Below are positions 1 to 64,000 of a stretch of DNA of 64,000 nucleotides, one piece after another. Both the position numbers and the translations under genes were made by a program. The notes beneath the pieces were generated by a model, which saw only the letters and a list, made by a program, of their open reading frames with translations, did not search any database and was not told the DNA's origin. The stretch is from an uncultured virus (IMG/VR IMGVR_UViG_3300042691_030539) (lineage: Duplodnaviria; Heunggongvirae; Uroviricota; Caudoviricetes): IMG/VR virus record IMGVR_UViG_3300042691_030539. One strand, 5' to 3'. Positions within the stretch are counted from its first letter, which is position 1; each line of letters starts with the position of its first letter.

Positions 1-99
1 CAAGCAGTTGGTATGGTTGAGGGTATGGGATATTCGGTTAGGTATAAAACACTTGGTCCAATCGCAACTTATGCGGCAGACCATTTGGTAAAAATATAA
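1..99 (+). CDS. 3' end of a hypothetical protein (5' truncated)
   Basis: Open frame QAVGMVEGMG...HLVKI ending TAA at 97-99. Confidence 0.5.
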   Translation, partial: QAVGMVEGMGYSVRYKTLGPIATYAADHLVKI

Positions 100-131
100 T
101 TTGGTATTGTAACAAATTTTGTATATATTGG
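100..131 (+). promoter_or_regulatory. Bacteroidota-type housekeeping promoter for the tRNA array
   Basis: TTTG 100-103, 20-nt spacer, TATATTGG 124-131. Confidence 0.6.
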
Positions 132-141
132 TTACAATTAT

Positions 142-213
142 GGCCTCGTCGTCTAATGGTTAGGACGTCACCCTTTCACGGTGAAGATTTCGGTTCGACT
201 CCGTGCGAGGCTA
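142..213 (+). tRNA. tRNA-Glu(TTC)
   Basis: Acceptor GGCCTCG/CGAGGCT; anticodon arm TCACC-CT TTC AC-GGTGA; GGTTCGACTCC T-arm. Confidence 0.95.
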
Positions 214-219
214 CAAAAT

Positions 220-292
220 GCCCGAGTAGCTCAGTTGGTAGAGCTTCTGATTTGTAATCAGATGGTCGCAGGTTCGAGTCCTGTCTCTGGCT
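220..292 (+). tRNA. tRNA-Thr(TGT)
   Basis: TCTGA-TT TGT AA-TCAGA anticodon arm; canonical D and T arms. Confidence 0.95.
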
Positions 293-297
293 CAAAA

Positions 298-346
298 GGA
301 CTTTAATGGATGGTGTACACATCTGAAGCAGGTTAGTCCCACCTGT
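298..346 (+). ncRNA. Putative small pseudoknotted RNA in tRNA spacer
   Basis: GGACT/AGTCC and GCAGGT/ACCTGT interleaved stems plus GATG/CATC hairpin. Confidence 0.4.
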
Positions 347-351
347 AAAAA

Positions 352-425
352 GGATTGGTAGTTCAGTTGGTTAGAATGCCGCCCTGTCACGGCGGAGGTC
401 GCGAGTTCGAGTCTCGTCCATTCCG
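352..425 (+). tRNA. tRNA-Asp(GTC)
   Basis: CCGCC-CT GTC AC-GGCGG anticodon arm. Confidence 0.95.
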
Positions 426-428
426 CAA

Positions 429-498
429 AACACAATTCGGTTGTATATGCAATTAGCTCGGCAACCGCTCGCACTTGAAGATGTAAAGTGATTGTGTT
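429..498 (+). ncRNA. Putative three-way-junction RNA in tRNA spacer
   Basis: AACACAAT/ATTGTGTT closing stem; CGGTTG/CAACCG and CACTT/AAGTG arms. Confidence 0.45.
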
Positions 499-505
499 CA
501 CATAT

Positions 506-580
506 GGCCTCGTAGTTCAATGGATAGAACGGGTGACTTCTAATCTCCAGATCCAAGTTCGATTCTTGGCGAGGCTACCA
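506..580 (+). tRNA. tRNA-Arg(TCT)
   Basis: GGTGA-CT TCT AA-TCTCC anticodon arm; encoded CCA. Confidence 0.93.
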
Positions 581-581
581 T

Positions 582-655
582 CGGGGAATAGTACAGTCCG
601 GTAGTATGCATGGTTTGGGACCATGAGGTCGTAGGTTCGAATCCTGCTTCCCCGA
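582..655 (+). tRNA. tRNA-Pro(TGG)
   Basis: CATGG-TT TGG GA-CCATG; acceptor CGGGGAA/TTCCCCG. Confidence 0.95.
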
Positions 656-664
656 CAAAAAAGA

Positions 665-696
665 TTTGGAAATGTTGAAAAATATTTCTATCTTAC
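665..696 (+). promoter_or_regulatory. Bacteroidota-type promoter
   Basis: TTTG 665-668, N20, TATCTTAC 689-696. Confidence 0.55.
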
Positions 697-715
697 ATTT
701 AGTTCTTTAAGAAAT

Positions 716-802
716 GCCCTTGTGGTGGAATAGGTAGACACGCAGGACTTAAAATCCTGTTCGCCGAAAAAGCGAGTACGAGTTCGATTCTCGTTGGGGG
801 CA
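716..802 (+). tRNA. tRNA-Leu(TAA)
   Basis: CAGGA-CT TAA AA-TCCTG; long variable arm. Confidence 0.95.
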
Positions 803-803
803 C

Positions 804-1183
804 ACATTATCGTTCTTTGACATATAAGGAGAAACAAATTATGGAAATACTATCATTCATTTTAGGGATAGCGTTGGTGGTGGTTATTGCACTTGCAATA
901 GTTGCTATTTACACTTTCGTTAAGGTAGGAAAATTAGCAAATGCTGTGAGAGATTTTGATATTAGAGAATCATCTATATATCAGAATATGCAATCAGAAG
1001 TAGGAGCATTACATAGAAGAGTAGATGAATTGGATAATAATATCGGTAGAAGAATTGATGATTTTGAAAGAGATATTTACTCCCAATTAGATTCTAGATT
1101 AGACAAGTTAGAAAACAAATTAACTGGCAATGTTGCCACAAAACAAAATTTAAAAGCATAAAATAGTTAAAGAACGATAATGT
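804..1183. repeat. 18-bp inverted repeat flanking the CDS at 841-1161
   Basis: ACATTATCGTTCTTTGAC (804-821) pairs with GTTAAAGAACGATAATGT (1166-1183), one G:U. Confidence 0.85.
841..1161 (+). CDS. Membrane-anchored coiled-coil protein
   Basis: ATG 841; N-terminal TM helix (ILSFILGIALVVVIALAIVAIY); heptad-like C-terminus. Confidence 0.8.
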   Translation: MEILSFILGIALVVVIALAIVAIYTFVKVGKLANAVRDFDIRESSIYQNMQSEVGALHRRVDELDNNIGRRIDDFERDIYSQLDSRLDKLENKLTGNVATKQNLKA

Positions 1184-1186
1184 AAT

Positions 1187-1260
1187 GGGGAAGTAGCTCA
1201 GTTGGCTAGAGCACTTGATTTGCATTCAAGGGGTCATGGGTTCGACTCCCTTCTTCTCCA
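1187..1260 (+). tRNA. tRNA-Ala(TGC)
   Basis: CTTGA-TT TGC AT-TCAAG; G3:U70 pair. Confidence 0.95.
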
Positions 1261-1265
1261 CATTT

Positions 1266-1339
1266 GGACCTATAGCTCAGTCGGTTAGAGCAAATGACTC
1301 ATAATCATTAGGTCCCTGGTTCGAGCCCAGGTGGGTCCA
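1266..1339 (+). tRNA. tRNA(CAT), probably Ile2 (lysidine type), possibly Met
   Basis: AATGA-CT CAT AA-TCATT; body resembles bacterial tRNA-Ile2. Confidence 0.85.
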
Positions 1340-1431
1340 CATAAAAAAATAATATAAAATTAATAATATTTTTTATTATAATCCGTATATATGAATGATT
1401 ACCTTTATTTATTAAAATTCATAATCATTTT

Positions 1432-2490
1432 ATGGCCGGAAAAAAGATATTATTCATTCTCCGAAGGAGAGTTGACTATAACGTACAAAAACATGGAACT
1501 AATAAAAGTTTAAGTACGGGATTGTATAATTCGGCAACATATATGCACGAGATGTTATTGAATGCAGGTATTGATAGTAAAATGTGTGTTGTTGAAGATA
1601 ATAATAAAATCGATAAAGAGGTATCGGAGTATAAACCAACGCATGTTATTATAGAGGCGTTATGGGTTGTACCATCGAAGTTTAGTGTTTTATGTAAACT
1701 ACATCCAAACGTAAAATGGATAATACGTTTACATAGTGAGATACCATTTTTGGGTAACGAAGGAATAGCTTTTGATTGGATTGGTGATTATATAGAATTT
1801 CCTAACGTAATCATCGCACCAAATTCCAAAAGAGCATTGAAAGATGTTCGGAATTTTGTTAAAACTAAAACATATTGGGGTGATGAATACCTTAAAGAAA
1901 AGGTTATACTTTTACCAAATTCATATCCTATTGTTTGGAAAAGAAAAACCTACTCCCAAAAAGATGAATATATAGATATCGCTTGTTTTGGAGCAGTGAG
2001 GCCTATGAAAAATCATGTGATACAGGCATTAGCAGCAATTGAATTTGCAGAATCAATAGGAAAAAAACTTCGATTCCATATAAATTCTGGAAGAGTTGAA
2101 CAGAGAGGTGAATCGGTTATAAATAATTTAATTGGTATTTTTAGTCATATTTACGATTCTGGTCACAGATTGATAAATCACGATTGGTTACCGAGAGAAA
2201 AATTTATTGAACTATGTTCGACAATTGATATTGGAATGCAAGTTTCATTTTCAGAAACATTTAATATAGTGGCGGCTGATATGTTGAGTCAGGGAGTTCC
2301 AATAGTTGTTTCCGATGAAATTCCATGGAGTAATCCAATGTTCGAAGCATCTCCAACCGATAGTGGTGATATGGTTAGAAAACTTAAATTGACAAATAAA
2401 TTTAATTGGATTAATGTTTATACAAATCAAAAATTATTAAATATATATACTAACAAAACACGTAAAATCTGGCTAAAACATTTTAAATGA
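1432..2490 (+). CDS. GT-B (GT4-like) glycosyltransferase
   Basis: FGAVRPMKN and SFSETFNIVAADMLSQGVPIVVS motifs. Confidence 0.75.
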   Translation: MAGKKILFILRRRVDYNVQKHGTNKSLSTGLYNSATYMHEMLLNAGIDSKMCVVEDNNKIDKEVSEYKPTHVIIEALWVVPSKFSVLCKLHPNVKWIIRLHSEIPFLGNEGIAFDWIGDYIEFPNVIIAPNSKRALKDVRNFVKTKTYWGDEYLKEKVILLPNSYPIVWKRKTYSQKDEYIDIACFGAVRPMKNHVIQALAAIEFAESIGKKLRFHINSGRVEQRGESVINNLIGIFSHIYDSGHRLINHDWLPREKFIELCSTIDIGMQVSFSETFNIVAADMLSQGVPIVVSDEIPWSNPMFEASPTDSGDMVRKLKLTNKFNWINVYTNQKLLNIYTNKTRKIWLKHFK

Positions 2491-2780
2491 AAAAGAGAGA
2501 AAGTAATAAGTACATTTTAAAAAACCCAATAGCATTGAAAGATTATCAACCAAATGATAATATGACTTTTAATGTGGTTTTGAAACTAATAAAGAAAGAA
2601 AATAACATACTATATGTTGAAGAAATAGAATGCGAATCTATACAAGATGCTCATAAAAAAATAAAGCAGATAAAAGAATCAGGTGTTAGAGTTAAAATAT
2701 ATAATGAGCATAGACATTTAGTACATAGTGAAACTGTGAACTATATTGTAGAACATGGAAATACACCAGATTACGCTTAA
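2487..2780 (+). CDS. Hypothetical protein
   Basis: ORF coupled to the upstream stop. Confidence 0.6.
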   Translation: MKKRESNKYILKNPIALKDYQPNDNMTFNVVLKLIKKENNILYVEEIECESIQDAHKKIKQIKESGVRVKIYNEHRHLVHSETVNYIVEHGNTPDYA

Positions 2781-2789
2781 TTAAATTTT

Positions 2790-3326
2790 ATGAAAAAATT
2801 CTTATTATATTCATCAATATTTGTATTGATTATAATTTCAATGTTTATTGGGTGTAATGCATTTTCAAATGAAGATAAACCATTCAATCAGGTTGTATTA
2901 AGTGAAGATAATATGGTAATAAATTACACTAGTATTAATTACTATGATACCGTTTTGAGTGTTGGATTGGATATGGCCGGAGTTGATGGTGTGTTAGTTA
3001 GAATGGAATCATTAAGTGATGCTGCAAAATCTAACTTTGATGGAGAACTAAAGGCACATATTAGATATTATAATGGTGTTTATTATTTGTTTGTTGATGA
3101 ATTGGATAGAGAGGATGCTATAACCATCATAGCACATGAAATAATTCACATATTACAATATAATTCAGGTCAGTTGCAATATGATTTAGCAAACGGATAT
3201 GTTATATGGGAAAACGAAACGATTGATCCAACGCGAGTATCATATGATGATAGACCTTGGGAGCAGGATGCACACCAAAGAGATGGGCAGTTAAGTGTTA
3301 AAATTAGAGATATATTATACAATTAA
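2790..3326 (+). CDS. Secreted or lipoprotein zinc metallopeptidase-like protein
   Basis: Signal peptide ending FIGC; HEIIH and downstream RPWE. Confidence 0.65.
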   Translation: MKKFLLYSSIFVLIIISMFIGCNAFSNEDKPFNQVVLSEDNMVINYTSINYYDTVLSVGLDMAGVDGVLVRMESLSDAAKSNFDGELKAHIRYYNGVYYLFVDELDREDAITIIAHEIIHILQYNSGQLQYDLANGYVIWENETIDPTRVSYDDRPWEQDAHQRDGQLSVKIRDILYN

Positions 3327-3342
3327 AAAAAAAGAAAAAGTT

Positions 3343-3585
3343 ATGCAAGTATTTATTTGTTATTATGCAATCACATTTTTGTATTGCATAGTTATGGCTT
3401 CCAGAAGATGGAATAAAGATGTTAGAGCGGGTGGATTAGGAATTACTCCTGCTATGGACACTATGGCAATCGCAATCATGTGTTGGGCATTGGCACCTGT
3501 AGATATATTCTTAACGTGGGTTAGGGTATATAAAGAGGCAGAAGAGGCAAAACGTAGGATAGACAAAGAACACAATATTTTCTAA
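3343..3585 (+). CDS. Small membrane protein
   Basis: ATG 3343; two hydrophobic segments. Confidence 0.65.
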
Positions 3586-3593
3586 ATCCAACA

Positions 3594-3678
3594 GGAGAGA
3601 TGGCAGAGTGGTTGAATGCACCGGTCTTGAAAACCGGCATACTGAAAGGTATCTGGGGTTCGAATCCCTGTCTCTCCG
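3594..3678 (+). tRNA. tRNA-Ser(TGA)
   Basis: CCGGT-CT TGA AA-ACCGG; long variable arm. Confidence 0.95.
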
Positions 3679-3683
3679 CAGAT

Positions 3684-3851
3684 TGTAAGGTGGTGAAATT
3701 AAATAACAGACGCGTTGTTTATGGCAGACACTCCCACTCGTCTCGTGGGTGCAGATATAGAAATAGATAAAAGGTATGGGTTGACCACAAGCTGCAGCAA
3801 ATGTGCCTTTTGTTGAATCTCTGCGTGAAGGTTCGAATCCTTCCCTTACAG
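3684..3851 (+). ncRNA. Enlarged tRNA-like RNA (168 nt)
   Basis: Acceptor TGTAAGG/CCTTACA; T-arm GAAGG-TTCGAAT-CCTTC; CCCAC/GTGGG stem with 7-nt loop; insertions in the D-loop and variable region. Confidence 0.8.
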
Positions 3852-3856
3852 CACAA

Positions 3857-3928
3857 GCGGATATCGTATAATGGTTATTACTCCTTCCTTCCAAGTAGGA
3901 GATGTCGGTTCGATTCCGGCTATCCGCT
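3857..3928 (+). tRNA. tRNA-Gly(TCC)
   Basis: CCTTC-CT TCC AA-GTAGG; acceptor GCGGATA/TATCCGC. Confidence 0.93.
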
Positions 3929-3932
3929 CATG

Positions 3933-4012
3933 GGCCTGTTAGTATTAGGCCGAAAGAGAAATAGGTGTTTTTCAATTACTAACCTTCCAAACACCATTTT
4001 TGGAGGGTATAT
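3933..4012 (+). ncRNA. Putative kissing-loop/pseudoknot RNA between tRNA-Gly and tRNA-Gln
   Basis: GGCCT/AGGCC hairpin whose loop GTTAGTA pairs with TACTAAC (3977-3983). Confidence 0.5.
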
Positions 4013-4083
4013 TGCCCTTTAGTATAACGGTAGTACGACAGATTTTGATTCTGTTTGTTGTGGTTCGAATCCATGAGGGGCAA
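4013..4083 (+). tRNA. tRNA-Gln(TTG)
   Basis: ACAGA-TT TTG AT-TCTGT. Confidence 0.93.
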
Positions 4084-4086
4084 CAA

Positions 4087-4112
4087 AAAAGCCGGTATAA
4101 AACCGGCCTTTT
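4087..4112. terminator. Intrinsic terminator, probably bidirectional
   Basis: AAAA-GCCGGT-ATAAA-ACCGGC-CTTTT between convergent units. Confidence 0.8.
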
Positions 4113-4131
4113 CTTTGGTTAAGAAATCAAA

Positions 4132-4293
4132 TTACTTTTTTGAAACGATTGACCAAACTGTTCCAACTAATGTTGCAACACCACCCGCTAACTCTGTGTA
4201 GAGTGATTCATCGATTAAACCTTTGGCGATTACAATACCACCAACAAATGTCAATACATGTCTTAAAATACCTAATACTTGATCTTTGTTCAT
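4132..4293 (-). CDS. 53-aa two-TM protein, putative holin
   Basis: Manual translation MNKDQVLGILRHVLTFVGGIVIAKGLIDESLYTELAGGVATLVGTVWSIVSKK; not in the ORF track. Confidence 0.7.
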   Translation of the reverse strand: MNKDQVLGILRHVLTFVGGIVIAKGLIDESLYTELAGGVATLVGTVWSIVSKK

Positions 4294-4506
4294 TTTTACT
4301 TTTTTTAGTTTAAAAATAAGTAGTAACCCTTAAGTAATAATATATATTCTTCTTTATTATCAATAATCAACACATATTTCTAATATAGAAAAATATTATA
4401 AAACTAAAAAAATAATAGATAATATTTATATTATTTTGCAGAATATTGTTCTGATAATCTATATATTTTTAGAATAAATTTCTACAAAACAACTGAAAAA
4501 AAATAT

Positions 4507-4537
4507 TTTGTATTTTATTGTTTTTTACTTATATTTG
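4507..4537 (+). promoter_or_regulatory. Bacteroidota-type promoter
   Basis: TTTG 4507-4510, N19, TATATTTG 4530-4537 (full consensus). Confidence 0.7.
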
Positions 4538-4540
4538 ATT

Positions 4541-4756
4541 ATGGAAAAAATAGAAATTAATGCTGGTCACTATTTAGAATTAATGGATAGATTGCATGTT
4601 ATAGCGTGTACATTAAATGACCATTGTGTAGAACATCCTTTGTCAAAAGCTGATAAAGAAATTGAATTTAGAATAAAATATGCTTTGGGGCAAATATGGG
4701 ATGCCTATCAGTATGTAGGAAAAAAAGATTATGAAAATGAGAATAACACATATTAG
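4541..4756 (+). CDS. Hypothetical protein
   Basis: ATG 4541 directly after the promoter. Confidence 0.65.
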   Translation: MEKIEINAGHYLELMDRLHVIACTLNDHCVEHPLSKADKEIEFRIKYALGQIWDAYQYVGKKDYENENNTY

Positions 4757-5486
4757 CGATACACACAATAAGCACAACCAACTTAATGGTAAATTGCCGG
4801 GTGGTGATTTACTGATACATAGTGGTGATATTTCATCTATTGGTAGAGAGAGTGAAGTTGAACGTTTTATAAAGTGGTTCAATGGAATTGATAACTATAC
4901 CAATAAAGTATTTATAGCAGGAAACCATGACTTGAGTTTTGAATCCGAAGAACTATTTCAAAGAAAATCTAGCTTTTTTGATAGAAAAATCTATGAAGGA
5001 ATTCCATCTATGGGAAAACCACAATGGTTGGAAGTATTATTGGGTTCAGAATTAGCATCTAATGTTTTTTATTTAGAAAATAATTACATAACAATAGATG
5101 ATATTAAAATTTGGGGATCCCCATACTCACCAACATTTGGATATGATTGGGCATTTAATGTTGATAGAGGACACGATGCTATTAAGATTTGGAATAAGAT
5201 ACCGAAGGATGCTGATATTGTAATAACCCATACACCAATATATGGGTATTGTGATAGAGCATCAAACACAAATGAAAATGTAGGATGTGCAAATTTATAT
5301 CAAAGATTGAATGAATTGAATGTTCAACTACATTTTAGCGGTCATATTCACGAAGCGTATGGTTATAAACCAACAAAATGGGGATATGCTTTTAATGGGT
5401 GTAATTGTAATTTGAGTTATGAAGTTTATAATAACCCAATAACATTTGATTACGATTTTATTTCAAAAGAAATAAACTTTTTATGA
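4731..5486 (+). CDS. Calcineurin-like metallophosphoesterase
   Basis: SDTH, HSGD, AGNHD, THTP and GHIHE motifs. Confidence 0.9.
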   Translation: MKMRITHISDTHNKHNQLNGKLPGGDLLIHSGDISSIGRESEVERFIKWFNGIDNYTNKVFIAGNHDLSFESEELFQRKSSFFDRKIYEGIPSMGKPQWLEVLLGSELASNVFYLENNYITIDDIKIWGSPYSPTFGYDWAFNVDRGHDAIKIWNKIPKDADIVITHTPIYGYCDRASNTNENVGCANLYQRLNELNVQLHFSGHIHEAYGYKPTKWGYAFNGCNCNLSYEVYNNPITFDYDFISKEINFL

Positions 5487-5974
5487 TGAAGAAAGAAAAA
5501 ATATGGTTGTATTTAGATGATGTTCGAATACCGACCGAAGGAAATTGGCAAGTGGTTAGAAATTATGATGAGTTTATTTTGCATATAAAAATGCATGGGT
5601 TGGAGAACTACGAAGTAATAAGTTTGGATCACGATTTGGGTGAAGGTGCAATGGTAGAATATTATACCAACGTAAAACCTAATTATGAATTAAATTATGA
5701 AAGGATACCTGAAAAGACGGGTATGGATTGTGCTAGATTTTTGGTAACGGAAGCAATGAACAAAAATATTCAGTTACCAACTATCTATGTACATTCTGCC
5801 AATCCAATCGGAGCAGCAAATATAATAGGTTATATTAACAACTATTTTAGAAATCACAAATTGCCTGAAGTTTGTGTGAAAGTTAATATAGAACACACAT
5901 ACTCACCTGACCAAATTTTGAGTGAGGAAGAAAGACATCGTAGATACAATATTGTAAAAAAATATAAAAAATAA
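5483..5974 (+). CDS. Cyclic-phosphate-processing receiver-domain protein
   Basis: YLDDVR...SLDHDLG...TGMDCA...VHSANPIG signature. Confidence 0.75.
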   Translation: MMKKEKIWLYLDDVRIPTEGNWQVVRNYDEFILHIKMHGLENYEVISLDHDLGEGAMVEYYTNVKPNYELNYERIPEKTGMDCARFLVTEAMNKNIQLPTIYVHSANPIGAANIIGYINNYFRNHKLPEVCVKVNIEHTYSPDQILSEEERHRRYNIVKKYKK

Positions 5975-6131
5975 GTTATGATTGGATTTGTAATTGGATT
6001 CGTATTAACATCAGTTTGGATTGGCTTCGAAATGTGGCGAGCACCAACGATGGATGAAAGAACAGGAAAAATAATAAAAGAAGGAAAAAAACTTTCAGAT
6101 TTATTCAGTAAAAAATAAAAAACAAATAGTT

Positions 6132-6698
6132 ATGGACATCCGATTCACAGACAGCTTTAGTAAAAGTTTGAAAAGGTTAATTTGGCATCAGCATTGGTTA
6201 TATAAAACCTATGCGTTATTCCGTTATGATATTCCATTGTTCTTAAAAAACATTTGGAGATTCAGAAAGGAATTGTGGCAACACCAATGGTGGGATTACC
6301 GATTCACACTTGATATGTTTCAACGTTCTTTAACAATAATGGAAAAGGGAATGAGTGAGAAGGGGTTTGAAGTTACGGAAACAAGAGAACCAAAGATTAA
6401 ATCTATGAGACGTGCTTTGGAATTGATTCGTAACAATAGAGAAGATAATTATGTTGAACGTGCGGAGGCTGAATTGGGAGAATTGAGTAGATGGGATTGG
6501 GAAATAGATGAGAATGGTTTTATGATTGATAGAGATACTCCAGAACAAAAAGAACACAATCGTAAAGTATTTGAAAGAGCACGGGAAATAGAAGATGCGG
6601 AGTGGACTGAATTGTGGGAGATTTTTAAAGGTACTAAATATTCAAAGAAATTTGGAAAAAAGTACGATGGGACGGATATGAGAGGGTGGTGGGATTAA
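6132..6698 (+). CDS. Hypothetical phage protein
   Basis: 188-aa ORF ending GWWD. Confidence 0.8.
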   Translation: MDIRFTDSFSKSLKRLIWHQHWLYKTYALFRYDIPLFLKNIWRFRKELWQHQWWDYRFTLDMFQRSLTIMEKGMSEKGFEVTETREPKIKSMRRALELIRNNREDNYVERAEAELGELSRWDWEIDENGFMIDRDTPEQKEHNRKVFERAREIEDAEWTELWEIFKGTKYSKKFGKKYDGTDMRGWWD

Positions 6699-6729
6699 TA
6701 GGATTACTAACCATTTAATATATGTTTTT

Positions 6730-6924
6730 ATGTTTGCTATTTTGTTTTCCATTGCTATTGCAGCTATCATTGCCATCCTTTGGGTAAGGGGTATTGATAA
6801 TATGAAAAAAAATCATCCCGATTATAAAGGTGAAGATTTCCTAAACTGGGATAAGGATATAACTAAATCCGCCGGAAGAGATGGATGGGATGATAACCGA
6901 GTCCACACCGAAGGTGACTTCTAA
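6730..6924 (+). CDS. Small membrane protein
   Basis: N-terminal TM helix followed by HPDYKGEDF. Confidence 0.7.
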   Translation: MFAILFSIAIAAIIAILWVRGIDNMKKNHPDYKGEDFLNWDKDITKSAGRDGWDDNRVHTEGDF

Positions 6925-6948
6925 TTAATATTTAAAATTTAAAAAGTT

Positions 6949-7290
6949 ATGAAAGAGTTTATTAAAAAGTATCAGAAATTAATTGTAGGGTTGGGTGCAG
7001 TATCTGCATTGACGATATGTTACCTACAACAAAAAGAATTAACAAAATTGCGTAGTGAAAGAGATAATCTAATCCATCATATGGTAGATGCACATGCTAT
7101 GTCAGGTGGTGATATTGCAAAAGCACAAACAATTGATTCTCTACAAAAGAGATGTGATTCTCTTTATGATGAATTATTCCCTGCTCAAATTGAATTGGGT
7201 AGATATCAAGTTGCGTATGAAATCTTTATGGAAAGAAATCCAAAAGCAGCGCAACAATATGGTACAATTATTTCAGAAGAAACAGAATAA
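6949..7290 (+). CDS. Membrane-anchored hypothetical protein
   Basis: N-terminal hydrophobic helix plus coiled coil. Confidence 0.7.
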   Translation: MKEFIKKYQKLIVGLGAVSALTICYLQQKELTKLRSERDNLIHHMVDAHAMSGGDIAKAQTIDSLQKRCDSLYDELFPAQIELGRYQVAYEIFMERNPKAAQQYGTIISEETE

Positions 7291-7465
7291 GTTATGGCAG
7301 TAGAAACAAAGTTGGATATGATATTAAAAGTTCTCGAAGATATAAGAGAAATTTTGAAAGAACAAAAACAACAAACACAAACAAAAATTACCGTCGTAGG
7401 TAATAAAACACAAAGTACAAAAGGACTTAAAAGTAGTGAAGATTTTACCCTATAAATGGGGTTTT

Positions 7466-7591
7466 ATAACTCATTGATAATCAAAGACTTACATATGTAG
7501 GTCTTTTTTTATGCGTAACTAATTGATTGTCAATGGGTTAAAAAATAGTTTAAAATTTTTTTGGCCATTTGAAAAAAAAGTCGTATATTTA
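7466..7591 (+). promoter_or_regulatory. Operator cluster 1 (two palindromic TTGA-N3-TCAA sites) plus promoter
   Basis: TAACTCATTGATAATCAAAGACTTA and TAACTAATTGATTGTCAATGGGTTA; TTTG 7560 and TATATTTA 7584. Confidence 0.7.
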
Positions 7592-7627
7592 CATATATTC
7601 AAAAATTAATCACACAAATTTATTGTT

Positions 7628-9889
7628 ATGAGTTGGTACAAATCCGCAGTTGGTAAGGTGAAGAATTATGCTTCATCTTTTTGGTATGATGACTATGATA
7701 CATCATTTGACTATCTTGAAGAATACGGGTCGTTCCAAAAGAAAGATTTGGATGCGTATAAAAAAACCCATAACCTTTACAAATTGGCATCGGTTCGTAG
7801 GGCTATTTCAAATTTCGTTCAAATCGTAACGAACAAATCTATTCCCGTTTCATTCGCAACAAAGAGTGATAGTAAAACGGATGGTAAGCGTGTTATCCTT
7901 TCCGCTGATGTGGATGATAACTTTGACGTTTCGGTTGGGTTGGCATTACACGAAGGTTCACACATTGTACTTTCCGATTTTGAAATGTTGGCAGCACTAT
8001 CCAACGTTAAAGGTGGTATAGAATCTCTGATTAGAAACATTCAATACCAAAAACAAAAAGCAGAACTTGAAGGAGCCGTTGATATCTACGATGAGAACTA
8101 TGTTGCAAAATCAATATCGGATTTCATTGATGGTAGATACCCAAAGTATTCATCTCAAATGAAAGATATTTATCTTACCACAGGTAAAGTTGGTAAGTAT
8201 GGAAATCTAACGGATGAAGTACACAATGTTATTCAGGGATTGACCAATTGGATTGAAGATAGACGTATTGATCATTACATATATAATTCCGCTCCTGGTT
8301 ATAGAGATTATTATCTTTCTATGTATGAACATTATTTCAATGATAAATCTGTAACCAAAGGTATCAAATCCGATGAGTTTACGGAAGAAACGATTGATAG
8401 TTATATGTTCCGAATTATCAACCTATTGAATAGTGAAACAAATCTATCCAAACTGAAAGGACTTCGTACTATATATCGTATGTTGGATTTGAAGAACATC
8501 AGTAGATTGAAAACATCGCAAGATTCTCTAGAACTATCTATCAATATTGTTTCCGAAATACTGAAGCATGTTACGGAAAACCAACAACAAACCGGCGCAG
8601 GTAAGGGTAATGGTAACAACCCTGATGGACAACCACAAAATGGTGATGCGGATGTAAACGAAATGGGTGATGGTAATAACGATGATATGGGTGGTGCAAA
8701 TGGTGATGCGAATGTGCAAGGTCAGAATAGTTCGCAATCAACATCGACGCCCGATAGTGATGGTGAAGGAAAGGATATGTTATCTAAATCCGCTCTTCAA
8801 TCTTTACTTAAAAAGTTCCAAAAGCAAAAAGACTTTCTTAATGGTAATCTGAAGAAGAAAACGATAACAAAGCAGGAGAGTGAGAAGTTGGAAGATATTC
8901 AGGAATCTGGTACGGAGTTGGTACGTGTTGGTTCTGATTATACACGTGATAATGGTACACCGATTGGTAAGGGTGTTGATTGTATCGTAGTGAAGAACCT
9001 TACACCCAAACTATTAGAGAGTTCGGACTTTCCATTCACCAATAGACGTTGGTCAGAAGATGGAGTACATACACCATATATTGATGAAGTGAAGCGTGGT
9101 ACTATGTTGGGTACTTTGTTGGGTAAGAAACTACAAATTCGTAATGAGAGTCGTGAAACAATATTCAGTAGATTGAAGAAGGGTAAGATTGATGGACGTA
9201 TGGTTGCATCGCTTGGATTTGATAACGATAATGTATTTTATCAACGTGATGTTGACCAATACAAAAAAGCAAACCTACATATCTCAATAGATTACTCCGG
9301 CTCAATGAGTGGTAGTAAGTTGAGAAAAGCGATTGTATCTACCGTCGCTATTGTTAAGGCTTGTGAAATGGCACGTAACATCAATACGCAAGTATCAATT
9401 CGTTCAACCGATAGTGGTAGTAGACCATTGCCATACGTTGTATTAGTACACGATAGTCGTAAGAGTACATTCAAACAATTTGCTCACTATATGAGTGCAC
9501 TTGAATGTACAAATACAACACCTGAAGGTTTGTGTTTTGAAGCAATTATGAAGGAACTTATCCCATCTACAAATGATACGGATAGTTATTTCTTAAACTT
9601 TTCGGATGGACAACCAACATACTCAATTCACACAGGTAGTGATGAAATTAGTTATGGTGGTACAACTGCTGCAAAACATACCCGTAAGCAAGTGAAGAAG
9701 ATGCAATCAAATGGTATGAGTATTCTTTCTTACTTTATTACGGAGTATAGTGAAGAACGTTTCCAACATTCATCCGATTGGGAAATATTCAGAGAGAGTT
9801 ATGGACCCGATGCAAAATACATAAACGTAGAAAATATGTTTGAGGTTGCAAAAACGATGAACGAATTGTTCCTTAAAAAAGAGAGATAA
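7628..9889 (+). CDS. vWA-domain protein with N-terminal HExxH domain (MoxR partner)
   Basis: LHEGSH; G/N/D-rich linker; MIDAS DYSGSM, T-P-E and FSDG. Confidence 0.85.
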   Translation: MSWYKSAVGKVKNYASSFWYDDYDTSFDYLEEYGSFQKKDLDAYKKTHNLYKLASVRRAISNFVQIVTNKSIPVSFATKSDSKTDGKRVILSADVDDNFDVSVGLALHEGSHIVLSDFEMLAALSNVKGGIESLIRNIQYQKQKAELEGAVDIYDENYVAKSISDFIDGRYPKYSSQMKDIYLTTGKVGKYGNLTDEVHNVIQGLTNWIEDRRIDHYIYNSAPGYRDYYLSMYEHYFNDKSVTKGIKSDEFTEETIDSYMFRIINLLNSETNLSKLKGLRTIYRMLDLKNISRLKTSQDSLELSINIVSEILKHVTENQQQTGAGKGNGNNPDGQPQNGDADVNEMGDGNNDDMGGANGDANVQGQNSSQSTSTPDSDGEGKDMLSKSALQSLLKKFQKQKDFLNGNLKKKTITKQESEKLEDIQESGTELVRVGSDYTRDNGTPIGKGVDCIVVKNLTPKLLESSDFPFTNRRWSEDGVHTPYIDEVKRGTMLGTLLGKKLQIRNESRETIFSRLKKGKIDGRMVASLGFDNDNVFYQRDVDQYKKANLHISIDYSGSMSGSKLRKAIVSTVAIVKACEMARNINTQVSIRSTDSGSRPLPYVVLVHDSRKSTFKQFAHYMSALECTNTTPEGLCFEAIMKELIPSTNDTDSYFLNFSDGQPTYSIHTGSDEISYGGTTAAKHTRKQVKKMQSNGMSILSYFITEYSEERFQHSSDWEIFRESYGPDAKYINVENMFEVAKTMNELFLKKER

Positions 9890-9892
9890 TCA

Positions 9893-9917
9893 AAAGGGGA
9901 GTTTGACTCCCCTTTTT
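9893..9917 (+). terminator. Intrinsic terminator
   Basis: AAAAGGGGAG-TTTGA-CTCCCCTTTT. Confidence 0.75.
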
Positions 9918-9958
9918 TAATAAAAATAGTTTAATAATAAATCACCAAAAATTAAAAC

Positions 9959-11263
9959 ATGAAAAAGAAAATTGTCAGCAAAACTACTAAAACAAAAACT
10001 ATGGCTCGTAAAACTGCAAAGCGTGTGAGTACACGTAAAAGTACTCGTAAGACAGTGGATACAAACATTGGATTCACAGATGAGTGTTACAAAAGTATTC
10101 AGATTGGACGTTCGTTTGCATTGATGAATACCGCAGGTGATGTTACTCAAAAGGTTGCCGGTATCAGTAAGGCTAAAATGAAAGAAGCTCATACTGAAAA
10201 CAAAGCACTTCGTGGATATGTGGGTAAGACTGGTAACGTAACCTACAAATTGGTTGAGATGGATGAATTCAAAAAGTTGGCTAATGTAATTGATGATAAT
10301 GCGTGTGATAGTGTAAGTGAAGCATTTGAAACACATGATGCGTTGAAGCAGTTTATCCATGAGAAAGGTGCTGAACTGAAACCTGAAGGTTTGTTCATTG
10401 AATCATTGAAGTGGAAATATCTTCTTCGTTCAGCAGTACGTGGTAAGAACATTATGATGTTAGGCCCCACCGGTTGTGGTAAGACACTTGCCGCTCAATC
10501 ATTGGTTAAATCCCTAAAGCGTCCTGATTTCTATTTCAACTTGGGTGCTACGCAAGATGCCCGTGCTACCCTTATTGGTAACACACACTTTAACAAAGAG
10601 ACCGGTACATTCTTTAGTGAATCGGCTTTCGTTAAAGCAATCAAAACTCCTAACGCAATCATTTTGCTTGACGAGTTGAGCCGTGCACATCCAGAAGCTG
10701 CAAATATCCTTATGACTGTGTTGGACCAGGGACAAAGGTATCTCCGTTTGGACGAGGCTATTGATTCACCTATCGTAAAAGTTGCAAGTGGTGTTACATT
10801 CATCGCAACCGCAAACGTAGGTAATGAGTACACCGCAACCCGTGTTATGGACCGAGCCCTTCTCGATCGTTTCGTAACTATTGAGATGGACCTGTTGGAT
10901 AAGCAAAGTGAATATGAGTTGTTGAAATTCAAATTCCCTGAAGCGGATGATTATTCATTGAACGCTCTCGCTGAAATCGCTGAAACAACCCGTCAACTTA
11001 TCAAAACGGATATGAGTAAGGTTTCTACCATTATCTCTACCCGTGTGAATGTTGAGGCTGCCGGACTCATCTATGATGGTTTCACATTGATGGAAGCAGC
11101 AGAGATTGCAATCCTTCCTTATTTCAGTAATGATGGTGGATTGGATAGTGAGCGTGTGTTTGTGAAACAACTTGTTCAGAAATATATTAAAACCGAAGAC
11201 GGTTCTCAACTCTTCAATGAAGTGAATGATGACCAATCCGCAGACGAAACTATTGTTTGGTAG
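9959..11263 (+). CDS. MoxR/CbbQ-like AAA+ ATPase
   Basis: Walker A GPTGCGKT, Walker B ILLDE, ATAN and DRALLDRF. Confidence 0.9.
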   Translation: MKKKIVSKTTKTKTMARKTAKRVSTRKSTRKTVDTNIGFTDECYKSIQIGRSFALMNTAGDVTQKVAGISKAKMKEAHTENKALRGYVGKTGNVTYKLVEMDEFKKLANVIDDNACDSVSEAFETHDALKQFIHEKGAELKPEGLFIESLKWKYLLRSAVRGKNIMMLGPTGCGKTLAAQSLVKSLKRPDFYFNLGATQDARATLIGNTHFNKETGTFFSESAFVKAIKTPNAIILLDELSRAHPEAANILMTVLDQGQRYLRLDEAIDSPIVKVASGVTFIATANVGNEYTATRVMDRALLDRFVTIEMDLLDKQSEYELLKFKFPEADDYSLNALAEIAETTRQLIKTDMSKVSTIISTRVNVEAAGLIYDGFTLMEAAEIAILPYFSNDGGLDSERVFVKQLVQKYIKTEDGSQLFNEVNDDQSADETIVW

Positions 11264-11286
11264 TAGTTAATGGTGATTTGAAAATT

Positions 11287-11311
11287 GGGGTGGCATTTGT
11301 CACCCCTTTTT
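11287..11311 (+). terminator. Intrinsic terminator
   Basis: GGGGTGGCA-TT-TGTCACCCC followed by a T-run. Confidence 0.75.
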
Positions 11312-11332
11312 CTTTTTTTAAAATATGAAGAT

Positions 11333-11983
11333 ATGAATATAGATTACAAAATAACCGAAGTGAAACCAAATGTGTTTGCCGTTATTATAGAAAATAATTA
11401 CGATAGAGCAATGATGTTTTGTAGAGTTCAGGAGTTTTATGAGTCACCTAATCCTAATTTTTGTGGAAAGCATTTTAGTATGTGGGATTATATGAAATGG
11501 TATAGTGAAGAATATGGTAGAGGTTTTAGTTATGGTAGTGATTGGAGTGGATTTAATATTCCGTTTGATGTGTTACACAATTGCTATGATAATATTGATA
11601 AATTTGAAACGCCATATGATGCCATTATGTATAAAATATATTGGGAAATTCGTACAATGAAAGGTGATGGTAAAGCATATGTAATTGGTGCTGCAAATAC
11701 GGAAGGTGATACATTCAAACATGAAATATGTCATGGATTATACTCAACGAATAAAAACTATAAATCATTCGTCAATGAGATAACCGATACAATACCATTG
11801 AAGGAATACACTACATTCAGAAACAACCTTATTCAAATGGGATATACCGATAAAGTTATTGCTGATGAAATACAGGCGTATCTAACATTCGGACATGATT
11901 ACCAAAAGTTCAATAATGGTGTAGATAAAAAACTTTGTAAAAACTTAAACAAAGAGTATATAAAAGTATTTAATAATTTTTAA
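11333..11983 (+). CDS. Hypothetical protein with HExxH motif
   Basis: ATG 11333; KHEICHG and DEIQAY. Confidence 0.75.
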   Translation: MNIDYKITEVKPNVFAVIIENNYDRAMMFCRVQEFYESPNPNFCGKHFSMWDYMKWYSEEYGRGFSYGSDWSGFNIPFDVLHNCYDNIDKFETPYDAIMYKIYWEIRTMKGDGKAYVIGAANTEGDTFKHEICHGLYSTNKNYKSFVNEITDTIPLKEYTTFRNNLIQMGYTDKVIADEIQAYLTFGHDYQKFNNGVDKKLCKNLNKEYIKVFNNF

Positions 11984-12165
11984 ATTTAAATGATATGCAA
12001 ATAACAGATGAACAAAAGCAGGACATTCAAATGATTCTTTCAGATGCAAAGGATTGGGGAGTAGAAAAGCAAGTTGAGAAAAAAGCAAAAGAGTATATCA
12101 AAGAAGGACATGGTATAATTGATGCATACCATTACGCATTTGAAGATTGTATAAACTAATTTTTT

Positions 12166-12477
12166 ATGTTAAAAATTAAAAACAAAGAAAAAGTAATTGG
12201 TCACACATTTGTGAACGATAGATTTGTTTGTAAGAGTGTTCATGACGATGATGTATCATCTATAAGATTTCAGTTTGAAGATTTGGGTGCACCCACAAAG
12301 AGTTTTACTTGGATTGAAATGAGTAAGCACAAAGAGTGGGATAATCACGATAAAGATTGGTATTATAAATTAAGATATAGAAATGCTCCTGAACATAGAG
12401 TTACTTTGGATTATTTCAATCACATTCAAAATGTATTATCAACCTTTGAAGATGCACTAAAAACAACTATAAAATGA
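12166..12477 (+). CDS. Hypothetical protein (IxN family)
   Basis: ORF; see paralog finding. Confidence 0.7.
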   Translation: MLKIKNKEKVIGHTFVNDRFVCKSVHDDDVSSIRFQFEDLGAPTKSFTWIEMSKHKEWDNHDKDWYYKLRYRNAPEHRVTLDYFNHIQNVLSTFEDALKTTIK

Positions 12478-12797
12478 AATTAACAATTGAAAATATTGAA
12501 ACGATTGAAGGTATCAGGGATCCAGTAGGATTGATACAAATCAGAAATGTTCACGTTAAACCAACAGAGTACCAAATCCTATTTTATAATGAACACTATT
12601 CGGGTAATTGGGAAGTTGTGATTTATAGATATAAAGAAAATGTTGGAGATAGTTACGATGTTGATTTTACCAATATTGATACATCTGGGAATTGGGAAAA
12701 ATATACAATAGTAAACTATCAGATGAAGGATGTTGAAACATTCTTTGATTACCTTAATAATACTTGTCACGATTTTGATATTATACACAATAAATAA
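12474..12797 (+). CDS. Hypothetical protein (IxN family)
   Basis: Overlaps the upstream stop; see paralog finding. Confidence 0.7.
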   Translation: MKLTIENIETIEGIRDPVGLIQIRNVHVKPTEYQILFYNEHYSGNWEVVIYRYKENVGDSYDVDFTNIDTSGNWEKYTIVNYQMKDVETFFDYLNNTCHDFDIIHNK

Positions 12798-12805
12798 AAA
12801 AACAT

Positions 12806-13213
12806 ATGGGATTCGCAGGAACAACAAGAGCAATTTATACGCAGGGTAGAATACAAAAAATGCGTAGTGAAAGAAAAACAAAAAAAGCAAAGGTTGATGG
12901 AGTACCGGATGATAAATACATTCGGAGTATGGGTGACCTAATTGGTGCCGGACATTTGAGATTCAATTCTATCAGTAATGTTAATATAAAGACTGAACAG
13001 ATTGTATTACCACATCAGCAAAAAATGATTAAGAAAACGGTTGAATTACAAAAGTTAAATAGAGAGGATGCAGGACTAGGTGAAGGACCTGATATGGTTG
13101 GGTATTTGGCAAGTGGACATCCTAAAGATCCTACCTTTCAAATAAAGGGTTGGATTAATGAAGATGGTTCCATACGATTGGAGTTAGTAACAAATCATAC
13201 AATGATACCATAA
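12806..13213 (+). CDS. Hypothetical protein
   Basis: 135-aa ORF in operon. Confidence 0.7.
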   Translation: MGFAGTTRAIYTQGRIQKMRSERKTKKAKVDGVPDDKYIRSMGDLIGAGHLRFNSISNVNIKTEQIVLPHQQKMIKKTVELQKLNREDAGLGEGPDMVGYLASGHPKDPTFQIKGWINEDGSIRLELVTNHTMIP

Positions 13214-13578
13214 TGATAAAGAACTTTAAAGAAAAAACAGAACATCGTTACATTAATGTTTGTATTTATCCACAAACCATAGCAATGTATGAAATTGTTG
13301 AGTCTTGGACCGAAGAATTTGTTAATGGAGATTGGGCTGGGTTGGTTAGATTACGATACAATGGTTCTGATTTCGTAGATAAAGTTCCCAAAGAGTTTAT
13401 CATCGAAACAAGAATTACAGAACCAAAAAATCTATTTTACGATGTAATGTATTTACGAAAGGATGGTAGTTTTAAAAATGAAATGGTATTACATCATGCC
13501 GAATTAAAAAGTTACGATAATTGGGTTAATGCAGTAAGTAGGTGTACATTGCAGGCCGGAGATTCTATATTACCTTAA
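13213..13578 (+). CDS. Hypothetical protein (IxN family)
   Basis: TAATG coupling. Confidence 0.7.
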   Translation: MIKNFKEKTEHRYINVCIYPQTIAMYEIVESWTEEFVNGDWAGLVRLRYNGSDFVDKVPKEFIIETRITEPKNLFYDVMYLRKDGSFKNEMVLHHAELKSYDNWVNAVSRCTLQAGDSILP

Positions 13579-13596
13579 AAATTAAAAACAAATAAC

Positions 13597-14244
13597 ATGC
13601 CAAATTGGTGTTCAAACAGTCTAATCGTTGATGGGGACCAAAAATCAATTGATGACTTTAAAAGTAAGACGGTCGTAGTGAATGAAAATGGAAATGAAGA
13701 TTTCACAATGCGGATTCTACTACCAACCCCAAAAGAATTGGAAGAAATGACTTCCCCTGTAATGTGGAGAGGTGATGAAACCGATACAGAAGGTAAAGAG
13801 GCACATGAAAAGTATGTTGCTGAATTGGTTGATAAGTATGGGCATAGTGATTGGTATAATTGGAGATTGGAAAATTGGGGTACAAAGTGGGATGTTGCAG
13901 AAAGTTATATACCGGATGAAGAAGAAGGAATGTTTTTGGTTCATTATGATACTGCATGGTCACCAAACATAAATTGGGTAAACTATGTTTCAACTTTATA
14001 TCCAACACTTTCGTTTAAACTAACATACGAAGAACCGGGCTGTGGATTTTGCGGTTGTTACGAAGTGAAAAATGGTGGTGAAGATTTTGAATCGTTGCTT
14101 GAGGGTGATTTGGAATGGCAGGATGATGATGGTCGTGAAGTTTATTATGATAGTGATAAAAGTTTATATCGTTATTGTGATACGGATGAATTGATTGAAG
14201 ATGAAGATTTTTGGGCGCAACCATATAACCCATACATTCAATAA
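13597..14244 (+). CDS. YubB/DUF1281-like ferredoxin-fold protein
   Basis: MPNWCSN, NWGTKWD, DTAWSP and YEEPG motifs. Confidence 0.8.
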   Translation: MPNWCSNSLIVDGDQKSIDDFKSKTVVVNENGNEDFTMRILLPTPKELEEMTSPVMWRGDETDTEGKEAHEKYVAELVDKYGHSDWYNWRLENWGTKWDVAESYIPDEEEGMFLVHYDTAWSPNINWVNYVSTLYPTLSFKLTYEEPGCGFCGCYEVKNGGEDFESLLEGDLEWQDDDGREVYYDSDKSLYRYCDTDELIEDEDFWAQPYNPYIQ

Positions 14245-14290
14245 CATAGTATCATATTATAAAAATTAATAATATGATGAAATAGTGGAT

Positions 14291-14484
14291 ATGCCTAACT
14301 CGTTGATTTTCAATGGGTTAGGCATAACTCGTTGATTGTCAATGGAAAAAAAGTTTATTGACAATCAATGACTTACGCATTTAGGTTATAGGGGCAATTT
14401 CATAACTCGTTGATTGTCAATAAACTTTTTTTGATAAACATTTGGCCAGTAACAAAAAAAGTCGTATCTTTACGAAGTAAAGTT
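14291..14484 (+). promoter_or_regulatory. Operator cluster 2 (four sites) plus promoter
   Basis: Repeated TAACTCGTTGATT(G/T)TCAAT in both orientations; TTTG 14441 and TATCTTTA 14465. Confidence 0.75.
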
Positions 14485-14543
14485 CAAATCAATTTTATAG
14501 AGGGGTGAATATTGCCCCATTTTTTATGTCTAAAATGTATGTT

Positions 14544-14987
14544 ATGAGTAAATTACACAAAATTACACCCAATCATTTGAGTAACCTATTTAATACTGAT
14601 GGTAAAAAATTGAATGGTGCTCCGTTCACAATTAAGAGTATGAAAACGGGCAAAGATTATACCTTCAAAATTTCACAGGTACCTTTCAAAGAAAAAAGTT
14701 TCATTCACATTAAAGTTGAAAAGGGTTATTTGAACTTTGGGTATATTGGTTACTTTAAAGATGGTAACATTGTTCGTAGGCACAAAGTAACAAATCAATT
14801 GGAAACAATATCAACTCCCGCCGCAACCGCAGTTGCTTGGTTGTTGAGACAATTGAGAGATATGAAATACGAATTACTCTCAAATAGTGTTGAAATATAT
14901 CATTTGGGCAAATGTTTGAAATGTGGTAAAACACTTACCGATTCGGATAGTATTGAATATGGATTGGGACCTGTATGTAGGAACTAA
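14544..14987 (+). CDS. DUF6011-like protein with C-terminal Zn ribbon
   Basis: TGKDYTFKI; CLKCGKTLTDSDSIEYGLGPVC; start could be 14526. Confidence 0.75.
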   Translation: MSKLHKITPNHLSNLFNTDGKKLNGAPFTIKSMKTGKDYTFKISQVPFKEKSFIHIKVEKGYLNFGYIGYFKDGNIVRRHKVTNQLETISTPAATAVAWLLRQLRDMKYELLSNSVEIYHLGKCLKCGKTLTDSDSIEYGLGPVCRN

Positions 14988-15035
14988 TTCAATGAATAAT
15001 CAGTTAATAATAATCATCATTAAAAATTTAAGTAT

Positions 15036-15851
15036 ATGAGTACAATGAAATTTACAACAATCGGTAATGCTAAAAAACAAACCGGTCTTTCTTATTTAGG
15101 TAGTGTGGCATCTTCATCTAAAATCGCTAAAGGTTTAAAGTATAATGAAGCTACATACATTTTGTATTTGGCACCGGCTTCAATGAGTGGTTACAATGTG
15201 TGTCCTATGAGTACCGAAGAATGTAGAACGGCTTGTTTGAGTGAAAGTGGACACAATCGTATTGATGTTAAGAAGAACGCAATCAATAAAGCACGTATCG
15301 CTAAAACAAAGTTATTCTTTGAACATAGAGAATTCTTTATGGGTTGGTTAGTTACCGAAATTGAGAAAGCTAAATATCAAGCAGAAACAAATGGTATGAG
15401 ATTTTCAGTTCGTATCAATGGTACATCTGATATTGAACCCACCCGTTTCCAACACAATGGTAAAGTATTGTTTGAATTGTTTGATGATGTTCAGTTCTAT
15501 GATTATACGAAAGTAGCTAAACGATTTGGTTTATTACAATTCTATCCTAACTATGACTTAACATATTCATTCAGCGGGCACAATATGTTTCAATGTTTGG
15601 ATTTGTTGAATAAAGGTAACGGACGTGTGGCTATGGTATTTGAAGGTAAAGTATTACCAACATCATTTATGGGTTACAAAGTAATTGATGGTGATGAATA
15701 CGATATGAGATATTTGGATGAGCAAGGTGTTATCGTAGGTTTGAAGTTTAAGAAAGTTCGTAACAAAATTGATACAGCAAATAACGCATTCATCATTCCA
15801 ATGGATTCTAAATTTAGTGTTTATGAAAAACAAAGTGAAAAGATTAAGTAA
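15036..15851 (+). CDS. Phage Gp88-like protein
   Basis: VCP...CRTACL; VRINGTSD; QFYDYTK; NYDLTYS. Confidence 0.75.
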   Translation: MSTMKFTTIGNAKKQTGLSYLGSVASSSKIAKGLKYNEATYILYLAPASMSGYNVCPMSTEECRTACLSESGHNRIDVKKNAINKARIAKTKLFFEHREFFMGWLVTEIEKAKYQAETNGMRFSVRINGTSDIEPTRFQHNGKVLFELFDDVQFYDYTKVAKRFGLLQFYPNYDLTYSFSGHNMFQCLDLLNKGNGRVAMVFEGKVLPTSFMGYKVIDGDEYDMRYLDEQGVIVGLKFKKVRNKIDTANNAFIIPMDSKFSVYEKQSEKIK

Positions 15852-15969
15852 TAGTTCAAAAAGAAAGGACCAGCTTGAGGCTGGTCTTTTTGATGGTAGA
15901 TTCCGTCAAAGAGTAGTTGTTGATAAAAAGAAAAAACAGAGTCGTAATTGGGCTCGCAAAAATAAATAA
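15823..15969 (+). CDS. Small basic protein
   Basis: ATG 15823; GLFDGRFRQRVVVDKKK. Confidence 0.6.
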   Translation: MKNKVKRLSNSSKRKDQLEAGLFDGRFRQRVVVDKKKKQSRNWARKNK

Positions 15970-15970
15970 T

Positions 15971-16327
15971 ATGAATAAGTTTAATGAGTATTTCAGTAAT
16001 GACCCGAACAATGACACGGATGTGTATAATGAAAATAGTATGTTGAATGAGTATTTTGATATGATTAAGAAGCACGATTACTCACATATGTTTTCAGATG
16101 ATAATCGTCATTGGTTGAGTGGTGAACGAAGTGAAAAACAAATCAAATCATTGATACATTCTCTTTGTACGATTGTTCGTATGGATGCTGAACGATTATT
16201 GGAAGATAGTTTGTATGAGGTTGATGAACAATATAGAGATGGATTAACTCACAAAACTATTCGTGGTTGGTTCGTACCTTATGTAGAGAATGTTAATAAT
16301 ATATTTACCAAACCCAATTTTGAATAA
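15971..16327 (+). CDS. Hypothetical protein
   Basis: ATG 15971; HDYSHMFSDD. Confidence 0.7.
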   Translation: MNKFNEYFSNDPNNDTDVYNENSMLNEYFDMIKKHDYSHMFSDDNRHWLSGERSEKQIKSLIHSLCTIVRMDAERLLEDSLYEVDEQYRDGLTHKTIRGWFVPYVENVNNIFTKPNFE

Positions 16328-16328
16328 T

Positions 16329-16586
16329 ATGAAGAAAGTAAAAGTTAAATTAGAAATGACACAATGTATTAAGTGTGGTGGTGATATGCCCGTTTTGAGA
16401 GTAGTGAAGTATGGTTACAAACATTGTGTTAATTGTAGTTCAGTACAACGTGTTGGTGGTGTACAAATAGCTAACCACAAAACAGGTAACGAAATACAAG
16501 TCCTTCCTATGGAGGTAGCTGATAATCTTAACCGGCTTGCCGCACGTAGTGGTTATGGTGTGTGTAAAGGTATGAAACATAATTAA
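16329..16586 (+). CDS. Zinc-finger protein
   Basis: CIKC...CVNC. Confidence 0.7.
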   Translation: MKKVKVKLEMTQCIKCGGDMPVLRVVKYGYKHCVNCSSVQRVGGVQIANHKTGNEIQVLPMEVADNLNRLAARSGYGVCKGMKHN

Positions 16587-16603
16587 TAACTAAAACAAAG
16601 TAT

Positions 16604-16831
16604 ATGTCAAACGGAATTAAACCCTGTGTAATTGAGGAAGGTAATCTTGCCGCTGTAAAATCTACCGATGATTTCGGTGGACCTAATAAATGGCATCTAC
16701 ACGTAAAAACGACTAGGGGTTATTGGGAAAGTGTACAATGGATGGATGTATATAACATACAAATGTTTTTCAAAACAAAATTACCCATCTACAAAGAAAA
16801 TGAACCCGAATATTATTTAGAGCAAGTATAA
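16604..16831 (+). CDS. Hypothetical protein
   Basis: ORF in operon. Confidence 0.65.
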   Translation: MSNGIKPCVIEEGNLAAVKSTDDFGGPNKWHLHVKTTRGYWESVQWMDVYNIQMFFKTKLPIYKENEPEYYLEQV

Positions 16832-16841
16832 AATAAATAAT

Positions 16842-17258
16842 ATGTTTGTAAAACAAATGAGAGAATTAGAAAGACAACACACAATAGTAAGTTATAAAAA
16901 AACAAATATGAGTAAAGAAAAATTAATTGAAATCGTAGATGGCATTCGTATCACAAAACCATGGAATAAGGAAATGTACGAACATAATGATAGGGTGGCG
17001 TATGAAATGAAAAAGAATATCTTTAATGCTATGAATGATGCGTACAAATCAGATAATGAAACATTGTTGAGGGTGTTGGGTAAATTTGTATGTTCGTATG
17101 GATTTGGACAGGGGTATGAATTGGATGAAATGTATGAAGAGATTTGTAGAGAGTTGGATAATGTACAAAACTTTTGGTTGAATGACATTTACCCTGATAT
17201 GGTAAAAGATGGATTAGTACCGGCAACCAAACACAATTTCGTAGGATATAAAAAATAA
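16842..17258 (+). CDS. Hypothetical protein
   Basis: ORF in operon; start uncertain. Confidence 0.65.
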   Translation: MFVKQMRELERQHTIVSYKKTNMSKEKLIEIVDGIRITKPWNKEMYEHNDRVAYEMKKNIFNAMNDAYKSDNETLLRVLGKFVCSYGFGQGYELDEMYEEICRELDNVQNFWLNDIYPDMVKDGLVPATKHNFVGYKK

Positions 17259-17260
17259 TA

Positions 17261-17959
17261 ATGAAACCACAATATAAAAGTATTATGAAAAGAACATCAA
17301 CATACATAGCCACTATTCCAATGAAGAATATTGAGCAAGTTATCGAAGTGAAAAAAACATTAGAACAAATATTCGGATGGGTTGTATTGAGAGGCCGTCA
17401 TAGTGATAGGAAAAAAGTATTGGGTGACCGATATTATAGAGGTTCTCAAAATGACATTCCTTGGCGTAAGGCCGAACGAATTGATATATACCTTCACCCA
17501 CAAAATCCTAACTACAAATCAGCAGGACAGGGTAAGGGTATTCAAAGAAAGAATCTACAAACATTTAATGTACATGCTATGGCATTGGGTATGCAGGGTT
17601 TGGGATTTTATGATTTACATCTTAAACAATTAAAGGAAAAAGCATTGCGTAGTGCTAAATTGCAACGAAAGTTGATGAAAGAAAAATATGATAACAAACA
17701 ACAACGATTGGTTAGGGGTGATTGGGGATATGTAGCACAATCTATTTTGGATTTTGTTGAAAATAATAATCCAGCTACGTTTACTGAAATCAAAGAATTT
17801 TATGATGTGGTATTGAGAGGCAAATCTAAAAGAGAAAATGGTGGTTCATTTATTCATCACTTACAATCATTAAGTAATGTGAGAAAATCTAAAAACCGCC
17901 GATGTGGTAGAATGTTGGTAAAAGATAATGGTAAATGGATAATATCAAAAGTGAAATAA
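17261..17959 (+). CDS. Basic hypothetical protein, possible C-terminal winged helix
   Basis: ILDFVENNNPATFTEIKEFY pattern. Confidence 0.65.
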   Translation: MKPQYKSIMKRTSTYIATIPMKNIEQVIEVKKTLEQIFGWVVLRGRHSDRKKVLGDRYYRGSQNDIPWRKAERIDIYLHPQNPNYKSAGQGKGIQRKNLQTFNVHAMALGMQGLGFYDLHLKQLKEKALRSAKLQRKLMKEKYDNKQQRLVRGDWGYVAQSILDFVENNNPATFTEIKEFYDVVLRGKSKRENGGSFIHHLQSLSNVRKSKNRRCGRMLVKDNGKWIISKVK

Positions 17960-17960
17960 T

Positions 17961-18167
17961 ATGATAATAACAATTTTATTAGTATGGATATTGTTGACGT
18001 ATCCAATGGTTAAGGAAACATTACGATTGATGGAAATGGAAGATAGACCGGAAAGACATAGTTTATCTTTCCAATTCATATTGGTAATCCAATGTATGGT
18101 TCATGTTCCGTTATATTATCCGTTGGTTATTATGGGAGGTATTGGTAAATTTTTTAAAAAGAAGTAA
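17961..18167 (+). CDS. Small membrane protein
   Basis: Two hydrophobic segments. Confidence 0.6.
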   Translation: MIITILLVWILLTYPMVKETLRLMEMEDRPERHSLSFQFILVIQCMVHVPLYYPLVIMGGIGKFFKKK

Positions 18168-18168
18168 T

Positions 18169-18528
18169 ATGTTTAATGAAATCAGAAGCAAAATTGAAAA
18201 AACAAATGACCAAAGAATTGCAATGGCACTTACTTTGATTAATGTTATGAAACAAACCGAAAAGGTTAGTATTGAAATCAGAACCGCAGTTGCGGCCGCA
18301 ATGATTGATATGTTGGATACTCATATGATTGATGAGGATAGGGATTTGATTAAAGTTATCAATGATGGAATTGATTCCGTTTGTAACGATGCGGAGAAAA
18401 ATCACGGAGTGAAAAATCTTCGTCAATCATTGAGAGGAATTATAGCGACATCCAAAGAGGTGATAGCACAACAAATCAATCGTGTTAATGAAGGAGAATC
18501 AATTTTAAAATCAATAAACTTAAATTAA
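18169..18528 (+). CDS. Hypothetical helical protein
   Basis: ATG 18169. Confidence 0.65.
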   Translation: MFNEIRSKIEKTNDQRIAMALTLINVMKQTEKVSIEIRTAVAAAMIDMLDTHMIDEDRDLIKVINDGIDSVCNDAEKNHGVKNLRQSLRGIIATSKEVIAQQINRVNEGESILKSINLN

Positions 18529-18533
18529 TAATT

Positions 18534-18914
18534 ATGGGATTAGATATGTACGCAATTGCAACAAAAGCAAAGTTTGAAACGGAAGTGGATATGGATTTCA
18601 CAAATGTAAAGATTAGTGAATCGGATGATTTACATTATTGGAGAAAACATCCAAACCTGCATGGATGGATGCAAGACCTTTATGTTAGTAAAGGTGGTAA
18701 ATCAACGGACTTCAATGGAGATTGTGTAGTTTTAACATCAAAGGATTTGGATAATCTATATCAGGATATCATTGATGATGAATTACCAAATACAGCAGGA
18801 TTCTTTTTCGGACAAACGGATGGTAGTGAAAAGGAAGATGATTTGAAATTCGTAGCGGATGCACGTAACGCAATCCGTAATGGACTCACAGTTTATTATA
18901 CATCAAGTTGGTAA
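18534..18914 (+). CDS. Conserved phage protein (MGLDMY...YWRKHPNLHGW type)
   Basis: Recognisable phage motif; function unknown. Confidence 0.75.
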   Translation: MGLDMYAIATKAKFETEVDMDFTNVKISESDDLHYWRKHPNLHGWMQDLYVSKGGKSTDFNGDCVVLTSKDLDNLYQDIIDDELPNTAGFFFGQTDGSEKEDDLKFVADARNAIRNGLTVYYTSSW

Positions 18915-18917
18915 AAT

Positions 18918-19127
18918 ATGAATTACAAAAATGTTATTTGTTGTAGTGGAAATGATTGTTCCAAAACAACGCAAGATGAAAACGCTTATGTAGAGTTGAG
19001 GTATGATGCGTATGGTATTCCGACACGATATTATTGTGATGATTGTTATGAAAACAATTATCCATATCGTAAGGATGCATACTACGATTATCTAAACGCT
19101 GGTGAGTATTTAAATGATGATTATTAA
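18918..19127 (+). CDS. Small Cys-rich protein
   Basis: CSGNDC...CDDC. Confidence 0.6.
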   Translation: MNYKNVICCSGNDCSKTTQDENAYVELRYDAYGIPTRYYCDDCYENNYPYRKDAYYDYLNAGEYLNDDY

Positions 19128-19137
19128 AAATGAAAGT

Positions 19138-19473
19138 ATGAGATTCAAATCGTTCTATCCACCCATATCCTATAAAGGTGATATAAGTGGCAAGTGGTAT
19201 GTTATATGTAGTTCTGATGGTGATGGTTGGGTTGAAGTTGATAGGAAGTATCAATGGAGTGAGTTGGAAAAGCTTTGGGATAAGATTCAGTATGGTTCAC
19301 CAAAAACAATGGCAAAAACCAAAGTGAAAAAAGAATACAAAGTTGATGGTAGTAAAGGAAATGTGTATAGTGTAGTGAACGATGATGGGTTTTGGAGTTG
19401 TAGTTGTCCTGCACATGGATTCGGACGTGGTAAAGATTGTAAACATATTAAACAAATTAAAAATGAAATATAG
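19138..19473 (+). CDS. SWIM zinc-finger protein
   Basis: CSCP...CKH. Confidence 0.8.
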   Translation: MRFKSFYPPISYKGDISGKWYVICSSDGDGWVEVDRKYQWSELEKLWDKIQYGSPKTMAKTKVKKEYKVDGSKGNVYSVVNDDGFWSCSCPAHGFGRGKDCKHIKQIKNEI

Positions 19474-19714
19474 TAAACATCAAAATGAAAAAACCTATAA
19501 GGTTAATGAATACGAAAGACGTTCTTTATTCGCAGAACTTAAACAATGGTGTTTTGGTTATGGTAGTGAACATGATTACATTGAAATAACCGAATGGGAA
19601 AATGGTGAGGGATTTGATGTTGATATTGAAACCAACCAAAGACAAAGATTCCAATTGACGTGGGGTCAATGGGAAGCGGTTAAACATTTAGTAAACAAAA
19701 TTGAAAATAATTAA
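19463..19714 (+). CDS. Hypothetical protein
   Basis: ATG 19463; IEITEWENGEGFDV. Confidence 0.7.
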   Translation: MKYSKHQNEKTYKVNEYERRSLFAELKQWCFGYGSEHDYIEITEWENGEGFDVDIETNQRQRFQLTWGQWEAVKHLVNKIENN

Positions 19715-19724
19715 AAACAAAACT

Positions 19725-20162
19725 ATGGGATTTTTTAGTTGGAGAACAATGGACACTGATAAAAGTATTTCAAACAATTATTCAAACAGAGGCACTTTCA
19801 AAGTGGACATGTTAGATGATAAAGGTAATGTATGGACTGAAACCTATTATGAAGGTTATGGTACATTCGGTGGTAAGGATTACTATGAGTTACTTGCAGA
19901 GATGAATGGAGTGACTTCGGATTTGGAAGGTGAAGCTTATACCGATTATATGAGAGGTGAAGGTATTAGTATCGCTTTCAAAGATAATGGAAGTGGTGAC
20001 CATACGGCCGGCGTACTATATCCGAATTTGGTTGAAATGGCAGATGGATGGACATATCAATCAATAGGACCTGATAGTTGTCCTGACCAGGGTTACTTTT
20101 ATGATGATGAAGAAGATGAAGATACATCCTTCAAACCAATATTGAGCATGTATGGCAATTAA
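19725..20162 (+). CDS. Conserved phage protein (MGFFSW...YEGYG.FGGKD type)
   Basis: Motif recognition. Confidence 0.7.
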   Translation: MGFFSWRTMDTDKSISNNYSNRGTFKVDMLDDKGNVWTETYYEGYGTFGGKDYYELLAEMNGVTSDLEGEAYTDYMRGEGISIAFKDNGSGDHTAGVLYPNLVEMADGWTYQSIGPDSCPDQGYFYDDEEDEDTSFKPILSMYGN

Positions 20163-20181
20163 ACCGATTAAATAAAGTGAA

Positions 20182-20526
20182 ATGAAACGAATAGTAAATT
20201 TTGAAAATCTGAATGAAAGTGAAATAACTACATCAAAAAGAAATCCGCTTCGGTTTGAAACAGCACATTCGGAACCTGACAATCTTTGGGTTTTTGATAA
20301 CGTAGAGCCTGGCATACAAGGAAGGTATTGTACCCTAATAACAATGAATTGGAATAGAGATACGTTTGATATACGCAAGTGTTTTTTGGGTGAGGGAACT
20401 GCCGGTGAGGATTTGGAAACCGGATTACCTTTACCAAAAAATCAAATGAAATCAATGGCTGATTTTTCATTCTTTGTTGGTGATTTAATAGAACATCACT
20501 CCCTTATAGGATCTTATAAAAATTAA
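20182..20526 (+). CDS. Hypothetical protein (IxN family)
   Basis: See paralog finding. Confidence 0.7.
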   Translation: MKRIVNFENLNESEITTSKRNPLRFETAHSEPDNLWVFDNVEPGIQGRYCTLITMNWNRDTFDIRKCFLGEGTAGEDLETGLPLPKNQMKSMADFSFFVGDLIEHHSLIGSYKN

Positions 20527-20530
20527 ACAT

Positions 20531-20839
20531 ATGGCAATTTACGGAGACGGGAAACATAACGAAAATATGGAGCATGTTCCCAAAAAACAATTTCAATTTT
20601 ACATTGATAAAAAAGTATCACATTGGGTAAGAGAACATCATATTGTTGAAGCTGAAACCGAAGAGGAAGCTAAAAAAGAAATGATTGAAGTATTACAAAG
20701 AAATTTGTGGGTAGATACTTTTGATTATCAAGAATCACTCGATGATACCGAAGTGTATTTGGAACCGGGTGATAATGGTGGACAACCTACGGCTGAATTA
20801 TTTTACAATGATGAATTATTAACAACAAATATAGAATAA
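20531..20839 (+). CDS. Acidic hypothetical protein
   Basis: VEAETEEEAK motif. Confidence 0.65.
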   Translation: MAIYGDGKHNENMEHVPKKQFQFYIDKKVSHWVREHHIVEAETEEEAKKEMIEVLQRNLWVDTFDYQESLDDTEVYLEPGDNGGQPTAELFYNDELLTTNIE

Positions 20840-20840
20840 A

Positions 20841-21059
20841 ATGGAACAAAACACATTTAAAAGAATCGATGAAAACAGAATCAACGCAGACGGATTGGTT
20901 TGGGATAACAGAGCTGATAAAGCAATCAGAGTGAAAAATCTGAATAGTGGACATATGGTACATTCAATCAAAATGGATGAAGTTAGTTACTATCCTACGT
21001 CAATTAACAAAGGAAACAAAAACTACATTCAAATTGTAGAAAAGGAGAAGGTATCATGA
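20841..21059 (+). CDS. Hypothetical protein
   Basis: ORF in operon. Confidence 0.6.
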   Translation: MEQNTFKRIDENRINADGLVWDNRADKAIRVKNLNSGHMVHSIKMDEVSYYPTSINKGNKNYIQIVEKEKVS

Positions 21060-21200
21060 AAACTTTAACAATAGTTGAACTCATTGAACTATTGTCGAAT
21101 GAGATTAAAAGTGGTGCTTCCATCGTTCAGGTGGATGGCACCATTCTTATTCCCGATAATGGAAACAAAATTGTAATAACAACGGAAAAGCAAATGTAAT

Positions 21201-21560
21201 ATGAAAGCGATATTAATTGATTCTATCAACAAAGAAGTAAAAGAAGTTGAAATAGGTAAGGGTATTGATGAAATGTATAAGTTTCTCAATTGTGAATGTT
21301 TTACAATCGCAACCTATCTTCCAAAAGAGGATGCTATCTTTGTAGATGATGAAGGATTGATGAATGGTACTGATTCATTTTTTACATATGAAGGTGCACA
21401 TCAACCTTTCGCCGGAAACGGATTGATTATGGGGTGCGATGATATGGGTGAGAGTGTGGATTGTAAAGTGAGTTTAGATGAAGTGAAAAACAAAGTCAAT
21501 TTCTATACTCGTTATGAATTGGCATTAGGTATTGCAATGGGTGCTATAAAAACATTTTAA
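21201..21560 (+). CDS. DUF3846-like protein
   Basis: IFVDDEGL...FAGNGLIMG. Confidence 0.75.
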   Translation: MKAILIDSINKEVKEVEIGKGIDEMYKFLNCECFTIATYLPKEDAIFVDDEGLMNGTDSFFTYEGAHQPFAGNGLIMGCDDMGESVDCKVSLDEVKNKVNFYTRYELALGIAMGAIKTF

Positions 21561-21561
21561 T

Positions 21562-22662
21562 ATGAAATTAGATACAATATACAAATCCACTAAAGGTGGT
21601 AAGGTGCAGGAGTGGACAATCGAAGTAGTGGGTAATAAATACCGAACTATATCAGGTCAAACGGATGGTAAGAAAGTTACTAACGAATGGACGGTGGTGT
21701 ATGGTAAGAATGAAGGTAGGGCAAACGCAACTACCGATAATGAACAATGTATGAAAGAAGCAGTGGCTAAACGTACAAAGAAATTGGAAAGTGGTTACTT
21801 TGAGAATATCAAACATATACACAAACAGCAATACTTTGAACCAATGCTTGCAGCAAAGTGGGAAGATAGAAAGGATAAAATAGAATATCCTATCTTCTCT
21901 CAACCAAAGTTAGATGGTATTCGTTGTATTGTAACAAAGGATGGAATGTTCTCTCGTAATGGTAAAGAGATTATTTCAGCACCACATATTCGTAAAGCAT
22001 TGGATAAATTGTTTAAGCACGAACCCCATACTATATTGGATGGTGAGTTGTACGCTGATAAATTCGCAAATGATTTCAATGCCATCGTTTCGTTAGTGAA
22101 GAAAACTAAACCAACAACGGATGACCTAAAACAAAGTGAAAAAAACATTGAGTATCACGTTTACGATATACCTTCAGTTGATGGTACATTCAAACATAGA
22201 TGTATTGAGTTGGATGAAATCGCATTGGACTTTCCTAAATGTGTTAAGTTAGTTGAAACGAACATTGTAAAGAATGAAGATGAAGTTACTGAATGGTATG
22301 AGGATTATGTAGATCGTGGATACGAAGGTCAGATGTTACGTTTGGATGGTTTGTATGAAAACAAACGTAGTAAAAACTTATTGAAACATAAATCCTTTCT
22401 TGATGAAGAATTCACAATCATTGATATTGTCGAAGGTGAAGGTAACAGAACAGGTACTGCGGGCTACTTTGTGTTTGAAACGGCAGAGGGTAAACCTTTC
22501 AAATCAAATGTAAAGGGAACGTGGGAACAAACAGCCGATATGTTAAAGAATAAAAAGAAACTAATCGGTAAGGAAGCGACGGTAAAGTATTTCAATTTAA
22601 CACCCGATGGAATACCACGTTTTCCGTATGTAATTAAAATTGATAGGGTGAGTTACGAATAG
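21562..22662 (+). CDS. lig: ATP-dependent DNA ligase
   Basis: PMLA, QPKLDGIR, LDGELY, GYEGQMLR and PRFP motifs. Confidence 0.95.
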   Translation: MKLDTIYKSTKGGKVQEWTIEVVGNKYRTISGQTDGKKVTNEWTVVYGKNEGRANATTDNEQCMKEAVAKRTKKLESGYFENIKHIHKQQYFEPMLAAKWEDRKDKIEYPIFSQPKLDGIRCIVTKDGMFSRNGKEIISAPHIRKALDKLFKHEPHTILDGELYADKFANDFNAIVSLVKKTKPTTDDLKQSEKNIEYHVYDIPSVDGTFKHRCIELDEIALDFPKCVKLVETNIVKNEDEVTEWYEDYVDRGYEGQMLRLDGLYENKRSKNLLKHKSFLDEEFTIIDIVEGEGNRTGTAGYFVFETAEGKPFKSNVKGTWEQTADMLKNKKKLIGKEATVKYFNLTPDGIPRFPYVIKIDRVSYE

Positions 22663-22663
22663 T

Positions 22664-22927
22664 ATGGAAACAATAGGTTATTTAGGTGGATTGTTATTAG
22701 CAATTTGTGGAATACCCGAAGTTATACGAACAATCAAAGATAAGAGATGCCATTTAGGATGGGCATTTTTATTGTTATGGTTTTTCGGTGAAGTGTTTAT
22801 GGAAATATACGCATTCGCACTTTGGGATTTTCCACTATTGTTTAATTATACATTCAATTTGGTATTGGTTGGAATTATGTTATTTTATAAATTAAAAAAT
22901 TATGGGACAGTATTACAAAATCGTTAA
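22664..22927 (+). CDS. PQ-loop/SemiSWEET-like membrane protein
   Basis: Three TM helices; GIPEVIRT. Confidence 0.7.
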   Translation: METIGYLGGLLLAICGIPEVIRTIKDKRCHLGWAFLLLWFFGEVFMEIYAFALWDFPLLFNYTFNLVLVGIMLFYKLKNYGTVLQNR

Positions 22928-23498
22928 TGTAAAGAAAAAAGAATACATCACACCACATATATTTGGTGATGGTGCAAAGTTGATGGAGTTCAGTATGTCG
23001 GCAAGTGGTGTGTTGGCTGGATTAGCAATACTACTTGCAGATGGAAATGGTAGAGGTGGTGGTGACCTTAATAGTGATAATGAAATTGTAGGTAGTTGGG
23101 CAGGTGATAATATTGTTATTGCCGGTGATTACGCTGATCATGGTAAGTTTGTGAAAATACCTGAACAAAATTTGTACGAAGTTTGTCAGGCGGAAGGTGA
23201 GGATATTTCATTGAAAGTATTAGAAGCACTTTTTGATGACAGATATTTCTTTGAAGAGTTTAGAAAAAATAGAACAGGTTGGGCAGATGATGAAGTGAAA
23301 CAATTGGTTGATAAAAAACTAAAAGAGAAAGGTTTGAAAAATCCACAAGGATGGAGTGTACCATCATCAAAAGACCCAAATGTAAGATACAAAGTAACTG
23401 AAGATAATGGGACATGGGAATGCGATTGTCCATCATTCACATATACAGGTGGTAAAGAGTGTAAACATATTAAAGAAATAAAATCATCAAACATATGA
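22902..23498 (+). CDS. Phage protein with C-terminal SWIM zinc finger
   Basis: MGQYY...GSWAGD domain; CDCP...CKH. Confidence 0.8.
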   Translation: MGQYYKIVNVKKKEYITPHIFGDGAKLMEFSMSASGVLAGLAILLADGNGRGGGDLNSDNEIVGSWAGDNIVIAGDYADHGKFVKIPEQNLYEVCQAEGEDISLKVLEALFDDRYFFEEFRKNRTGWADDEVKQLVDKKLKEKGLKNPQGWSVPSSKDPNVRYKVTEDNGTWECDCPSFTYTGGKECKHIKEIKSSNI

Positions 23499-23749
23499 TA
23501 GATATAAGAGAACAATATAGAGAACGAGCAATTCAATTCGCTAAAGAATGGAGAGAAGATGTAAGTGAACACATCGTTGATATTATGGTTTCCATTATGG
23601 CAACGAGAGATAAAACACTTTATCCCGGTGGTAGTTTTGTACAATCAATCATTGATAACGATTTGTATAATGCGATTGTTAGAGCAGATTCTGATTGTAG
23701 AAATCATTTAAAATTATTAGTAATGTGTAAATATAATTGTTTCGTATGA
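23495..23749 (+). CDS. Hypothetical protein
   Basis: PGGSFVQSIIDNDL...RAD. Confidence 0.7.
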   Translation: MIDIREQYRERAIQFAKEWREDVSEHIVDIMVSIMATRDKTLYPGGSFVQSIIDNDLYNAIVRADSDCRNHLKLLVMCKYNCFV

Positions 23750-23964
23750 TAAAGTATAAGAAAATGAAAACAGGTCCCGTTGAAATCGATTTGACCGGAC
23801 CAGATGGTAACGCATTCAATATGATTGCAATTGCAGGTAATCTCGCAAAGCAATTGGATTTGGATAAAAAGAAAATTCAAAGTGAAATGATGGGTGGAGA
23901 TTATGAAAATCTACTGAAAGTATTTGATAAATATTTCGGAGAATTTGTTACATTGTATCGTTAA
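23746..23964 (+). CDS. Conserved small phage protein
   Basis: LTGPDGNAF...GDYENLL; start uncertain. Confidence 0.7.
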   Translation: MIKYKKMKTGPVEIDLTGPDGNAFNMIAIAGNLAKQLDLDKKKIQSEMMGGDYENLLKVFDKYFGEFVTLYR

Positions 23965-23967
23965 TAT

Positions 23968-23998
23968 TTTGAAAATACAAAAACTTTCAGTATATTTG
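23968..23998 (+). promoter_or_regulatory. Bacteroidota-type promoter
   Basis: TTTG-N19-TATATTTG, full consensus. Confidence 0.75.
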
Positions 23999-24018
23999 AA
24001 TTACAAAAAAATATATCT

Positions 24019-24246
24019 ATGGGCAAAATGAAAGAGTTATTTATAGAACAACAATTGAGTGGTAGTATTGGTGGAGATGAAGATTACTTATACGAACAAT
24101 ATTTAAAAGAAAAAGAATATTGGGATTCGATACATAGTGGATCAATTTTTCCGCCGGACTTTGAATACGATGATGAATACTATAAATCAACCTATACACC
24201 AACATCCGATGAGGAAGAAGAAAACTTTAAACAATTAAAAAAATAA
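24019..24246 (+). CDS. Acidic hypothetical protein
   Basis: ORF after promoter. Confidence 0.65.
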   Translation: MGKMKELFIEQQLSGSIGGDEDYLYEQYLKEKEYWDSIHSGSIFPPDFEYDDEYYKSTYTPTSDEEEENFKQLKK

Positions 24247-24247
24247 A

Positions 24248-24574
24248 ATGGAAATATTACCTGAAATCATAGAGTTATCAAACGAAATGATTGATACTTT
24301 AGATGAAGCTGGATTTTTTGAAAACAATCCATTCATTGAAAGATTACCCCTTAAACGAAAACTACAATCTGCAATGCAGAGAAAGTGGGAAGAGCAATTT
24401 GAAATGTATTTGACGGAAGAGGAATGTGAAAACGTAATGAAAGAAACGTTATCCGATTCAGTTGCAAATACTATTGAAGATTTGGTAGTGAAAGGTGCAC
24501 TAAATATGAGTATTGATTCGGATGGAGTGATAAACTATTCTGCAAACAAAAACTTTAATTTCGATGAACTTTGA
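24248..24574 (+). CDS. Hypothetical protein
   Basis: ORF in operon. Confidence 0.65.
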   Translation: MEILPEIIELSNEMIDTLDEAGFFENNPFIERLPLKRKLQSAMQRKWEEQFEMYLTEEECENVMKETLSDSVANTIEDLVVKGALNMSIDSDGVINYSANKNFNFDEL

Positions 24575-24827
24575 TAAAACCGATGAAGAACTTAAAATGA
24601 TGTCAGATGATGAATTGTTCGAGTATCTCGATGCAAAGGCAGAACATTTGGCAAAACATAGTTCACCACTATCGGCATATCACACAAAAAGATTTGCAAG
24701 TGTAGCATCATCAATATCAAATGTAGAATTTGATTATGATAAAGTGAAGCAGATTGCAAAAGAAAATGATAGATTAGGATTTGAAAAATTTATAAACGAT
24801 AAAAATAAAAAAAATGAGTTACAATAA
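24564..24827 (+). CDS. Hypothetical protein
   Basis: Overlapping operon ORF. Confidence 0.65.
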   Translation: MNFDKTDEELKMMSDDELFEYLDAKAEHLAKHSSPLSAYHTKRFASVASSISNVEFDYDKVKQIAKENDRLGFEKFINDKNKKNELQ

Positions 24828-25209
24828 AAGTATTGCAGATTTTGTAAAACCAACAATTCTCACAGGACAAAACTATGGTACGAAAGTGAGTGTTGAAATT
24901 GACCATAGTGATATATCATTGGATGAACTATTTGATGCATTTGAAACTATTGTCGTTGGTATGGGATTTCATCGTGAAACTTGGAAACAGCAAATATTGG
25001 ATATGGCCGATGAATTCAGAGAAGAAGATTCTGAAAATGAATTTGAAGATTTAGAAAGAGCATCGCTTACCGATTTCCAAAATTGGAGTGAGAATGATAA
25101 AAGTATTTTTTTCGATGGATTAACTAACGCAAAAGAACCAAATGATGAATTGAGAAACGCTGTAAGTAAATTCAACCTTAAATTGAGAAACAAAAACAAT
25201 GGGATTTAA
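24814..25209 (+). CDS. Hypothetical protein
   Basis: Overlapping operon ORF. Confidence 0.65.
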   Translation: MSYNKSIADFVKPTILTGQNYGTKVSVEIDHSDISLDELFDAFETIVVGMGFHRETWKQQILDMADEFREEDSENEFEDLERASLTDFQNWSENDKSIFFDGLTNAKEPNDELRNAVSKFNLKLRNKNNGI

Positions 25210-25417
25210 TCACTGCTACATATCTTCAGTTGAAAATCTACAATCCGAATTGGATAATGTAGGGTTAGAACAATTTGTAAAAAGATATAGAAAATACGAT
25301 GCAATAACCGGTCCGAGTGAATCATTTAGATTTTTAGAAGAAAAACAAAAAGAATATGAGTTACAATCCATACAGGTGGTGGACGAAGGGGAGAAAAAAG
25401 AAACCACTAAAAGCTGA
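25199..25417 (+). CDS. Hypothetical protein
   Basis: Overlapping operon ORF. Confidence 0.6.
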   Translation: MGFNHCYISSVENLQSELDNVGLEQFVKRYRKYDAITGPSESFRFLEEKQKEYELQSIQVVDEGEKKETTKS

Positions 25418-25847
25418 TGCACCTTTGTTATTGAAAATTCGTAATGGTGATTTCGATTATTCATATATGTTTGGTGAGGCAACTGAAATGAAATTGAATG
25501 CACAATCCGCATACGAACAAACATACAAAAACTATGGTGGTACGGACGAAAGAAATAGAATAGATGCTGCATTGGAAGCAAGTAGAATGAAACGTGTTAA
25601 GGCAATTAAGTTGGAATTAGAGGCGGCGATGGATGAAGAAAAGATATTGTGGAAATTGAGAAAAGAGTTAGCAACTGAATTTGGAAAGGATTTGTGGGAT
25701 AAAGCAATGGAACGTCAAAGAGGTAAAGGTACATTAGAAGATTTATATGAATGGTATCGTAAGAATTCCAAAGTGAAAAATCCACAATCAATTCAGGATA
25801 TTCAATTAAGACGCCCGAATACCAAAGGTTTAGAATACTTATTCTAA
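25356..25847 (+). CDS. Hypothetical protein
   Basis: YRWW...LLLKIRNGDFD. Confidence 0.7.
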   Translation: MSYNPYRWWTKGRKKKPLKADAPLLLKIRNGDFDYSYMFGEATEMKLNAQSAYEQTYKNYGGTDERNRIDAALEASRMKRVKAIKLELEAAMDEEKILWKLRKELATEFGKDLWDKAMERQRGKGTLEDLYEWYRKNSKVKNPQSIQDIQLRRPNTKGLEYLF

Positions 25848-25936
25848 AGGTTACTTATTGTTAATGAAACCAATACACATGGACGACGGTGATAAACAAA
25901 TTAAAGCAATCAATATCACAAAAAAGCAAAAGGATA

Positions 25937-26152
25937 ATGTTGTTGAAGGATTTGAGTTTATTCCTAGCACTATTTTTCAATCCTTTTGGATTCGATGCCG
26001 TACAATATTCCCTGATATTACTAACGGGAAGTTTATGGAGAGCGAACTTCGTTTTGTATTGCGTTGCGGTATCTTTTTTTGGATGTTATATTTACTTTTC
26101 GAAGCAACTAAATAAAGAGTATGCAAGAAAAACCGATAGTGATACACATTGA
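25937..26152 (+). CDS. Small membrane protein
   Basis: ATG 25937; FFNPFGFDAVQY; two TM helices. Confidence 0.65.
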   Translation: MLLKDLSLFLALFFNPFGFDAVQYSLILLTGSLWRANFVLYCVAVSFFGCYIYFSKQLNKEYARKTDSDTH

Positions 26153-26486
26153 TATTGGAAACCAATCCCTAACAACTTGGGTTAAAGAGAATAAATACAT
26201 TCTACATTCAGAGTTGGTGAGGTATTCTGAAAAAATGATAAAGGAAAACATCGATGTACTTCAGGCAGTTATGGTATCCAATTTGGTTGATAATGTAGTG
26301 TTCATTTTAAAAAAAGATTCTTTGTCATTAACATTGGAAAAAGCAATGGAGTATTTTATGTCTATTGAGGAATATGAAAAGTGCGCAAAAATTAGAGATT
26401 TAGAATACTTATTGAAAAACCAAAAGAATGAAGCAAAAAATATTAAAGATAGTAAACGAGATAAAAGACCATCTCAAGGATATTGA
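26121..26486 (+). CDS. Hypothetical protein with UVR-like C-terminal motif
   Basis: EEYEKCAKIRD. Confidence 0.65.
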   Translation: MQEKPIVIHIDIGNQSLTTWVKENKYILHSELVRYSEKMIKENIDVLQAVMVSNLVDNVVFILKKDSLSLTLEKAMEYFMSIEEYEKCAKIRDLEYLLKNQKNEAKNIKDSKRDKRPSQGY

Positions 26487-26610
26487 TGATGATGGTGTTT
26501 ATCATTCTCGTCTCGATGATATTTACGATTCATTATCTTTGATTGAAGATGAACTTTATGCAGAAGATGATGTGGACGTGAATGATTTCGGATCAGAGGA
26601 TGATTTTTAA
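26428..26610 (+). CDS. Small acidic protein
   Basis: ORF. Confidence 0.5.
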   Translation: MKQKILKIVNEIKDHLKDIDDDGVYHSRLDDIYDSLSLIEDELYAEDDVDVNDFGSEDDF

Positions 26611-26619
26611 AAACAATTT

Positions 26620-26958
26620 ATGAATTTATTTTATGGAGTCCTATGGGGTATTGTAGGACAGATATTAACATTTTTGCAATTGCAAGGAAATATTAAATGG
26701 AATTGGTTAGAAAGATACCCGATTACTACATTGGCAGTGTCAGTACCTATGGCATATTGCTATATAAAATCGGTGGAATATTTAGTAAAAGCATACAATG
26801 GTGAACTTTGGCCATCCCGTTTGATAGGATTTGGTGTAGGTATCATTATATTTTATATATTGAGTTTACTTTTATTTGGAGAAACCCTATCTACCAAAAC
26901 ATTAGTTTGTTTATTGTTAGCAGTTAGTATTATTATGGTTCAAATATTTTGGAAATGA
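26620..26958 (+). CDS. Four-TM (SMR/DMT-like) membrane protein
   Basis: Hydrophobic helices; FGETLS. Confidence 0.7.
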   Translation: MNLFYGVLWGIVGQILTFLQLQGNIKWNWLERYPITTLAVSVPMAYCYIKSVEYLVKAYNGELWPSRLIGFGVGIIIFYILSLLLFGETLSTKTLVCLLLAVSIIMVQIFWK

Positions 26959-27146
26959 TAGTTAAAGAGTTTATACGATTCAATGATGGGTTATACATCT
27001 TAAAAAGAAAGTTTCAGGAATTATCAATCAAAACCGATAAAGTTCAAGAACTGAAAGAACTTTTAGGATGCCACATTGTGTTGAGAAAAGACGGATGGTT
27101 ATTATATTGTGAACAAATACAAGAAGCAGAGTTAGTAAATGAATAA
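26949..27146 (+). CDS. Hypothetical protein
   Basis: ORF in operon. Confidence 0.6.
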   Translation: MEMIVKEFIRFNDGLYILKRKFQELSIKTDKVQELKELLGCHIVLRKDGWLLYCEQIQEAELVNE

Positions 27147-27483
27147 ACGAATTAAAATACTTTCGGATTTACATTATCCACTTTGGTTATTAAAAGATTT
27201 TATGTGGATGGCGAAGTTGCCTATTATTAGTTTTCTGCTTGCAGTACCTACGATACTTATTTCAATTTATATGTGTCGGAATACTATTGGAAAATCTAAA
27301 TTAGAAAACCTAATGGTGTTAGCTTGGTTATGTGCAAATACGAGTTGGATGTGTAGTGAACAATTTGAAATGCCTACACTGCCTATTGCTTATTTCTTTT
27401 TTGGTATGGGAATATTTACGTTAATGTTTTATATTCCATATTTATTTCTGAAAAATAATCAGAATGACGAACAGAGAACGTAA
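27139..27483 (+). CDS. Membrane protein
   Basis: LWLLKDFMWM...WLCANTSWM; four TM helices. Confidence 0.7.
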   Translation: MNKRIKILSDLHYPLWLLKDFMWMAKLPIISFLLAVPTILISIYMCRNTIGKSKLENLMVLAWLCANTSWMCSEQFEMPTLPIAYFFFGMGIFTLMFYIPYLFLKNNQNDEQRT

Positions 27484-27567
27484 ATACAAAAATAGAAAAA
27501 GAATACAAAAGCAATCCAGAAAATTGAATATAAAAAAGGGATTGCACAGAAAGCATACATAAAAATG

Positions 27568-27627
27568 AGGGGATAAAATATATCCCCTTTTTTTATTTGG
27601 TACATCCAAATTTTTTTTGTATATTTA
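27568..27627 (+). promoter_or_regulatory. Terminator hairpin followed by a Bacteroidota-type promoter
   Basis: AGGGGATA/TATCCCCT plus T-run; TTTG 27596, TATATTTA 27620. Confidence 0.65.
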
Positions 27628-27813
27628 ATTCATATGAAGATGGCACTCTACAAAGAATTGAAGGAAGTTAGAGAACAAATACTATACTGGGAAAATTACC
27701 AAGGAGTAAATTGGCTTGGTAAATGGGCAAGAAGTATTCGTTTAGAAAAATTACATAAAAGATACGCAACAATAGAACGTAAAATACAAAAACTAAAAAC
27801 TAAAAACTAAAAA

Positions 27814-28245
27814 ATGAAAAAGATTATTTTAATTTTATTTTTGGTAGTATCAGTACCATTTTCTTTATTTTCTCAAACACAATCATTGGATTCATTCATA
27901 AATGAATGGATAGGTAAACCTTATAAATTTGGTGGTAGAACAAAAAATGGTATTGATTGTTCGCAATTCGCAAAAAGATTGTATAACGATGTTTACGGAT
28001 TGGATTTAAAAGGAACATGTTCAAGGCAATGGAATCAAACAAAAAGAATTCTAAAATCCGCTTTGGAAATCGGTGATATCGTATTTTTTAGAAGTAGATT
28101 ATCACCAAGTGGATGGCATTGTGGAATTTATATTGGTGAAAATAAATTTGTACATTCTGCTAATAAACTTGAAGGAGTTAAGATTAGTAGTTTAAGTGAA
28201 GATGTTTATAGAAAAAACTATAAAGGTGCGGGTAGGTTACTCTAA
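27814..28245 (+). CDS. NlpC/P60 cell-wall hydrolase with signal peptide
   Basis: PYKFGG, GIDCS, GDIVFF, HCGIYIG and FVHS. Confidence 0.9.
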   Translation: MKKIILILFLVVSVPFSLFSQTQSLDSFINEWIGKPYKFGGRTKNGIDCSQFAKRLYNDVYGLDLKGTCSRQWNQTKRILKSALEIGDIVFFRSRLSPSGWHCGIYIGENKFVHSANKLEGVKISSLSEDVYRKNYKGAGRLL

Positions 28246-28261
28246 TAAATAAATTGGTTTT

Positions 28262-28492
28262 ATGATACAGGATATTTTTGGTTACATTGGAATGGCAGTA
28301 GTTTTATTTTCATTCACAATGAATGATGTCGCTAAATTAAGATTAACCAACTTAATTGGATCTATATTTTGGATATTGTACGGATGGGGAATTGATTCAA
28401 CACCCACAATAATAGTAAACACCGCAGTAGTAATGATTCATTCCTATTGGTTTTATAAAAATACAGATTGCTTTGATAAATTTAAAATATAA
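28262..28492 (+). CDS. YgjV-like small inner-membrane protein
   Basis: KLRLTNLIGSIFWILYG. Confidence 0.7.
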   Translation: MIQDIFGYIGMAVVLFSFTMNDVAKLRLTNLIGSIFWILYGWGIDSTPTIIVNTAVVMIHSYWFYKNTDCFDKFKI

Positions 28493-28497
28493 ATAAT

Positions 28498-28812
28498 ATG
28501 GAATACAGGTATGACGTTGGAAATTTTTATTGGAATAAAGAACTTAACACATTTTTTAGTGAGGCTTGGAATTTGAGTTGTTTCAATACGGATGGTTCAA
28601 TTCACCCCGAATCATTTCCAAATGGTAAAAAAGAATTCTTTATTGATAATCCAAATACAGGAGGATTTAGACGATTCCGATTTGTAAAAGAAGAAAGTAG
28701 TTTTTTTCATCAAGTCGATGAAACAGGAAACGGATTCGACTATGAATGTACTGATTGGGTATTTGAAAGTGAAGATGGAATTAAATGTAGTATTCTCGTT
28801 AGTGAAAGTTAA
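28498..28812 (+). CDS. Hypothetical protein
   Basis: ORF in operon. Confidence 0.65.
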   Translation: MEYRYDVGNFYWNKELNTFFSEAWNLSCFNTDGSIHPESFPNGKKEFFIDNPNTGGFRRFRFVKEESSFFHQVDETGNGFDYECTDWVFESEDGIKCSILVSES

Positions 28813-28823
28813 ATTTATATCAA

Positions 28824-29036
28824 ATGAATATGACTTACGATTGCCACGGAAAAACGCACTCTGAAGTTAAAGAGGATTTTGAAAATTGGATTTTAATGAA
28901 TCAAACGGAATTACCAATACAGGTAATAACAGGCAATTCCGAACATATGAAACGGATTGTAATGGGTATTTTGGATTTTTATGACTTCACATATTCGGAA
29001 TCATTTACAAATTCCGGAGTAATTAAAATATATTGA
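28824..29036 (+). CDS. Small Smr-domain-like protein
   Basis: DCHG...VITGNS...NSGVI. Confidence 0.6.
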   Translation: MNMTYDCHGKTHSEVKEDFENWILMNQTELPIQVITGNSEHMKRIVMGILDFYDFTYSESFTNSGVIKIY

Positions 29037-29037
29037 T

Positions 29038-29235
29038 ATGACACCATTGGAAAAATTTATTGAGTATTTAGGACCTGAAATATTGAAAGCACATAACATT
29101 AAATACTTTTTAGAGTTAGAGGAAAAAACAATTAAGGATGCGATTATGTATTCGTTGGATGAAGATGGGCATACGGGTGATTGGAAAATAGGATTCGCAA
29201 ATGAATACTATAATAAATTAAAAGTAAAAGAATAA
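29038..29235 (+). CDS. Hypothetical protein
   Basis: ORF in operon. Confidence 0.6.
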   Translation: MTPLEKFIEYLGPEILKAHNIKYFLELEEKTIKDAIMYSLDEDGHTGDWKIGFANEYYNKLKVKE

Positions 29236-29238
29236 GTT

Positions 29239-29769
29239 ATGTTTGATAAACTAATACAAATGATTCAGCAATTTGGAAAGGATATGTTACCTTTCGTTAT
29301 TGTTGAGGAATGGAATGAAGCAGTTCTATTAAGATTTGGAAAATATAAATGTGTACTAAAAGCCGGAATCCATTTTAAGATTCCGTTTTTTGATTCAGTA
29401 ATTGAGCACGCAGTAATTACACAATCGGTTAATCTACCTGCACAGACACTAACTACATTGGATGAAAAGGAAATTGTACTCAAAGCAATAATCCGATACA
29501 AAGTATTTGATGTGAAAAAATTCTTATTGAGTGTAATGCATGCAAATGATGTTCTAATTGATACTACGCAGGGAATGATTAGAGATATTGTTGAAGTAAC
29601 TAATTGGGAAGATTTAGTTGATGTTAATTATCGAATAACAAATGAGGTATTGGAGTTTGTAGAAAAATGGGGAATAGAAATTGAGGCAATAACCATAACT
29701 GATTTGGGTATTGTAAAAACATATCGTATATTGGGTGAAGATACAAAACAAATTTTACCAATTGAATAA
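29239..29769 (+). CDS. SPFH/band-7 domain protein
   Basis: AVLLRFGKY...GIHFKIPF; QTLTTLD; WGIEIEAITITD. Confidence 0.85.
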   Translation: MFDKLIQMIQQFGKDMLPFVIVEEWNEAVLLRFGKYKCVLKAGIHFKIPFFDSVIEHAVITQSVNLPAQTLTTLDEKEIVLKAIIRYKVFDVKKFLLSVMHANDVLIDTTQGMIRDIVEVTNWEDLVDVNYRITNEVLEFVEKWGIEIEAITITDLGIVKTYRILGEDTKQILPIE

Positions 29770-29780
29770 ACCGAATTTAA

Positions 29781-30086
29781 ATGATTACGATAAAAAACTA
29801 TGGCAAGTTATTTCGTAAAGATGTGGGGCAATGGAGGGTAAGTAGAATTGAGGAAGAAAAATCATTTTATCAAATAACCTTAATCAAAGTTGATGGTGAA
29901 AAGGTATCTGTAAATTTAGAAAGGAGTGGAATAAATACTACATCAAACAAAGAATACGAAATGTGGTATTGGAAGGGAATGACTAACAATCCTAATTATG
30001 CATTACCTGAAAGGTTATTGTTAAAAGCGGAACAATTGAATACAATAGATAAATTCACTAACGCACTCAATTCTTTATTGAAGTAA
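29781..30086 (+). CDS. Hypothetical protein (IxN family)
   Basis: See paralog finding. Confidence 0.7.
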   Translation: MITIKNYGKLFRKDVGQWRVSRIEEEKSFYQITLIKVDGEKVSVNLERSGINTTSNKEYEMWYWKGMTNNPNYALPERLLLKAEQLNTIDKFTNALNSLLK

Positions 30087-30129
30087 AAATCAGAGGGGGG
30101 CTCGGGGGGAACAACCCGTCGTTCCGCCC

Positions 30130-31109
30130 AAATTTTTTGATAGTGGGGAATAACTTATTCCCCATTTTTATTTTGTAAAGTGAAAAAAAAATCCTATATT
30201 AGAGGTATGATAGAAACAAATGAAAATTGGAGGGATTACTTAAAACCTATAGCATCTTATTTGATGGATAGAGTTAGGAGTAGTGCAAAACCTTCAACTA
30301 AAAAAAATAATAATGATTGGGGCAGAGATTTTGCGTGGGATATCGATATTGATGAGGAGTACCTTATTGAGTTATTAATTGAATCAGAATTTAAGTGCGC
30401 ATTGACAGGAATGAAATTTCCTATTTCAAACAATTACAAAAAATGTAAAAGTAGATTATGGATGCCATCAGTAGATAGGGTAGAACCATTGATACCTTAT
30501 TTAAGAGGAAACATTCAAATAGTTTGTCTTGGAATTAACTTAATGAAGTCCAGATACGATAATGAACTTACAAAAGAATTTTTGAGTGAAATGAATGAAA
30601 TAGCAAATGGAAATGAAGTACAAAGGAGAATAGAAATATTTGAAAATAAAAAAACAACAAAAACAAAAACAATGAATAAGAGTACAATTAACAATGAAAT
30701 GCTGAAGTATCTTTTGGACAATTCCGAATTTGGAATAGAGTATGCTGAAAAATACTTTGAAGAGAAGGTAGGAAACACCAAAAAGAAAAACAAAGAGGTA
30801 ACAAAAGGGGATTCAGTTTCTAAAAGTGAAAAAACACCGGCGGATGTTAGAAAAGAATGGTTAATAAATAATTCTATTGATATTGAACAACCAACTGAAT
30901 CAATGGTAGAATTGAGATATGTAATTAGCCCAGTACCAAAAGACAATGATGCTCTTTACAGAAAGAAAGAATTGGATGCCGTAATCAATCAAGGATTAAG
31001 TATATATAAGATGCGAAGTAAACGTGGGTATAAATACTATACCGATGAATCGCAAATCAAAAAAGGGGTTGGGGAAAATAGTGTCGAATAAGGAAAATTT
31101 TTTGATAGT
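30130..31109. repeat. 15-bp direct repeat AAATTTTTTGATAGT flanking the HNH-like gene
   Basis: Copies at 30130-30144 and 31095-31109, each preceded by G-runs. Confidence 0.8.
30207..31091 (+). CDS. HNH-like (His-Me finger) endonuclease
   Basis: CALTG...PSVDRV...Y..GNIQIVC..INLMK; own promoter TTTG 30172 / TATATTAG 30195. Confidence 0.7.
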   Translation: MIETNENWRDYLKPIASYLMDRVRSSAKPSTKKNNNDWGRDFAWDIDIDEEYLIELLIESEFKCALTGMKFPISNNYKKCKSRLWMPSVDRVEPLIPYLRGNIQIVCLGINLMKSRYDNELTKEFLSEMNEIANGNEVQRRIEIFENKKTTKTKTMNKSTINNEMLKYLLDNSEFGIEYAEKYFEEKVGNTKKKNKEVTKGDSVSKSEKTPADVRKEWLINNSIDIEQPTESMVELRYVISPVPKDNDALYRKKELDAVINQGLSIYKMRSKRGYKYYTDESQIKKGVGENSVE

Positions 31110-31209
31110 ATGAAAGAGATATTTATTTTTATAGGAATGTGGATAGGAATTCTATTCATTGGATTAATAGTAAGTAAATTTGATAAAGGAAAAACAAAAA
31201 TGGATTGGT

Positions 31210-31434
31210 ATGAATAACGAAATCAAAAACACCGTGTTTGGATCTTACAAAGAGTTTGTAATTATTGAAAGGGAATCATTGAGGGAGTTAGAGGAAAAGG
31301 GAAAAGCAATATTAGCAGAGGGGCAAGATGAACATGATAAATTTCAAATACAAAAAGGTAAAACAATATTGGAATGTGTTGAATGGATGAAGCAATGGAA
31401 TATTTATAATAACGAATTCAAAATAAAAGGATAA
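31210..31434 (+). CDS. Hypothetical protein
   Basis: ATG 31210. Confidence 0.6.
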   Translation: MNNEIKNTVFGSYKEFVIIERESLRELEEKGKAILAEGQDEHDKFQIQKGKTILECVEWMKQWNIYNNEFKIKG

Positions 31435-31543
31435 TAAAATGGAAACACTAATAGAAGTGACCACCTATATATTCTATACAATAGCAGCAAGTATTGTATT
31501 TATAGGATTGGCAGATTTGTATAAGAAAAGAAAAAAGTAAGTT

Positions 31544-31885
31544 ATGAATCATTCAAAGAAAATACAAATCCTAAATCCAGGATGTATAAATAGTTACAAT
31601 CAATTACCCAATGGAAAGCATGTGAGTATTTTACATCTTAATACTACGGGTGATTGGTTTAAATTTGAAATGAGTAATGGAGAGGTACTATACGATATTT
31701 TTGTTTTCAGATGGATACAGAATAGTGGGGTTATGAAGTGTGAAGCATTTGATAAAAGTTCAACCGCAAGATCTCCAAAGTATATGTTTAACGTACCTTA
31801 TAATACATTTCGTAAAAAGAGTTCGTTTCAGGATCACTTAATCGATTGGTTTGAGAATACCGTTTCAAATGGTGCATTAATTTGA
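31544..31885 (+). CDS. Hypothetical protein (IxN family)
   Basis: See paralog finding. Confidence 0.65.
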   Translation: MNHSKKIQILNPGCINSYNQLPNGKHVSILHLNTTGDWFKFEMSNGEVLYDIFVFRWIQNSGVMKCEAFDKSSTARSPKYMFNVPYNTFRKKSSFQDHLIDWFENTVSNGALI

Positions 31886-31889
31886 TAGC

Positions 31890-32597
31890 ATGAATAAATG
31901 GGCGTTTACGTTTCTTGCGATGGGTGATGAACATATCCGAGAGTTTAATATAGTTGCAAAAACCATATTGAATATCCATCCCGACCATAAAATAATTGTA
32001 GGCACGGATAATCCAAACGGATTAATAGATGGGTTGTATAAAGTGATCCCTATTTCGGAAGGGTTTAATTATAATTTAAAACGAATACCTATTCAACATG
32101 CTCTAAAAGAATTCAATACAATATTTCACTTGGACACGGATGTGCACATTAGGGATGGGATAGATTTTTCGATAATGGACTCCGTTGCGGAAGGTCCGGA
32201 AGGTTTGTGGGTTGAAGATATTGTACCACCGGAAAGTCAGCATAGGAATGGTTCAATAGAATGGATAAGGGATTATTTAGATAAGTTGAAAGTATGGGTA
32301 GGGGATGAAAACTTTTATCTTATACCCGAAGGTCGTTTCATCCTAAAATCCAATCCCGAAAATGTAAATACGATAATCGAAATGTGGGAAACTATTGATA
32401 GGGATACGAGAGAGGTACAACCCGAACAATACGAATTGAATGGAGCAATGGAAGGTTTTATAATATGGATTAGTGTAACAAAAGCCGGAATACCAATAAA
32501 AAAAGTTTGGAGTGTAGGTGGGGATTTTACTAAATTGTTTCACACCACAGTGCACTTTGCAAGAGATAATAGAAAACTAATAGCAACAATGCTATAA
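31890..32597 (+). CDS. GT-A-like (DxD) putative nucleotide-sugar transferase
   Basis: IIVGTD; FNYNLKR; HLDTD. Confidence 0.55.
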   Translation: MNKWAFTFLAMGDEHIREFNIVAKTILNIHPDHKIIVGTDNPNGLIDGLYKVIPISEGFNYNLKRIPIQHALKEFNTIFHLDTDVHIRDGIDFSIMDSVAEGPEGLWVEDIVPPESQHRNGSIEWIRDYLDKLKVWVGDENFYLIPEGRFILKSNPENVNTIIEMWETIDRDTREVQPEQYELNGAMEGFIIWISVTKAGIPIKKVWSVGGDFTKLFHTTVHFARDNRKLIATML

Positions 32598-32635
32598 TCA
32601 AATCGGAAAACCCAGATAAAATAAATTCAGCAAAG

Positions 32636-33265
32636 ATGAAAATAAGAACTTGGGGATGTTCAATTACTACAGGGTATGGAATGAACACTACATATACAAA
32701 CGTATTAAGCGATACACTACAATGTGAAGGTATAAACACAAGTAAAGATGGAATAGGGAACGATTGGATATTTCATAACATAGTAGAATATCTGAATAGT
32801 GTAGAAACCGAAACCGAAGATTGGCATATAGTACAATGGAGTGGACCAATGAGAAGGTTACATCAAAGTATTAGTGGAAAGGAATGGACGGTGTATCCTG
32901 ATGTAGGGGATTCGAATGGATTAGGTCCGAAATGGGAACCAATGGGATCCAAACACACACTACACTACATGTACTGCGTTCAAGAATTATTCCAAACGAA
33001 AGGAATACGGAACTGGATATTTTGGAATTACTTCCCGTTAGATGAATCCGTAAAAGGATTAAATACATACAACGGAATCGAATGGAATAATTTTGTAGAT
33101 ATTGATAGGGCGTGGATGATAAAAAATAATTACGTTTGGGATGGAGAAGATGGAGGGCATCCGAATATAGAAGGCATATATTGGATAGCAAATACATTAT
33201 TAAATAAAATGGGTTACAATATTAAATTAGAATATAAGGATTACAAATACAGAGGGGTTATATAG
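32636..33265 (+). CDS. SGNH-hydrolase-like protein
   Basis: WGCSITTG, GIGN, IVQWS and GGHP. Confidence 0.7.
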   Translation: MKIRTWGCSITTGYGMNTTYTNVLSDTLQCEGINTSKDGIGNDWIFHNIVEYLNSVETETEDWHIVQWSGPMRRLHQSISGKEWTVYPDVGDSNGLGPKWEPMGSKHTLHYMYCVQELFQTKGIRNWIFWNYFPLDESVKGLNTYNGIEWNNFVDIDRAWMIKNNYVWDGEDGGHPNIEGIYWIANTLLNKMGYNIKLEYKDYKYRGVI

Positions 33266-33300
33266 TAAGTATATCAATCAATACTATATCAAAATAAAAA

Positions 33301-33350
33301 ACGAAATGGTAAATAGTGGTAAAAAGTGGGGAATTGTGTTAAAGAGTGGT
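33301..33350 (+). repeat. 10-bp-periodic GTGG array
   Basis: ACGAAATGGT AAATAGTGGT AAAAAGTGGG GAATTGTGTT AAAGAGTGGT. Confidence 0.75.
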
Positions 33351-33741
33351 AACTAAAAGTATCTGTCAAAATCTATTCATTACATACTAACATACTACAA
33401 TAAAAACATAACACTATAAAAGTATATCATTATAAGTTCAAAAGTCCCACCTGCGTTCACACTGCGCAACAAATTCCGGCAAAGGGGAAAACGAGATTAG
33501 TGGATTGCGCAGAGGTGAGTGCGGTGAGTGGTGCGCAGTGGTGTGAATTGAAGTAATAAATTTTCACTTTGGATCCGGCGCAAGGAAACGCAATACTGGT
33601 CTACGTTTCCTGAAGATACGAAAAATAAATGTAATTGCCAAATCTCCGGCAATATAGACCTGGTCCACGCTACATGGGTATTCTTTAGAAAATATTTATT
33701 TCACGACGTGTCCGAAATAGAAAACATCTAATAAAAGCATT

Positions 33742-34080
33742 GCGTAATTGATTGATTTTCAATGGGTTGTATAAACGATTGATTATCAGCGTGTTATGAG
33801 TGGAATATATAATATATTATGTTAAGTAGGGAACGTGTTGAGTATCAATGCGTTATGCAAGAAAAACCCGCATTTTACCGATAATTGATATTATGTTAAA
33901 TAAAAAACGGGCAACGAGTTGACAATCAACGAGTTATGTTTTTAAAAATTCTTTATTGACAATCAATTAGTTACGCAACCCAGTCCGGCCCCATTTCATA
34001 ACTCGTTGATTGTCAATAAACTTTTTTTTCAAAATGTTTGGCCAGTAACTTAAAAAGTCGTATCTTTACGAAGTAAAGTT
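33742..34080 (+). promoter_or_regulatory. Operator cluster 3 (six sites) plus promoter
   Basis: Sites near 33742, 33772, 33831, 33911, 33951 and 33997; TTTG 34037, TATCTTTA 34061. Confidence 0.75.
33874..33901 (+). other. dif-like XerCD recombination site
   Basis: TTTACCGATAA-TTGATA-TTATGTTAAAT: canonical XerD arm and 11-6-11 layout. Confidence 0.8.
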
Positions 34081-34115
34081 TCCAATATTGGAGTTATATA
34101 TAAAATTTTTGTAAT

Positions 34116-34490
34116 ATGAGTAAGTTTCACATTGAGTTTAAAGAATCGGTAAAATCGGGTTCAAATCGTTTAGGTAATCTTATTGAAAATCCTTATAAGG
34201 TTTTCTCTGCTAGTAAATTGAGTAATTCAGTAAAACCTATGACGGTTGTTGAATATACCGACCTTATGGGTAAAAAGCACGTTATAAAATGTGCGAACAA
34301 AACCAAAATGAAAGAAGCTATGGCTTTCCTTTCTATCTTTAAGAAAGAAGCCGCTACTGTTAAAAGTATCATTTCGGAATATCCGGTTTCTTATGGTCGT
34401 ATCCCTAAAAAGTTTATGAGTGAACTTCGCAATGAGTTAGTTCATTATGGGTTTAGTTCATCCTTTGTAAACAAATTGGCTGGTTATTAA
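34116..34490 (+). CDS. Early hypothetical protein
   Basis: First ORF after the promoter. Confidence 0.75.
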   Translation: MSKFHIEFKESVKSGSNRLGNLIENPYKVFSASKLSNSVKPMTVVEYTDLMGKKHVIKCANKTKMKEAMAFLSIFKKEAATVKSIISEYPVSYGRIPKKFMSELRNELVHYGFSSSFVNKLAGY

Positions 34491-34524
34491 TACCGGCCTT
34501 TTCCTTTTAATCACCTTTAAAAAA

Positions 34525-34761
34525 ATGTATATGAGTAAGAAAAATAAATATAGTGTTAAGAAAGTCCGTAGAGTATTGAGAACGGCAAGTGAAAAGTTTG
34601 AACCGGCAACCTATGAAGTGTGGAAAGTATCCGGTCCTCGTAAGTTTGTGAAATACTTTGTTACAAAGAAAGATGCACAGGCGTACATCCACAAAATGAA
34701 TGATACCACTATGACTATGGATATTGTTCGCAACATTATGAACGAAATTAAAAATAAATAA
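34525..34761 (+). CDS. Basic hypothetical protein
   Basis: YEVWKVSGP..F; resembles the N-terminal half of 35809-36177 (YEVFEVTGP..RF). Confidence 0.7.
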   Translation: MYMSKKNKYSVKKVRRVLRTASEKFEPATYEVWKVSGPRKFVKYFVTKKDAQAYIHKMNDTTMTMDIVRNIMNEIKNK

Positions 34762-34879
34762 TATGGGTACACACATTACCATTTTGGAATTCCTTATAGT
34801 TTCAGTTGTTTCTATAATTGGATGGGTTTTGATTAAAACAACATATGAGTATTGGTTTAAAAAGTAAAAAGTAAAGTAT

Positions 34880-35248
34880 ATGAATAAAGTAAGTAGTTTT
34901 ATGGTTGAGGAAAAAATCGGTTACGATTGGGCTAATAAGAAAATGATTATCCGTGTTTATGACGCACTGAAGTTTATGATGGATAACTATTCTGATTTGA
35001 AAAAGACTTGGACCAACACTATCCGCACTATGTTTGTGTTGGAAAGTAAAGAGAGTGAATTAAATAAAATTGTGTTGAATGGTTACTATTCCACTATTCG
35101 TAAAATCCTTAAAGATATTGACGTTATACGTTATGATGGCAAAACGTTAGTGAAAGGTAGTAATTGGGACCGATTCTATTCAGATGAAGATTGGAGTTGG
35201 TTTACAACATCGACCTGGTGTGGCGGACGTGGTAAAATTGTTAAGTAA
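34880..35248 (+). CDS. Hypothetical protein
   Basis: ORF. Confidence 0.7.
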   Translation: MNKVSSFMVEEKIGYDWANKKMIIRVYDALKFMMDNYSDLKKTWTNTIRTMFVLESKESELNKIVLNGYYSTIRKILKDIDVIRYDGKTLVKGSNWDRFYSDEDWSWFTTSTWCGGRGKIVK

Positions 35249-35262
35249 TTAAAATATAGTAT

Positions 35263-35487
35263 ATGAATTTGAGTTTAAATCTGATGGAATTGAATTCCCT
35301 CTATGTAGCAGTAAGTAATCAACTGAAGCAAGCAAAGCAGGATGCAATCGAATATCCATCTGAATTCTTTCAGCGTGAACTTGAAACCGCTGAAGAGTTA
35401 GTTGAGAAAGTACAAGAAGCACTTTGGGCAGAATGTAAAATCGTTGACGATATAGTTGCCGAAGCCCGTTTGAAAACAATAAAGTAA
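35263..35487 (+). CDS. Helical hypothetical protein
   Basis: ORF. Confidence 0.65.
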   Translation: MNLSLNLMELNSLYVAVSNQLKQAKQDAIEYPSEFFQRELETAEELVEKVQEALWAECKIVDDIVAEARLKTIK

Positions 35488-35492
35488 TTAAT

Positions 35493-35807
35493 ATGAGAAA
35501 GAAGCGTTCAGATAGAAACCACGTTATCTACGAAATAGTGAATACCGCAAATGGTAAATCGTATATCGGTATCACTGCCGCAATAGGACGTAGGTTTCAC
35601 TATTCCGCTCACTTACGATTCCTTAAACATCAGAGTAGAGCAAGAAAAGAAAATAAGCAATGGGCACTCTATATTGATATGCGAGAGAACGATCCGGAAG
35701 TTTATGAGTTGTTTATCGTAGACGTAGTGAGGGGAAAGGCTCTGGCGCATAAGATAGAAACCGAATTGTTAAAAGAATTTGAATACGAATTAAATAGCAC
35801 ACATTAA
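35493..35807 (+). CDS. GIY-YIG nuclease-domain protein
   Basis: VIYEIVNTANGKSYIGIT...R...H...E...LN. Confidence 0.8.
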   Translation: MRKKRSDRNHVIYEIVNTANGKSYIGITAAIGRRFHYSAHLRFLKHQSRARKENKQWALYIDMRENDPEVYELFIVDVVRGKALAHKIETELLKEFEYELNSTH

Positions 35808-35808
35808 T

Positions 35809-36177
35809 ATGAGTAAGAAAGTAAAAACATTGAAAGGACTGAAGCGTGGTTATAACGCAGTATTGAAAACAAAGGTATATGACTTCGGTACTGGCCGGCA
35901 CAAATATGAAGTGTTTGAGGTAACCGGTCCCACTATTGAGAAACCCCGTTTCTTTGTTGATGAAGAGTCGGTCCGTATGTTCGTTAATGCTCAAGCAACT
36001 GAAGAGTCATTGGTAAAAGCATTCACTAACGCTGTTAAACGTGCCGCAACTAAATCTGAACGTAAAGAGTTACAAGCCGCAAAAGAGATAAGTGAATTGG
36101 TGCCTGATTTGGAAACCATTGTGGATGCAAACATCCGTGATGCGAAAGCAAAGAGGCCCGAGGACACTGATAAATAA
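35809..36177 (+). CDS. Hypothetical protein
   Basis: ORF. Confidence 0.7.
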   Translation: MSKKVKTLKGLKRGYNAVLKTKVYDFGTGRHKYEVFEVTGPTIEKPRFFVDEESVRMFVNAQATEESLVKAFTNAVKRAATKSERKELQAAKEISELVPDLETIVDANIRDAKAKRPEDTDK

Positions 36178-36230
36178 TTATTTACTCATATACTAACGAC
36201 CCACTATGTTTCTACATCCGGGTCCCTTTC

Positions 36231-36304
36231 GGTCAGATGGCGCAATTGGTTAGCGCAAGATGCTTATACCATCGAGGCTACGGGTTCGAGTCCCGTTCTG
36301 ACCA
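36231..36304 (+). tRNA. tRNA-Ile(TAT)
   Basis: Acceptor GGTCAGA/TCTGACC + A73; GATG-CT TAT AC-CATC; T-arm ACGGG-TTCGAGT-CCCGT. Confidence 0.9.
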
Positions 36305-36328
36305 CTAAACAATTTTAAAATTTGAATT

Positions 36329-36628
36329 ATGAACAAAGAGCAAGCAATCAAAAAAGTATGGGATTCAATTGGTAGTATCTTTACAAAGGAAGATGTCGTT
36401 GCATTGATTGAGCAAATAGAAACCGAAGGTACGGACATTGATGTGTCAGAACTTATCGAACATGTTCAGGAATCAATCAGCAATATCGATTCATCTGACA
36501 TTGTAGATACATCAAGCGCTGAGTTTTATTTGGAGGGTAACCAAATCCAATTGGAAACGATTGATATTGATACAAACTACATTGAAAGTGAAATCGCTGA
36601 CTCCATTAACGGATTCTTTAACAAATAA
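36329..36628 (+). CDS. Highly acidic protein
   Basis: D/E-rich 99-aa ORF. Confidence 0.7.
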   Translation: MNKEQAIKKVWDSIGSIFTKEDVVALIEQIETEGTDIDVSELIEHVQESISNIDSSDIVDTSSAEFYLEGNQIQLETIDIDTNYIESEIADSINGFFNK

Positions 36629-36706
36629 CCGTCAGATGCGGGCTCCTTATCTGGAGTTAAATAGGGGATTTAACGTAGAACCACCCGCATCATTTTTAAA
36701 AAACAT

Positions 36707-36737
36707 TTTGCAATATCGAAAAGTTTTCGTATATTGT
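36707..36737 (+). promoter_or_regulatory. Bacteroidota-type promoter
   Basis: TTTG-N19-TATATTGT. Confidence 0.6.
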
Positions 36738-36824
36738 ATGTACAATATGAAAGAAACCATAGTAAACGACCCCACTATGGCGGACTTCAATAATTAATAA
36801 TCAAGCGGGTCAAAACAGTTTTTT

Positions 36825-37178
36825 ATGGCTAAGACAATTAAGTCAAAAGTTGAGTATCAGGTAACAGAATTGGTGAACAACCTTAACAACGCAGCAACCA
36901 CTACGAGTGAGCAAAAGCGTGATTTTTTCACCACTAAAGCTCTTTACAACGCAAAGCGTTTGAGCACTATCGTTAACAAAGCTAAAATCGGTGCAATGGC
37001 AATCGCTATTACATTCGGTATGGTAGCTTGTGGCAACCCATCTTCTGGTGAGCAAGTGAAAACCGATTCAGTTGTAGTTAAAGCTGATTCAGTTTCAGTT
37101 GGTGGCGGTAGTATCGCACAGGACACTACGACTACTTCAAAAGACAATGAGTCTTTGAAGGCTGAGCAGTCCCATTAA
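36825..37178 (+). CDS. Putative lipoprotein with long N-terminal extension
   Basis: KAKIGAMAIAITFGMVA-C lipobox near residue 69; low-complexity DS-rich tail. Confidence 0.65.
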   Translation: MAKTIKSKVEYQVTELVNNLNNAATTTSEQKRDFFTTKALYNAKRLSTIVNKAKIGAMAIAITFGMVACGNPSSGEQVKTDSVVVKADSVSVGGGSIAQDTTTTSKDNESLKAEQSH

Positions 37179-37183
37179 TCCAA

Positions 37184-37253
37184 TAACTGGTAACCAATAG
37201 GTGCCGGTTAATCCTATAGCGTAGGGTGGGCTCGATACCCTACCTACGCTCCA
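37184..37253 (+). ncRNA. Pseudoknot plus tRNA-like minihelix ending in CCA
   Basis: TAACTGGTA/TGCCGGTTA; ATAGG/CCTAT; AGCGTAGG...GGG-CTCGATA-CCC...CCTACGCT-CCA. Confidence 0.5.
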
Positions 37254-37325
37254 TGTTGGAATTGCATCTCGACTTACTCAAAGGGTTATTCTCCGATTTA
37301 CTTTACACTAAAGCATCCAACCAAT

Positions 37326-37360
37326 GGACCAGTGCACGAGAGCGCTGGTCCTTTTTATTT
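37326..37360 (+). terminator. Intrinsic terminator
   Basis: GGACCAGTGC...GCGCTGGTCC-TTTTTATTT. Confidence 0.8.
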
Positions 37361-37377
37361 AACGAAATGAGTAGAAA

Positions 37378-37827
37378 ATGATTTATCTAAACACCCCGAT
37401 AGCACATTTGGGACGTGAACCCTCTGTGCGTATCGCTAATATGGCATTGCGCTGGTGTAAGAGAGAGTTTGGTATCAATAACCGAAAGAAGTATCTCGCA
37501 CAATGGTATGTACGCAAAGGACATACGCCGGATATATGCGGTGAGTATGACGATACCGATAATGAAGTCCTAATCTATTGGGACCAATGTGAGGACGTGA
37601 GGGAGTTGATATCCACCTGTATACATGAGTGGACGCATCAACTACAACCGATAACAACCAAATACTACAAATACCCCGGTTCGTATAGTCGTAATCCATA
37701 CGAGCGACAGGCCAGATATAGAGAAAAAAAGTACACCCCGATATTGTGGGATTCAATTAAAAACAAAGTAAATGATAATAAGATTAACAGACGTACAAAA
37801 GCAAACACCTGTTCTAATAGGTACTGA
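37378..37827 (+). CDS. HExxH zinc metallopeptidase-like protein
   Basis: TCIHEWTHQLQ...NPYE. Confidence 0.75.
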   Translation: MIYLNTPIAHLGREPSVRIANMALRWCKREFGINNRKKYLAQWYVRKGHTPDICGEYDDTDNEVLIYWDQCEDVRELISTCIHEWTHQLQPITTKYYKYPGSYSRNPYERQARYREKKYTPILWDSIKNKVNDNKINRRTKANTCSNRY

Positions 37828-37981
37828 AAACGTTATTGACATGAAACGTATGATATTAACAAACTCAAATGCTGCAAGATACGAATGTACACAGATTCAA
37901 AGTAGGGGAGCAATGGTTGCAACTAATTGGGTTGCTGAAACTATTGATGAAATTTGGGAAATGATAAATAAAACAAAGTAA
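37772..37981 (+). CDS. Small FlbD-like protein
   Basis: MIIRLT...VAETIDEIWEMI pattern. Confidence 0.55.
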   Translation: MIIRLTDVQKQTPVLIGTENVIDMKRMILTNSNAARYECTQIQSRGAMVATNWVAETIDEIWEMINKTK

Positions 37982-37982
37982 T

Positions 37983-38213
37983 ATGGAACACGCATTAGAA
38001 ATACTAGGACACGCTGAAGTGGTCCTAATGAAGAAGATTAAAGGGATGAAGGATGGCAAACCCAAATATGCGGCAAGTGAAAAGTTGAATGAGTTACGTC
38101 ACGCTATGGCTATACTCAAAGCACATGATGAAATGGATGAGATGCTTGCAGCAAATGAAGATGAGATACTTGCAGAGCAATTCAGTCGTAATCCCCCGAA
38201 GGCCAAAGCATAA
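37983..38213 (+). CDS. Hypothetical protein
   Basis: ORF. Confidence 0.65.
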   Translation: MEHALEILGHAEVVLMKKIKGMKDGKPKYAASEKLNELRHAMAILKAHDEMDEMLAANEDEILAEQFSRNPPKAKA

Positions 38214-38253
38214 CCCTGCCGGACAAATGAAGTAAAATAAAATCAGCAAAGAG

Positions 38254-38472
38254 ATGGACAACATATCAATAGACAGATTACTCCAGATAGAGAGAGAAAG
38301 AGAAAACACAATGAGTGATAAGAGATTCCAAAAGTGGTGCAAGGAAATGAAGATAGGTATCATGTATACTAATAGAGAAGGAATCAATAGAGCAAATGAT
38401 ATGATGAGTGGCTGGAGTGAACCAACGGAAGAGATGGAATGGATGCCGGAGTTTATCCGGAGAATGTATTAA
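38254..38472 (+). CDS. Hypothetical protein
   Basis: ORF. Confidence 0.65.
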   Translation: MDNISIDRLLQIERERENTMSDKRFQKWCKEMKIGIMYTNREGINRANDMMSGWSEPTEEMEWMPEFIRRMY

Positions 38473-38829
38473 TCGATGGATTGCTACACCGATTGATACC
38501 TAACATATAAAGAGATATAGTATGAAGCCGTACTAATAGTATAACAACAACGCATTGCATGCCGTGCGAGTAGCCCCAACTAATGGGTGAACCCGTTGCC
38601 GCCGTGAGGTGAGCAACGGGATTCGTATGCTCTCCCGTTTCCGCACACACATTACACACTACACTACTGCGCACTGAATTTCGTGTAACTGCAAAAAAGG
38701 GGTTGCGCCATAAGCGGGTCGGATACGTGCGAATACCGGGGCCAAGTTTTTTCCCTATGGAGCGCAATTTTGATATATGAGTTGACACTCACATTTCGGA
38801 ATGAACTGAATATAAATCTCCTAATGAGA

Positions 38830-38837
38830 TATTTATA
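38830..38837 (+). promoter_or_regulatory. Putative late promoter TATTTATA
   Basis: Recurs upstream of genes at 40888, 51871, 61010 and (minus strand) 51755-51762. Confidence 0.6.
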
Positions 38838-38853
38838 CTAAACGATTCGGAAT

Positions 38854-39219
38854 ATGATAAAGTTAAAACATCTATTGGAACAGGAGGTATCAGAAGTACC
38901 AAAGGAAAATAGAAAGGAGTTTCTTGATTTCGCTAAAAAGAGATTAGAAGGAGCAACGAAGATAGCAAACAACGCAAAAGAGAAAGGTGGGGTAGCAATG
39001 TTAACACATTACCACTTTGTAGTTAAACTACCATACTACGATGACGCATCGAAAGGTATGTTTGATCCAAATTTAGCAAAAACCGAATTGAAGAACTATA
39101 CTCAAACCTTTTGTTCATTGGATGAGAAGGTAGAGATAGACCAAATAGAATTTCAGAAGTTAGTTGGAATAATAGAGGTATTGGGAGAATTAATTATTAA
39201 ACATAGAGAAATAAAATGA
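38854..39219 (+). CDS. Hypothetical late protein
   Basis: MIKLKHLLEQE N-terminus; TATTTATA upstream. Confidence 0.75.
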   Translation: MIKLKHLLEQEVSEVPKENRKEFLDFAKKRLEGATKIANNAKEKGGVAMLTHYHFVVKLPYYDDASKGMFDPNLAKTELKNYTQTFCSLDEKVEIDQIEFQKLVGIIEVLGELIIKHREIK

Positions 39220-39537
39220 AAAGCAAATTATTAGAGATATTAGTGCCAGTACTATTATTCGGAACACTATTTATATTCAACCTATATATGTGGGGTAAAC
39301 TTAAATAAAACAAATCAATATGGCAAACGCAGCACCAAAGAAAAAACCAATGAAGAGTAGAAAATCTGGAGTGAAAACTATGAAGAGAATTCAGAAAAAC
39401 ATTGAGATTCTAAAAAAATATCAATAATGATAATAGTAGCAATAACAGCAGGAATAGTATTCGGTTGGTTAATTGGTAATCGTATTTTGGACAAGTGGGT
39501 TAATGAAGGTAACGATGAAGTAAATGATTAATAATAA

Positions 39538-39849
39538 ATGTTAAAGCAGGAAACATACCAATCATATTCAGAATTCTTCGGTTGTTCTATCGGAGTTGCA
39601 ACGGTTATGAAGTACAATGAAACATCAGGATTAGATTCAGCAGCATATAAGAAGTTATCGGCGAACATCCAAACCAATCGTACTATATGTAAGGCGATTG
39701 ATACGGGTCTATACCAAAAGTTACAAAGAGAGATATTTAAATTGGAAGGGAGTGATAAGAGGTTAAAGGAAAACGGAATCGTTAAAAGAGCATGGGATAA
39801 TATAAATGGCAAAAAAAGAATTAATACAAAATCCACAAAGGTACTCTAA
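39538..39849 (+). CDS. Hypothetical protein
   Basis: ORF. Confidence 0.6.
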   Translation: MLKQETYQSYSEFFGCSIGVATVMKYNETSGLDSAAYKKLSANIQTNRTICKAIDTGLYQKLQREIFKLEGSDKRLKENGIVKRAWDNINGKKRINTKSTKVL

Positions 39850-40633
39850 AACCGCAGATAATTGGGTGATATCGGCTTCTCCGAATATCGCACCCCTTCT
39901 CTTACCTATTGGTGTAGAGATAGAGAATCTTAAACCCCTTTTGGTTGCGGATGGAATTATAGTAAGGGTTAAAACAATTGATCCCGTTTCGGACGTGTAC
40001 CTAATCTCTCCCCAAACCCTACAGGATATAAGGGATTCAAATCATCCCCACTATTCATCAGCAGACAACGGTAAGGTTCTGGGTGCTCAAATAGGTAAAA
40101 CGATTCCTATTGTATCTATTGATGTTACTAAATTAGAAGATATAGCAGGGGCACAGGACGAAGGTAATCGTAAAGCAGGGGTAAAGGAAGCACTATACAT
40201 ATTTGAGGGTGATACTATTGAGGGTTTACCTGTAGGGTTAGTAAAACAAATTAACTGGACCTTACTTTCGGATTTTCCAAAGCCATCCGATACATTCCAA
40301 GTATGGGATTTGGACCTGAAGGCAGATTACTCCATCGATGCTCTCATTATCGAAACTTCTCAATTGGGCGGTAAGATAGATACGGAAAAACTACAAAAAT
40401 TAATTGAGGGTGTCAACGAAAGGTTAAAAGGCCTCCGTTCCGATTTCAATATGATTGTAGATGTGTACGAAAACGGAAAGCAACCGGCCGCATTAGGGTA
40501 TTCCGAAATAACAAAGGTAGCACTCCCTCCTACGGAAACGGGCACTACCGAAGATGACGTTAAAACACAAGTCGTTATTAAATACTCCGAGTTAGGAGAG
40601 ATTCTTCCAACACCACTCACTACGGGTGGATAA
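39806..40633 (+). CDS. Hypothetical protein
   Basis: 275-aa ORF. Confidence 0.75.
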   Translation: MAKKELIQNPQRYSKTADNWVISASPNIAPLLLPIGVEIENLKPLLVADGIIVRVKTIDPVSDVYLISPQTLQDIRDSNHPHYSSADNGKVLGAQIGKTIPIVSIDVTKLEDIAGAQDEGNRKAGVKEALYIFEGDTIEGLPVGLVKQINWTLLSDFPKPSDTFQVWDLDLKADYSIDALIIETSQLGGKIDTEKLQKLIEGVNERLKGLRSDFNMIVDVYENGKQPAALGYSEITKVALPPTETGTTEDDVKTQVVIKYSELGEILPTPLTTGG

Positions 40634-40808
40634 ACTGTATGGTATGAGATTGATACATTGGCTATATAACTTTTTTGCTTCTCTACTAATCGTTCCAATT
40701 CTTGCCCTGGTCTCCATTTGTGTCGGTTTGGGAATGGGTGTAGGGTTTTTCATATGGTGGGTAAAAAGATATGGTATACGCAATAAGTGTTGCTGTGGCG
40801 GCAAGTGA
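40626..40808 (+). CDS. Small membrane protein
   Basis: Hydrophobic ORF. Confidence 0.45.
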   Translation: MDKLYGMRLIHWLYNFFASLLIVPILALVSICVGLGMGVGFFIWWVKRYGIRNKCCCGGK

Positions 40809-40955
40809 AAGGATACTATCAAATCCTAATCCAAAAAATTTCTTCTAAAAACGACCCCCTTCCCCCCGCCCCTTCGGATATTTTTTATATTTATATCCGT
40901 AAGTACCCTCCCCTATAATTGGTTATGTAATTCAACACAATAAATAACCAATAAG

Positions 40956-41864
40956 ATGAAAAACTTAATTCTTCCCGTTTTGGGAGTTCTTACTCTATTC
41001 ATTGCTACATGCAAAAGAGAAACCTATCCAGTTAAAACAATTAGACCTGAAGTTTGTGATTTCGGTCCTATAAACTCTAATGAATTTCAAAACCGTGAGG
41101 AATTTGAGATGGCAAGAGTTGGTAGTGGACCTCGTCCAAAAGATTCAGATAGAGATGGTATTTTAGATACACAAGATAATTGTCCTAAAACTAAAAATCC
41201 GGATCAAAAAGATTCAGATGGTGATGGTATAGGTGATGTATGTGACCCATATCCATACGGAAATGAACCAACCGTTTCTTCTGTTATCCTATTGGATTTT
41301 GATGGATACTATGTTAATAGTCCGATGTGGAATAGTGGTGTACCAAAACAGGTATTACCAAGTGGATTATACCCTGCGGATATACAAACTATATTGGATA
41401 GTGTAAGTAAAGATTTTTCCAGATTCAATATTATCGTAACAACTGATGAGAATGTTTACTTAAATTCAAATCGTTTGAAAAGAATGAGAGTGGTAGTAAC
41501 AACATCAAGTGAAATATATCCAGGTGTTGCCGGTATTGCTTATGTAGGTTCTATGTTTTGGGGAGATGATACACCATGTTTTGTTTTCTCAAATACAATG
41601 TCATACAATGCATTGAGAATAAGAGTTGCGACATCACACGAGTCCGGCCATACTGTCGGATTGTATCACCAATCACAATACGATACAAATTGTAATCTTT
41701 TATATACATACAAACCATGTGATTATACAACGAATAGTGGACCTATAATGGGTTCGATTGGTTCTAATTGTAGAGCAATGTGGTGGAACGGACCTACACC
41801 AAATGGATGTACATATATACAAAACGATACATTGGTTCTAAAAACGAATTTAGGTGTTAGGTAA
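40956..41864 (+). CDS. Lipoprotein metzincin metalloprotease with thrombospondin type-3 repeats
   Basis: FIATC lipobox; DSDRDGILDTQDNCP and DSDGDGIGDVCD; HESGHTVGLYH; Met-turn PIMG. Confidence 0.85.
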   Translation: MKNLILPVLGVLTLFIATCKRETYPVKTIRPEVCDFGPINSNEFQNREEFEMARVGSGPRPKDSDRDGILDTQDNCPKTKNPDQKDSDGDGIGDVCDPYPYGNEPTVSSVILLDFDGYYVNSPMWNSGVPKQVLPSGLYPADIQTILDSVSKDFSRFNIIVTTDENVYLNSNRLKRMRVVVTTSSEIYPGVAGIAYVGSMFWGDDTPCFVFSNTMSYNALRIRVATSHESGHTVGLYHQSQYDTNCNLLYTYKPCDYTTNSGPIMGSIGSNCRAMWWNGPTPNGCTYIQNDTLVLKTNLGVR

Positions 41865-41915
41865 ACTTTTTCGTTTAGGAACAAATACTTATAGGAAGTA
41901 AGTAAATTGTACCTA

Positions 41916-42302
41916 ATGAAAAAAGTTTATCTAATACTGTTATGTTTATCATTAACAGGTTTTAATGCATTCTCTCAAGAAAAGTGGAGAGCTCTAACAT
42001 TCAATTCCGTAAGCGGAACGGATTTTAAAGGACAGAAGTTTAATCAGATTACATCCGGTCTACACTATGACTTGAAAAATCGTATGTACATTTCCAATTG
42101 GAATGGTATTCAGTTTAACTATGGAAAACAAAAAAGTAGTTGGTTTAGTTCACAAACAACAATCAATAGTTATATTGGTAAGTGGACATTTGGTGTAGGA
42201 GTTCAATACGGAATGGTATCTATTCCAAATTTTACTCCATACTTTTCGAACAATACTACATGGTTTATATCAACGGCATCGTACAGATTTAAATTGAAAT
42301 AA
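41916..42302 (+). CDS. Secreted beta-strand-rich (outer-membrane-like) protein
   Basis: Signal peptide AFS-Q; C-terminal ASYRF. Confidence 0.6.
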   Translation: MKKVYLILLCLSLTGFNAFSQEKWRALTFNSVSGTDFKGQKFNQITSGLHYDLKNRMYISNWNGIQFNYGKQKSSWFSSQTTINSYIGKWTFGVGVQYGMVSIPNFTPYFSNNTTWFISTASYRFKLK

Positions 42303-42304
42303 GT

Positions 42305-43612
42305 ATGGATGCGTTGTTACAAAACATAACATACCTTGCAGCCGGTATGTATATATTCTATTCTCTTATTATATTAGGTGTATACTTTATCACATCTATT
42401 AGATTGTGGTTTACATATAAAAAATCTGAAATCATAAATGGTTCCGATTATAAACCAATGGTATCTATAATAGTACCAGCATACAATGAAGAAGTATCTG
42501 TTGTGGAATGTATTCGTTCTCTTTGTTTGCAAGATTATCCAAACAGAGAAATAATAATTGTAAATGATGGTTCTACGGATAATACACTACAGGAAATAGT
42601 TGATACATTCAATCTGCGTGAGGTTGGAAATATTCATAGAGGATGGGATATAAAGGTAGTAACTACCGAAAATAGAGGTAAATGGTCAGCTCTAAACACC
42701 GGCCTTAAATTTGCTGAAGGTGAGTGGGTATTAAATGTAGATGCAGATACTATATTAGTTTCTAATGCAATAAGTAGAACTGTCGAATTATTAAGACCCG
42801 ATACCGATGCCATATCATGTTTTATTGGTGTAGTTAATCAAAATAAGATTGAAGATGGGAATATTACAACAAATAGAATTCCAAAAAATTGGTTAGCAAG
42901 AATACAATGGTTAGAATACATACGATGTTTTCTATTATGGAGAACTGCAAACGATAAACACAATGCAACATTGGTTTTGCCCGGCGCGTATTCATTTATG
43001 AAACGTGATTTAGTTTTGGAACTGGGTGGATATAAAGAAGGATTTTTAAGTGAAGATATGGAACTGACAATGAATATAATTAAGAATGGTGGAAAGATAC
43101 AATTCATATCCGAATTTTTAGCATGGACAGAAGTGCCCGAAAACCTTCGTGATTTAACAAAACAAAGATTGAGATGGTACAGAGGAGGTTTACAGAATCT
43201 AATAAAATATTGGAGAATGTTATTTAGTAGAAAACGTAGTAAGTTTGTTGGATTCTATATGTTACCTTTTTTATGGTTTGCTGATGTGTTTGGTATATGG
43301 GTTGAATTATTTGGATTACTACAATTATTTATTTATTACTATATGGGTATTCCGATTGAATGGAATTTAGTATGGTTATCGGTTATGATAATAGTATCCT
43401 TATACTACCTATCAATGCTTTCTTTGGTGTGGTTTGCGAAACGTAAAATATTCAACGGAAAACATATAGGATTAATCAGAATTATACCTGTGATATTATT
43501 AGAACCAATATCATACCATTTTATAAATCTGTATTGGATGTTGCATTCCCATACAAATCAATACTTAAATAGAGCTAAAAATTGGAATAAATTTAAACGT
43601 AAAGGATTTTAA
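42305..43612 (+). CDS. Processive GT2 glycosyltransferase (PgaC/IcaA-like)
   Basis: VPAYNEE, NDGSTD, VDADT, SED, QRLRW; several TM helices. Confidence 0.9.
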   Translation: MDALLQNITYLAAGMYIFYSLIILGVYFITSIRLWFTYKKSEIINGSDYKPMVSIIVPAYNEEVSVVECIRSLCLQDYPNREIIIVNDGSTDNTLQEIVDTFNLREVGNIHRGWDIKVVTTENRGKWSALNTGLKFAEGEWVLNVDADTILVSNAISRTVELLRPDTDAISCFIGVVNQNKIEDGNITTNRIPKNWLARIQWLEYIRCFLLWRTANDKHNATLVLPGAYSFMKRDLVLELGGYKEGFLSEDMELTMNIIKNGGKIQFISEFLAWTEVPENLRDLTKQRLRWYRGGLQNLIKYWRMLFSRKRSKFVGFYMLPFLWFADVFGIWVELFGLLQLFIYYYMGIPIEWNLVWLSVMIIVSLYYLSMLSLVWFAKRKIFNGKHIGLIRIIPVILLEPISYHFINLYWMLHSHTNQYLNRAKNWNKFKRKGF

Positions 43613-43646
43613 AATTTATAATAATTATTTGTATAAGCAATAAGTT

Positions 43647-43946
43647 ATGAATATTAAAGTACTCGATAAAATAGAGAGTGGCTACGTTAAATTAGACTGG
43701 AAGGACCATATACATAAAGTATCTGTTAAAGATTTAGAAAAGATACTAGATACCATCGATAATTTCAAAGGAAACAAATCAGTGAAGGAAATAATTCTAT
43801 TTAGATTCAAAAAAATCAAAGCATATGTTACTATAAAAAGGGATGAATACAAACCCCTAATGAACTATATTTATAGTAAGTTTATAGAATTAGAAATGTA
43901 TGAAAATTGTAAAAAAACTCTACTTATACTAAACAAATTAAAATAA
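43647..43946 (+). CDS. Hypothetical protein
   Basis: C-terminal EMYENC motif similar to 26121-26486. Confidence 0.65.
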   Translation: MNIKVLDKIESGYVKLDWKDHIHKVSVKDLEKILDTIDNFKGNKSVKEIILFRFKKIKAYVTIKRDEYKPLMNYIYSKFIELEMYENCKKTLLILNKLK

Positions 43947-45938
43947 ATGAGAGCAGTAATATTAGGAACGGATTTTGTAAAAGATACCGATGGTTCTTTC
44001 AAAACAATTGAAACAAATACCAACGTAGGACTTCAAGTTGATGCAACAAAATACTTTAATATAAATGAATTTGATACATTTCTAACGGAAAATAATCTAA
44101 ATGAAGTAGTTGTTGTATACAACTTATCAAATATGCAAATAAATAGAGTTACTACAGAATTACAAGAAAATAATCCAACTTATTCCAAATCTGATAAAGT
44201 TTTTTATCAACTATTAAAAGAATATTATAGTGGGAGTTCTGTATCAATTTCCCAACAAGTTGTAAATGATACATCGGTAACTATCCCAAATGTCACAGAC
44301 TCACCAAATAAGTTGATATTAAGAGTTGCATATGATACAACATCTTTAATAGATGATGTATATGCAAGAGATAACTGGGAGTTTTTAAAATTAATGAACG
44401 ATAGTAATCCGAATTCAATTCCTAAAACCTACATCGATGATGTAGAATTGGGGTTTGATAGTATAGGTAATACATTGAGAGATAATGGAAATCATCCAAA
44501 TTACTGTATTAAAAAAAGAATAACACCAACAAACAATAATTTATATCCGAAGTTACTCAAAATAACATCTGTTGAACAATTGCAAACTATAAAACAAAAT
44601 TTAGATGCAGATGAGTATTTACAAGAATACATTTTTAATGGTAATGATTTACTTTATAACAAAACAAAAGTTTATAGAAGCATTGATTTAGTATATGGTG
44701 GTGCACTGGATGTATTGAATTTGTGGGTAATGGAACATACTAATATATTGGATACAATTACAATTCCCGATTATGATGATAATAACTCTGTTCAAATTTG
44801 GGATAGAAATAGATATGTTACAAAATATAATTCCAAAACAAATGATATTGCAGTGAAATTGTCTGCGGATGAAGGTACAAAAATTTTAGATATAAATGGT
44901 AATATTATCCTTGCAGAAAATTTAGCAATAAGTGATTTAGTAAAAACAATTGATTTTCCAAATATACAATACGATATTCCTGAATTTACTGCATTAGAAT
45001 GGACCGGTAGTGTATCTGATATTCTTAATCAATCATACACTACATCATCAACGGTTCAGAGTATTATCCAATCATCGTATTTTGGTGAAATAGTAGAAAT
45101 AGAATTAAATAATGGATCAACGTTTTCCGATGTACCACACGCATTGATATTAATGGAAGTTGATGAATCAGGATCAAACTTTGCACAATTTTGCTCCTAT
45201 GATAGTTTAAAAACTGGATCAAATGTATTTGTTTGGGATACACAAACCAATCAGATGATTACTACATCAATAGTAAATAAATACTATTCATATCAGCAAC
45301 TGAATGCATATACAATAAACTTAAACGATTTTGATTTATTTTTAACATTGGAAGAAAGTAGTACAAATAGATATGGATTAGTTACGCATAATTTTGATTT
45401 TGATTGTATTGCTTATACCTGTCCAGGATATAGTACAGCACAATACCTACCAGCAAATACTTGTTATGATTGTGCTACCGGAACATTTGGTGGAACTCCA
45501 CCAGCAAGTGGATTAAACCGACCTGCTAATAGTTGTTCATCTGTAGGAGAATGTTGTAGAGTGGGTGGTCAATATATTGGACAAAATCCGGGCACATATC
45601 AGTGTCAATATTGGGGAGCATGGGGTTGTGCGGTTGGTAATACGATTGTTGAAACCGGAGGATATTGCAATCAAAGTAAACCATCTGATGTTGGTCTAAA
45701 AACAAATATCAATTATTTGGATGTTACTACAGATGGATTAAAACTATATTCATTCGAATACAAAGATAAAATTAAAACTTTATGGAAAGATGAGACAAAC
45801 GAAAGTTTGGATGGAGTGTGGATTGGAGTTATGGCTCAAGATTTAATTGGCACAAAATATGAATCGGCCCTTTGGAAACATAAAGAAGGATTTTATGTTA
45901 TAGATTATACAAAATTACCAAATATACAAAAAATATAA
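43947..45938 (+). CDS. Multidomain polyprotein: ATP-grasp-like, Hint, Cys-rich peptide, peptidase S74 chaperone
   Basis: GTDF...FKTIETNTN and YCIKK...YLQEYI; SADEGTKIL...LVTHN; 10 Cys; PSDVGLK...IGVMAQDL...IDY. Confidence 0.8.
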   Translation: MRAVILGTDFVKDTDGSFKTIETNTNVGLQVDATKYFNINEFDTFLTENNLNEVVVVYNLSNMQINRVTTELQENNPTYSKSDKVFYQLLKEYYSGSSVSISQQVVNDTSVTIPNVTDSPNKLILRVAYDTTSLIDDVYARDNWEFLKLMNDSNPNSIPKTYIDDVELGFDSIGNTLRDNGNHPNYCIKKRITPTNNNLYPKLLKITSVEQLQTIKQNLDADEYLQEYIFNGNDLLYNKTKVYRSIDLVYGGALDVLNLWVMEHTNILDTITIPDYDDNNSVQIWDRNRYVTKYNSKTNDIAVKLSADEGTKILDINGNIILAENLAISDLVKTIDFPNIQYDIPEFTALEWTGSVSDILNQSYTTSSTVQSIIQSSYFGEIVEIELNNGSTFSDVPHALILMEVDESGSNFAQFCSYDSLKTGSNVFVWDTQTNQMITTSIVNKYYSYQQLNAYTINLNDFDLFLTLEESSTNRYGLVTHNFDFDCIAYTCPGYSTAQYLPANTCYDCATGTFGGTPPASGLNRPANSCSSVGECCRVGGQYIGQNPGTYQCQYWGAWGCAVGNTIVETGGYCNQSKPSDVGLKTNINYLDVTTDGLKLYSFEYKDKIKTLWKDETNESLDGVWIGVMAQDLIGTKYESALWKHKEGFYVIDYTKLPNIQKI

Positions 45939-45950
45939 ATTTATAATAAT

Positions 45951-46100
45951 ATGGCGACTGAAAATAATAAAAATATAAAATATTCATCAAAACAAAGTGT
46001 AAACCCCGTTAGAAAAAAGGTAACAGATACTACACAAATTAATTTGATAAAAAATATATTCAATCAATTTATAAATGCCGTAAAAGTTAAACATTTATAA
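45951..46100 (+). CDS. 49-aa basic peptide
   Basis: Manual translation MATENNKNIKYSSKQSVNPVRKKVTDTTQINLIKNIFNQFINAVKVKHL; fills the operon gap. Confidence 0.55.
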   Translation: MATENNKNIKYSSKQSVNPVRKKVTDTTQINLIKNIFNQFINAVKVKHL

Positions 46101-46120
46101 TAAGAATAAAAATTAGTTAT

Positions 46121-46447
46121 ATGGATATTGGTTTTAAAAAGATAGTGGGTTCTTTATTAAAAGACCCTACAAAAATAGTTACCATTGCAGATGCATGGAT
46201 TACCGCTGCAACCCCGACGGAAGAACAAAAAAAATTAGCAGAAGCTAGATGGAATATTTGCAGACAGTGCCCGGAGTTTAGAGAAAAACGGGATGTGATT
46301 GGTGATCCTTATTGTAACGATTGTGGATGTCCTCTTAAAAAGAAAATATTTACAAAAACTTACAATGAATGTCCTTTAAAAAAGTGGGAAGAGGTGGATA
46401 ATATATTTTGGAAAGATACACAAAAGATAAAAAAATCTATTTTATAA
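46121..46447 (+). CDS. Cys-rich metal-binding protein (DUF6171-like)
   Basis: RWNICRQC...CNDCGCPL...CPLKKW; ends KKSIL. Confidence 0.75.
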   Translation: MDIGFKKIVGSLLKDPTKIVTIADAWITAATPTEEQKKLAEARWNICRQCPEFREKRDVIGDPYCNDCGCPLKKKIFTKTYNECPLKKWEEVDNIFWKDTQKIKKSIL

Positions 46448-47731
46448 ATGTTACAAAAAATATATGTACACCACTATTATTCGATATCATTATTTTATAA
46501 ATTAGCCCACAATACAACTGAACGAGTATATTCCCTAAATAATGACATCGGAAGTGTTTTCTGTTTATATAATGGAAAAAAATTTGAATTTATTTTTAAT
46601 CCTGAATTAAACGATAATAATGATGGAATCCATCTTATTGATTTTTTATCAATAAATTATCAATTATATAAAAATGCAGAATATTCCGAAATAGACTGTG
46701 TGAATTTTCAAAAAGATCAAACAGCACATAGGGCCGGTGGTCCTTTTGGTACGAATGATATTCCAATAATGAAATGGATTGCAGACAAATTGCAAAATAA
46801 AAAAAAATGGATAATATTACTATTGAGGACCGAAAAATCGTTTATAAAATACGATTGGCCTCAATATTATCAAATAATGGATTTGGAAAATCAAATAGCA
46901 AGATGTAAGAACCATTACATAGTATCTGATAATCTTTTTTTAAATGATACCGTTGAATCTAACTATCCAAATCATTATTTTGTATTAACAAATACAATAC
47001 ATCAATGGAATGAACTACTATCAATACGATGGTATTATGAGTTCAAAAATATTTACGAAAAATTAAATCCTCCATATGATTTATGCTTCTCAATGCGTTA
47101 TCATAAAAAAAATAGAACGGCTTTGATAAAAGAATTGGCAAATTTAAAAAATAATCGTATCTTCTTATCAAGAACAGACAACTGTAAAAATAAAGAATTT
47201 TATAAAGAAGAAATTGATTTAAAAAAATTTAAAAATATAAATTTAAACGAATGGGAAGGTAGAGATTTTGCTGATATCAGCTGGGTTGAAAACGTAGAAC
47301 ATTATTTAGATTATATTATGAGAATATTACCAATGTCTAAATTACATATACTTTCAGAAACTTGGGATTGGTTTGATGGTGAACTTACATCAAATTATTT
47401 ATCAGAAAAAACGTATGGATTAATTTTAGCTAAAATACCATTCATATCTACGCACACATATCCACTAAAAATTGTTGAAAAAGCTTTGGGTGTCGAACAA
47501 CACCCATTCTACAAAGAAATATCCGAATGTGGAGTTGATGTAAAAAAATTTGTAAATTTTGTAAAAAAATTTTTAGATAATTTTGATGAAAATCATAAAT
47601 TGTGCGAAAATTGGAGTAATGAATGTCATACTCAACTTACCAATAAAATTAATAGTGAAAATTCTTTATTAGATATTATTCTAAATGATTTTAAAAAAAA
47701 TAATAAAATTTTTAAAAAAAATATAATCTAA
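46448..47731 (+). CDS. Hypothetical enzyme, possibly glycosyltransferase-like
   Basis: ILSET...YLSEKT...IPFI motif; ends KKNII. Confidence 0.65.
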   Translation: MLQKIYVHHYYSISLFYKLAHNTTERVYSLNNDIGSVFCLYNGKKFEFIFNPELNDNNDGIHLIDFLSINYQLYKNAEYSEIDCVNFQKDQTAHRAGGPFGTNDIPIMKWIADKLQNKKKWIILLLRTEKSFIKYDWPQYYQIMDLENQIARCKNHYIVSDNLFLNDTVESNYPNHYFVLTNTIHQWNELLSIRWYYEFKNIYEKLNPPYDLCFSMRYHKKNRTALIKELANLKNNRIFLSRTDNCKNKEFYKEEIDLKKFKNINLNEWEGRDFADISWVENVEHYLDYIMRILPMSKLHILSETWDWFDGELTSNYLSEKTYGLILAKIPFISTHTYPLKIVEKALGVEQHPFYKEISECGVDVKKFVNFVKKFLDNFDENHKLCENWSNECHTQLTNKINSENSLLDIILNDFKKNNKIFKKNII

Positions 47732-48465
47732 TGTTAATTGATAATAAGTTTTTTTATATTCCATTACCAAGATGCGCATCAACTTCTTTTTTTGCAACTT
47801 GTGTTAAAGAAAATATAAAAATAGAAACCGTAAGAGATTGGCTTAGTGTGGATACGCAAATAAAAAAATTTAATATAGATATAAACAATCTAAACTACGA
47901 TACGTTTCCACAACAATTCAGACATGCACATGAACCATTAAATCTTATGATTGAAAAATTTGGAAACCATGAAACAATATCTGTAAAAAGAAACAAATAC
48001 GATAGATTTATATCGACTTGGAATCATATTTTGCATGAAATGCATTTACACGAACACCCATATATTTTTAGAAAATGTTTATCTCTTAAATTGGATGATA
48101 TACTGTTTTATAAATCAGAAAATATTGTTGATAGTAGCTCAACTCAAAATACAATAAATGAATTCATATCTAGAAATTCTTTAGAAAAAATTGGAGAGTA
48201 TGGTATAAATATGATTATGATATTACTGAAGCCGGCATCCGATTATCATCATCATAATAAAGATATAATTTGGTTTGATTTTGAAAAATTATGGGAGTTA
48301 GAAAATTGGGTATCTAATAAATTAAATCGTAACTTCAAACTACTTAAAATAAATTCTAGTAGCCACTACTCCGGTTGCCTAAAATTAGATGCCAATTTTA
48401 TGAATAAATATGATTCTATATATGAGGTATATGATGTACCTAAAACACAAAAAAGTTTAATATAA
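47731..48465 (+). CDS. Sulfotransferase-like protein
   Basis: 5'PSB-like YIPLPRCASTS and 3'PB-like VKRNKYDRFIS; ends QKSLI. Confidence 0.7.
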   Translation: MLIDNKFFYIPLPRCASTSFFATCVKENIKIETVRDWLSVDTQIKKFNIDINNLNYDTFPQQFRHAHEPLNLMIEKFGNHETISVKRNKYDRFISTWNHILHEMHLHEHPYIFRKCLSLKLDDILFYKSENIVDSSSTQNTINEFISRNSLEKIGEYGINMIMILLKPASDYHHHNKDIIWFDFEKLWELENWVSNKLNRNFKLLKINSSSHYSGCLKLDANFMNKYDSIYEVYDVPKTQKSLI

Positions 48466-48469
48466 TGTT

Positions 48470-49033
48470 ATGAAAAGAGTAGAATTGAATGGAACATACG
48501 GATACGAAAATTTTATATCAGATGAAGAACAAAACTTTTTATTAAATTGGGTTTCAAAAAATGAAAGTTTATTTCATATTAACCAAACAGGAAGTGATAC
48601 CGTAAATGCTCCATATGGATCTAGAAAAATGTGTATCTTATCTAATTTTAAAAATGCACCTATTGAATTGGTAACCAATATAAAAAATAGAATAATAGAT
48701 ATTGAAAATATCGGTGAATGGATTGAAGAACCATATTTTAAAGATGCTATTGGAATAAATGGGGAAGGTGGAGCAATACATACACATTCTGATCCAAATA
48801 TAGATGGATATACTCACACTCGATACAATGTAATATTATCATATCCAATTGAGGGTGGCCACTCCATATACGATGGCCGGATAAATATTTTAAAAGAAAA
48901 AATGGTATGGAAATGCGTTGCTGGCAAAGTAAAGCATGGTAGTACAAATGTAGTGGGGCCAAAACCAAGAATAACATTAACTTTAGGATTTCAGATTAAA
49001 GATAAAGCAAAGCAAAAGAAAAGTTTAATATGA
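48470..49033 (+). CDS. 2OG-Fe(II) oxygenase
   Basis: HSD...H...R(IT) facial triad; ends KKSLI. Confidence 0.8.
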   Translation: MKRVELNGTYGYENFISDEEQNFLLNWVSKNESLFHINQTGSDTVNAPYGSRKMCILSNFKNAPIELVTNIKNRIIDIENIGEWIEEPYFKDAIGINGEGGAIHTHSDPNIDGYTHTRYNVILSYPIEGGHSIYDGRINILKEKMVWKCVAGKVKHGSTNVVGPKPRITLTLGFQIKDKAKQKKSLI

Positions 49034-49479
49034 AACGGTATGAACTGAACCATACGGAGATTATTAAAGAGCCTGAATTGTATTTTATCCATATATACAA
49101 CAAAGTTTGGATGGAATCGTATAAAGATACTATTCAACTTTTAATTCATTATTTTAATGATGAATATACGTGGGATGGAATGTTCACATTGAATGATGTT
49201 GAGAATCGTATAAAAGAAGGACATAATTTATTTATACTATATGTTGATAAACGAGCAATCGGATATGTTTGGTTCAGAGAAATAGATAAAAATACATGCT
49301 TTGGATACAATCTATATGTAACTAAAAAAATTGATAGACCCAAATGGGCCGCAAAGTGGTTTTATAATAAAGTATCTGAAATAATGCTAAAAAATTATAA
49401 AAAGATAAAAGTCGAAATAGAAGATTGGAATGGTGTGGTTATTGATATGGTAAAACGTATTGGATATAAAGAAATTTAA
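49030..49479 (+). CDS. GNAT-fold acetyltransferase-like protein
   Basis: AIGYVW, NLYV, W-N...KRIGY. Confidence 0.65.
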   Translation: MKRYELNHTEIIKEPELYFIHIYNKVWMESYKDTIQLLIHYFNDEYTWDGMFTLNDVENRIKEGHNLFILYVDKRAIGYVWFREIDKNTCFGYNLYVTKKIDRPKWAAKWFYNKVSEIMLKNYKKIKVEIEDWNGVVIDMVKRIGYKEI

Positions 49480-49489
49480 ATTAAAAAAT

Positions 49490-49807
49490 ATGATTATAGT
49501 TCCTGAAACACCGATAACAGAAGCAAGTTTTGAAAAATGGAAGTCACACAAAATAGAAGTTACAGATGAAGAAGATAGTTACTTCTATTATATCATTCCA
49601 CTAATAGATGTGGGTGAAGAAGAAATTATGGATATAGAGTCCGTTCCTGCACTATTTAGTTCTGAATCAGATGAATTTGAAGATGAAAATGGTAATCGTA
49701 TATTTACAATGCGTTTATTTGATGATGATTTACCTGAATTAACCACAGAAGAGGAAGTTGAAATTCTTTATAATATACTTACTAAAAAAGATTTAATATC
49801 CAAATAG
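49490..49807 (+). CDS. Acidic hypothetical protein
   Basis: ATG 49490. Confidence 0.65.
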   Translation: MIIVPETPITEASFEKWKSHKIEVTDEEDSYFYYIIPLIDVGEEEIMDIESVPALFSSESDEFEDENGNRIFTMRLFDDDLPELTTEEEVEILYNILTKKDLISK

Positions 49808-49809
49808 TA

Positions 49810-50436
49810 ATGAGAGTATTGATTATTGCACAACCAAGAACAGGAAGTACTATATTTTCAAAATGGTTAAGTAAAGAACTATCTTTATTGTGGTTAGATG
49901 AACCGTTCAATAGACAACTAGGAATATGTATAGAACAGTTTTTTAATTCGGATAATATACTTGCAAAAGTAATTTTTGAAGAAAAAAAAGGTGAGTGGTT
50001 TTATGACAAGAGAATTAAAAAAAATGATGATATATTATCATTAAATTGGGATTATATATTTGTATTGACGAGATTAAATACAAAAGATCAGGCGATAAGT
50101 AAAATTTGGGCTAATGAAAATCAATGCTGGTCTGAAACAAAATATAAAATTGATGAGGAGTGGACAAATAGACGTGATAGAATAATAGAAAAACAAATAA
50201 TAAAATTTGAAGAAGATAAAAAAATTATTGATTCCATAAATGCATACAAACTAACATATGAAGAAATATATGAATCAAAATCTATTATAAATGATATAAA
50301 AAATATTTTTAATATAGATAGTTTTGAACATTTAGATGATTTATCAAAGGAAAATAGATATAGGAAATTCAATGATTATAATGGAGAAGATTTATTTGAT
50401 AATTTCAAAAAAAAATCTTATATTAGAGTATTATAA
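49810..50436 (+). CDS. Sulfotransferase-like (Stf0-like) protein
   Basis: IIAQPRTGST, EPFN, LTR...QAIS and LTYEE. Confidence 0.75.
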   Translation: MRVLIIAQPRTGSTIFSKWLSKELSLLWLDEPFNRQLGICIEQFFNSDNILAKVIFEEKKGEWFYDKRIKKNDDILSLNWDYIFVLTRLNTKDQAISKIWANENQCWSETKYKIDEEWTNRRDRIIEKQIIKFEEDKKIIDSINAYKLTYEEIYESKSIINDIKNIFNIDSFEHLDDLSKENRYRKFNDYNGEDLFDNFKKKSYIRVL

Positions 50437-50452
50437 AGTTAAACTCTAAAGA

Positions 50453-51097
50453 ATGAAACAAAAAACAGAAGCCGAATTACAGGCAAATTACGAAAAATTT
50501 ATTGCAGTATTAAAAAAGTATTTTACAGGTAAAAGACTTGAAAAACTACTTCATATGTACTCCGAAAAAGAATTAGGAATAAACCTAACCTTATCACCGG
50601 CTTCCGGTGCGGTTCAATACCACAATGCGTATATTGGGGGTTATATTGACCACATTTTCAATGTAACAAAAAATGCTTTGAGAATGAAAGAAATGTTTAT
50701 ATCGGCGGGTGGTAACATAGATTTTACAGATGAAGAATTGGTATTTGCCTGTTTGCATCATGATTTGGGAAAATTGGGGGTTGCAGGTGAGATGCATTAC
50801 CTACCAAACGATTCAGATTGGGAAATTAAAAAAGGCCATGTATTCAAGAGAAATGATAAAATTTCCTATATGACTCTTACTGATAGAACATTTTTTACTT
50901 TGAATGAATATGGGATATCTTACAATGAAAAAGAATATTTTGCTATAAAACTAACCGATGGTATGTATGATGAGGATAATCAGAAATACCTAAAAGGACA
51001 TGATATTAAAAAGCAATTGAGATACAAACTGCAATTCATTATGCATTGGGCAGACCACATGTCTACTATAATTGAAAGACAAGATGTCAAAATGTAA
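50453..51097 (+). CDS. HD-domain phosphohydrolase
   Basis: HNAYIGGYIDH, LHHDLGK, HWAD; upstream promoter TTTG 50395 / TATATTAG 50419. Confidence 0.85.
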   Translation: MKQKTEAELQANYEKFIAVLKKYFTGKRLEKLLHMYSEKELGINLTLSPASGAVQYHNAYIGGYIDHIFNVTKNALRMKEMFISAGGNIDFTDEELVFACLHHDLGKLGVAGEMHYLPNDSDWEIKKGHVFKRNDKISYMTLTDRTFFTLNEYGISYNEKEYFAIKLTDGMYDEDNQKYLKGHDIKKQLRYKLQFIMHWADHMSTIIERQDVKM

Positions 51098-51176
51098 TGA
51101 CATTATTACATAAAATTTGAATTGGTATAATAATTGAACATAATGTGTATATTATTTAACCAAAAAATTAAAAACT

Positions 51177-51563
51177 ATGTATTACACACATTTTGACAAA
51201 ATTTTAGACACACTATTTGATGACCAAATTGTTTGGAAAAATCACTCAACAACATTTGTTCCATCCAAATTTGCAGTAGATGTTATTGATGATAGAGCAC
51301 ATATTGCACTATCTGTATTGGGTCATAATCCCGAAAACATTGATATCAACTGCTATGAAGATAGAATTGAAGTAAAGGCAAAAAAGAGTGAAGAAAAGTT
51401 ACCTTTTAACCAATTAGTAGCCAATATCGATGAGAGAATTACTTTAGGTAAAGATTTAGATGGTAGAAATGCCAAAGCGGAAATTAAAAACGGTATTTTA
51501 ACAATCGTTGTAGAAAGAAAAGAAGAATCTAAACCTAAAAAAATAAATTTGAAGGTATCTTAA
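51177..51563 (+). CDS. Small heat-shock protein (Hsp20)
   Basis: AEIKNGILTIVV...KPKKINL. Confidence 0.85.
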   Translation: MYYTHFDKILDTLFDDQIVWKNHSTTFVPSKFAVDVIDDRAHIALSVLGHNPENIDINCYEDRIEVKAKKSEEKLPFNQLVANIDERITLGKDLDGRNAKAEIKNGILTIVVERKEESKPKKINLKVS

Positions 51564-51751
51564 TTACGACTTCTTCGATATTTAAGTATTATTTTTAAAA
51601 TTGTTATGAAAAGAACAATACCTACTGCAATTTTAGCAATTGGATCTTTTGATATAGTATGCAATAGAGGTATTAATTTTTGTATAGATTCTATATAATA
51701 ATCTATATCTAAAAGTTCATCCATATTAATGGATTGTAGTATGGTTTTCAT
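51560..51751 (-). CDS. Small membrane protein
   Basis: C-terminal TM helix; TATTTATA immediately upstream on the minus strand. Confidence 0.55.
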   Translation of the reverse strand: MKTILQSINMDELLDIDYYIESIQKLIPLLHTISKDPIAKIAVGIVLFITILKIILKYRRSRN

Positions 51752-51881
51752 AAGTATAAATATTTAAATACACAGTTTAAAAGTTGGAAAAATCGGTTAT
51801 TTTTCGTATAATTGAAGAGGTAAGAATTTTTCTTACCTTTTTCTTTTTTTTTAAAAACATAAAAATAAAATATTTATACCT

Positions 51882-52058
51882 ATGATATACAACGAAAAAA
51901 TACAAACTTTGTTAGAAGCACTCGATGGCAAATTGAGAATAATTCAAAATGTTGCCGCTGGTGCTCAACAACTAACTCCATCGGAAGTTAATACTACAAT
52001 TGAGGATGCACGAAAAATAGTAGAACGTGTATCGGAGTTAGTTTCGATTAATAGATAA
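51882..52058 (+). CDS. Small helical protein
   Basis: Manual ORF MIYNEKIQTLLEALDGKL...VSINR after TATTTATA. Confidence 0.65.
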   Translation: MIYNEKIQTLLEALDGKLRIIQNVAAGAQQLTPSEVNTTIEDARKIVERVSELVSINR

Positions 52059-52062
52059 TACT

Positions 52063-53217
52063 ATGAATTGGCTTAAGATTTTAGTCGGATTTTCCGCACT
52101 AATTATTGCAGGATGTGCGGCTTATTTTTCAGTAACAGGATTAGGTGTACTATTCGCTGGAGCATCAGTTTCTGTTATGATAATGGCCTCTGCGTTGGAA
52201 CTTGCAAAATTAGTTGCAGCTACTTATTTGAAACAAAAATGGGATGAAATTAGTGGATTTAACAAATGGTATATTACCATTTCGGTTGGAATTCTTATGC
52301 TAATCACATCTGCAGGTATTTTTGGTTATTTATCAAATGCGTTTCAGGCACAATCTCTAAAATTACAAGTAGTAGATAGAGAAATTGCCGTACATGAAAC
52401 AAAAATTACCGCAAATGAACAAAGGATTATACAATTTACCGAACAAATATCAGTTTTACAGCAAAATTCGGGTAAATTATTAGATAACGGCAAAGTAAAC
52501 TCTCGTCTTATCCGTTCGGTTGATAACAGAGATAAAGAAATCTCAAAAATTAATGATAAAATCTCTAAATTACAAGAAGAAAATTCATTAGAAACAGAAA
52601 AAATCAATGAAATTAAGTTAAAAAATTTAGATTTAGAAAAAGAAGTTGGTGGGTTTCGTTTTGTAGCGGAAGCATTTGGGATGGAATTAAAAAATGTAGT
52701 AAAATTCTTCATATTTTTAATTGTAATTGTATTTGACCCACTTGCCGTTGCGTTAATTATCGCTTTCAACGGATTACTTTCTGATGGGAAAAGACGAAGA
52801 AGGGAGATTTTAACAGAAATGATGGAAAATGACGAAAAATTGGGGTTATATGAAATCTATGGTGATAAAAAAGAAGATATAGTGGAAAATATTTCACAAA
52901 ATACAGAAGATAGTGGAAAAAATTCTACAAAAGAAGAAGAAACGCAATCTATATTGGAAAATAATTTAAGAATACCAATAGATTTGGATGGTGACGGAAA
53001 CGTAGATGGATATGATACTGATGGTGATGGGTTGATTGATGAATTTACTCCAAAAACTGCTGCCAGAGCAAGAGAGATTAAGAATAAGTTACCATACTAT
53101 GCAAGACCGGGATTTGATTGGTCCGATAAAACACAATGGATAAATGACCAAAACGCAGTTAATTACTGGCTAAAATATAAAAAGTCCCAAGAGGATGATT
53201 TAGTTAAAATTTACTAA
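52063..53217 (+). CDS. Multi-TM coiled-coil protein with DxDGDG Ca-binding repeats
   Basis: N-terminal TM helices; DLDGDG and DTDGDG. Confidence 0.8.
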   Translation: MNWLKILVGFSALIIAGCAAYFSVTGLGVLFAGASVSVMIMASALELAKLVAATYLKQKWDEISGFNKWYITISVGILMLITSAGIFGYLSNAFQAQSLKLQVVDREIAVHETKITANEQRIIQFTEQISVLQQNSGKLLDNGKVNSRLIRSVDNRDKEISKINDKISKLQEENSLETEKINEIKLKNLDLEKEVGGFRFVAEAFGMELKNVVKFFIFLIVIVFDPLAVALIIAFNGLLSDGKRRRREILTEMMENDEKLGLYEIYGDKKEDIVENISQNTEDSGKNSTKEEETQSILENNLRIPIDLDGDGNVDGYDTDGDGLIDEFTPKTAARAREIKNKLPYYARPGFDWSDKTQWINDQNAVNYWLKYKKSQEDDLVKIY

Positions 53218-53256
53218 AATTTGGTATTTTAGATTATTTTTCTTATATTAGTACCT

Positions 53257-54198
53257 ATGAATATAGGATATGCATGTATTAATATGACAATGGGTAAGCA
53301 CGTAACAACAAATCGTGCAATGGTTAAAAAAACCTTCAATACCAAAGGATTGGATTATGTTTCCGAACTTGCACTTAAAAATTCGGCAGACATTATTAAG
53401 ATTTTAGAATGGAATAGATTAAATGGTATCTATTTCTTCCGATTATCTTCTGCAATCATTCCGTGGGGTGACCATATTGATTTAACCCAACTTAAAGATT
53501 ACAAACAAATTAAGAGAGAACTCAAAAAAGCAGGTGATTTTGCTAAATTTCACAATATGCGTATTAATTCGCATCCTGGTCCTTTTTGTGTACTTACTTC
53601 ACCAAATGAAACCGTTGTAAACAATACAATAGCAGATTTGGAACTACATGGTAAGATATTTGATATGATGGGGTTATCTAAAACACCATACAATAACATT
53701 AATATTCATTGTAATGGGGTTTACGGAGATAAACAGAGTGCAATGGATAGATTCATCACCAACTTCAATAAGTGTTCTAATTCGGTTAAAACGAGGCTTA
53801 CAATTGAGAATGATGATAAAGGTTCTATGTACTCCGTTAAGGATTTGATGTACATTTACGAAAGAACAGGTATCCCCATTGTATTCGATTACCATCATCA
53901 TCAGTTTTGTACAGGTGACCTTTCAGAAGAACAGGCATTAAAGTTAGCAGCAACAACCTGGCCTGAAGGAATCACGCAGGAAGTACATTATTCAGAATCA
54001 AAAGCTTTGCATGAGAATGATAGCAAACAAAAACCACAAGCACACTCCGATTATATTAATGTTCTCCCCAATACATACGGATTAGATTTGGATATTATGG
54101 TTGAAGCAAAAGCAAAAGAATTAGCAATACTACCATTCATAGGTAAACAAAATATGTGTGAATATAGTGGATTAAAATCAGTAGAATCATACGTTTAA
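53257..54198 (+). CDS. uvsE: UV-damage endonuclease
   Basis: IGYACIN, FFRLSS, HPG, IENDD, FDYHHH, HSDY and MVEAKAKE. Confidence 0.93.
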   Translation: MNIGYACINMTMGKHVTTNRAMVKKTFNTKGLDYVSELALKNSADIIKILEWNRLNGIYFFRLSSAIIPWGDHIDLTQLKDYKQIKRELKKAGDFAKFHNMRINSHPGPFCVLTSPNETVVNNTIADLELHGKIFDMMGLSKTPYNNINIHCNGVYGDKQSAMDRFITNFNKCSNSVKTRLTIENDDKGSMYSVKDLMYIYERTGIPIVFDYHHHQFCTGDLSEEQALKLAATTWPEGITQEVHYSESKALHENDSKQKPQAHSDYINVLPNTYGLDLDIMVEAKAKELAILPFIGKQNMCEYSGLKSVESYV

Positions 54199-54391
54199 TT
54201 ATTTAAAATTTATATATGAAAAATTATTTTGATTATTGGTATAAAAGAACCATAAAAGATGGGTTGAAAGCAATCAAATTAGTAATAGGGTTGGGATTAG
54301 CAGTATCTTTTGGGTATTCCGTTAATTTGCCAATTGGTATTATGTTTTTTGGATGGGTATTGATTGAATCTCTTATAGAAAAAAATTAATT

Positions 54392-54760
54392 ATGAAAAAA
54401 TACGCATTATATATTGGAAGATGGCAGAATTGGCACAAAGGACATGAGTGGTTAATCCGCCAACAAATGGATAAAGGAAAGAATGTTTGGGTTGCAATTA
54501 GAGATGTGCAGGTGGATGAAAATAATCCAAAATCTGCTCAAGAAGTTTTAATTATGTTACAAAATGAACCATTCTTTCAGAGTAATTGGGACAAACTATT
54601 TGTATCAATCATTCCTGATGTTGAAAGTGTAAACTATGGTAGAGGTGTAGGTTATGATGTTATCTATCACGAACCACCAACTGAAATTGCTGAAATAAGT
54701 GGAACTAAAATTAGAAAGGGAGTTATAGATAATAACGGAAATAGTATAGATGTTTTATGA
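54392..54760 (+). CDS. HxGH nucleotidyltransferase
   Basis: YIGRWQNWHKGH; ISGTKIR. Confidence 0.8.
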   Translation: MKKYALYIGRWQNWHKGHEWLIRQQMDKGKNVWVAIRDVQVDENNPKSAQEVLIMLQNEPFFQSNWDKLFVSIIPDVESVNYGRGVGYDVIYHEPPTEIAEISGTKIRKGVIDNNGNSIDVL

Positions 54761-55299
54761 TTATAGTAGAAGAAAATTTTAATTTACTAGATTCGATTGA
54801 AAAAGATTCTATAAAAGAAAAATGTGATAATTTTATGATATCACAATCTCCAAATATGAATGGAGAAATGAAAAACTACTACAATAGGTTTACATTGAAT
54901 CCGAATGCCAACGATTTAAAATCTATAAGTCAAAAAATATTATCCTATACAAAGGAAAAAATAAGATTATATTCATCCGATATGAGAGGGTGTGATATTC
55001 AAAATACAAAATCTATTTCTATAAATAGAATAGATACTACATCAAATACCAATGATGGGTATCATTATGATGATTCAGATGTAACGTTTATTTTGTATTT
55101 AAATGATGAATTTGAAGGCGGTGAGTTTGAATATATTGATAACAAAAATAGTGTAAAAAAAATAAAACCTAAAAAAAATATGATTATCATTTCCAACGAT
55201 AAAGTAAGTCATAGAGTTCTTCCCGTAGTAAGTGGTATTAGGTATAGTTTAATTTATTTTTTTGATATTATAAAGAAAAAAGACAAAACACTAATATAA
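54757..55299 (+). CDS. 2OG-Fe(II) oxygenase
   Basis: HYD, LYLNDEFEGGEF, HRV and RYSL; ends DKTLI. Confidence 0.85.
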   Translation: MIIVEENFNLLDSIEKDSIKEKCDNFMISQSPNMNGEMKNYYNRFTLNPNANDLKSISQKILSYTKEKIRLYSSDMRGCDIQNTKSISINRIDTTSNTNDGYHYDDSDVTFILYLNDEFEGGEFEYIDNKNSVKKIKPKKNMIIISNDKVSHRVLPVVSGIRYSLIYFFDIIKKKDKTLI

Positions 55300-55511
55300 T
55301 GCCTTTAGTTAAAAGACATATAGCAAAAAGTATAAGTTATAGGTTTATAGGAACTATAACTACAATTATTCTTACCACAGTTGCCGGCCTTCCAATAAAG
55401 TGGGCAGGAATGGTGGGATTGGGAGAGTTAGTAATCAAACCAATAATATACTTTCTACATGAGAGGATTTGGTATAAATTTATAAAATACGGATTAAAAA
55501 AAGAAAAATGA
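55299..55511 (+). CDS. DUF2061-like membrane protein
   Basis: AKSISYR...YFLHERIW. Confidence 0.8.
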   Translation: MPLVKRHIAKSISYRFIGTITTIILTTVAGLPIKWAGMVGLGELVIKPIIYFLHERIWYKFIKYGLKKEK

Positions 55512-56143
55512 AATTAGTAACTGAAAAAAACAAAAACGGATTTGAAACAAATGAATTCAGGGAGTACTTAAAAACTCCATGTCCAAAAACAGAAATGACA
55601 CAAGATGAAGTTGATATGCTTCGGGATACATTATCAATGGGATTATCAACTTACCCAGGTTTAGGGATATCCGCAACTCAATTGGGTATTAAAAAAAGAG
55701 CATGCCTAATAAGATTTGGTGATGAAGAATTATTTTTAGTAAACCCAATAATAAAAGAAAAATCTAAAGAAGGGTTTCTTTTTTATGAAGGATGTTTATC
55801 AATACCAAGAACAATTGAAAAACCAATTCGTACAATAAGAGCTTGTAAAGTAGTTATTGATACTGATAATCTTGGAGAATTGACATTTGAAATAAATCCA
55901 GATGGTGATAAGGCAGGTGAACAAATTTCAAAAGAAACAATGATGACTGTTATTGTTCAGCATGAAATTGATCATTTGGATGGATTTACAATTAGAGATA
56001 GGGTTTATAGTACCACATTGGTTAAATCAGAAAACTATGGTAGAAACGATAGAGTTGTAATGAAATCCCCCGATGGTGATATGGTTGAAGTTAAGTATAA
56101 AAAGGCAAATGATTATTTTTTAAAGGGGTATGAAATAGTTTAA
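55508..56143 (+). CDS. def: Peptide deformylase
   Basis: GLGISATQLG, EGCLS and QHEIDHLDG. Confidence 0.93.
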   Translation: MKLVTEKNKNGFETNEFREYLKTPCPKTEMTQDEVDMLRDTLSMGLSTYPGLGISATQLGIKKRACLIRFGDEELFLVNPIIKEKSKEGFLFYEGCLSIPRTIEKPIRTIRACKVVIDTDNLGELTFEINPDGDKAGEQISKETMMTVIVQHEIDHLDGFTIRDRVYSTTLVKSENYGRNDRVVMKSPDGDMVEVKYKKANDYFLKGYEIV

Positions 56144-56145
56144 TT

Positions 56146-56406
56146 ATGGAAATTATAATAATATTTTTATTTGTAGTTTTAGTAGTTGCCGGATGGGCAG
56201 TTATTAACTTATTAAGAAAGTTAGAAAAATACGAAGATGAATTTGAGGATTATCAAAAATTTATCGAAACAGAAACTCAAAAAAATGAAGCATTACTGGA
56301 GGCATTAAGGCAAATAGATCAACGCCAAATGTTTGAGAAGGATGATGATGTTGGTTCTATATTTTATCAAATAAAAGAAACTATTGAAAGATTCAAAAAA
56401 CGTTAA
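56146..56406 (+). CDS. Membrane-anchored protein
   Basis: N-terminal TM helix; FEKDDDVG. Confidence 0.7.
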   Translation: MEIIIIFLFVVLVVAGWAVINLLRKLEKYEDEFEDYQKFIETETQKNEALLEALRQIDQRQMFEKDDDVGSIFYQIKETIERFKKR

Positions 56407-56408
56407 AA

Positions 56409-57098
56409 ATGCCCAGAAAACCAAAAAATAAACAATACTTTACAAAAGATACGGAAGATGCTATAATTGAGTATAATCTAACCGAAGATAAACTTATAAA
56501 AGATAAAATATATAGAGAAAGAATTAAATCTGCATTTGATAAACTCGCAGAGATAGTATATAACAAATGGAAATTTACCTACTTTGATGATGATCCACAA
56601 GATGTAATGAGTGAGGTTGTTACATTTATGATTGAAAAAATTCATATGTATAAAGCCGGTAAAGGTAAAGCATTCTCATATTTTACAATCGTTGCAAGAA
56701 ACTATCTTATCCTAAATAATAATGCAAATTATAAAAGATACAAAGATACAGATGTAATTTCTAATATGCCAGAAAATTGGGATAAAGAAAATAATTTTAG
56801 AGAAGAAGTTCGGAACGATGAATATAGAGTTTTTAATAATCTAATGTTGGAGTATTGGGATAAACATTTAGAAAACTATTTTCCAAAAAAGAGAGATATG
56901 CAAATAGCAGATGCAGTACTGGAATTATTCAGACGTGCAGAGTACATAGAAAACTTTAATAAAAAATCATTATACCTTCTGATACGAGAAATGACAGGTC
57001 ATCCAACTCATTATATTACAAAAGTTGTAAATAAAATGAAAGAAAAACAAATGGATTTATATAATGAATTTGATATAACAGGAGATATAAAAATTTAA
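56409..57098 (+). CDS. Phage sigma-factor-like protein
   Basis: Region-2-like KAFSYFTIVARNYLI; C-terminal HTH-like segment. Confidence 0.6.
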   Translation: MPRKPKNKQYFTKDTEDAIIEYNLTEDKLIKDKIYRERIKSAFDKLAEIVYNKWKFTYFDDDPQDVMSEVVTFMIEKIHMYKAGKGKAFSYFTIVARNYLILNNNANYKRYKDTDVISNMPENWDKENNFREEVRNDEYRVFNNLMLEYWDKHLENYFPKKRDMQIADAVLELFRRAEYIENFNKKSLYLLIREMTGHPTHYITKVVNKMKEKQMDLYNEFDITGDIKI

Positions 57099-57100
57099 TT

Positions 57101-58804
57101 ATGATACAATTAGGATTATCAGGATTCTACCACGATTCCGCCGCAGCATTGGTTATAGATGGAAAAGTAATAGCAGCAATAGAAGAAGAGAAACTATCGG
57201 GTATAAAGCACGATAGTTCTTTTCCGTTTAAAGCAATTCAATGGGTTTTGGAATATGCGCAAGTTACAATTGATGAAGTTGATATGGTTTGTTGGTATGA
57301 GGTTCCTGAAATAAAATTTAATCGAGTATATAAATCTTTATTTGGTGATTGGAAGGATTTTTTATTAGGAAAAGGTAGAAGAAATCGATTTATCAAAAGA
57401 TGGAATTCAAATGAAGGTAATATAAAGGGTATATTGAATTCTATTGGTTATGAGGGCGTTGTTGTTTATACAAAGCACCATCTATCTCATTTGGCTTTTT
57501 CTTATTACACATCCCCATTTAATGATGCTATAGGGTTATCCGTTGATGCGGTGGGTGAAGATGAAACTCTTTTAGCCTGTTATATTAGAGATAATAATTT
57601 TCATAAAATTACAAATTTAAAATTTCCAAATTCATTAGGATTGGTATATTCCGCATTAACCGCATATTTAGGATTCAAACCAAATGAAGGTGAATATAAA
57701 GTTATGGGATTGGCTCCATACGGAGATAAAAAGAAATACGAATATGTATTTGATAAAATAACATTTTATGATAGAGTGTTAGATTTAATAAACATAAATC
57801 AAAAATATTTTACATATCAAACATCAGAAGTCGATATGTTTAATTCTAAACTTATAGAATTAATTGGATTTCTTCCCAGATTTAAAGATGAACCGATAGA
57901 ACAGCATCATAAGGATTTGGCAGCTGCACTTCAGAGTTGGTACGAATCTCAATTTTATTTTATATTAAATAGAGTAAATAGTAATTGGAATAGTGATAAT
58001 TTAGTGTTGGCTGGTGGTTGTGCATATAATGGTACGGCTAATGGTAAAATAAAACACCACACTACTTTCAAAAATGTTTGGATTCCATTCGCACCATCCG
58101 ATGCCGGATCTGCAATAGGATCGTGTTTATATCATTGGCATATAACATTGGGCAATCCAAAAGTAGTTGGGGGAGATAATCAAACACCATTTACAGGTCC
58201 GGAATATACGGAAGAAGAAATATTAAACGCACTCGGAAAGGTTTCGGATTTAAATATAATAATCATGAAGGATGAATCGGAGTTACGTTCATCTGTTGCA
58301 AAGTTAATAAAAGATGGTAATATCATTGGGTGGTTTAGAGGTAGGACTGAATTTGGTGCGAGGGCATTGGGAAATCGTTCTATTTTAGGAAATCCACATC
58401 TTCCAGATATTAGAGATAGAATTAATAAGGTTGTCAAAAAGAGAGAAATGTTTAGACCATTTGCACCATCGGTAACACATGAGGATTATAAAAAATATTT
58501 CAAATCCGAAGAGGATGTTCCATATATGAATCAAGTTGTGCAAGTTATTTCACAAACACCGATTCCATCGGTAACACACGTTGATAATTCGGCAAGAATA
58601 CAGACGGTCAAAAGAGAGCAGAATCCACTATATTATGATTTATTAAAAGAATTTGAAAAGATAACAGGAACACCAATCCTATTAAACACATCATTTAATT
58701 TAAAGGATTATACTATGGTAAATTCTCCTGAACAAGCCATATGGACATTTAAAAATTCTGATATGGATTATTTGGTATTGGGTAACTTTTTGATTAGTAA
58801 ATAA
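57101..58804 (+). CDS. Carbamoyltransferase (NodU/CmcH family)
   Basis: YHDSAAA, HHLSH, EYKVMGLAPYG, EFGARALGNRS, RPFAP and LNTSFN. Confidence 0.95.
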   Translation: MIQLGLSGFYHDSAAALVIDGKVIAAIEEEKLSGIKHDSSFPFKAIQWVLEYAQVTIDEVDMVCWYEVPEIKFNRVYKSLFGDWKDFLLGKGRRNRFIKRWNSNEGNIKGILNSIGYEGVVVYTKHHLSHLAFSYYTSPFNDAIGLSVDAVGEDETLLACYIRDNNFHKITNLKFPNSLGLVYSALTAYLGFKPNEGEYKVMGLAPYGDKKKYEYVFDKITFYDRVLDLININQKYFTYQTSEVDMFNSKLIELIGFLPRFKDEPIEQHHKDLAAALQSWYESQFYFILNRVNSNWNSDNLVLAGGCAYNGTANGKIKHHTTFKNVWIPFAPSDAGSAIGSCLYHWHITLGNPKVVGGDNQTPFTGPEYTEEEILNALGKVSDLNIIIMKDESELRSSVAKLIKDGNIIGWFRGRTEFGARALGNRSILGNPHLPDIRDRINKVVKKREMFRPFAPSVTHEDYKKYFKSEEDVPYMNQVVQVISQTPIPSVTHVDNSARIQTVKREQNPLYYDLLKEFEKITGTPILLNTSFNLKDYTMVNSPEQAIWTFKNSDMDYLVLGNFLISK

Positions 58805-58828
58805 TTATTAGTATAAATAATAAATTTT

Positions 58829-59233
58829 ATGAGTACTGAATTTCAGTTATTTGATGGTAAAAATTTATCCTCTTTATTCAGAGATATATACGAAAACCAA
58901 CAGAATAAAAAGAAAAATATTTCCGATTTGATTGAATCACTTCGTAAATTAATTAAGAACGTTGGTGAAGCAACTGTCATTGCTCCTATAATAAAAGACC
59001 TTATCGAAGTATCGGTTAAGAACGATGAACACTTAATTAAGATGGCTACTATTGCTCAAAGACTTGCTGCAGCAGAGGCTAAGGGAATTGGTGAAGATGG
59101 TTGGTTGAGTGAAAATGAAAAAGCACAATTGTTAAACGATTTGGAAGATAGTGTAAATGAATTGGAGAAATCAACAAAAGAAAAGTTGACAGATATTGAA
59201 ATAGAGATAGAAGAAATAAAAACAAAATCATAA
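58829..59233 (+). CDS. Conserved helical phage protein
   Basis: VKNDEHLIKMA. Confidence 0.75.
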   Translation: MSTEFQLFDGKNLSSLFRDIYENQQNKKKNISDLIESLRKLIKNVGEATVIAPIIKDLIEVSVKNDEHLIKMATIAQRLAAAEAKGIGEDGWLSENEKAQLLNDLEDSVNELEKSTKEKLTDIEIEIEEIKTKS

Positions 59234-60447
59234 TGGAAGCATTTTTAGCAACGGTTAAAAAAGTATATTTAACTGAAGATGATTTTAAAGAATTGGATAC
59301 TGAAAACGATTTTGTTAAGTATTACAATAATAATAAAAACTTTTTCGGCAAAGATGCTAGATTTTTGGGTGCAATTGAATTTGCAAGGGATATTCCGTAT
59401 AAAATAGAAAACTATGCATTTCCATTTGATAAAAATAATATGACCTTCCCGATTGTGGGTGAAACCGTTTTTATATTAGTAAATAATAGGGAATATTATT
59501 GGATGCCATTTGCAAATGTTCAATATCCAAATTATAGAGAAGATTATAAAATTTCCGAAGCTTCAAAAGAAAAGAGTATAGAAAATTTAGATAATTCATC
59601 AAAAAATCAACAATACAAAGAAAATAAATCAACAGGAACACCAAACAATAAACCAAATCTGACGGAATCAAAAAAGAAAAGTTATGAAGTAAAAGAAAAA
59701 GTAAAATTCTTAAAACCAAAAGAGGGAGATACGATTATAAGTGGTAGAGTTGGAAATACCATTAGATTTTCAGAGTTTTTTTTAACTTCGGATGGCAAAA
59801 CATCTTCACCATCAATAATAATACGAAATAAACAAAACCCAGAATTTGATAATAAGAAAATTGGTGAATTAGTAGAAGAAGATATTAATAAAGATGGTAC
59901 ATCCGTTTATATAACATCCGGTAAGGTGAAAATACCATTCAAAGAAACTATTAAAAAACAAAAAGTAGGTTTTAAAAATTATCCAAATTCAAAAGATTTT
60001 GAAGGTGATCAATTGTTTGTAAACTCTGATAGGGTATTAATATCAGCAAAAGCCTATGAATGTATTATATACGGAAAGACGAATACAGGAATAATAACGG
60101 ATGGAAACTTTTCTGTTGATGCAGAAAAGGAAGTGTATATTCACTCTAATAATAAAATAACAATACATTCGGCTGGAAATAATCAAATATTTTTAAATTC
60201 AGAGAATGGCAAAATATATTTAGGAAAAAATAAAGGAGAAGGAAATGAAGGTGCGGATGTTCAGAAGATGGTATTGGGTGGTGAACTTGTAGCAATAATG
60301 AAAGAATTAATTGATGCAATAAATCAACAACAATATTTAACTCCATCAGGACCATCTGCAACAGGTCCTGTTAATAGAGCAACGTTTACATCTATAAAAA
60401 ATAAATTAAACAAACTCTTATCGAGTACAAACTTTGTATCTAAATAA
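59233..60447 (+). CDS. Baseplate hub/spike-like protein
   Basis: FPIVGETV OB-like N-terminus; EGDTIISGRVGNTIRF; beta-repeat C-terminus with TPSGPS. Confidence 0.65.
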   Translation: MEAFLATVKKVYLTEDDFKELDTENDFVKYYNNNKNFFGKDARFLGAIEFARDIPYKIENYAFPFDKNNMTFPIVGETVFILVNNREYYWMPFANVQYPNYREDYKISEASKEKSIENLDNSSKNQQYKENKSTGTPNNKPNLTESKKKSYEVKEKVKFLKPKEGDTIISGRVGNTIRFSEFFLTSDGKTSSPSIIIRNKQNPEFDNKKIGELVEEDINKDGTSVYITSGKVKIPFKETIKKQKVGFKNYPNSKDFEGDQLFVNSDRVLISAKAYECIIYGKTNTGIITDGNFSVDAEKEVYIHSNNKITIHSAGNNQIFLNSENGKIYLGKNKGEGNEGADVQKMVLGGELVAIMKELIDAINQQQYLTPSGPSATGPVNRATFTSIKNKLNKLLSSTNFVSK

Positions 60448-60995
60448 TGTCATGGAGTGCATTTAAATCTACTTTACTACCGGCCATGCAATCTAATTTG
60501 TTTGGTAATAATATTGATGGATTTGCCAAAACATTTACCACATCATACGATATTGCAATAAAAGGTGGAAAGGAAACCATAAATCCTATACCATTATTAA
60601 AAGGTAATACATCTGCTATGGAGGCACAATTGGCTTCCCTTTTGAGACAAACTCAAATGTCAAAATCAACAACATTATTGGATATAATCGGACCGGCAAT
60701 AATATCATATTGGGCAGGCGGTACAATGGCACCTATACCACCATTAATACCTGCGCCCGGAGCGATTGCAAATATAGTATTGACTCAGGGAACGGTACTT
60801 AATCCTGGTACATGGAGTCCGATACCCGTTCCACCCAATAATGACTCTTCTGTATTTTTAAATGCGTTTATAACAGCTGCAAAGATACATTTATCAACTG
60901 TTAGTGGTTTATATGTTGTGTTAGCACAATACCCACCACCTGCACCCCCTGCCCCAGGGGTTTTGCCATGGACGGGGTATATTGTACCTGATTAA
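60447..60995 (+). CDS. Pro-rich structural protein
   Basis: Located in the baseplate operon. Confidence 0.65.
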   Translation: MSWSAFKSTLLPAMQSNLFGNNIDGFAKTFTTSYDIAIKGGKETINPIPLLKGNTSAMEAQLASLLRQTQMSKSTTLLDIIGPAIISYWAGGTMAPIPPLIPAPGAIANIVLTQGTVLNPGTWSPIPVPPNNDSSVFLNAFITAAKIHLSTVSGLYVVLAQYPPPAPPAPGVLPWTGYIVPD

Positions 60996-61031
60996 ATTTT
61001 AACTTTCAATATTTATATAAAAACAATTATT

Positions 61032-61541
61032 ATGGATTCAAAATTATTAGTCGGATTGATTAAAGAAGTTGTTCAACGTGAAGTTAAGCAACAGGTCAAA
61101 GAAGAACTGGCGAAGTTAATTAAATCCGGTGCGGTTACATTAAACAAAGAAAGAAAGCAGCCATCATTAATGGAAATGACGGAAGTTAATAAAACTGCAC
61201 CGATTAAAACACAGACAGTTACTACGCAAATAAAAAGACCTCAACAAACAAAGGAATTTACAAAAAATCCTATTTTGAATGAGGTTTTAAATATGACACA
61301 ACCATTCACTGCACAACAAAGAGCAGAAGGTTCTATGCCAGGAGTTAGTGGTGGTAGTAGTGTTTTAGATATGATACAGCCACAAATGAGTGTAGAGGAA
61401 GATTGGCAAACTATGGATTTTAGAGATATAAACGTACCATCGGATACTCCAAGCTTTGAAACAACAGGCGATGGACTCCAAGATGCAACAATTAAAGCAT
61501 TGACAAGAGATTATTCTGAATTAGTAAAGAGATTTAAATAA
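61032..61541 (+). CDS. Hypothetical late protein
   Basis: LIKEVV..EV; ends RDYSELVK; TATTTATA upstream. Confidence 0.7.
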   Translation: MDSKLLVGLIKEVVQREVKQQVKEELAKLIKSGAVTLNKERKQPSLMEMTEVNKTAPIKTQTVTTQIKRPQQTKEFTKNPILNEVLNMTQPFTAQQRAEGSMPGVSGGSSVLDMIQPQMSVEEDWQTMDFRDINVPSDTPSFETTGDGLQDATIKALTRDYSELVKRFK

Positions 61542-61978
61542 TGGCAATAGAATTAGGTAAAGTAAATGTAAGCGATTTAACCGAAAATGGTTATAAAAAA
61601 ATCGGAATTGGAATAAATACAACACCAAATACCGATGGTATATTCGCAACAAATTACACTACTTTATCACAAGCGAAGGATAATATTAAAAATTTATTAT
61701 TAACGCAAAAGGGTGAACGTTTAATGCAGCCTGATTTTGGTTGTGATATATGGAGAGTGATATTTGAACAATCGGTAGATGGTGAAATCGATATTGCTAT
61801 AGAAAATTCAATTATAGATGCTGTAAATACATGGTTACCATATTTAAATATAAATCAAATTATAATTGATAGTGATGATGATAGTAAAGATAGTAATAGA
61901 ATTGGTTTAGAAATCAATTTTTCATTAACATCAAATCCAAATTTGAAAGATTCGGTAAAAATTGTATTAAATAATTAA
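61541..61978 (+). CDS. Baseplate wedge protein, T4 gp25-like
   Basis: NLLLTQKGERLMQPDFGC...WLPY. Confidence 0.9.
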   Translation: MAIELGKVNVSDLTENGYKKIGIGINTTPNTDGIFATNYTTLSQAKDNIKNLLLTQKGERLMQPDFGCDIWRVIFEQSVDGEIDIAIENSIIDAVNTWLPYLNINQIIIDSDDDSKDSNRIGLEINFSLTSNPNLKDSVKIVLNN

Positions 61979-61981
61979 TAA

Positions 61982-64000
61982 ATGGCAATTAAAAGTGTAA
62001 AAAAATCTTGGGGAGCAAATAAAGACATAAATTATGTCGGAAAGGATTTTGAATCGTTAAAACAAAATTTAATAGATTATACAAAAACCTATTTCCCAAA
62101 TACATATTCGGATTTTAATGAAGCATCTCCGGGTATGGTTTTCATAGAACAGGCTGCAGCAATAGGTGATGTATTATCTTTTTATCAAGATACACAACTA
62201 AAAGAATCAATGCTTGCATATGCAACGGAGCGTAAAAATGTTATGGCATTGGCACAGGCAATGGGGTACAAACCAAAAGTAACAACACCTGCAGTTACGA
62301 CTCTAACGGTCTACCAATTAGTTCCATCAAAGGGTGCACCAAATTATGAACCCGATGAATCTTTTTATTTTAAAATTAGTGAGGGGATGCAAGTTGCATC
62401 AACCACAAATTCAAACGTAGTATTTAGAACAAACGATGTTGTAGATTTTGCAAATGAAACTAATAGAGAAATATCCGTTCACGAAAGAGATGGTACAACA
62501 GGATCTCCGACTTTTTATTTGATAACAAAAAAAGTAAAGGCCATTTCTGCTAGAGAAATTTCAACTACAATAAACGTTCCAGCTGGTGATTTAGATTATC
62601 CATCGGTAAATATATCGGATAATAATATAATTGAGATAGTATCAATAACCGATGAAAATAACAACAAATATTATGAAGTACCTTATTTGGCACAAGAAAG
62701 TATTTTTGTTGAAAAACCAAATACGGATGTAAATAGTAGTTTGTATGAGTATTCAAATGTTGTTCCTTATGTTTTAGAAGTTCAGAAAGTACCAAGAAGA
62801 TTTTCGGTATTAATAAATTCGGATAACACAACTACTATACAATTTGGAAGTGGTGATGTTAACATGAATGATGAAATTATATTACCTAATTCAAAAAATT
62901 TAGGTTTAGGTTTGGCAAATTCAATAAAGAGAGTTAATGTTGCAATAGATCCTTCTAATTTTTTAAAAACAAATACATTTGGAATAGCCCCTGCAGGGAA
63001 AACTTTGACTGTTAAATATTTAGTTGGAGGTGGGGTAGAATCAAACGTAAATCAGGGTGATTTAACAACTATAAATAGAATAGAGTTTGATGAAGATTTA
63101 TTATCTATAAGTGAATCGAATTTACCATTGTATCAGACAATGAAAAATTCAATTGCAATTGAAAATGAAGAGTCGGCAACTGGTGGTAGAGGATCAGAAT
63201 CGATTGAAGAGATTAGGCAAAATGCACTTGCTACGTTTGGTTCTCAAAACAGAGCTGTTACTCGAGAAGATTATGTTGTTAGAGCTTTATCTATGCCAGA
63301 ACGATACGGTAGTGTTGCAAAAGTTTATGTAAGTCCTGATGGTGAAATCGATAATAATTCGCCTGCATCTATACTGGCATCTCCAAAAAATATAGCAGAA
63401 TTTGTTGGTGTTGTTGAGGGATTAAAAGATAAATCTACAAATGAAATACAAAAAGAATTGGTTAAATATCTTTCACAAAAAAAGAAATCAATTTCAGAAG
63501 TAAATAATCCATTTGCTATAAACATGTATGTTTTGGGATTTGATTCTAATAAAAAATTAACAAACTTAAATCAGGCAGTAAAGGAAAACTTAAAAACATA
63601 TATTGGAGAATATAGAATGTTGACAGATGCGGTAAATATAATTGATGGATTTGTGGTCAATATTGGTTGTGATTTTGAAATAATAACTTATTCTGAATAT
63701 AATAAAACAGAAGTGTTAACAAAGTGTATTACAGAATTGCAAGATTATTTTAATATAGATAACTGGACATTTAATAAACCAATAAACATTTCGGAAATAG
63801 AGTTAATTATTGCAAATGTTGAGGGTGTTATGAGTGTACCTTCTGTTAAAATATATAATTTATGTGCAAGTGATAATGGAAATTATTCACCGAATAGGTA
63901 CAATATAGCAGAAGCAACGCAGGGAAAGATTGTATATCCATCTTTAGATCCTTGTGTATTTGAAGTTAAATATCCTAATAAAGATATAAAAGGGAGGGCC
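61982..64000 (+). CDS. Baseplate wedge protein, T4 gp6-like (runs off the window)
   Basis: Manual translation: KDFESLKQNL...YSDFNEASPG...LSFYQD; GG...ESIEEIR...QNRAVTREDY. Confidence 0.88.
   Translation, partial: MAIKSVKKSWGANKDINYVGKDFESLKQNLIDYTKTYFPNTYSDFNEASPGMVFIEQAAAIGDVLSFYQDTQLKESMLAYATERKNVMALAQAMGYKPKVTTPAVTTLTVYQLVPSKGAPNYEPDESFYFKISEGMQVASTTNSNVVFRTNDVVDFANETNREISVHERDGTTGSPTFYLITKKVKAISAREISTTINVPAGDLDYPSVNISDNNIIEIVSITDENNNKYYEVPYLAQESIFVEKPNTDVNSSLYEYSNVVPYVLEVQKVPRRFSVLINSDNTTTIQFGSGDVNMNDEIILPNSKNLGLGLANSIKRVNVAIDPSNFLKTNTFGIAPAGKTLTVKYLVGGGVESNVNQGDLTTINRIEFDEDLLSISESNLPLYQTMKNSIAIENEESATGGRGSESIEEIRQNALATFGSQNRAVTREDYVVRALSMPERYGSVAKVYVSPDGEIDNNSPASILASPKNIAEFVGVVEGLKDKSTNEIQKELVKYLSQKKKSISEVNNPFAINMYVLGFDSNKKLTNLNQAVKENLKTYIGEYRMLTDAVNIIDGFVVNIGCDFEIITYSEYNKTEVLTKCITELQDYFNIDNWTFNKPINISEIELIIANVEGVMSVPSVKIYNLCASDNGNYSPNRYNIAEATQGKIVYPSLDPCVFEVKYPNKDIKGRA

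Follow-up and report, generated by a model that had tools for sequence, protein, structure and literature searches.

Long variable arms are known as a regular feature only of the tRNAs for leucine, serine, tyrosine (in bacteria) and selenocysteine. For tRNA-Asp(GUC), Giege and Eriani (2023, PMC9976931) give G73, G34, U35, C36 and C38 as strong aspartate determinants and G2-C71 as a minor one, and describe the G1-C72 pair as strictly kept in bacterial tRNA-Asp, a pair that in E. coli AspRS helps to position the 3' end. According to Bailly et al. (2006, PMC1635274), tRNA-Asp given a U1-A72 pair is amidated by the amidotransferase GatCAB, C36 being irrelevant, and a supernumerary nucleotide 20A cut amidation about 100-fold in their system. 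The allo-tRNAs, obtained from metagenomes, are non-canonical class-II tRNAs with G73 and with diverse, non-serine anticodons among which GUC is common (Mukai et al. 2017, PMC5389517); missense suppression or a regulatory RNA role was suggested for them, and the taxa named in that account are Clostridia, Proteobacteria and Acidobacteria, not Bacteroidota. Among tRNA-like RNAs outside translation, the bacterial Y-RNA-like YrlA, bound by Rsr/Ro, is noncoding, has tRNA-like D and T arms and is found in phages too (PMC4201824). Species 1 and 2 RNAs of phage T4 (rnaC and rnaD) are stable RNAs of unknown function at the end of the phage tRNA cluster, and rnaC ends in a T-arm-like hairpin.

The window analysed here is a 64,000-nucleotide stretch of DNA from an uncultured virus of the Caudoviricetes (IMG/VR record IMGVR_UViG_3300042691_030539). 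The tRNA-like element in it belongs, as a phage copy, to a so far undescribed family of aspartate-type tRNA look-alikes of unusual size, which Bacteroidota carry as well. With canonical bacterial tRNA-Asp(GUC) this family shares the GUC, C38, G73, G2-C71, a 9-nt D loop with G18 G19, the T loop and the 7/5 acceptor/T geometry, but its first pair is U1-A72 and not G1-C72, U37 takes the place of a purine, position 33 is free, the D stem has three pairs and a structured variable arm of 20 to 110 nt stands where tRNA-Asp has a loop of 4 to 5 nt. The long arm, grown to a folded domain, is placed on an aspartate-type body, and the family coexists with the normal tRNA-Asp, which is kept by the phage and by the hosts. 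The allo-tRNAs of Mukai et al. differ from it in their 8/4 or 9/3 acceptor/T stems (7/5 in the family), in their tRNA-Sec-like D arm (a normal D loop in the family) and in their varied anticodons (fixed in the family), and their variable domain is far smaller. With tRNA-Asn and the engineered tRNA-Asp(U1-A72) of Bailly et al., in which GUC is no hindrance to amidation, the family has in common U1-A72, G73 and G34-U35, but it keeps the antideterminant extra D-loop nucleotide and has large insertions, and a use of its amidated product in translation would be only hypothetical.

The preliminary description of the element, which was made from the letters alone, had offered the T4 species I/II RNAs as a conceptual precedent. 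A relationship could not be upheld, since neither rnaC nor rnaD shows homology to the family, a GUC arm or a class-II layout; with model R1 and filters off, rnaC reached 14.3 bits over part of its length, below the ordinary tRNAs of T4, and rnaD gave no match. In YrlA the Ro-binding stem is built from the free ends and the stem resembling an acceptor is closed, whereas in the family the two ends pair as a true acceptor stem followed by a discriminator. No match of the element to an Rfam 15 family was found at E up to 10, a search that covers YrlA if Rfam 15 includes that family.

The element lies in a tRNA unit (Table 1) with a single terminator-like site within positions 3250-4350, and a tRNA-Ser(UGA) stands 5' of it in all six homologous loci examined. 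Its fold is that of a class-II-shaped tRNA, with a 7-bp acceptor stem, a canonical T arm, a D-loop hairpin and a variable domain of about 75 nt. The elements of tRNA architecture are present, namely the 7-bp acceptor, a 5-bp T stem with a UUCRANY loop, G18 G19 and a single discriminator. The D loop of the family, AAUUGGCAG, has 9 nt, the same as in the window's own tRNA-Asp.

Table 1. Features of the tRNA-like element and of the surrounding tRNA unit in the window.
Feature	Position	Strand	Details
Whole tRNA-like RNA	3684..3851	+	168 nt to discriminator G73; CCA not encoded; R1 131.8 bits, model positions 1-146; ends set by acceptor pairing
tRNA-Ser(UGA)	3594..3679	+	ARAGORN; Rfam tRNA 57.6 bits; 4-nt spacer before the element
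tRNA-Gly(UCC)	3857..3929	+	ARAGORN; Rfam 59.8 bits; 5 nt 3' of the element
tRNA-Gln(UUG)	4013..4084	+	ARAGORN; final gene of the operon
Terminator-like hairpin and U tract	4091..4117	+	Closes the Ser / element / Gly / Gln unit
Acceptor stem, 5' strand, TGTAAGG (U1 G2 U3 ...)	3684-3690	+	Pairs 7/7 with CCTTACA 3844-3850; discriminator G = 3851
D stem, 5' strand, GUG	3693..3695	+	Pairs with CAC 3729-3731
Extra D-loop hairpin	3700..3721	+	RNAfold; TAAATAAC 3700-3707 with GTTGTTTA 3714-3721; 8-bp stem, loop AGACGC
D-loop 3' part, conserved UGGCAGA including G18 G19	3722..3728	+	Family alignment
Anticodon-like arm CCCAC / UCGUCUC / GUGGG	3733..3749	+	Loop 3738-3744; GUC 3740-3742, U37 3743, C38 3744
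Structured variable domain	3751..3824	+	V1 stem GCAGA 3751-3755 with TCTGC 3820-3824; V2 helix 3767-3777 with 3803-3813
Variable-domain junction GAAAUAG facing UGAAUC	3760-3766 / 3814-3819	+	'Type A' form
Conserved hairpin GGGUUGACCACA within variable domain	3778..3789	+	Bulged A; family alignment
Perfect palindrome GCUGCAGC, apical variable domain	3791..3798	+	Sequence
T arm GAAGG / UUCGAAU / CCUUC	3827..3843	+	Stem 3827-3831 with 3839-3843; Rfam tRNA model positions 46-63

The perfect acceptor stem, the canonical T arm, the additional D-region hairpin, the nested variable domain closed by GCAGA/TCTGC and the non-canonical TCGTCTC loop had all been noticed in the preliminary description and are present in the element. 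The D region was there called Leu-like, which is too specific, as the best ordinary tRNA under R1 among the viral loci is a phage tRNA-Asp (44.5 bits). Also unnoticed there was that the GUC-U-C of the loop, conserved in the family, is the aspartate identity set. Folded alone, the element reached -47.5 kcal/mol (z = -2.05), a stability equalled by 8/200 shuffles. Its own fold is therefore only modestly above chance, and the weight rests on the homologues.

The family is represented by 101 distinct viral-contig copies and, in Bacteroidota genomes, by at least 122 stretches. Its members score 87-140 bits under R1, ordinary tRNAs at most 55.6 bits. On a MAFFT alignment (A1) the proposed pairs are formed in 92.7% of cells, against 41-52% when the partners are slid, and two-sided changes are seen at 30/40 pairs on A1 and at 32/40 on alignment A2, values that none of 500 shuffles reached. 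The acceptor stem closes in all 101 viral copies, with 7/7 pairs plus U8-G9 in 100/101; across the family all seven pairs show two-sided changes and 99.9% of cells are paired. The 7/5 geometry with U8 G9 was found in 101/101 copies, with one bulged U in some T stems. Covariation was observed at 2/3 pairs of the D stem (AU/GC/UA and UA/CG; 99.3% paired) and at 4/5 pairs of the T stem (96.7% paired on the model-based alignment), and the anticodon-like stem is 100% paired. Parts of the D loop and of the anticodon stem were prescribed by the two DNA search patterns, so that conservation there is partly by construction; this applies to the GGCA.AC of the D loop, invariant on A1, which is also seen in copies that came from the model alone.

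Within the variable domain, 3/5 pairs of the V1 stem covary, 10/11 pairs of the V2 helix show two-sided changes, and so do 3/4 pairs of the hairpin at 3778-3789 (94.2% paired). Residues G95, G96, T98, G100, A101, C102, C103, A104 and C105 (element numbering; 3778-3788 in the window) are at least 90% conserved, and the near-invariant motifs of the domain are GGGUUGACCAC and the AUA / AA junction. The 'type A' junction is found in 49/101 viral copies against 4/146 bacterial ones. A long insert at the spot of the D-loop hairpin is carried by 35/101 viral copies, 28 of these 35 with a hairpin of at least 3 bp, and belongs to several unrelated sequence types. At the 3791-3798 spot a perfect palindrome of at least 8 nt is present in 73 of the 94 viral copies having the preceding hairpin, against 8.9% of shuffles, with 32 different palindromes. 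The element is a real, conserved, structured RNA whose cloverleaf and variable domain are under structural selection, in agreement with the earlier opinion that it is no decayed pseudogene: it is selected and structured, it stands inside a tRNA operon, and its homologues show strong conservation of structure.

Standard tRNA finders and Rfam miss the family. ARAGORN at default settings did not call the element, whether introns were allowed or not, and called only four of the 101 relatives, the shortest ones (93-95 nt), each as a tRNA-Asp(gtc) whose variable arm is long. Rfam 15 at gathering score gave no family for the element when the whole window was searched, and nothing on five bacterial loci; at E up to 10 over 3560-3960 the element matched no family, and neither a group I or other intron nor a ribozyme was found. 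With RF00005 the T arm alone matches, at 14 bits (E = 5.1) against a gathering score of 29 bits. Neither the element nor a typical relative had a BLAST match at E up to 0.01 among 50,697 GenBank phage records, and a wider 801-nt query matched 680 of these records through the flanking tRNAs. An exact 27-nt pattern of the 3' end had no match in viral contigs, near-identical records possibly lying outside the set searched. No description of the family was found in literature searches. tRNA-Sec was rejected, since a UCA anticodon and an 8/5 (13-bp) branch would be expected and the family has GUC and 7/5, as was tmRNA, with no ARAGORN or Rfam call and with 3-70 being U-A in 96/101 copies, not the G3-U70 of alanine identity. 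DNAVirus_1850, a marine, 66-nt RNA, cannot be equated with the family on the entry given by Fremin and Bhatt (PMC10690425), where it overlaps a tRNA-Asp call in 1 of 27 places.

Among 95 copies found with the loop left unconstrained, G34-U35-C36 is kept in all, U37 in 93 and C38 in 93. G73 is present in 101/101 copies, G2-C71 in 99/101, U1-A72 in 98/101 and A1-U72 in the other three. As judged by sequence conservation, the family has the whole AspRS identity set, the five strong determinants together with the minor G2-C71, but not the G1-C72 of bacterial tRNA-Asp. The loop of the element, with C33 and U37, has neither the U33 nor the purine 37 that a functional decoder has in its 7-nt loop. 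Positions 32 and 33 drift across the family, a non-U at position 33 being found in 28 of 146 bacterial (19%) and 18 of 101 viral (18%) copies, the element included, although 93/95 copies of the main clade have U33. A pyrimidine at position 37 is, to our knowledge, nearly unheard of in decoding tRNAs. On these conservation patterns, the positions predicted to be read by AspRS are conserved and those needed for decoding are not, and the earlier view that the loop is not built for ordinary decoding is borne out by the variation at 33 and the conserved U37. One genome has two copies in which UUC replaces GUC.

The explanation that we prefer, if tentatively and with a probability somewhat short of even, is that the element is an oversized, class-II-shaped, non-decoding tRNA(Asp, GUC)-like RNA that is recognised by AspRS and possibly a substrate of GatCAB. 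The ordinary tRNA enzymes, with RNase P and 3' trimming, would release the RNA from the tRNA-Ser / element / tRNA-Gly / tRNA-Gln transcript, and CCA would be added; the short distances to the flanking tRNAs (4 and 5 nt) and the single terminator after tRNA-Gln argue for such processing. Since the conserved positions are those of the aspartate identity set, AspRS would recognise the RNA and probably aspartylate it, while the dispensable U33 and the conserved pyrimidine at 37 suggest that it is not a normal decoder, as does the canonical tRNA-Asp that phage and hosts have besides. The U1-A72 pair suggests that the aspartyl form may be passed to GatCAB. Under AsnC-type control, the RNA might then serve aspartate/asparagine metabolism as a cofactor or sensor; the phage copy would maintain it once host transcription fails, and phage copies may have added a D-loop hairpin of their own and a variable domain that is palindromic and possibly dimerises. 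Several observations speak against this explanation. U1-A72 stands where bacterial tRNA-Asp has a strict G1-C72, and position 10, which as G is an aspartate determinant in E. coli, is G in just 31/101 copies. Of the features of a GatCAB substrate, U1-A72 is present in 98/101 copies, but the short D loop without 20A is not, the D loop having the 9 nt of tRNA-Asp and the phage copies an extra hairpin in 35/101 cases. The long variable arm, G73 and G2-C71 are compatible with SerRS as well, and we know of no route by which an asparagine-charged non-decoding RNA would deliver its asparagine.

A bolder form of the same explanation, which we consider unlikely, would make the RNA a non-decoding cofactor dedicated to amide amino-acid synthesis. 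Aspartate would be loaded by AspRS and converted to asparagine by GatCAB; owing to U37, the unconstrained position 33 and the bulky variable domain, the product would not enter the ribosome, and no asparagine would be inserted at aspartate codons. An AsnC-type regulator would set the level, the UUC copies would be a glutamate/glutamine counterpart, and the phage versions would dimerise and keep or redirect the supply in infection. In E. coli it is asnA that stands beside the AsnC-type regulator, in the place taken by the RNA gene in Bacteroidota. If the RNA is charged without decoding, it would be a further case of an aminoacyl-tRNA-like RNA outside translation, and would give a handle on why many bacteria keep GatCAB beside AsnRS and on the roles of phage 'tRNA-like' genes beyond codon supply.

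Alternatively, the RNA could be a spare tRNA-Asp isoacceptor, its U37 loop and bulky variable arm resisting tRNA-cutting toxins or defence nucleases, that host and phage keep to step in once their canonical tRNA-Asp has been destroyed, and altered-loop phage tRNAs have indeed been proposed to evade anticodon nucleases (PMC10264068). The invariant GUC, the U33 of the main clade, the canonical 7/5 geometry with G18, G19 and T loop, and a predicted RNA-repair pair (Metallophos and cREC_REC) encoded downstream in the window and in 7-8 related loci would fit such a decoder. Nearly a fifth of the bacterial and viral copies, the element among them, nevertheless lack U33, the first pair is U1-A72 and not the strict bacterial G1-C72, and decoding gives no reason for a 75-nt variable domain and D-loop hairpins; together with a conserved pyrimidine 37, so rare in decoders as far as we know, this makes a working decoder improbable. 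Serine could be the amino acid accepted, the RNA being a missense tRNA resembling the allo-tRNAs, as a long variable arm, G73 and G2-C71 are SerRS signals (PMC7609411, PMC9976931), GUC is among the commonest allo-tRNA anticodons, and allo-tRNAs tested in E. coli inserted serine and were toxic (PMC5389517); the element also adjoins tRNA-Ser in jumbo-like phage loci. Against this stand the conserved GUC, U37 and C38, since SerRS ignores the anticodon; the geometry is 7/5 and not 8/4 or 9/3, and the objections from positions 33 and 37 apply as they do to decoding. Nor is a toxic tRNA likely to be retained as a single-copy chromosomal gene, conserved in many Bacteroidota next to a housekeeping regulator, and we regard missense suppression as very unlikely.

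A regulatory or scaffold RNA would use its anticodon arm and variable domain to bind a protein, AspRS or some other, for sequestration, sensing or tethering and would never act as an aminoacyl donor; in its favour are the covarying helices and near-invariant motifs of the variable domain. It is also favoured by the palindrome of the phage copies, suited to pairing between two molecules, the divergent amino-acid-type regulator, which suggests conditional expression, and the precedent of the bacterial Y-RNA-like tRNA mimics (PMC4201824). The invariant G73, the perfect acceptor and the tRNA-like 3' end are what charging needs and a protein sponge would not, and no consistently linked partner protein gene was found in the phage loci; a pure scaffold is on balance rather unlikely, if less so than a spare decoder. 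A defence decoy, proposed in the preliminary description, received no direct support and is weakened by the chromosomal Bacteroidota gene next to an AsnC-like regulator. Almost negligible in probability is an intron-bearing or decayed tRNA gene with introns or junk as its inserts. Only with a lowered threshold did ARAGORN report a 'tRNA-Gly(gcc) with a 96-nt intron', a call that needs a mostly unpaired D arm and removes just the most conserved parts, the GUC arm included; at default thresholds with introns allowed nothing was called, and searches at E up to 10 gave no match to an intron or ribozyme family. Since the 'inserts' covary and hold conserved parts, the element is not such a gene, and no plausible splice to a normal tRNA was found, the supposed intron being itself the conserved part.

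The home of the family is, on the preferred explanation, the Bacteroidota chromosome. When all 122 bacterial loci were examined, at least 750 nt of upstream sequence being present in 77, an AsnC-like regulator transcribed divergently was found 107-244 nt upstream of the RNA gene in 71; its best NCBIfam model is AsnC (167.6 bits). The family is a probably regulated chromosomal gene across several Bacteroidota orders and a repeatedly remodelled gene in their phages. An R1 survey in which 20 candidates per genome were scored found the RNA in at least 14 of 151 sampled Bacteroidota genomes, a lower bound that does not indicate absence from the others. GatB is present in 14/14 of the RNA-bearing genomes, which does not discriminate, since it is found in 126 of the 151. 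AsnA (4/151 at E up to 1e-60, 3/151 above the cut-off) is too rare to inform, and AsnB occurs in 3/5 RNA-bearing genomes, so that the RNA is not the sole route to asparagine there. No complementary distribution of the RNA and the asparagine genes GatB, AsnA and AsnB emerged among the sampled genomes. Cultured Bacteroidota in which the family was found include Chitinophaga (e.g., Chitinophaga pinensis), Algoriphagus (e.g., Algoriphagus alkaliphilus), Spirosoma (e.g., Spirosoma luteum) and Cyclobacterium.

Relatives were found in contigs of four RNA-library runs at a depth of 2.6-4.7, where DNA carry-over is possible, and at this low depth no contig of the four runs joined across 3708-3803 or another internal segment. 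One 204-nt RNA-library contig stops exactly at 3851, which indicates presence in RNA libraries and is not proof of transcription or of RNA ends. The phage neighbours of the gene vary by contig type, being a tRNA-Ser and a small membrane protein, an unknown protein and the terminase large subunit, an exonuclease, or PhoH. The predicted RNA-repair pair lies 0.9 kb downstream of the element in the window.

The element, a 168-nt tRNA-like RNA at 3684–3851 (+ strand), lies in a block of closely spaced tRNA genes, with tRNA-Gln as the next gene after the downstream tRNA-Gly. Every structural feature named in a preliminary description was found in the window sequence at its place, and U8 and G9 are present.

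Positions of the element's parts and of its neighbours in the window
Feature	Position	Remark
tRNA-Ser(UGA)	3594–3679	upstream neighbour; spacer 4 nt
Acceptor stem	3684–3690 with 3844–3850	perfect 7 bp
D stem	3693–3695 with 3729–3731	3 bp
Hairpin inserted in D loop	3700–3721	8 bp; UGGCAGA next
Anticodon-like arm	3733–3749	5-bp stem, 7-nt loop UCGUCUC
Variable domain	3751–3824	nested
Palindrome GCUGCAGC	3791–3798	
T arm	3827–3843	canonical
Discriminator	3851	G
tRNA-Gly(UCC)	3857–3929	downstream neighbour; spacer 5 nt
Terminator-like site	4091–4117	sole such site in the region around the element

No call was obtained for the element with ARAGORN at default settings or with Rfam 15, the Rfam match being limited to the T arm (14 bits). 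At a lowered threshold ARAGORN placed a 96-nt intron inside a proposed tRNA-Gly(gcc), a model that was rejected because its D arm is defective and the best-conserved parts of the element are removed. Folded alone, the element is modestly unusual (z = −2.05; 8 of 200 shuffles equally stable).

Among 63 related viral loci collected via the neighbouring metallophosphoesterase, nhmmer detected the element in six, each time directly 3′ of tRNA-Ser(UGA). In L002/L065, the viral relative nearest in protein identity, the tRNA order is the same but tRNA-Gly directly follows tRNA-Ser and the element is absent; the element is thus gained or lost between close relatives. A 27-column pattern spanning the D loop and anticodon arm matched at least 120 viral stretches; new and earlier loci together gave 127 matches, of which one ran off its contig and 126 were delimited, yielding 101 distinct sequences of 93–187 nt. 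The acceptor stem closes in all 101, with 7/7 pairs followed by U8-G9 in 100. In a MAFFT alignment of these copies 92.7% of the cells of a 40-pair structure pair, versus 41–52% with the partners slid by 1–3 columns; 30 of the 40 pairs change on both sides, and none of 500 shuffles reached any observed measure. A model-based alignment including bacterial copies gave 92.7% paired and 32/40 pairs changing on both sides, values that lean towards the structure because the alignment is fitted to it. A covariance model of the family scored its members at 87–140 bits and ordinary tRNAs at no more than 55.6 bits, the best ordinary tRNA in the viral loci being a phage tRNA-Asp (44.5 bits). Real and under selection, this tRNA-like RNA belongs to a new and widespread family that Bacteroidota share with their phages.

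In about one third of family members (e.g., L017, L009, L014) the 5′ strand of the T stem contains a single bulged U, placed at either of two sites, and the flanking pairs covary. On smaller viral contigs (e.g., L087, L114, L105, L162) the element stands outside any tRNA cluster; its neighbours there are, on one side, an unknown protein ending in GGQNLAYDQ (23 loci) and, on the other, the large terminase subunit (phrog_6681; 16 loci). A related viral contig also has an oversized tRNA-like gene of another kind (137 nt; L051:11395–11531, + strand). Its acceptor stem has 7 bp, its T arm is canonical and its D loop holds an insert; the discriminator is A and the anticodon region is irregular. Its score under the family model was only 34.7 bits, and ARAGORN gave no call.

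ARAGORN called just the four shortest of the 101 viral copies (93–95 nt), each time as a tRNA-Asp(gtc) whose variable arm is long. In a second search with the seven loop positions left free, G34-U35-C36 was kept in all 95 distinct copies and U37 and C38 in 93 each. The discriminator is G73 in 101/101 viral copies, with G2-C71 in 99 and U1-A72 in 98. Giege and Eriani (PMC9976931) list G73, G34, U35, C36 and C38 as the five strong aspartate determinants and assign a minor role to G2-C71; the family's conserved positions are therefore those that AspRS reads. U33 and purine 37, required by the ribosome, are free or replaced: positions 32-33 are CU 71, UU 47, CG 13, UC 13, CC 1 and UG 1 in 146 bacterial copies, and CU 73, UC 13, UU 10, CC 3, UA 1 and CG 1 in 101 viral copies, the window element falling in the UC group. 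A normal tRNA-Asp is encoded at 352–426 (loop CUGUCAC, G1-C72), and carrier bacteria, i.e., Bacteroidota genomes with a family RNA, also have one, so the element is an additional RNA and not the aspartate decoder. Judged from sequence, it is most likely recognised by AspRS and non-decoding. Its earlier reading as a tRNA mimic stands in part, as regards a genuine, selected RNA that most likely does not decode; the T4 species 1 and 2 RNAs offered as a conceptual precedent are not its relatives. Two tandem copies in a single Bacteroidota genome (L449, G140:C1:3852019-3852449) depart from GUC: their loop is CUUUCUC, with a glutamate-type UUC anticodon, and U37 and C38 are retained.

In species-representative genomes the 27-column pattern gave at least 122 matching stretches, and 80 of 80 record titles among the matches listed named Bacteroidota. 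Cultured carriers among these include Chitinophaga, Algoriphagus, Spirosoma, Cyclobacterium, Echinicola and Marinoscillum; we take the carrier names to fall in Chitinophagaceae, Cytophagales, Saprospiraceae, Cyclobacteriaceae, some Flavobacteriales and a Bacteroidaceae MAG. The RNA family is at home on the chromosome of Bacteroidota. The covariance model gave 1–2 copies per genome in all five bacterial genomes tested and a copy in at least 14 of 151 sampled Bacteroidota (20 candidates per genome scored), and an Rfam search of five bacterial loci at gathering score returned no family for the RNA. Among the 122 bacterial loci in the matches listed, 77 of which have at least 750 nt of upstream sequence, 71 carry a divergent AsnC-like regulator 107–244 nt upstream (median 140). 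Its best NCBIfam model is AsnC (167.6 bits, under the 227-bit cut-off) and its Pfam matches are AsnC_trans_reg and HTH_AsnC-type. Since the genes beyond it differ between loci (sufB/sufC, Opp permease or glycosyltransferase), regulator and RNA form a conserved unit.

Three junction types were distinguished inside the variable domain: type A (GAAAUAG / UGAAUC), the window's form, in 49/101 viral and 4/146 bacterial copies; type B (CUGAUAAAG / CCUAAAG) in 24/101 and 1/146; and type C (GGAUAAAC / GCUAAC) in 21/101 and 134/146. Two short contigs in Bacteroidota MAG bins (L344, L353) bear phage-type copies with the type A junction and a D-loop hairpin, and are probably phage or prophage DNA that was binned together with a host. 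A long D-loop insert, of several unrelated sequence types, is present in 35/101 viral copies and folds as a hairpin in 28 of them. Immediately 3′ of GGGUUGACCAC, a conserved hairpin, the sequence is perfectly palindromic over at least 8 nt in 73 of 94 viral copies, versus 8.9% of shuffles, and 32 different palindromes were counted. As a plain hairpin needs no self-complementary loop, we suspect that the palindrome could pair two RNA molecules.

Given the tight tRNA-operon spacing, and since acceptor, T and D-loop elbow are all intact, the element would likely be cut out by ordinary tRNA processing and receive CCA. Relatives are present, at low depth, in RNA-library contigs of three studies, which attest presence in RNA libraries only; one contig ends exactly at 3851. 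The conserved aspartate set points to AspRS as the most likely reader. SerRS could also be the reader, as the family combines a long arm with both G73 and G2-C71. Were AspRS the reader, U1-A72 may let GatCAB amidate the aspartyl form: U1-A72 is the determinant used by bacterial GatCAB, and Bailly et al. (PMC1635274) showed that tRNA-Asp given U1-A72 is amidated, with C36 irrelevant. Some Bacteroidetes are reported to have AsnRS, GlnRS and GatCAB without asparagine synthetase (PMC4206432). Together with the AsnC-like neighbour, these facts suggest a role in aspartate/asparagine metabolism; an amidotransferase cofactor is the boldest interpretation compatible with the data. Against it, bacterial tRNA-Asp is strictly G1-C72, a pair that contributes to positioning the 3′ end within the AspRS of E. 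coli (PMC9976931), and the family's 9-nt D loop and inserts resemble the GatCAB antideterminant. AsnB occurs in 3/5 carriers and AsnA is rare throughout the genomes sampled; GatB, found in 14/14 carriers but also in 126/151 sampled genomes, says little. No route is known to us by which a non-decoding RNA charged with Asn would yield usable asparagine.

By analogy, the closest known systems in concept are allo-tRNAs, likewise class-II RNAs that carry G73 and in which GUC is a frequent anticodon (PMC5389517); the 8/4 or 9/3 acceptor/T geometry that defines them, however, is absent from the family. tmRNA, tRNA-Sec and intron-bearing tRNA were rejected, as their defining features fail in the element. 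No description of the family was found in the literature searched, which included work on phage/Bacteroidetes tRNA-like RNAs and long-arm tRNA-Asp. A viral candidate RNA catalogue (PMC10690425, in part) holds a 66-nt marine motif overlapping one tRNA-Asp call, for which no match to the family was established in the part of its supplement compared.

The window is phage DNA, as indicated by its 31/31 ORFs of at least 180 aa on one strand, 12 tRNA genes, phage-type genes (Pam3-type holin, DNA ligase, HNH endonuclease, peptide deformylase, other PHROG families) and the nearest record to the element region, an IMG/VR fragment with complete identity over 3560–3960. A lone tRNA-Ile (anticodon UAU) lies at 36231–36305 (+), far from the main tRNA cluster at 142–4084. 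At 4731–5974 (+), 0.9 kb downstream of the tRNA block, a calcineurin-like metallophosphoesterase precedes a protein of the cREC_REC ("cyclic-phosphate processing receiver") type; the two, predicted to act in RNA-end repair, also occur together downstream of the element in 7–8 related loci. At 7628–11263 (+) a 753-aa protein with weak vWA/CobT-like matches precedes a MoxR/CbbQ-type AAA+ ATPase, a MoxR-vWA pair in a phage.

Follow-up and report, generated by a model that had tools for sequence, protein, structure and literature searches.

Why should a series of phage proteins with no kinship to one another finish on nearly the same four residues? The question is raised by a window of 64,000 nucleotides, the whole stretch of viral DNA analysed here, for which an earlier note had described a basic-then-hydrophobic ending, K-[ST]-[LI]-[IL]-COOH, on tailoring enzymes of different kinds. 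All eight C-termini written in that note are exact in the sequence. Four have the strict ending (46447 KSIL, 48465 KSLI, 49033 KSLI and 55299 KTLI), and a fifth protein, which ends at 47731, has a KNII terminus. Among the looser cases, RVL at 50436 and GVI at 33265 fit a looser form of the tail, defined here as [K/R/N], 0-2 residues, two hydrophobic residues and the carboxylate, while ATML at 32597 falls outside that form, in a protein without a family. The explanation put forward below, to which we give an even chance, is that the tail is a docking tag of a phage peptide-maturation line, by which enzymes would be brought to a shared reader. The features discussed are collected in Table 1.

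Table 1. Tagged and untagged features of the window (positions in nucleotides, or in residues for the parts of F5).
Feature	Length (aa)	Position	Strand	C-terminus	Tail codons	Remark
F3, Cys-rich, zinc-finger-like	108	46121..46447	+	QKIKKSIL	46433-46444	
F1	427	46448..47731	+	KIFKKNII	47717-47728	K-N-I-I variant
F0, sulfotransferase-like	244	47731..48465	+	PKTQKSLI	48451-48462	
F40	187	48470..49033	+	AKQKKSLI	49019-49030	
208-aa protein	208	49810..50436	+	KKKSYIRVL	50422-50433	looser tail
2OG-Fe(II) oxygenase	180	54757..55299	+	KKKDKTLI	55285-55296	
209-aa protein, SGNH-like by homologues	209	32636..33265	+	YKYRGVI		weak tail form
F5	663	43947..45938	+			untagged; probable common substrate and/or reader
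F5 N-domain		residues ~1-300				conserved; possibly carboxylate-amine-ligase-like
F5 Hint-like domain		residues ~305-482				ends in invariant His481-Asn482
F5 Cys-rich stretch		residues ~483-579				hypervariable
F5 Peptidase_S74 end		residues 580-663				chaperone-like
F4, GNAT-like	149	49030..49479	+	GYKEI		inside block; no tail
F13, nucleotidyltransferase-like	122	54392..54760	+	SIDVL		no tail
F14, DUF2061 small membrane protein		55299..55511	+			PF09834 at E 4.9e-12; no tail
Membrane protein	384	52063-53217				named as candidate membrane partner
Membrane GT2 synthase-like gene		42305-43612				
MoxR/CobS-like AAA+ protein		9959-11263				

The strict ending closes 4 of the 119 open reading frames of the window (plus strand, non-overlapping, at least 50 aa), against 0.03-0.06 expected by chance, namely 0.033 when overall composition is used, 0.039 with the internal 4-mer frequency and 0.059 with the make-up of the final ten residues. 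The excess is thus 70- to 100-fold, with a Poisson estimate of about 5e-7 that is uncorrected for the post hoc choice of the pattern. The strict 4-mer occurs six times in all 119 proteins, and four of the six occurrences are terminal. In a related contig of 251 kb, 4 of 271 open reading frames carry the strict tail versus 0.2 expected, all four inside 6 kb around the homologue of the F5 gene, and strict tails in contigs of 81, 57 and 50 kb are all confined to one contiguous gene block each.

Such an ending might have no function, as a by-product of AT-rich composition, of the start signals of the next genes or of a shared recombination junction. The window genome is rich in Lys, Ile and Leu, and its tagged genes abut or overlap the following start codon, as this explanation would have it. 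The excess over a composition-matched expectation, however, speaks against it, as do the untagged neighbours of tagged genes, which are equally packed and lack the tail, and the retention of the tail down to 36-40% protein identity. The underlying DNA is not conserved either. At position -2, counting back from the last residue as 0, the codons are ACA (30), AGT (11), ACT (10), TCT and TCA (7 each), and ACG and AGC (1 each), and the offset from the stop codon of tagged genes to the next start varies, which together rule out a DNA motif. Because Ser at -2 is drawn from both codon boxes and the DNA downstream of the tail is variable, selection on the tail operates at the protein level, and K-[ST]-[LI]-[IL]-COOH is a real short linear motif. 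The enrichment in the window and in the 251-kb contig, the variety of codons and the split between carriers and non-carriers in related loci (see below) refute the no-function reading, which retains next to no probability.

The fuller tail has Lys at -6, Lys or Asn at -3, often Ser or Thr at -2, hydrophobic residues at -1 and 0, and a free carboxylate; all 42 sequences of one alignment have the Lys at -6. In the carriers the tail follows a linker, the length of which varies. In the AlphaFold model of F0 (pLDDT 92.9), the last helix stops at residue 235 and the tail, residues 236-244, is unstructured and of low confidence, so that in this model it is a free flexible add-on. The 2OG oxygenases fit the same picture: all 16 close homologues of the window protein (E <= 2.3e-20) end in [KN][ST] and two hydrophobic residues, and the five distant ones (E 2.5e-5 to 2.9e-4) have no tail and end at the last strand of the fold. 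That the carriers are of different folds, as had been proposed, is borne out by hhalign, which finds no similarity among the sulfotransferase, 2OG and Cys-rich families. Their Pfam domains include 2OG-FeII_Oxy_3, 2OG-FeII_Oxy_5, Trp_halogenase, Radical_SAM with SPASM, methyltransferase, SET and GDSL.

The earlier note had likened the ending to class I PDZ ligands (x-[ST]-x-hydrophobic-COOH), which would make a PDZ protein its reader. The two agree in that the C-terminus is free, the last residue is hydrophobic and Ser/Thr prevails at -2, where it is found in four of the five window carriers and in 57% of 127 non-redundant family members. Lys (22%), Asn (9%) and also Glu nevertheless occupy -2 in other carriers, and there is a constraint on -1 that PDZ ligands do not have. 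Searches for PDZ_2 and PDZ_6 in five related phage records (one of them 75% complete) gave no match, with positive controls in 14 of 14 genomes, and Pfam scans of the window and its 81-kb relative gave no PDZ domain. Bacterial PDZ proteins are mostly periplasmic. This part of the earlier proposal is therefore unsupported and very improbable, whereas the broader idea of a tag addressed to a common scaffold or substrate, plausibly the protein encoded upstream, fits all the comparative evidence.

The individual carriers are characterized to different degrees. F0 has the strict tail in 97 and the looser tail in 113 of 120 listed homologues, 8 of which have a precomputed PF03567 assignment; its PRCASTSF motif varies little or not at all, and the top Foldseek matches are sulfotransferases, although weak (best E 3.3e-3). 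The window 2OG oxygenase matches PF13640 at E 7.9e-11. In F3, C50, C65, C68, G69, C70 and C84 are invariant (alignment A8), with a variable linker before the tail; its weak PDB profile matches are to DC1, C1 and zinc-ribbon domains (best E 0.009), and it matches no enzyme. F1 has no match in Pfam or PDB, and its homologues end in KNII, KKLL, KKLI, KKIL, KSLI or KTLI. F40 matches phrog_13746 (annotated as of unknown function) and, weakly, the 2OG family (hhalign E 0.0094 over 82 columns), so that it may be a remote member of the double-stranded beta-helix oxygenases; all three members of its family in the first homologue set are tagged (KSLI, KTLF, KNLI). The 208-aa protein, with no Pfam match, has in IIAQPRTG near its N-terminus a putative sulfotransferase-type P-loop, recognized by eye, and its sole homologue in the first set ends in NKLI. 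The 209-aa protein likewise has no Pfam match of its own, but its homologues end in NKII, NKTI or NTLI, and one of them matches DUF6071 at 1e-8 and Lipase_GDSL_2 at 9e-5.

The block belongs to uncultured, AT-rich myoviruses that form a widespread clade, and 77 related viral loci were surveyed for the looser tail in non-redundant members. Roughly 80-100% of the proteins in the main tailoring-enzyme families end with it: two 2OG families (90/94 and 38/42), sulfotransferases (64/67), halogenases (21/21), radical SAM proteins (22/27), methyltransferases (7/7) and SGNH proteins (23/29), as well as F3 (46/46). It is absent from APS kinase (0/15), GNAT (0/11) and Hsp20 (0/12) proteins and was found in 46 of the 490 remaining open reading frames. 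Thus, the tail marks most tailoring families and no cofactor-supply or housekeeping neighbours. The split is imperfect: a 5'-nucleotidase-like family is tagged (4/4), a glycosyltransferase-like family only about half (8/17), and GNAT proteins, which might act on the substrate, not at all. The window GNAT-like protein F4 (Acetyltransf_1 at E 0.0017, below cut-off) belongs to a family with no tail in the 19 members of the first set and is present in just 6 of the 27 full loci, those with complete 10-kb flanks. F13, which matches phrog_10255 and phrog_395 (cytidyltransferase-like), and F14 are untagged in all eight members of each family. The same holds for a nucleotidyltransferase-like cluster, labelled by size and position, in 34 related loci (0/22 non-redundant), and for a DUF2061-like cluster, labelled by a length of 69-83 aa and like endings (0/23).

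An association with the protein encoded upstream, which the earlier note had called a polyprotein, was confirmed across phages: F5 and the tagged F3 both occur in every one of the 27 full loci; the next most frequent family occurs in 22. Four loci have a tagged sulfotransferase and neither F5 nor F3 in the record; they prove little, because those records are 5-16% complete. These distributions bear on the possibility that the tail serves as a degron or as a handle for chaperones, read by a host or phage AAA+ protease or adaptor that would limit the lifetime of potentially damaging enzymes. A free C-terminus of this basic-then-hydrophobic kind is reminiscent of protease tags such as the MuA-type ClpX signal, the AlphaFold model shows the tail exposed and unstructured at the very end of the protein, and the window encodes a MoxR/CobS-like AAA+ protein. 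ClpX signals (MuA-type C-motif 2, ssrA) and adaptor tails are likewise short, exposed and directed to one machine, but they mark substrates for unfolding, whereas the tail marks a coherent set of enzymes tied to one neighbouring gene. A degron would leave unexplained why tagging is restricted to the block, why F5 and F3 are constant companions, and why a non-enzyme such as the zinc-finger F3 is tagged. The family survey of related loci found no conserved protease in the block. We regard this reading as rather unlikely.

Nor would a degron account for a shift in the flavour of the tail with the F5 clade. The last residue is Ile in 76% of cases in clade B, Leu (43%) or Ile (41%) in clade C, and Phe in 61% of clade A sulfotransferases. 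The flavour shifts jointly across families from one F5 clade to another, although with three clades this could reflect shared descent.

The two to three lysines and the hydrophobic end might instead be a localisation signal that tethers the enzymes to the inner membrane, or to one of the small membrane proteins nearby (the DUF2061 or the 384-aa protein). Some bacterial glycosyltransferases are anchored by basic and hydrophobic C-terminal tails. Membrane proteins without the tail are indeed found repeatedly in the neighbourhood: of the 27 full loci, 15 encode a DUF2061 protein and 9 the F10 membrane protein. The window also has a gene for a GT2 synthase-like membrane protein. The candidate partners are, however, lacking in between 12 and 18 of these loci, and four to seven residues with a charged terminal carboxylate make a poor membrane anchor. 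Since Ser/Thr are preferred at -2 and the position is strictly terminal, a protein reader is indicated rather than a membrane, and localisation appears unlikely.

The candidate for this reader is F5, itself untagged (0/120 homologues; looser form in 1 of 48 non-redundant members) and without homologues found in GenBank phages. H481 and N482 are among its invariants (alignments A2 and A7), and the PDB profile matches are all to Hint folds, although weak (E 0.1-0.3). What follows His-Asn differs between members: there are 42 distinct short peptides of 25-44 aa, rich in Cys (6-10 residues), and 17 long forms. Nine of 14 members match Peptidase_S74, at best with E 3.2e-5; the window protein has E 0.0059, which is below cut-off. 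The N-domain has no sequence match in Pfam or PDB. Two divergent N-domains (27% identical) both have ATP-grasp/TTL/GshA-type Atlas neighbours, with feature scores of 0.88-0.93 and TM values of 0.53-0.54 against models of GSP_synth and of circularly permuted ATP-grasp proteins; the AlphaFold model has a pLDDT of 43. These language-model and low-confidence structure neighbours are leads only, from which the domain is possibly ligase-like. If so, the tail might be a ligation substrate, its carboxylate being activated by the F5 N-domain and joined covalently to an amine, for example of the precursor or of a virion protein. Enzymes of the ATP-grasp/TTL/GshA type use free carboxylates as substrates, in some cases those of protein C-termini (RimK, tubulin tyrosine ligase), and the motif is strictly terminal; yet the fold assignment is weak, with no Pfam match, and there is no obvious use in capturing as many as a dozen enzymes covalently, which makes this quite improbable.

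In the docking explanation, the block would be a maturation line for a ribosomal peptide or a protein, and the tail an address label through which the enzymes needing a common substrate dock via one shared reader. The likeliest reader would be the conserved N-terminal domain of the F5 precursor; its Hint-type domain, which ends in His-Asn, would be self-cleaving, and the Cys-rich part would be the substrate.

Several known systems invite comparison. Cyanophage clusters are likewise phage-borne arrays in which tryptophan halogenases stand beside several 2OG dioxygenases unrelated to one another, with peptides or metabolites as the predicted substrates (Iyer et al., 2010, PMC2938197); neither "C-terminal tail" nor "Hint" occurs in the text of that paper. 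In contrast to the present block, the similar cluster of the cultured cyanophage Syn9 has the tail in 0 of 24 proteins, and no homologue of F0 or F1 was found in GenBank phages. C-terminal tails that bind the sliding clamp, as in T4/RB69 gp43, gp33 and gp55 or the bacterial QL[SD]LF, also direct unrelated proteins to one hub by a hydrophobic C-terminus, and some tails here end in S-L-F or S-L-L. Their conserved Gln is missing here, though, the carriers are not DNA enzymes, and no gp45-type clamp family was found in five fragmentary phage records.

The peroxisomal targeting signal PTS1, [SAC]-[KRH]-[LM]-COOH, which is read by Pex5, is similarly a C-terminal basic and hydrophobic tag of three or four residues that unrelated enzymes share and that one receptor recognizes by its free end. 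It serves import into a eukaryotic organelle, however, its order of residues differs from K-[ST]-hydrophobic-hydrophobic, and we know of no TPR receptor for the phage tail. In the biosynthesis of RiPPs, a leader peptide and an RRE (PqqD-like) constitute one short peptide and one reader that direct unrelated tailoring enzymes to a ribosomal precursor, and the repertoire of the phage block, with radical SAM/SPASM proteins, halogenases, oxygenases, methyltransferases and sulfotransferases, matches. Pfam reported no RRE-type domain in the tagged enzymes scanned. The logic here would be inverted: the short peptide, the last four to seven residues, is on the enzymes and the large conserved domain is on the precursor, which is a protein of 490-670 aa with a Hint-type domain rather than a short leader-core peptide.

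All eight C-termini cited in the earlier note read exactly so in the window sequence. The strict form of the tail, K[ST][LI][LI] followed by the stop codon, closes 4 of the 119 non-overlapping ORFs of the window, and a fifth ends KNII. Composition-matched controls predict 0.033 such endings, and internal 4-mer frequency or the composition of the C-terminal decapeptides predicts 0.039 or 0.059, respectively; the observation of the earlier note is real. Four of the six copies of the 4-mer in all window proteins are terminal. The tail is no nucleotide signal: the Ser codons at position -2 come from the TCN as well as the AGY box, the Thr codons are ACA, ACT or ACG, those of Leu and Ile vary, and the offset from the stop codon of the tail gene to the next start codon differs among genes.

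Twenty viral loci were found through the 427-aa protein, one of them (L001) being the same DNA as the window, and 74 of their 461 ORFs end in [KR][ST] and two hydrophobic residues. A sulfotransferase profile yielded 77 further loci, 8 of them from contigs sampled before, in which the strict tail is present on 308 of 1552 ORFs. All strict tails lie within one contiguous block in each of the contigs of 81, 57 and 50 kb; a 251-kb contig, 75% complete, has four strict tails among its 271 ORFs, against 0.2 expected, and all of them are found at 227.5-233.2 kb.

The tagged families of the first 20 loci have 127 non-redundant members, whose last residue is I (56%), L (24%) or F (14%); L (48%) and I (33%) prevail at -1, K (71%) and N (14%) at -3, and K (45%) at -6. 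At -2, T (33%) and S (24%) are joined by K (22%) and N (9%); Glu takes this position in 50% of the halogenase family. The C-terminal profile of the 368 other ORFs of these loci is quite different. The earlier note had likened the ending to a class I PDZ ligand, which agrees with the free C-terminus and the hydrophobic last residue; Ser and Thr account for only part of position -2, PDZ_2 and PDZ_6 occur in none of five related phage records versus 14 of 14 control genomes, and Pfam scans of the window and a relative gave no PDZ match. This part of the proposal is not supported.

The carriers, with names taken from Pfam, are protein families among which hhalign detected no relationship. Two families break a simple carrier rule: the tail is on all 4 members of a 5'-nucleotidase-like family and on 8 of the 17 members of a glycosyltransferase-like one. 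The DNA ligase of the window has no tail. Tagged sulfotransferases repeatedly have an APS kinase and a small nucleotidyltransferase-like protein as neighbours; these two might jointly supply PAPS, the nucleotidyltransferase-like protein putatively, at a guess, as an ATP-sulfurylase-like enzyme.

Occurrence of the looser tail (K, R or N, 0-2 residues, then two terminal hydrophobic residues) by family, with families collapsed on their last 30 residues
Family	Tagged/total
Zinc-finger-like protein (F3)	46/46
2OG oxygenase families	90/94, 38/42, 9/9, 4/4
Sulfotransferase	64/67
Tryptophan halogenase	21/21
Radical SAM (some with SPASM)	22/27
Methyltransferase	7/7
SET	4/4 and 2/2
SGNH	23/29
427-aa family	10/12
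Unknown 186-aa family	36/43
APS kinase	0/15
Nucleotidyltransferase-like protein	0/22
DUF2061-like cluster (our label)	0/23
GNAT-like	0/11
Hsp20	0/12
Membrane protein F10	0/12
UvdE	0/8
F5	1/48
All other ORFs	46/490

The tail is maintained over considerable divergence. The sulfotransferase has 151 homologues at E <= 0.001; among the best 120, down to 36% identity, 97 end in K[ST] and two hydrophobic residues and 113 in the looser form, and all of 42 aligned sequences have Lys at -6. In the AlphaFold model (pLDDT 92.9), the last helix of this protein stops at residue 235, and the remaining residues, 236-244, lack secondary structure and are modelled with low confidence. In the zinc-finger-like family F3, a linker of variable length precedes the tail. 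All 16 close homologues of the 2OG oxygenase are tagged, and the five distant homologues stop with the final strand of the fold and have no tail, which indicates that the tail is an add-on.

Although the window sulfotransferase itself has no Pfam match, PF03567 is found on 8 of the 120 homologues listed, a PAPS-loop-like motif, PRCASTSF, is conserved in the family, and the best Foldseek matches are sulfotransferases, albeit weak ones (E 3e-3 to 0.1); together these features support calling the protein a sulfotransferase. GenBank phages contain no protein match for it, the 427-aa protein or F5, and for the 2OG oxygenase only a 68-residue stretch was matched, in four Melnitz phages. No relative of the sulfotransferase family was found in a scan of one genome per prokaryotic species, and profile searches of PDB sequences with the 427-aa family and a 379-409-aa family gave nothing significant.

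The co-occurrence of the tail with the upstream polyprotein, a check proposed in the earlier note, was observed in the loci with full flanks. F5, the untagged 663-aa precursor-like protein, is present in all 27 loci with full flanks (10 kb on either side of the sulfotransferase), as is F3; the next most frequent family is found in 22, and the GNAT-like and 427-aa proteins in 6 each. In four fragmentary records (5-16% complete) the tagged sulfotransferase is present and F5 absent. The lone tagged sulfotransferase of four fragmentary contigs, with no visible F5 block near, directly follows a 1047-aa protein whose size and C-terminus resemble those of a Metallophos/AAA_23 (SbcCD-like) protein from a related contig. 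With more than 260 homologues of F5 and more than 150 of the sulfotransferase, these gene clusters of phages make up a large, unstudied family.

Features of the window and of related loci
Feature	Sequence	Coordinates	Strand
tRNA cluster, 11 genes	window	142-4084	
Calcineurin-like phosphoesterase, then cREC_REC domain protein	window	4731-5974	
753-aa protein	window	7628-9889	
MoxR/CobS-like AAA+ ATPase	window	9959-11263	
DNA ligase	window	21562-22662	
tRNA-Ile(UAU), isolated	window	36231-36305	
Reprolysin-like metallopeptidase	window	40956-41864	
Beta-barrel-like protein	window	41907-42302	
GT2 synthase	window	42305-43612	
F5	window	43947-45938	+
F3	window	46121-46447	
427-aa protein	window	46448-47731	
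Sulfotransferase	window	47731-48465	
APS kinase/nucleotidyltransferase-like genes (in the window, the nucleotidyltransferase-like gene)	window	54392-54760	
	L078	5025-5459	
	L095	18615-18992	
2OG oxygenase	window	54757-55299	
gp25- and gp6-type baseplate proteins	window	61541-64000	+
F5 homologues (examples)	L043	11819-13306	
	L059	8094-9581	
Lone sulfotransferases (examples)	L042	9659-10393	
	L050	10001-10735	
SusC/TonB-dependent-receptor-like protein	L024	7230-9704	-

F5 consists of three parts, a well-conserved N-domain, a middle domain ending in His-Asn and a hypervariable Cys-rich end, and none of its 120 listed homologues bears the tail. H481 and N482 are invariant in 34 sequences, and a hydrophobic or polar residue followed by His-Asn occurs after residue 350 in 117 of those 120. 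Profile matches of the middle domain in the PDB are weak (E 0.1-0.3, none significant), and most are what we take to be Hint-fold chains (VMA intein 4o1s, intein-like 2lwy, 6y75). Its structural neighbours in the Atlas bear PT-HINT and Intein_splicing domains, and Pfam gave no match to Hint domains. The F5 alignment revealed no conserved Cys or Ser nucleophile at the start of this domain, and the residue after His-Asn is variable (S, Y, G, A, V, F, T, P, Q or L), from which we infer that the Hint-like domain would perform C-terminal cleavage rather than splicing.

Directly after His-Asn follow 42 different short ends, of 25-44 residues with 6-10 Cys, or 17 long ones. A frequent framework of the short ends is C-W-C-x3-Y-C-G-x2-C-x4-C-x2-C, and 14 of the 42 finish with Lys and a hydrophobic residue. 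The long form of the window, shared by its clade, has some 95 Cys-rich residues and then a Peptidase_S74-type chaperone domain under the Pfam cut-off (PF13884, E 0.0059, 17.3 bits, cut-off 22 bits); this domain was matched in 9 of 14 family members (best E 3.2e-5) and is annotated on 5 of the 120 listed homologues. F5 thus resembles a precursor that releases itself and yields a modified peptide or fibre tip; Cys-rich peptides or fibre tips, heavily modified, seem to be what the clusters produce.

For the N-domain no Pfam or PDB sequence match was obtained, and the AlphaFold model from 14 sequences has a pLDDT of 43. In the Atlas, a query model of pLDDT 0.57 has a TM of 0.53-0.54 to GSP_synth and CP_ATPgrasp_2 models, and two divergent F5 queries have feature scores of 0.88-0.93 to ATPgrasp_YheCD/TTL, ATP-grasp_3 and GshA clusters, a lead towards a possible ATP-grasp or carboxylate-amine-ligase-like fold. 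The predicted complex of the N-domain (residues 1-300), ATP and the sulfotransferase scored 0.01 and 0.00 against a mark of 0.32, values that speak neither for nor against binding.

The main proposal of the earlier note, a docking tag for a common substrate, best fits the comparative data. The tail is free, terminal, under selection and borne by unrelated enzymes that plausibly share one substrate; the cofactor-supply enzymes, APS kinase and its partner, lack it; and it always accompanies an untagged protein with a hypervariable Cys-rich end, all of which argues for docking. Ile is dominant as last residue in F5 clade B and Leu commoner in clade C, and Phe is dominant in the sulfotransferases of clade A. 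This shift in concert across families suggests that the reader is encoded by the phage lineage or co-evolves with it, a weak pointer drawn from three clades only.

The first candidate reader is the N-domain of F5 and the second F3. The GNAT-like protein, alone among the block members of the first 20 loci in lacking the tail, was rejected given its presence in so few full loci, and so was an Hsp20 groove, Hsp20 being present in 9 of the 27 and the tail not being an I-x-I motif. A sliding-clamp-binding tail (QL[SD]LF or T4-type) was likewise discarded: there is no conserved Gln at -4, the carriers are oxygenases, sulfotransferases and the like, and clamp family PF02916 had no match in five fragmentary records.

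We tentatively propose an "inverted leader" for this widespread clade of uncultured phages, in our estimate a somewhat unlikely arrangement. The address would be the C-terminal K-x-x-K-[ST]-hydrophobic-hydrophobic on each tailoring enzyme, and the reader the substrate protein's own ligase-like N-terminal domain. With address and reader so distributed, any enzyme gene gaining 4-7 codons could join the maturation line. The product would be the Hint-released hypervariable Cys-rich peptide, modified by the tagged enzymes. The same pocket may also take the peptide's own C-terminus, given the Lys and hydrophobic ends of short cores, and such handling could lead to carboxylate chemistry, e.g., cyclisation.

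The window is AT-rich (GC 0.26-0.40), with every gene on the + strand, and comes from a large myovirus that also encodes peptide deformylase, Hsp20, UvdE, carbamoyltransferase, DNA ligase and 12 tRNAs. Among cultured phages, Microcystis phage Mel-JY01 is closest by the baseplate protein, at 43.5% identity, followed by Flavobacterium phage immuto at 39%; a DNA search of GenBank phages with the region gave no match. Three genes that most related loci do not share immediately precede the block. Their products are a Reprolysin-like metallopeptidase, which looks secreted and contains a thrombospondin type 3 repeat, a small protein resembling an outer-membrane beta-barrel, and a membrane GT2 synthase of weak chitin-synthase similarity. 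The related 81-kb contig G002 has a gene for a SusC/TonB-dependent-receptor-like protein of 825 aa, in which CarboxypepD_reg and Plug domains are present; this may hint at a Bacteroidota host. Elsewhere in the window, a MoxR/CobS-like ATPase gene is downstream of that of a 753-aa protein, which weakly matches a PHROG family carrying the annotation cobalamin biosynthesis protein and which we read as CobT-like; such pairs are common in marine T4-like phages. The calcineurin-like phosphoesterase and cREC_REC (cyclic-phosphate processing receiver) pair has been tied to RNA repair in jumbo phages (Iyer et al., 2021; PMC7824862).

No account of the tail or of the F5 architecture was found in the open-access literature searched. 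Cyanophage arrays of dioxygenases and halogenases have been described, as have operons in which hydroxylases stand together with sulfotransferases and PAPS synthetases and the substrates are tail-collar or collagen-like, in passages that contain nothing on a shared tail or on a Hint-linked precursor (Iyer et al., 2010; PMC2938197). The description of a cyanophage cluster of carbamoyltransferases and 2OG enzymes likewise mentions no tail (Iyer et al., 2021). Cyanophage Syn9 has a similar enzyme array, but the tail is on none of the 24 proteins of that region.

If the tail is a docking tag, it would be a minimal portable address of 4-7 residues, by which a virus could swap oxygenases, halogenases, radical SAM enzymes and sulfo- or methyltransferases within one modification line. 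No such plug-and-play rule has been described for ribosomal peptide pathways, in which it is normally the substrate that bears the address. The motif also offers a simple computational handle on all enzymes of such a pathway, including families with no known fold. As in RiPP-like maturation clusters, a hypervariable core lies beside conserved processing and tailoring genes, the F5 core being adjoined by radical SAM/SPASM, halogenase, oxygenase, sulfo- and methyltransferase genes. No RRE-type Pfam domain was found in the scanned tagged carriers; in RiPP systems the recognition peptide is on the precursor and the RRE on the enzymes, whereas here it is the enzymes that carry the shared peptide.
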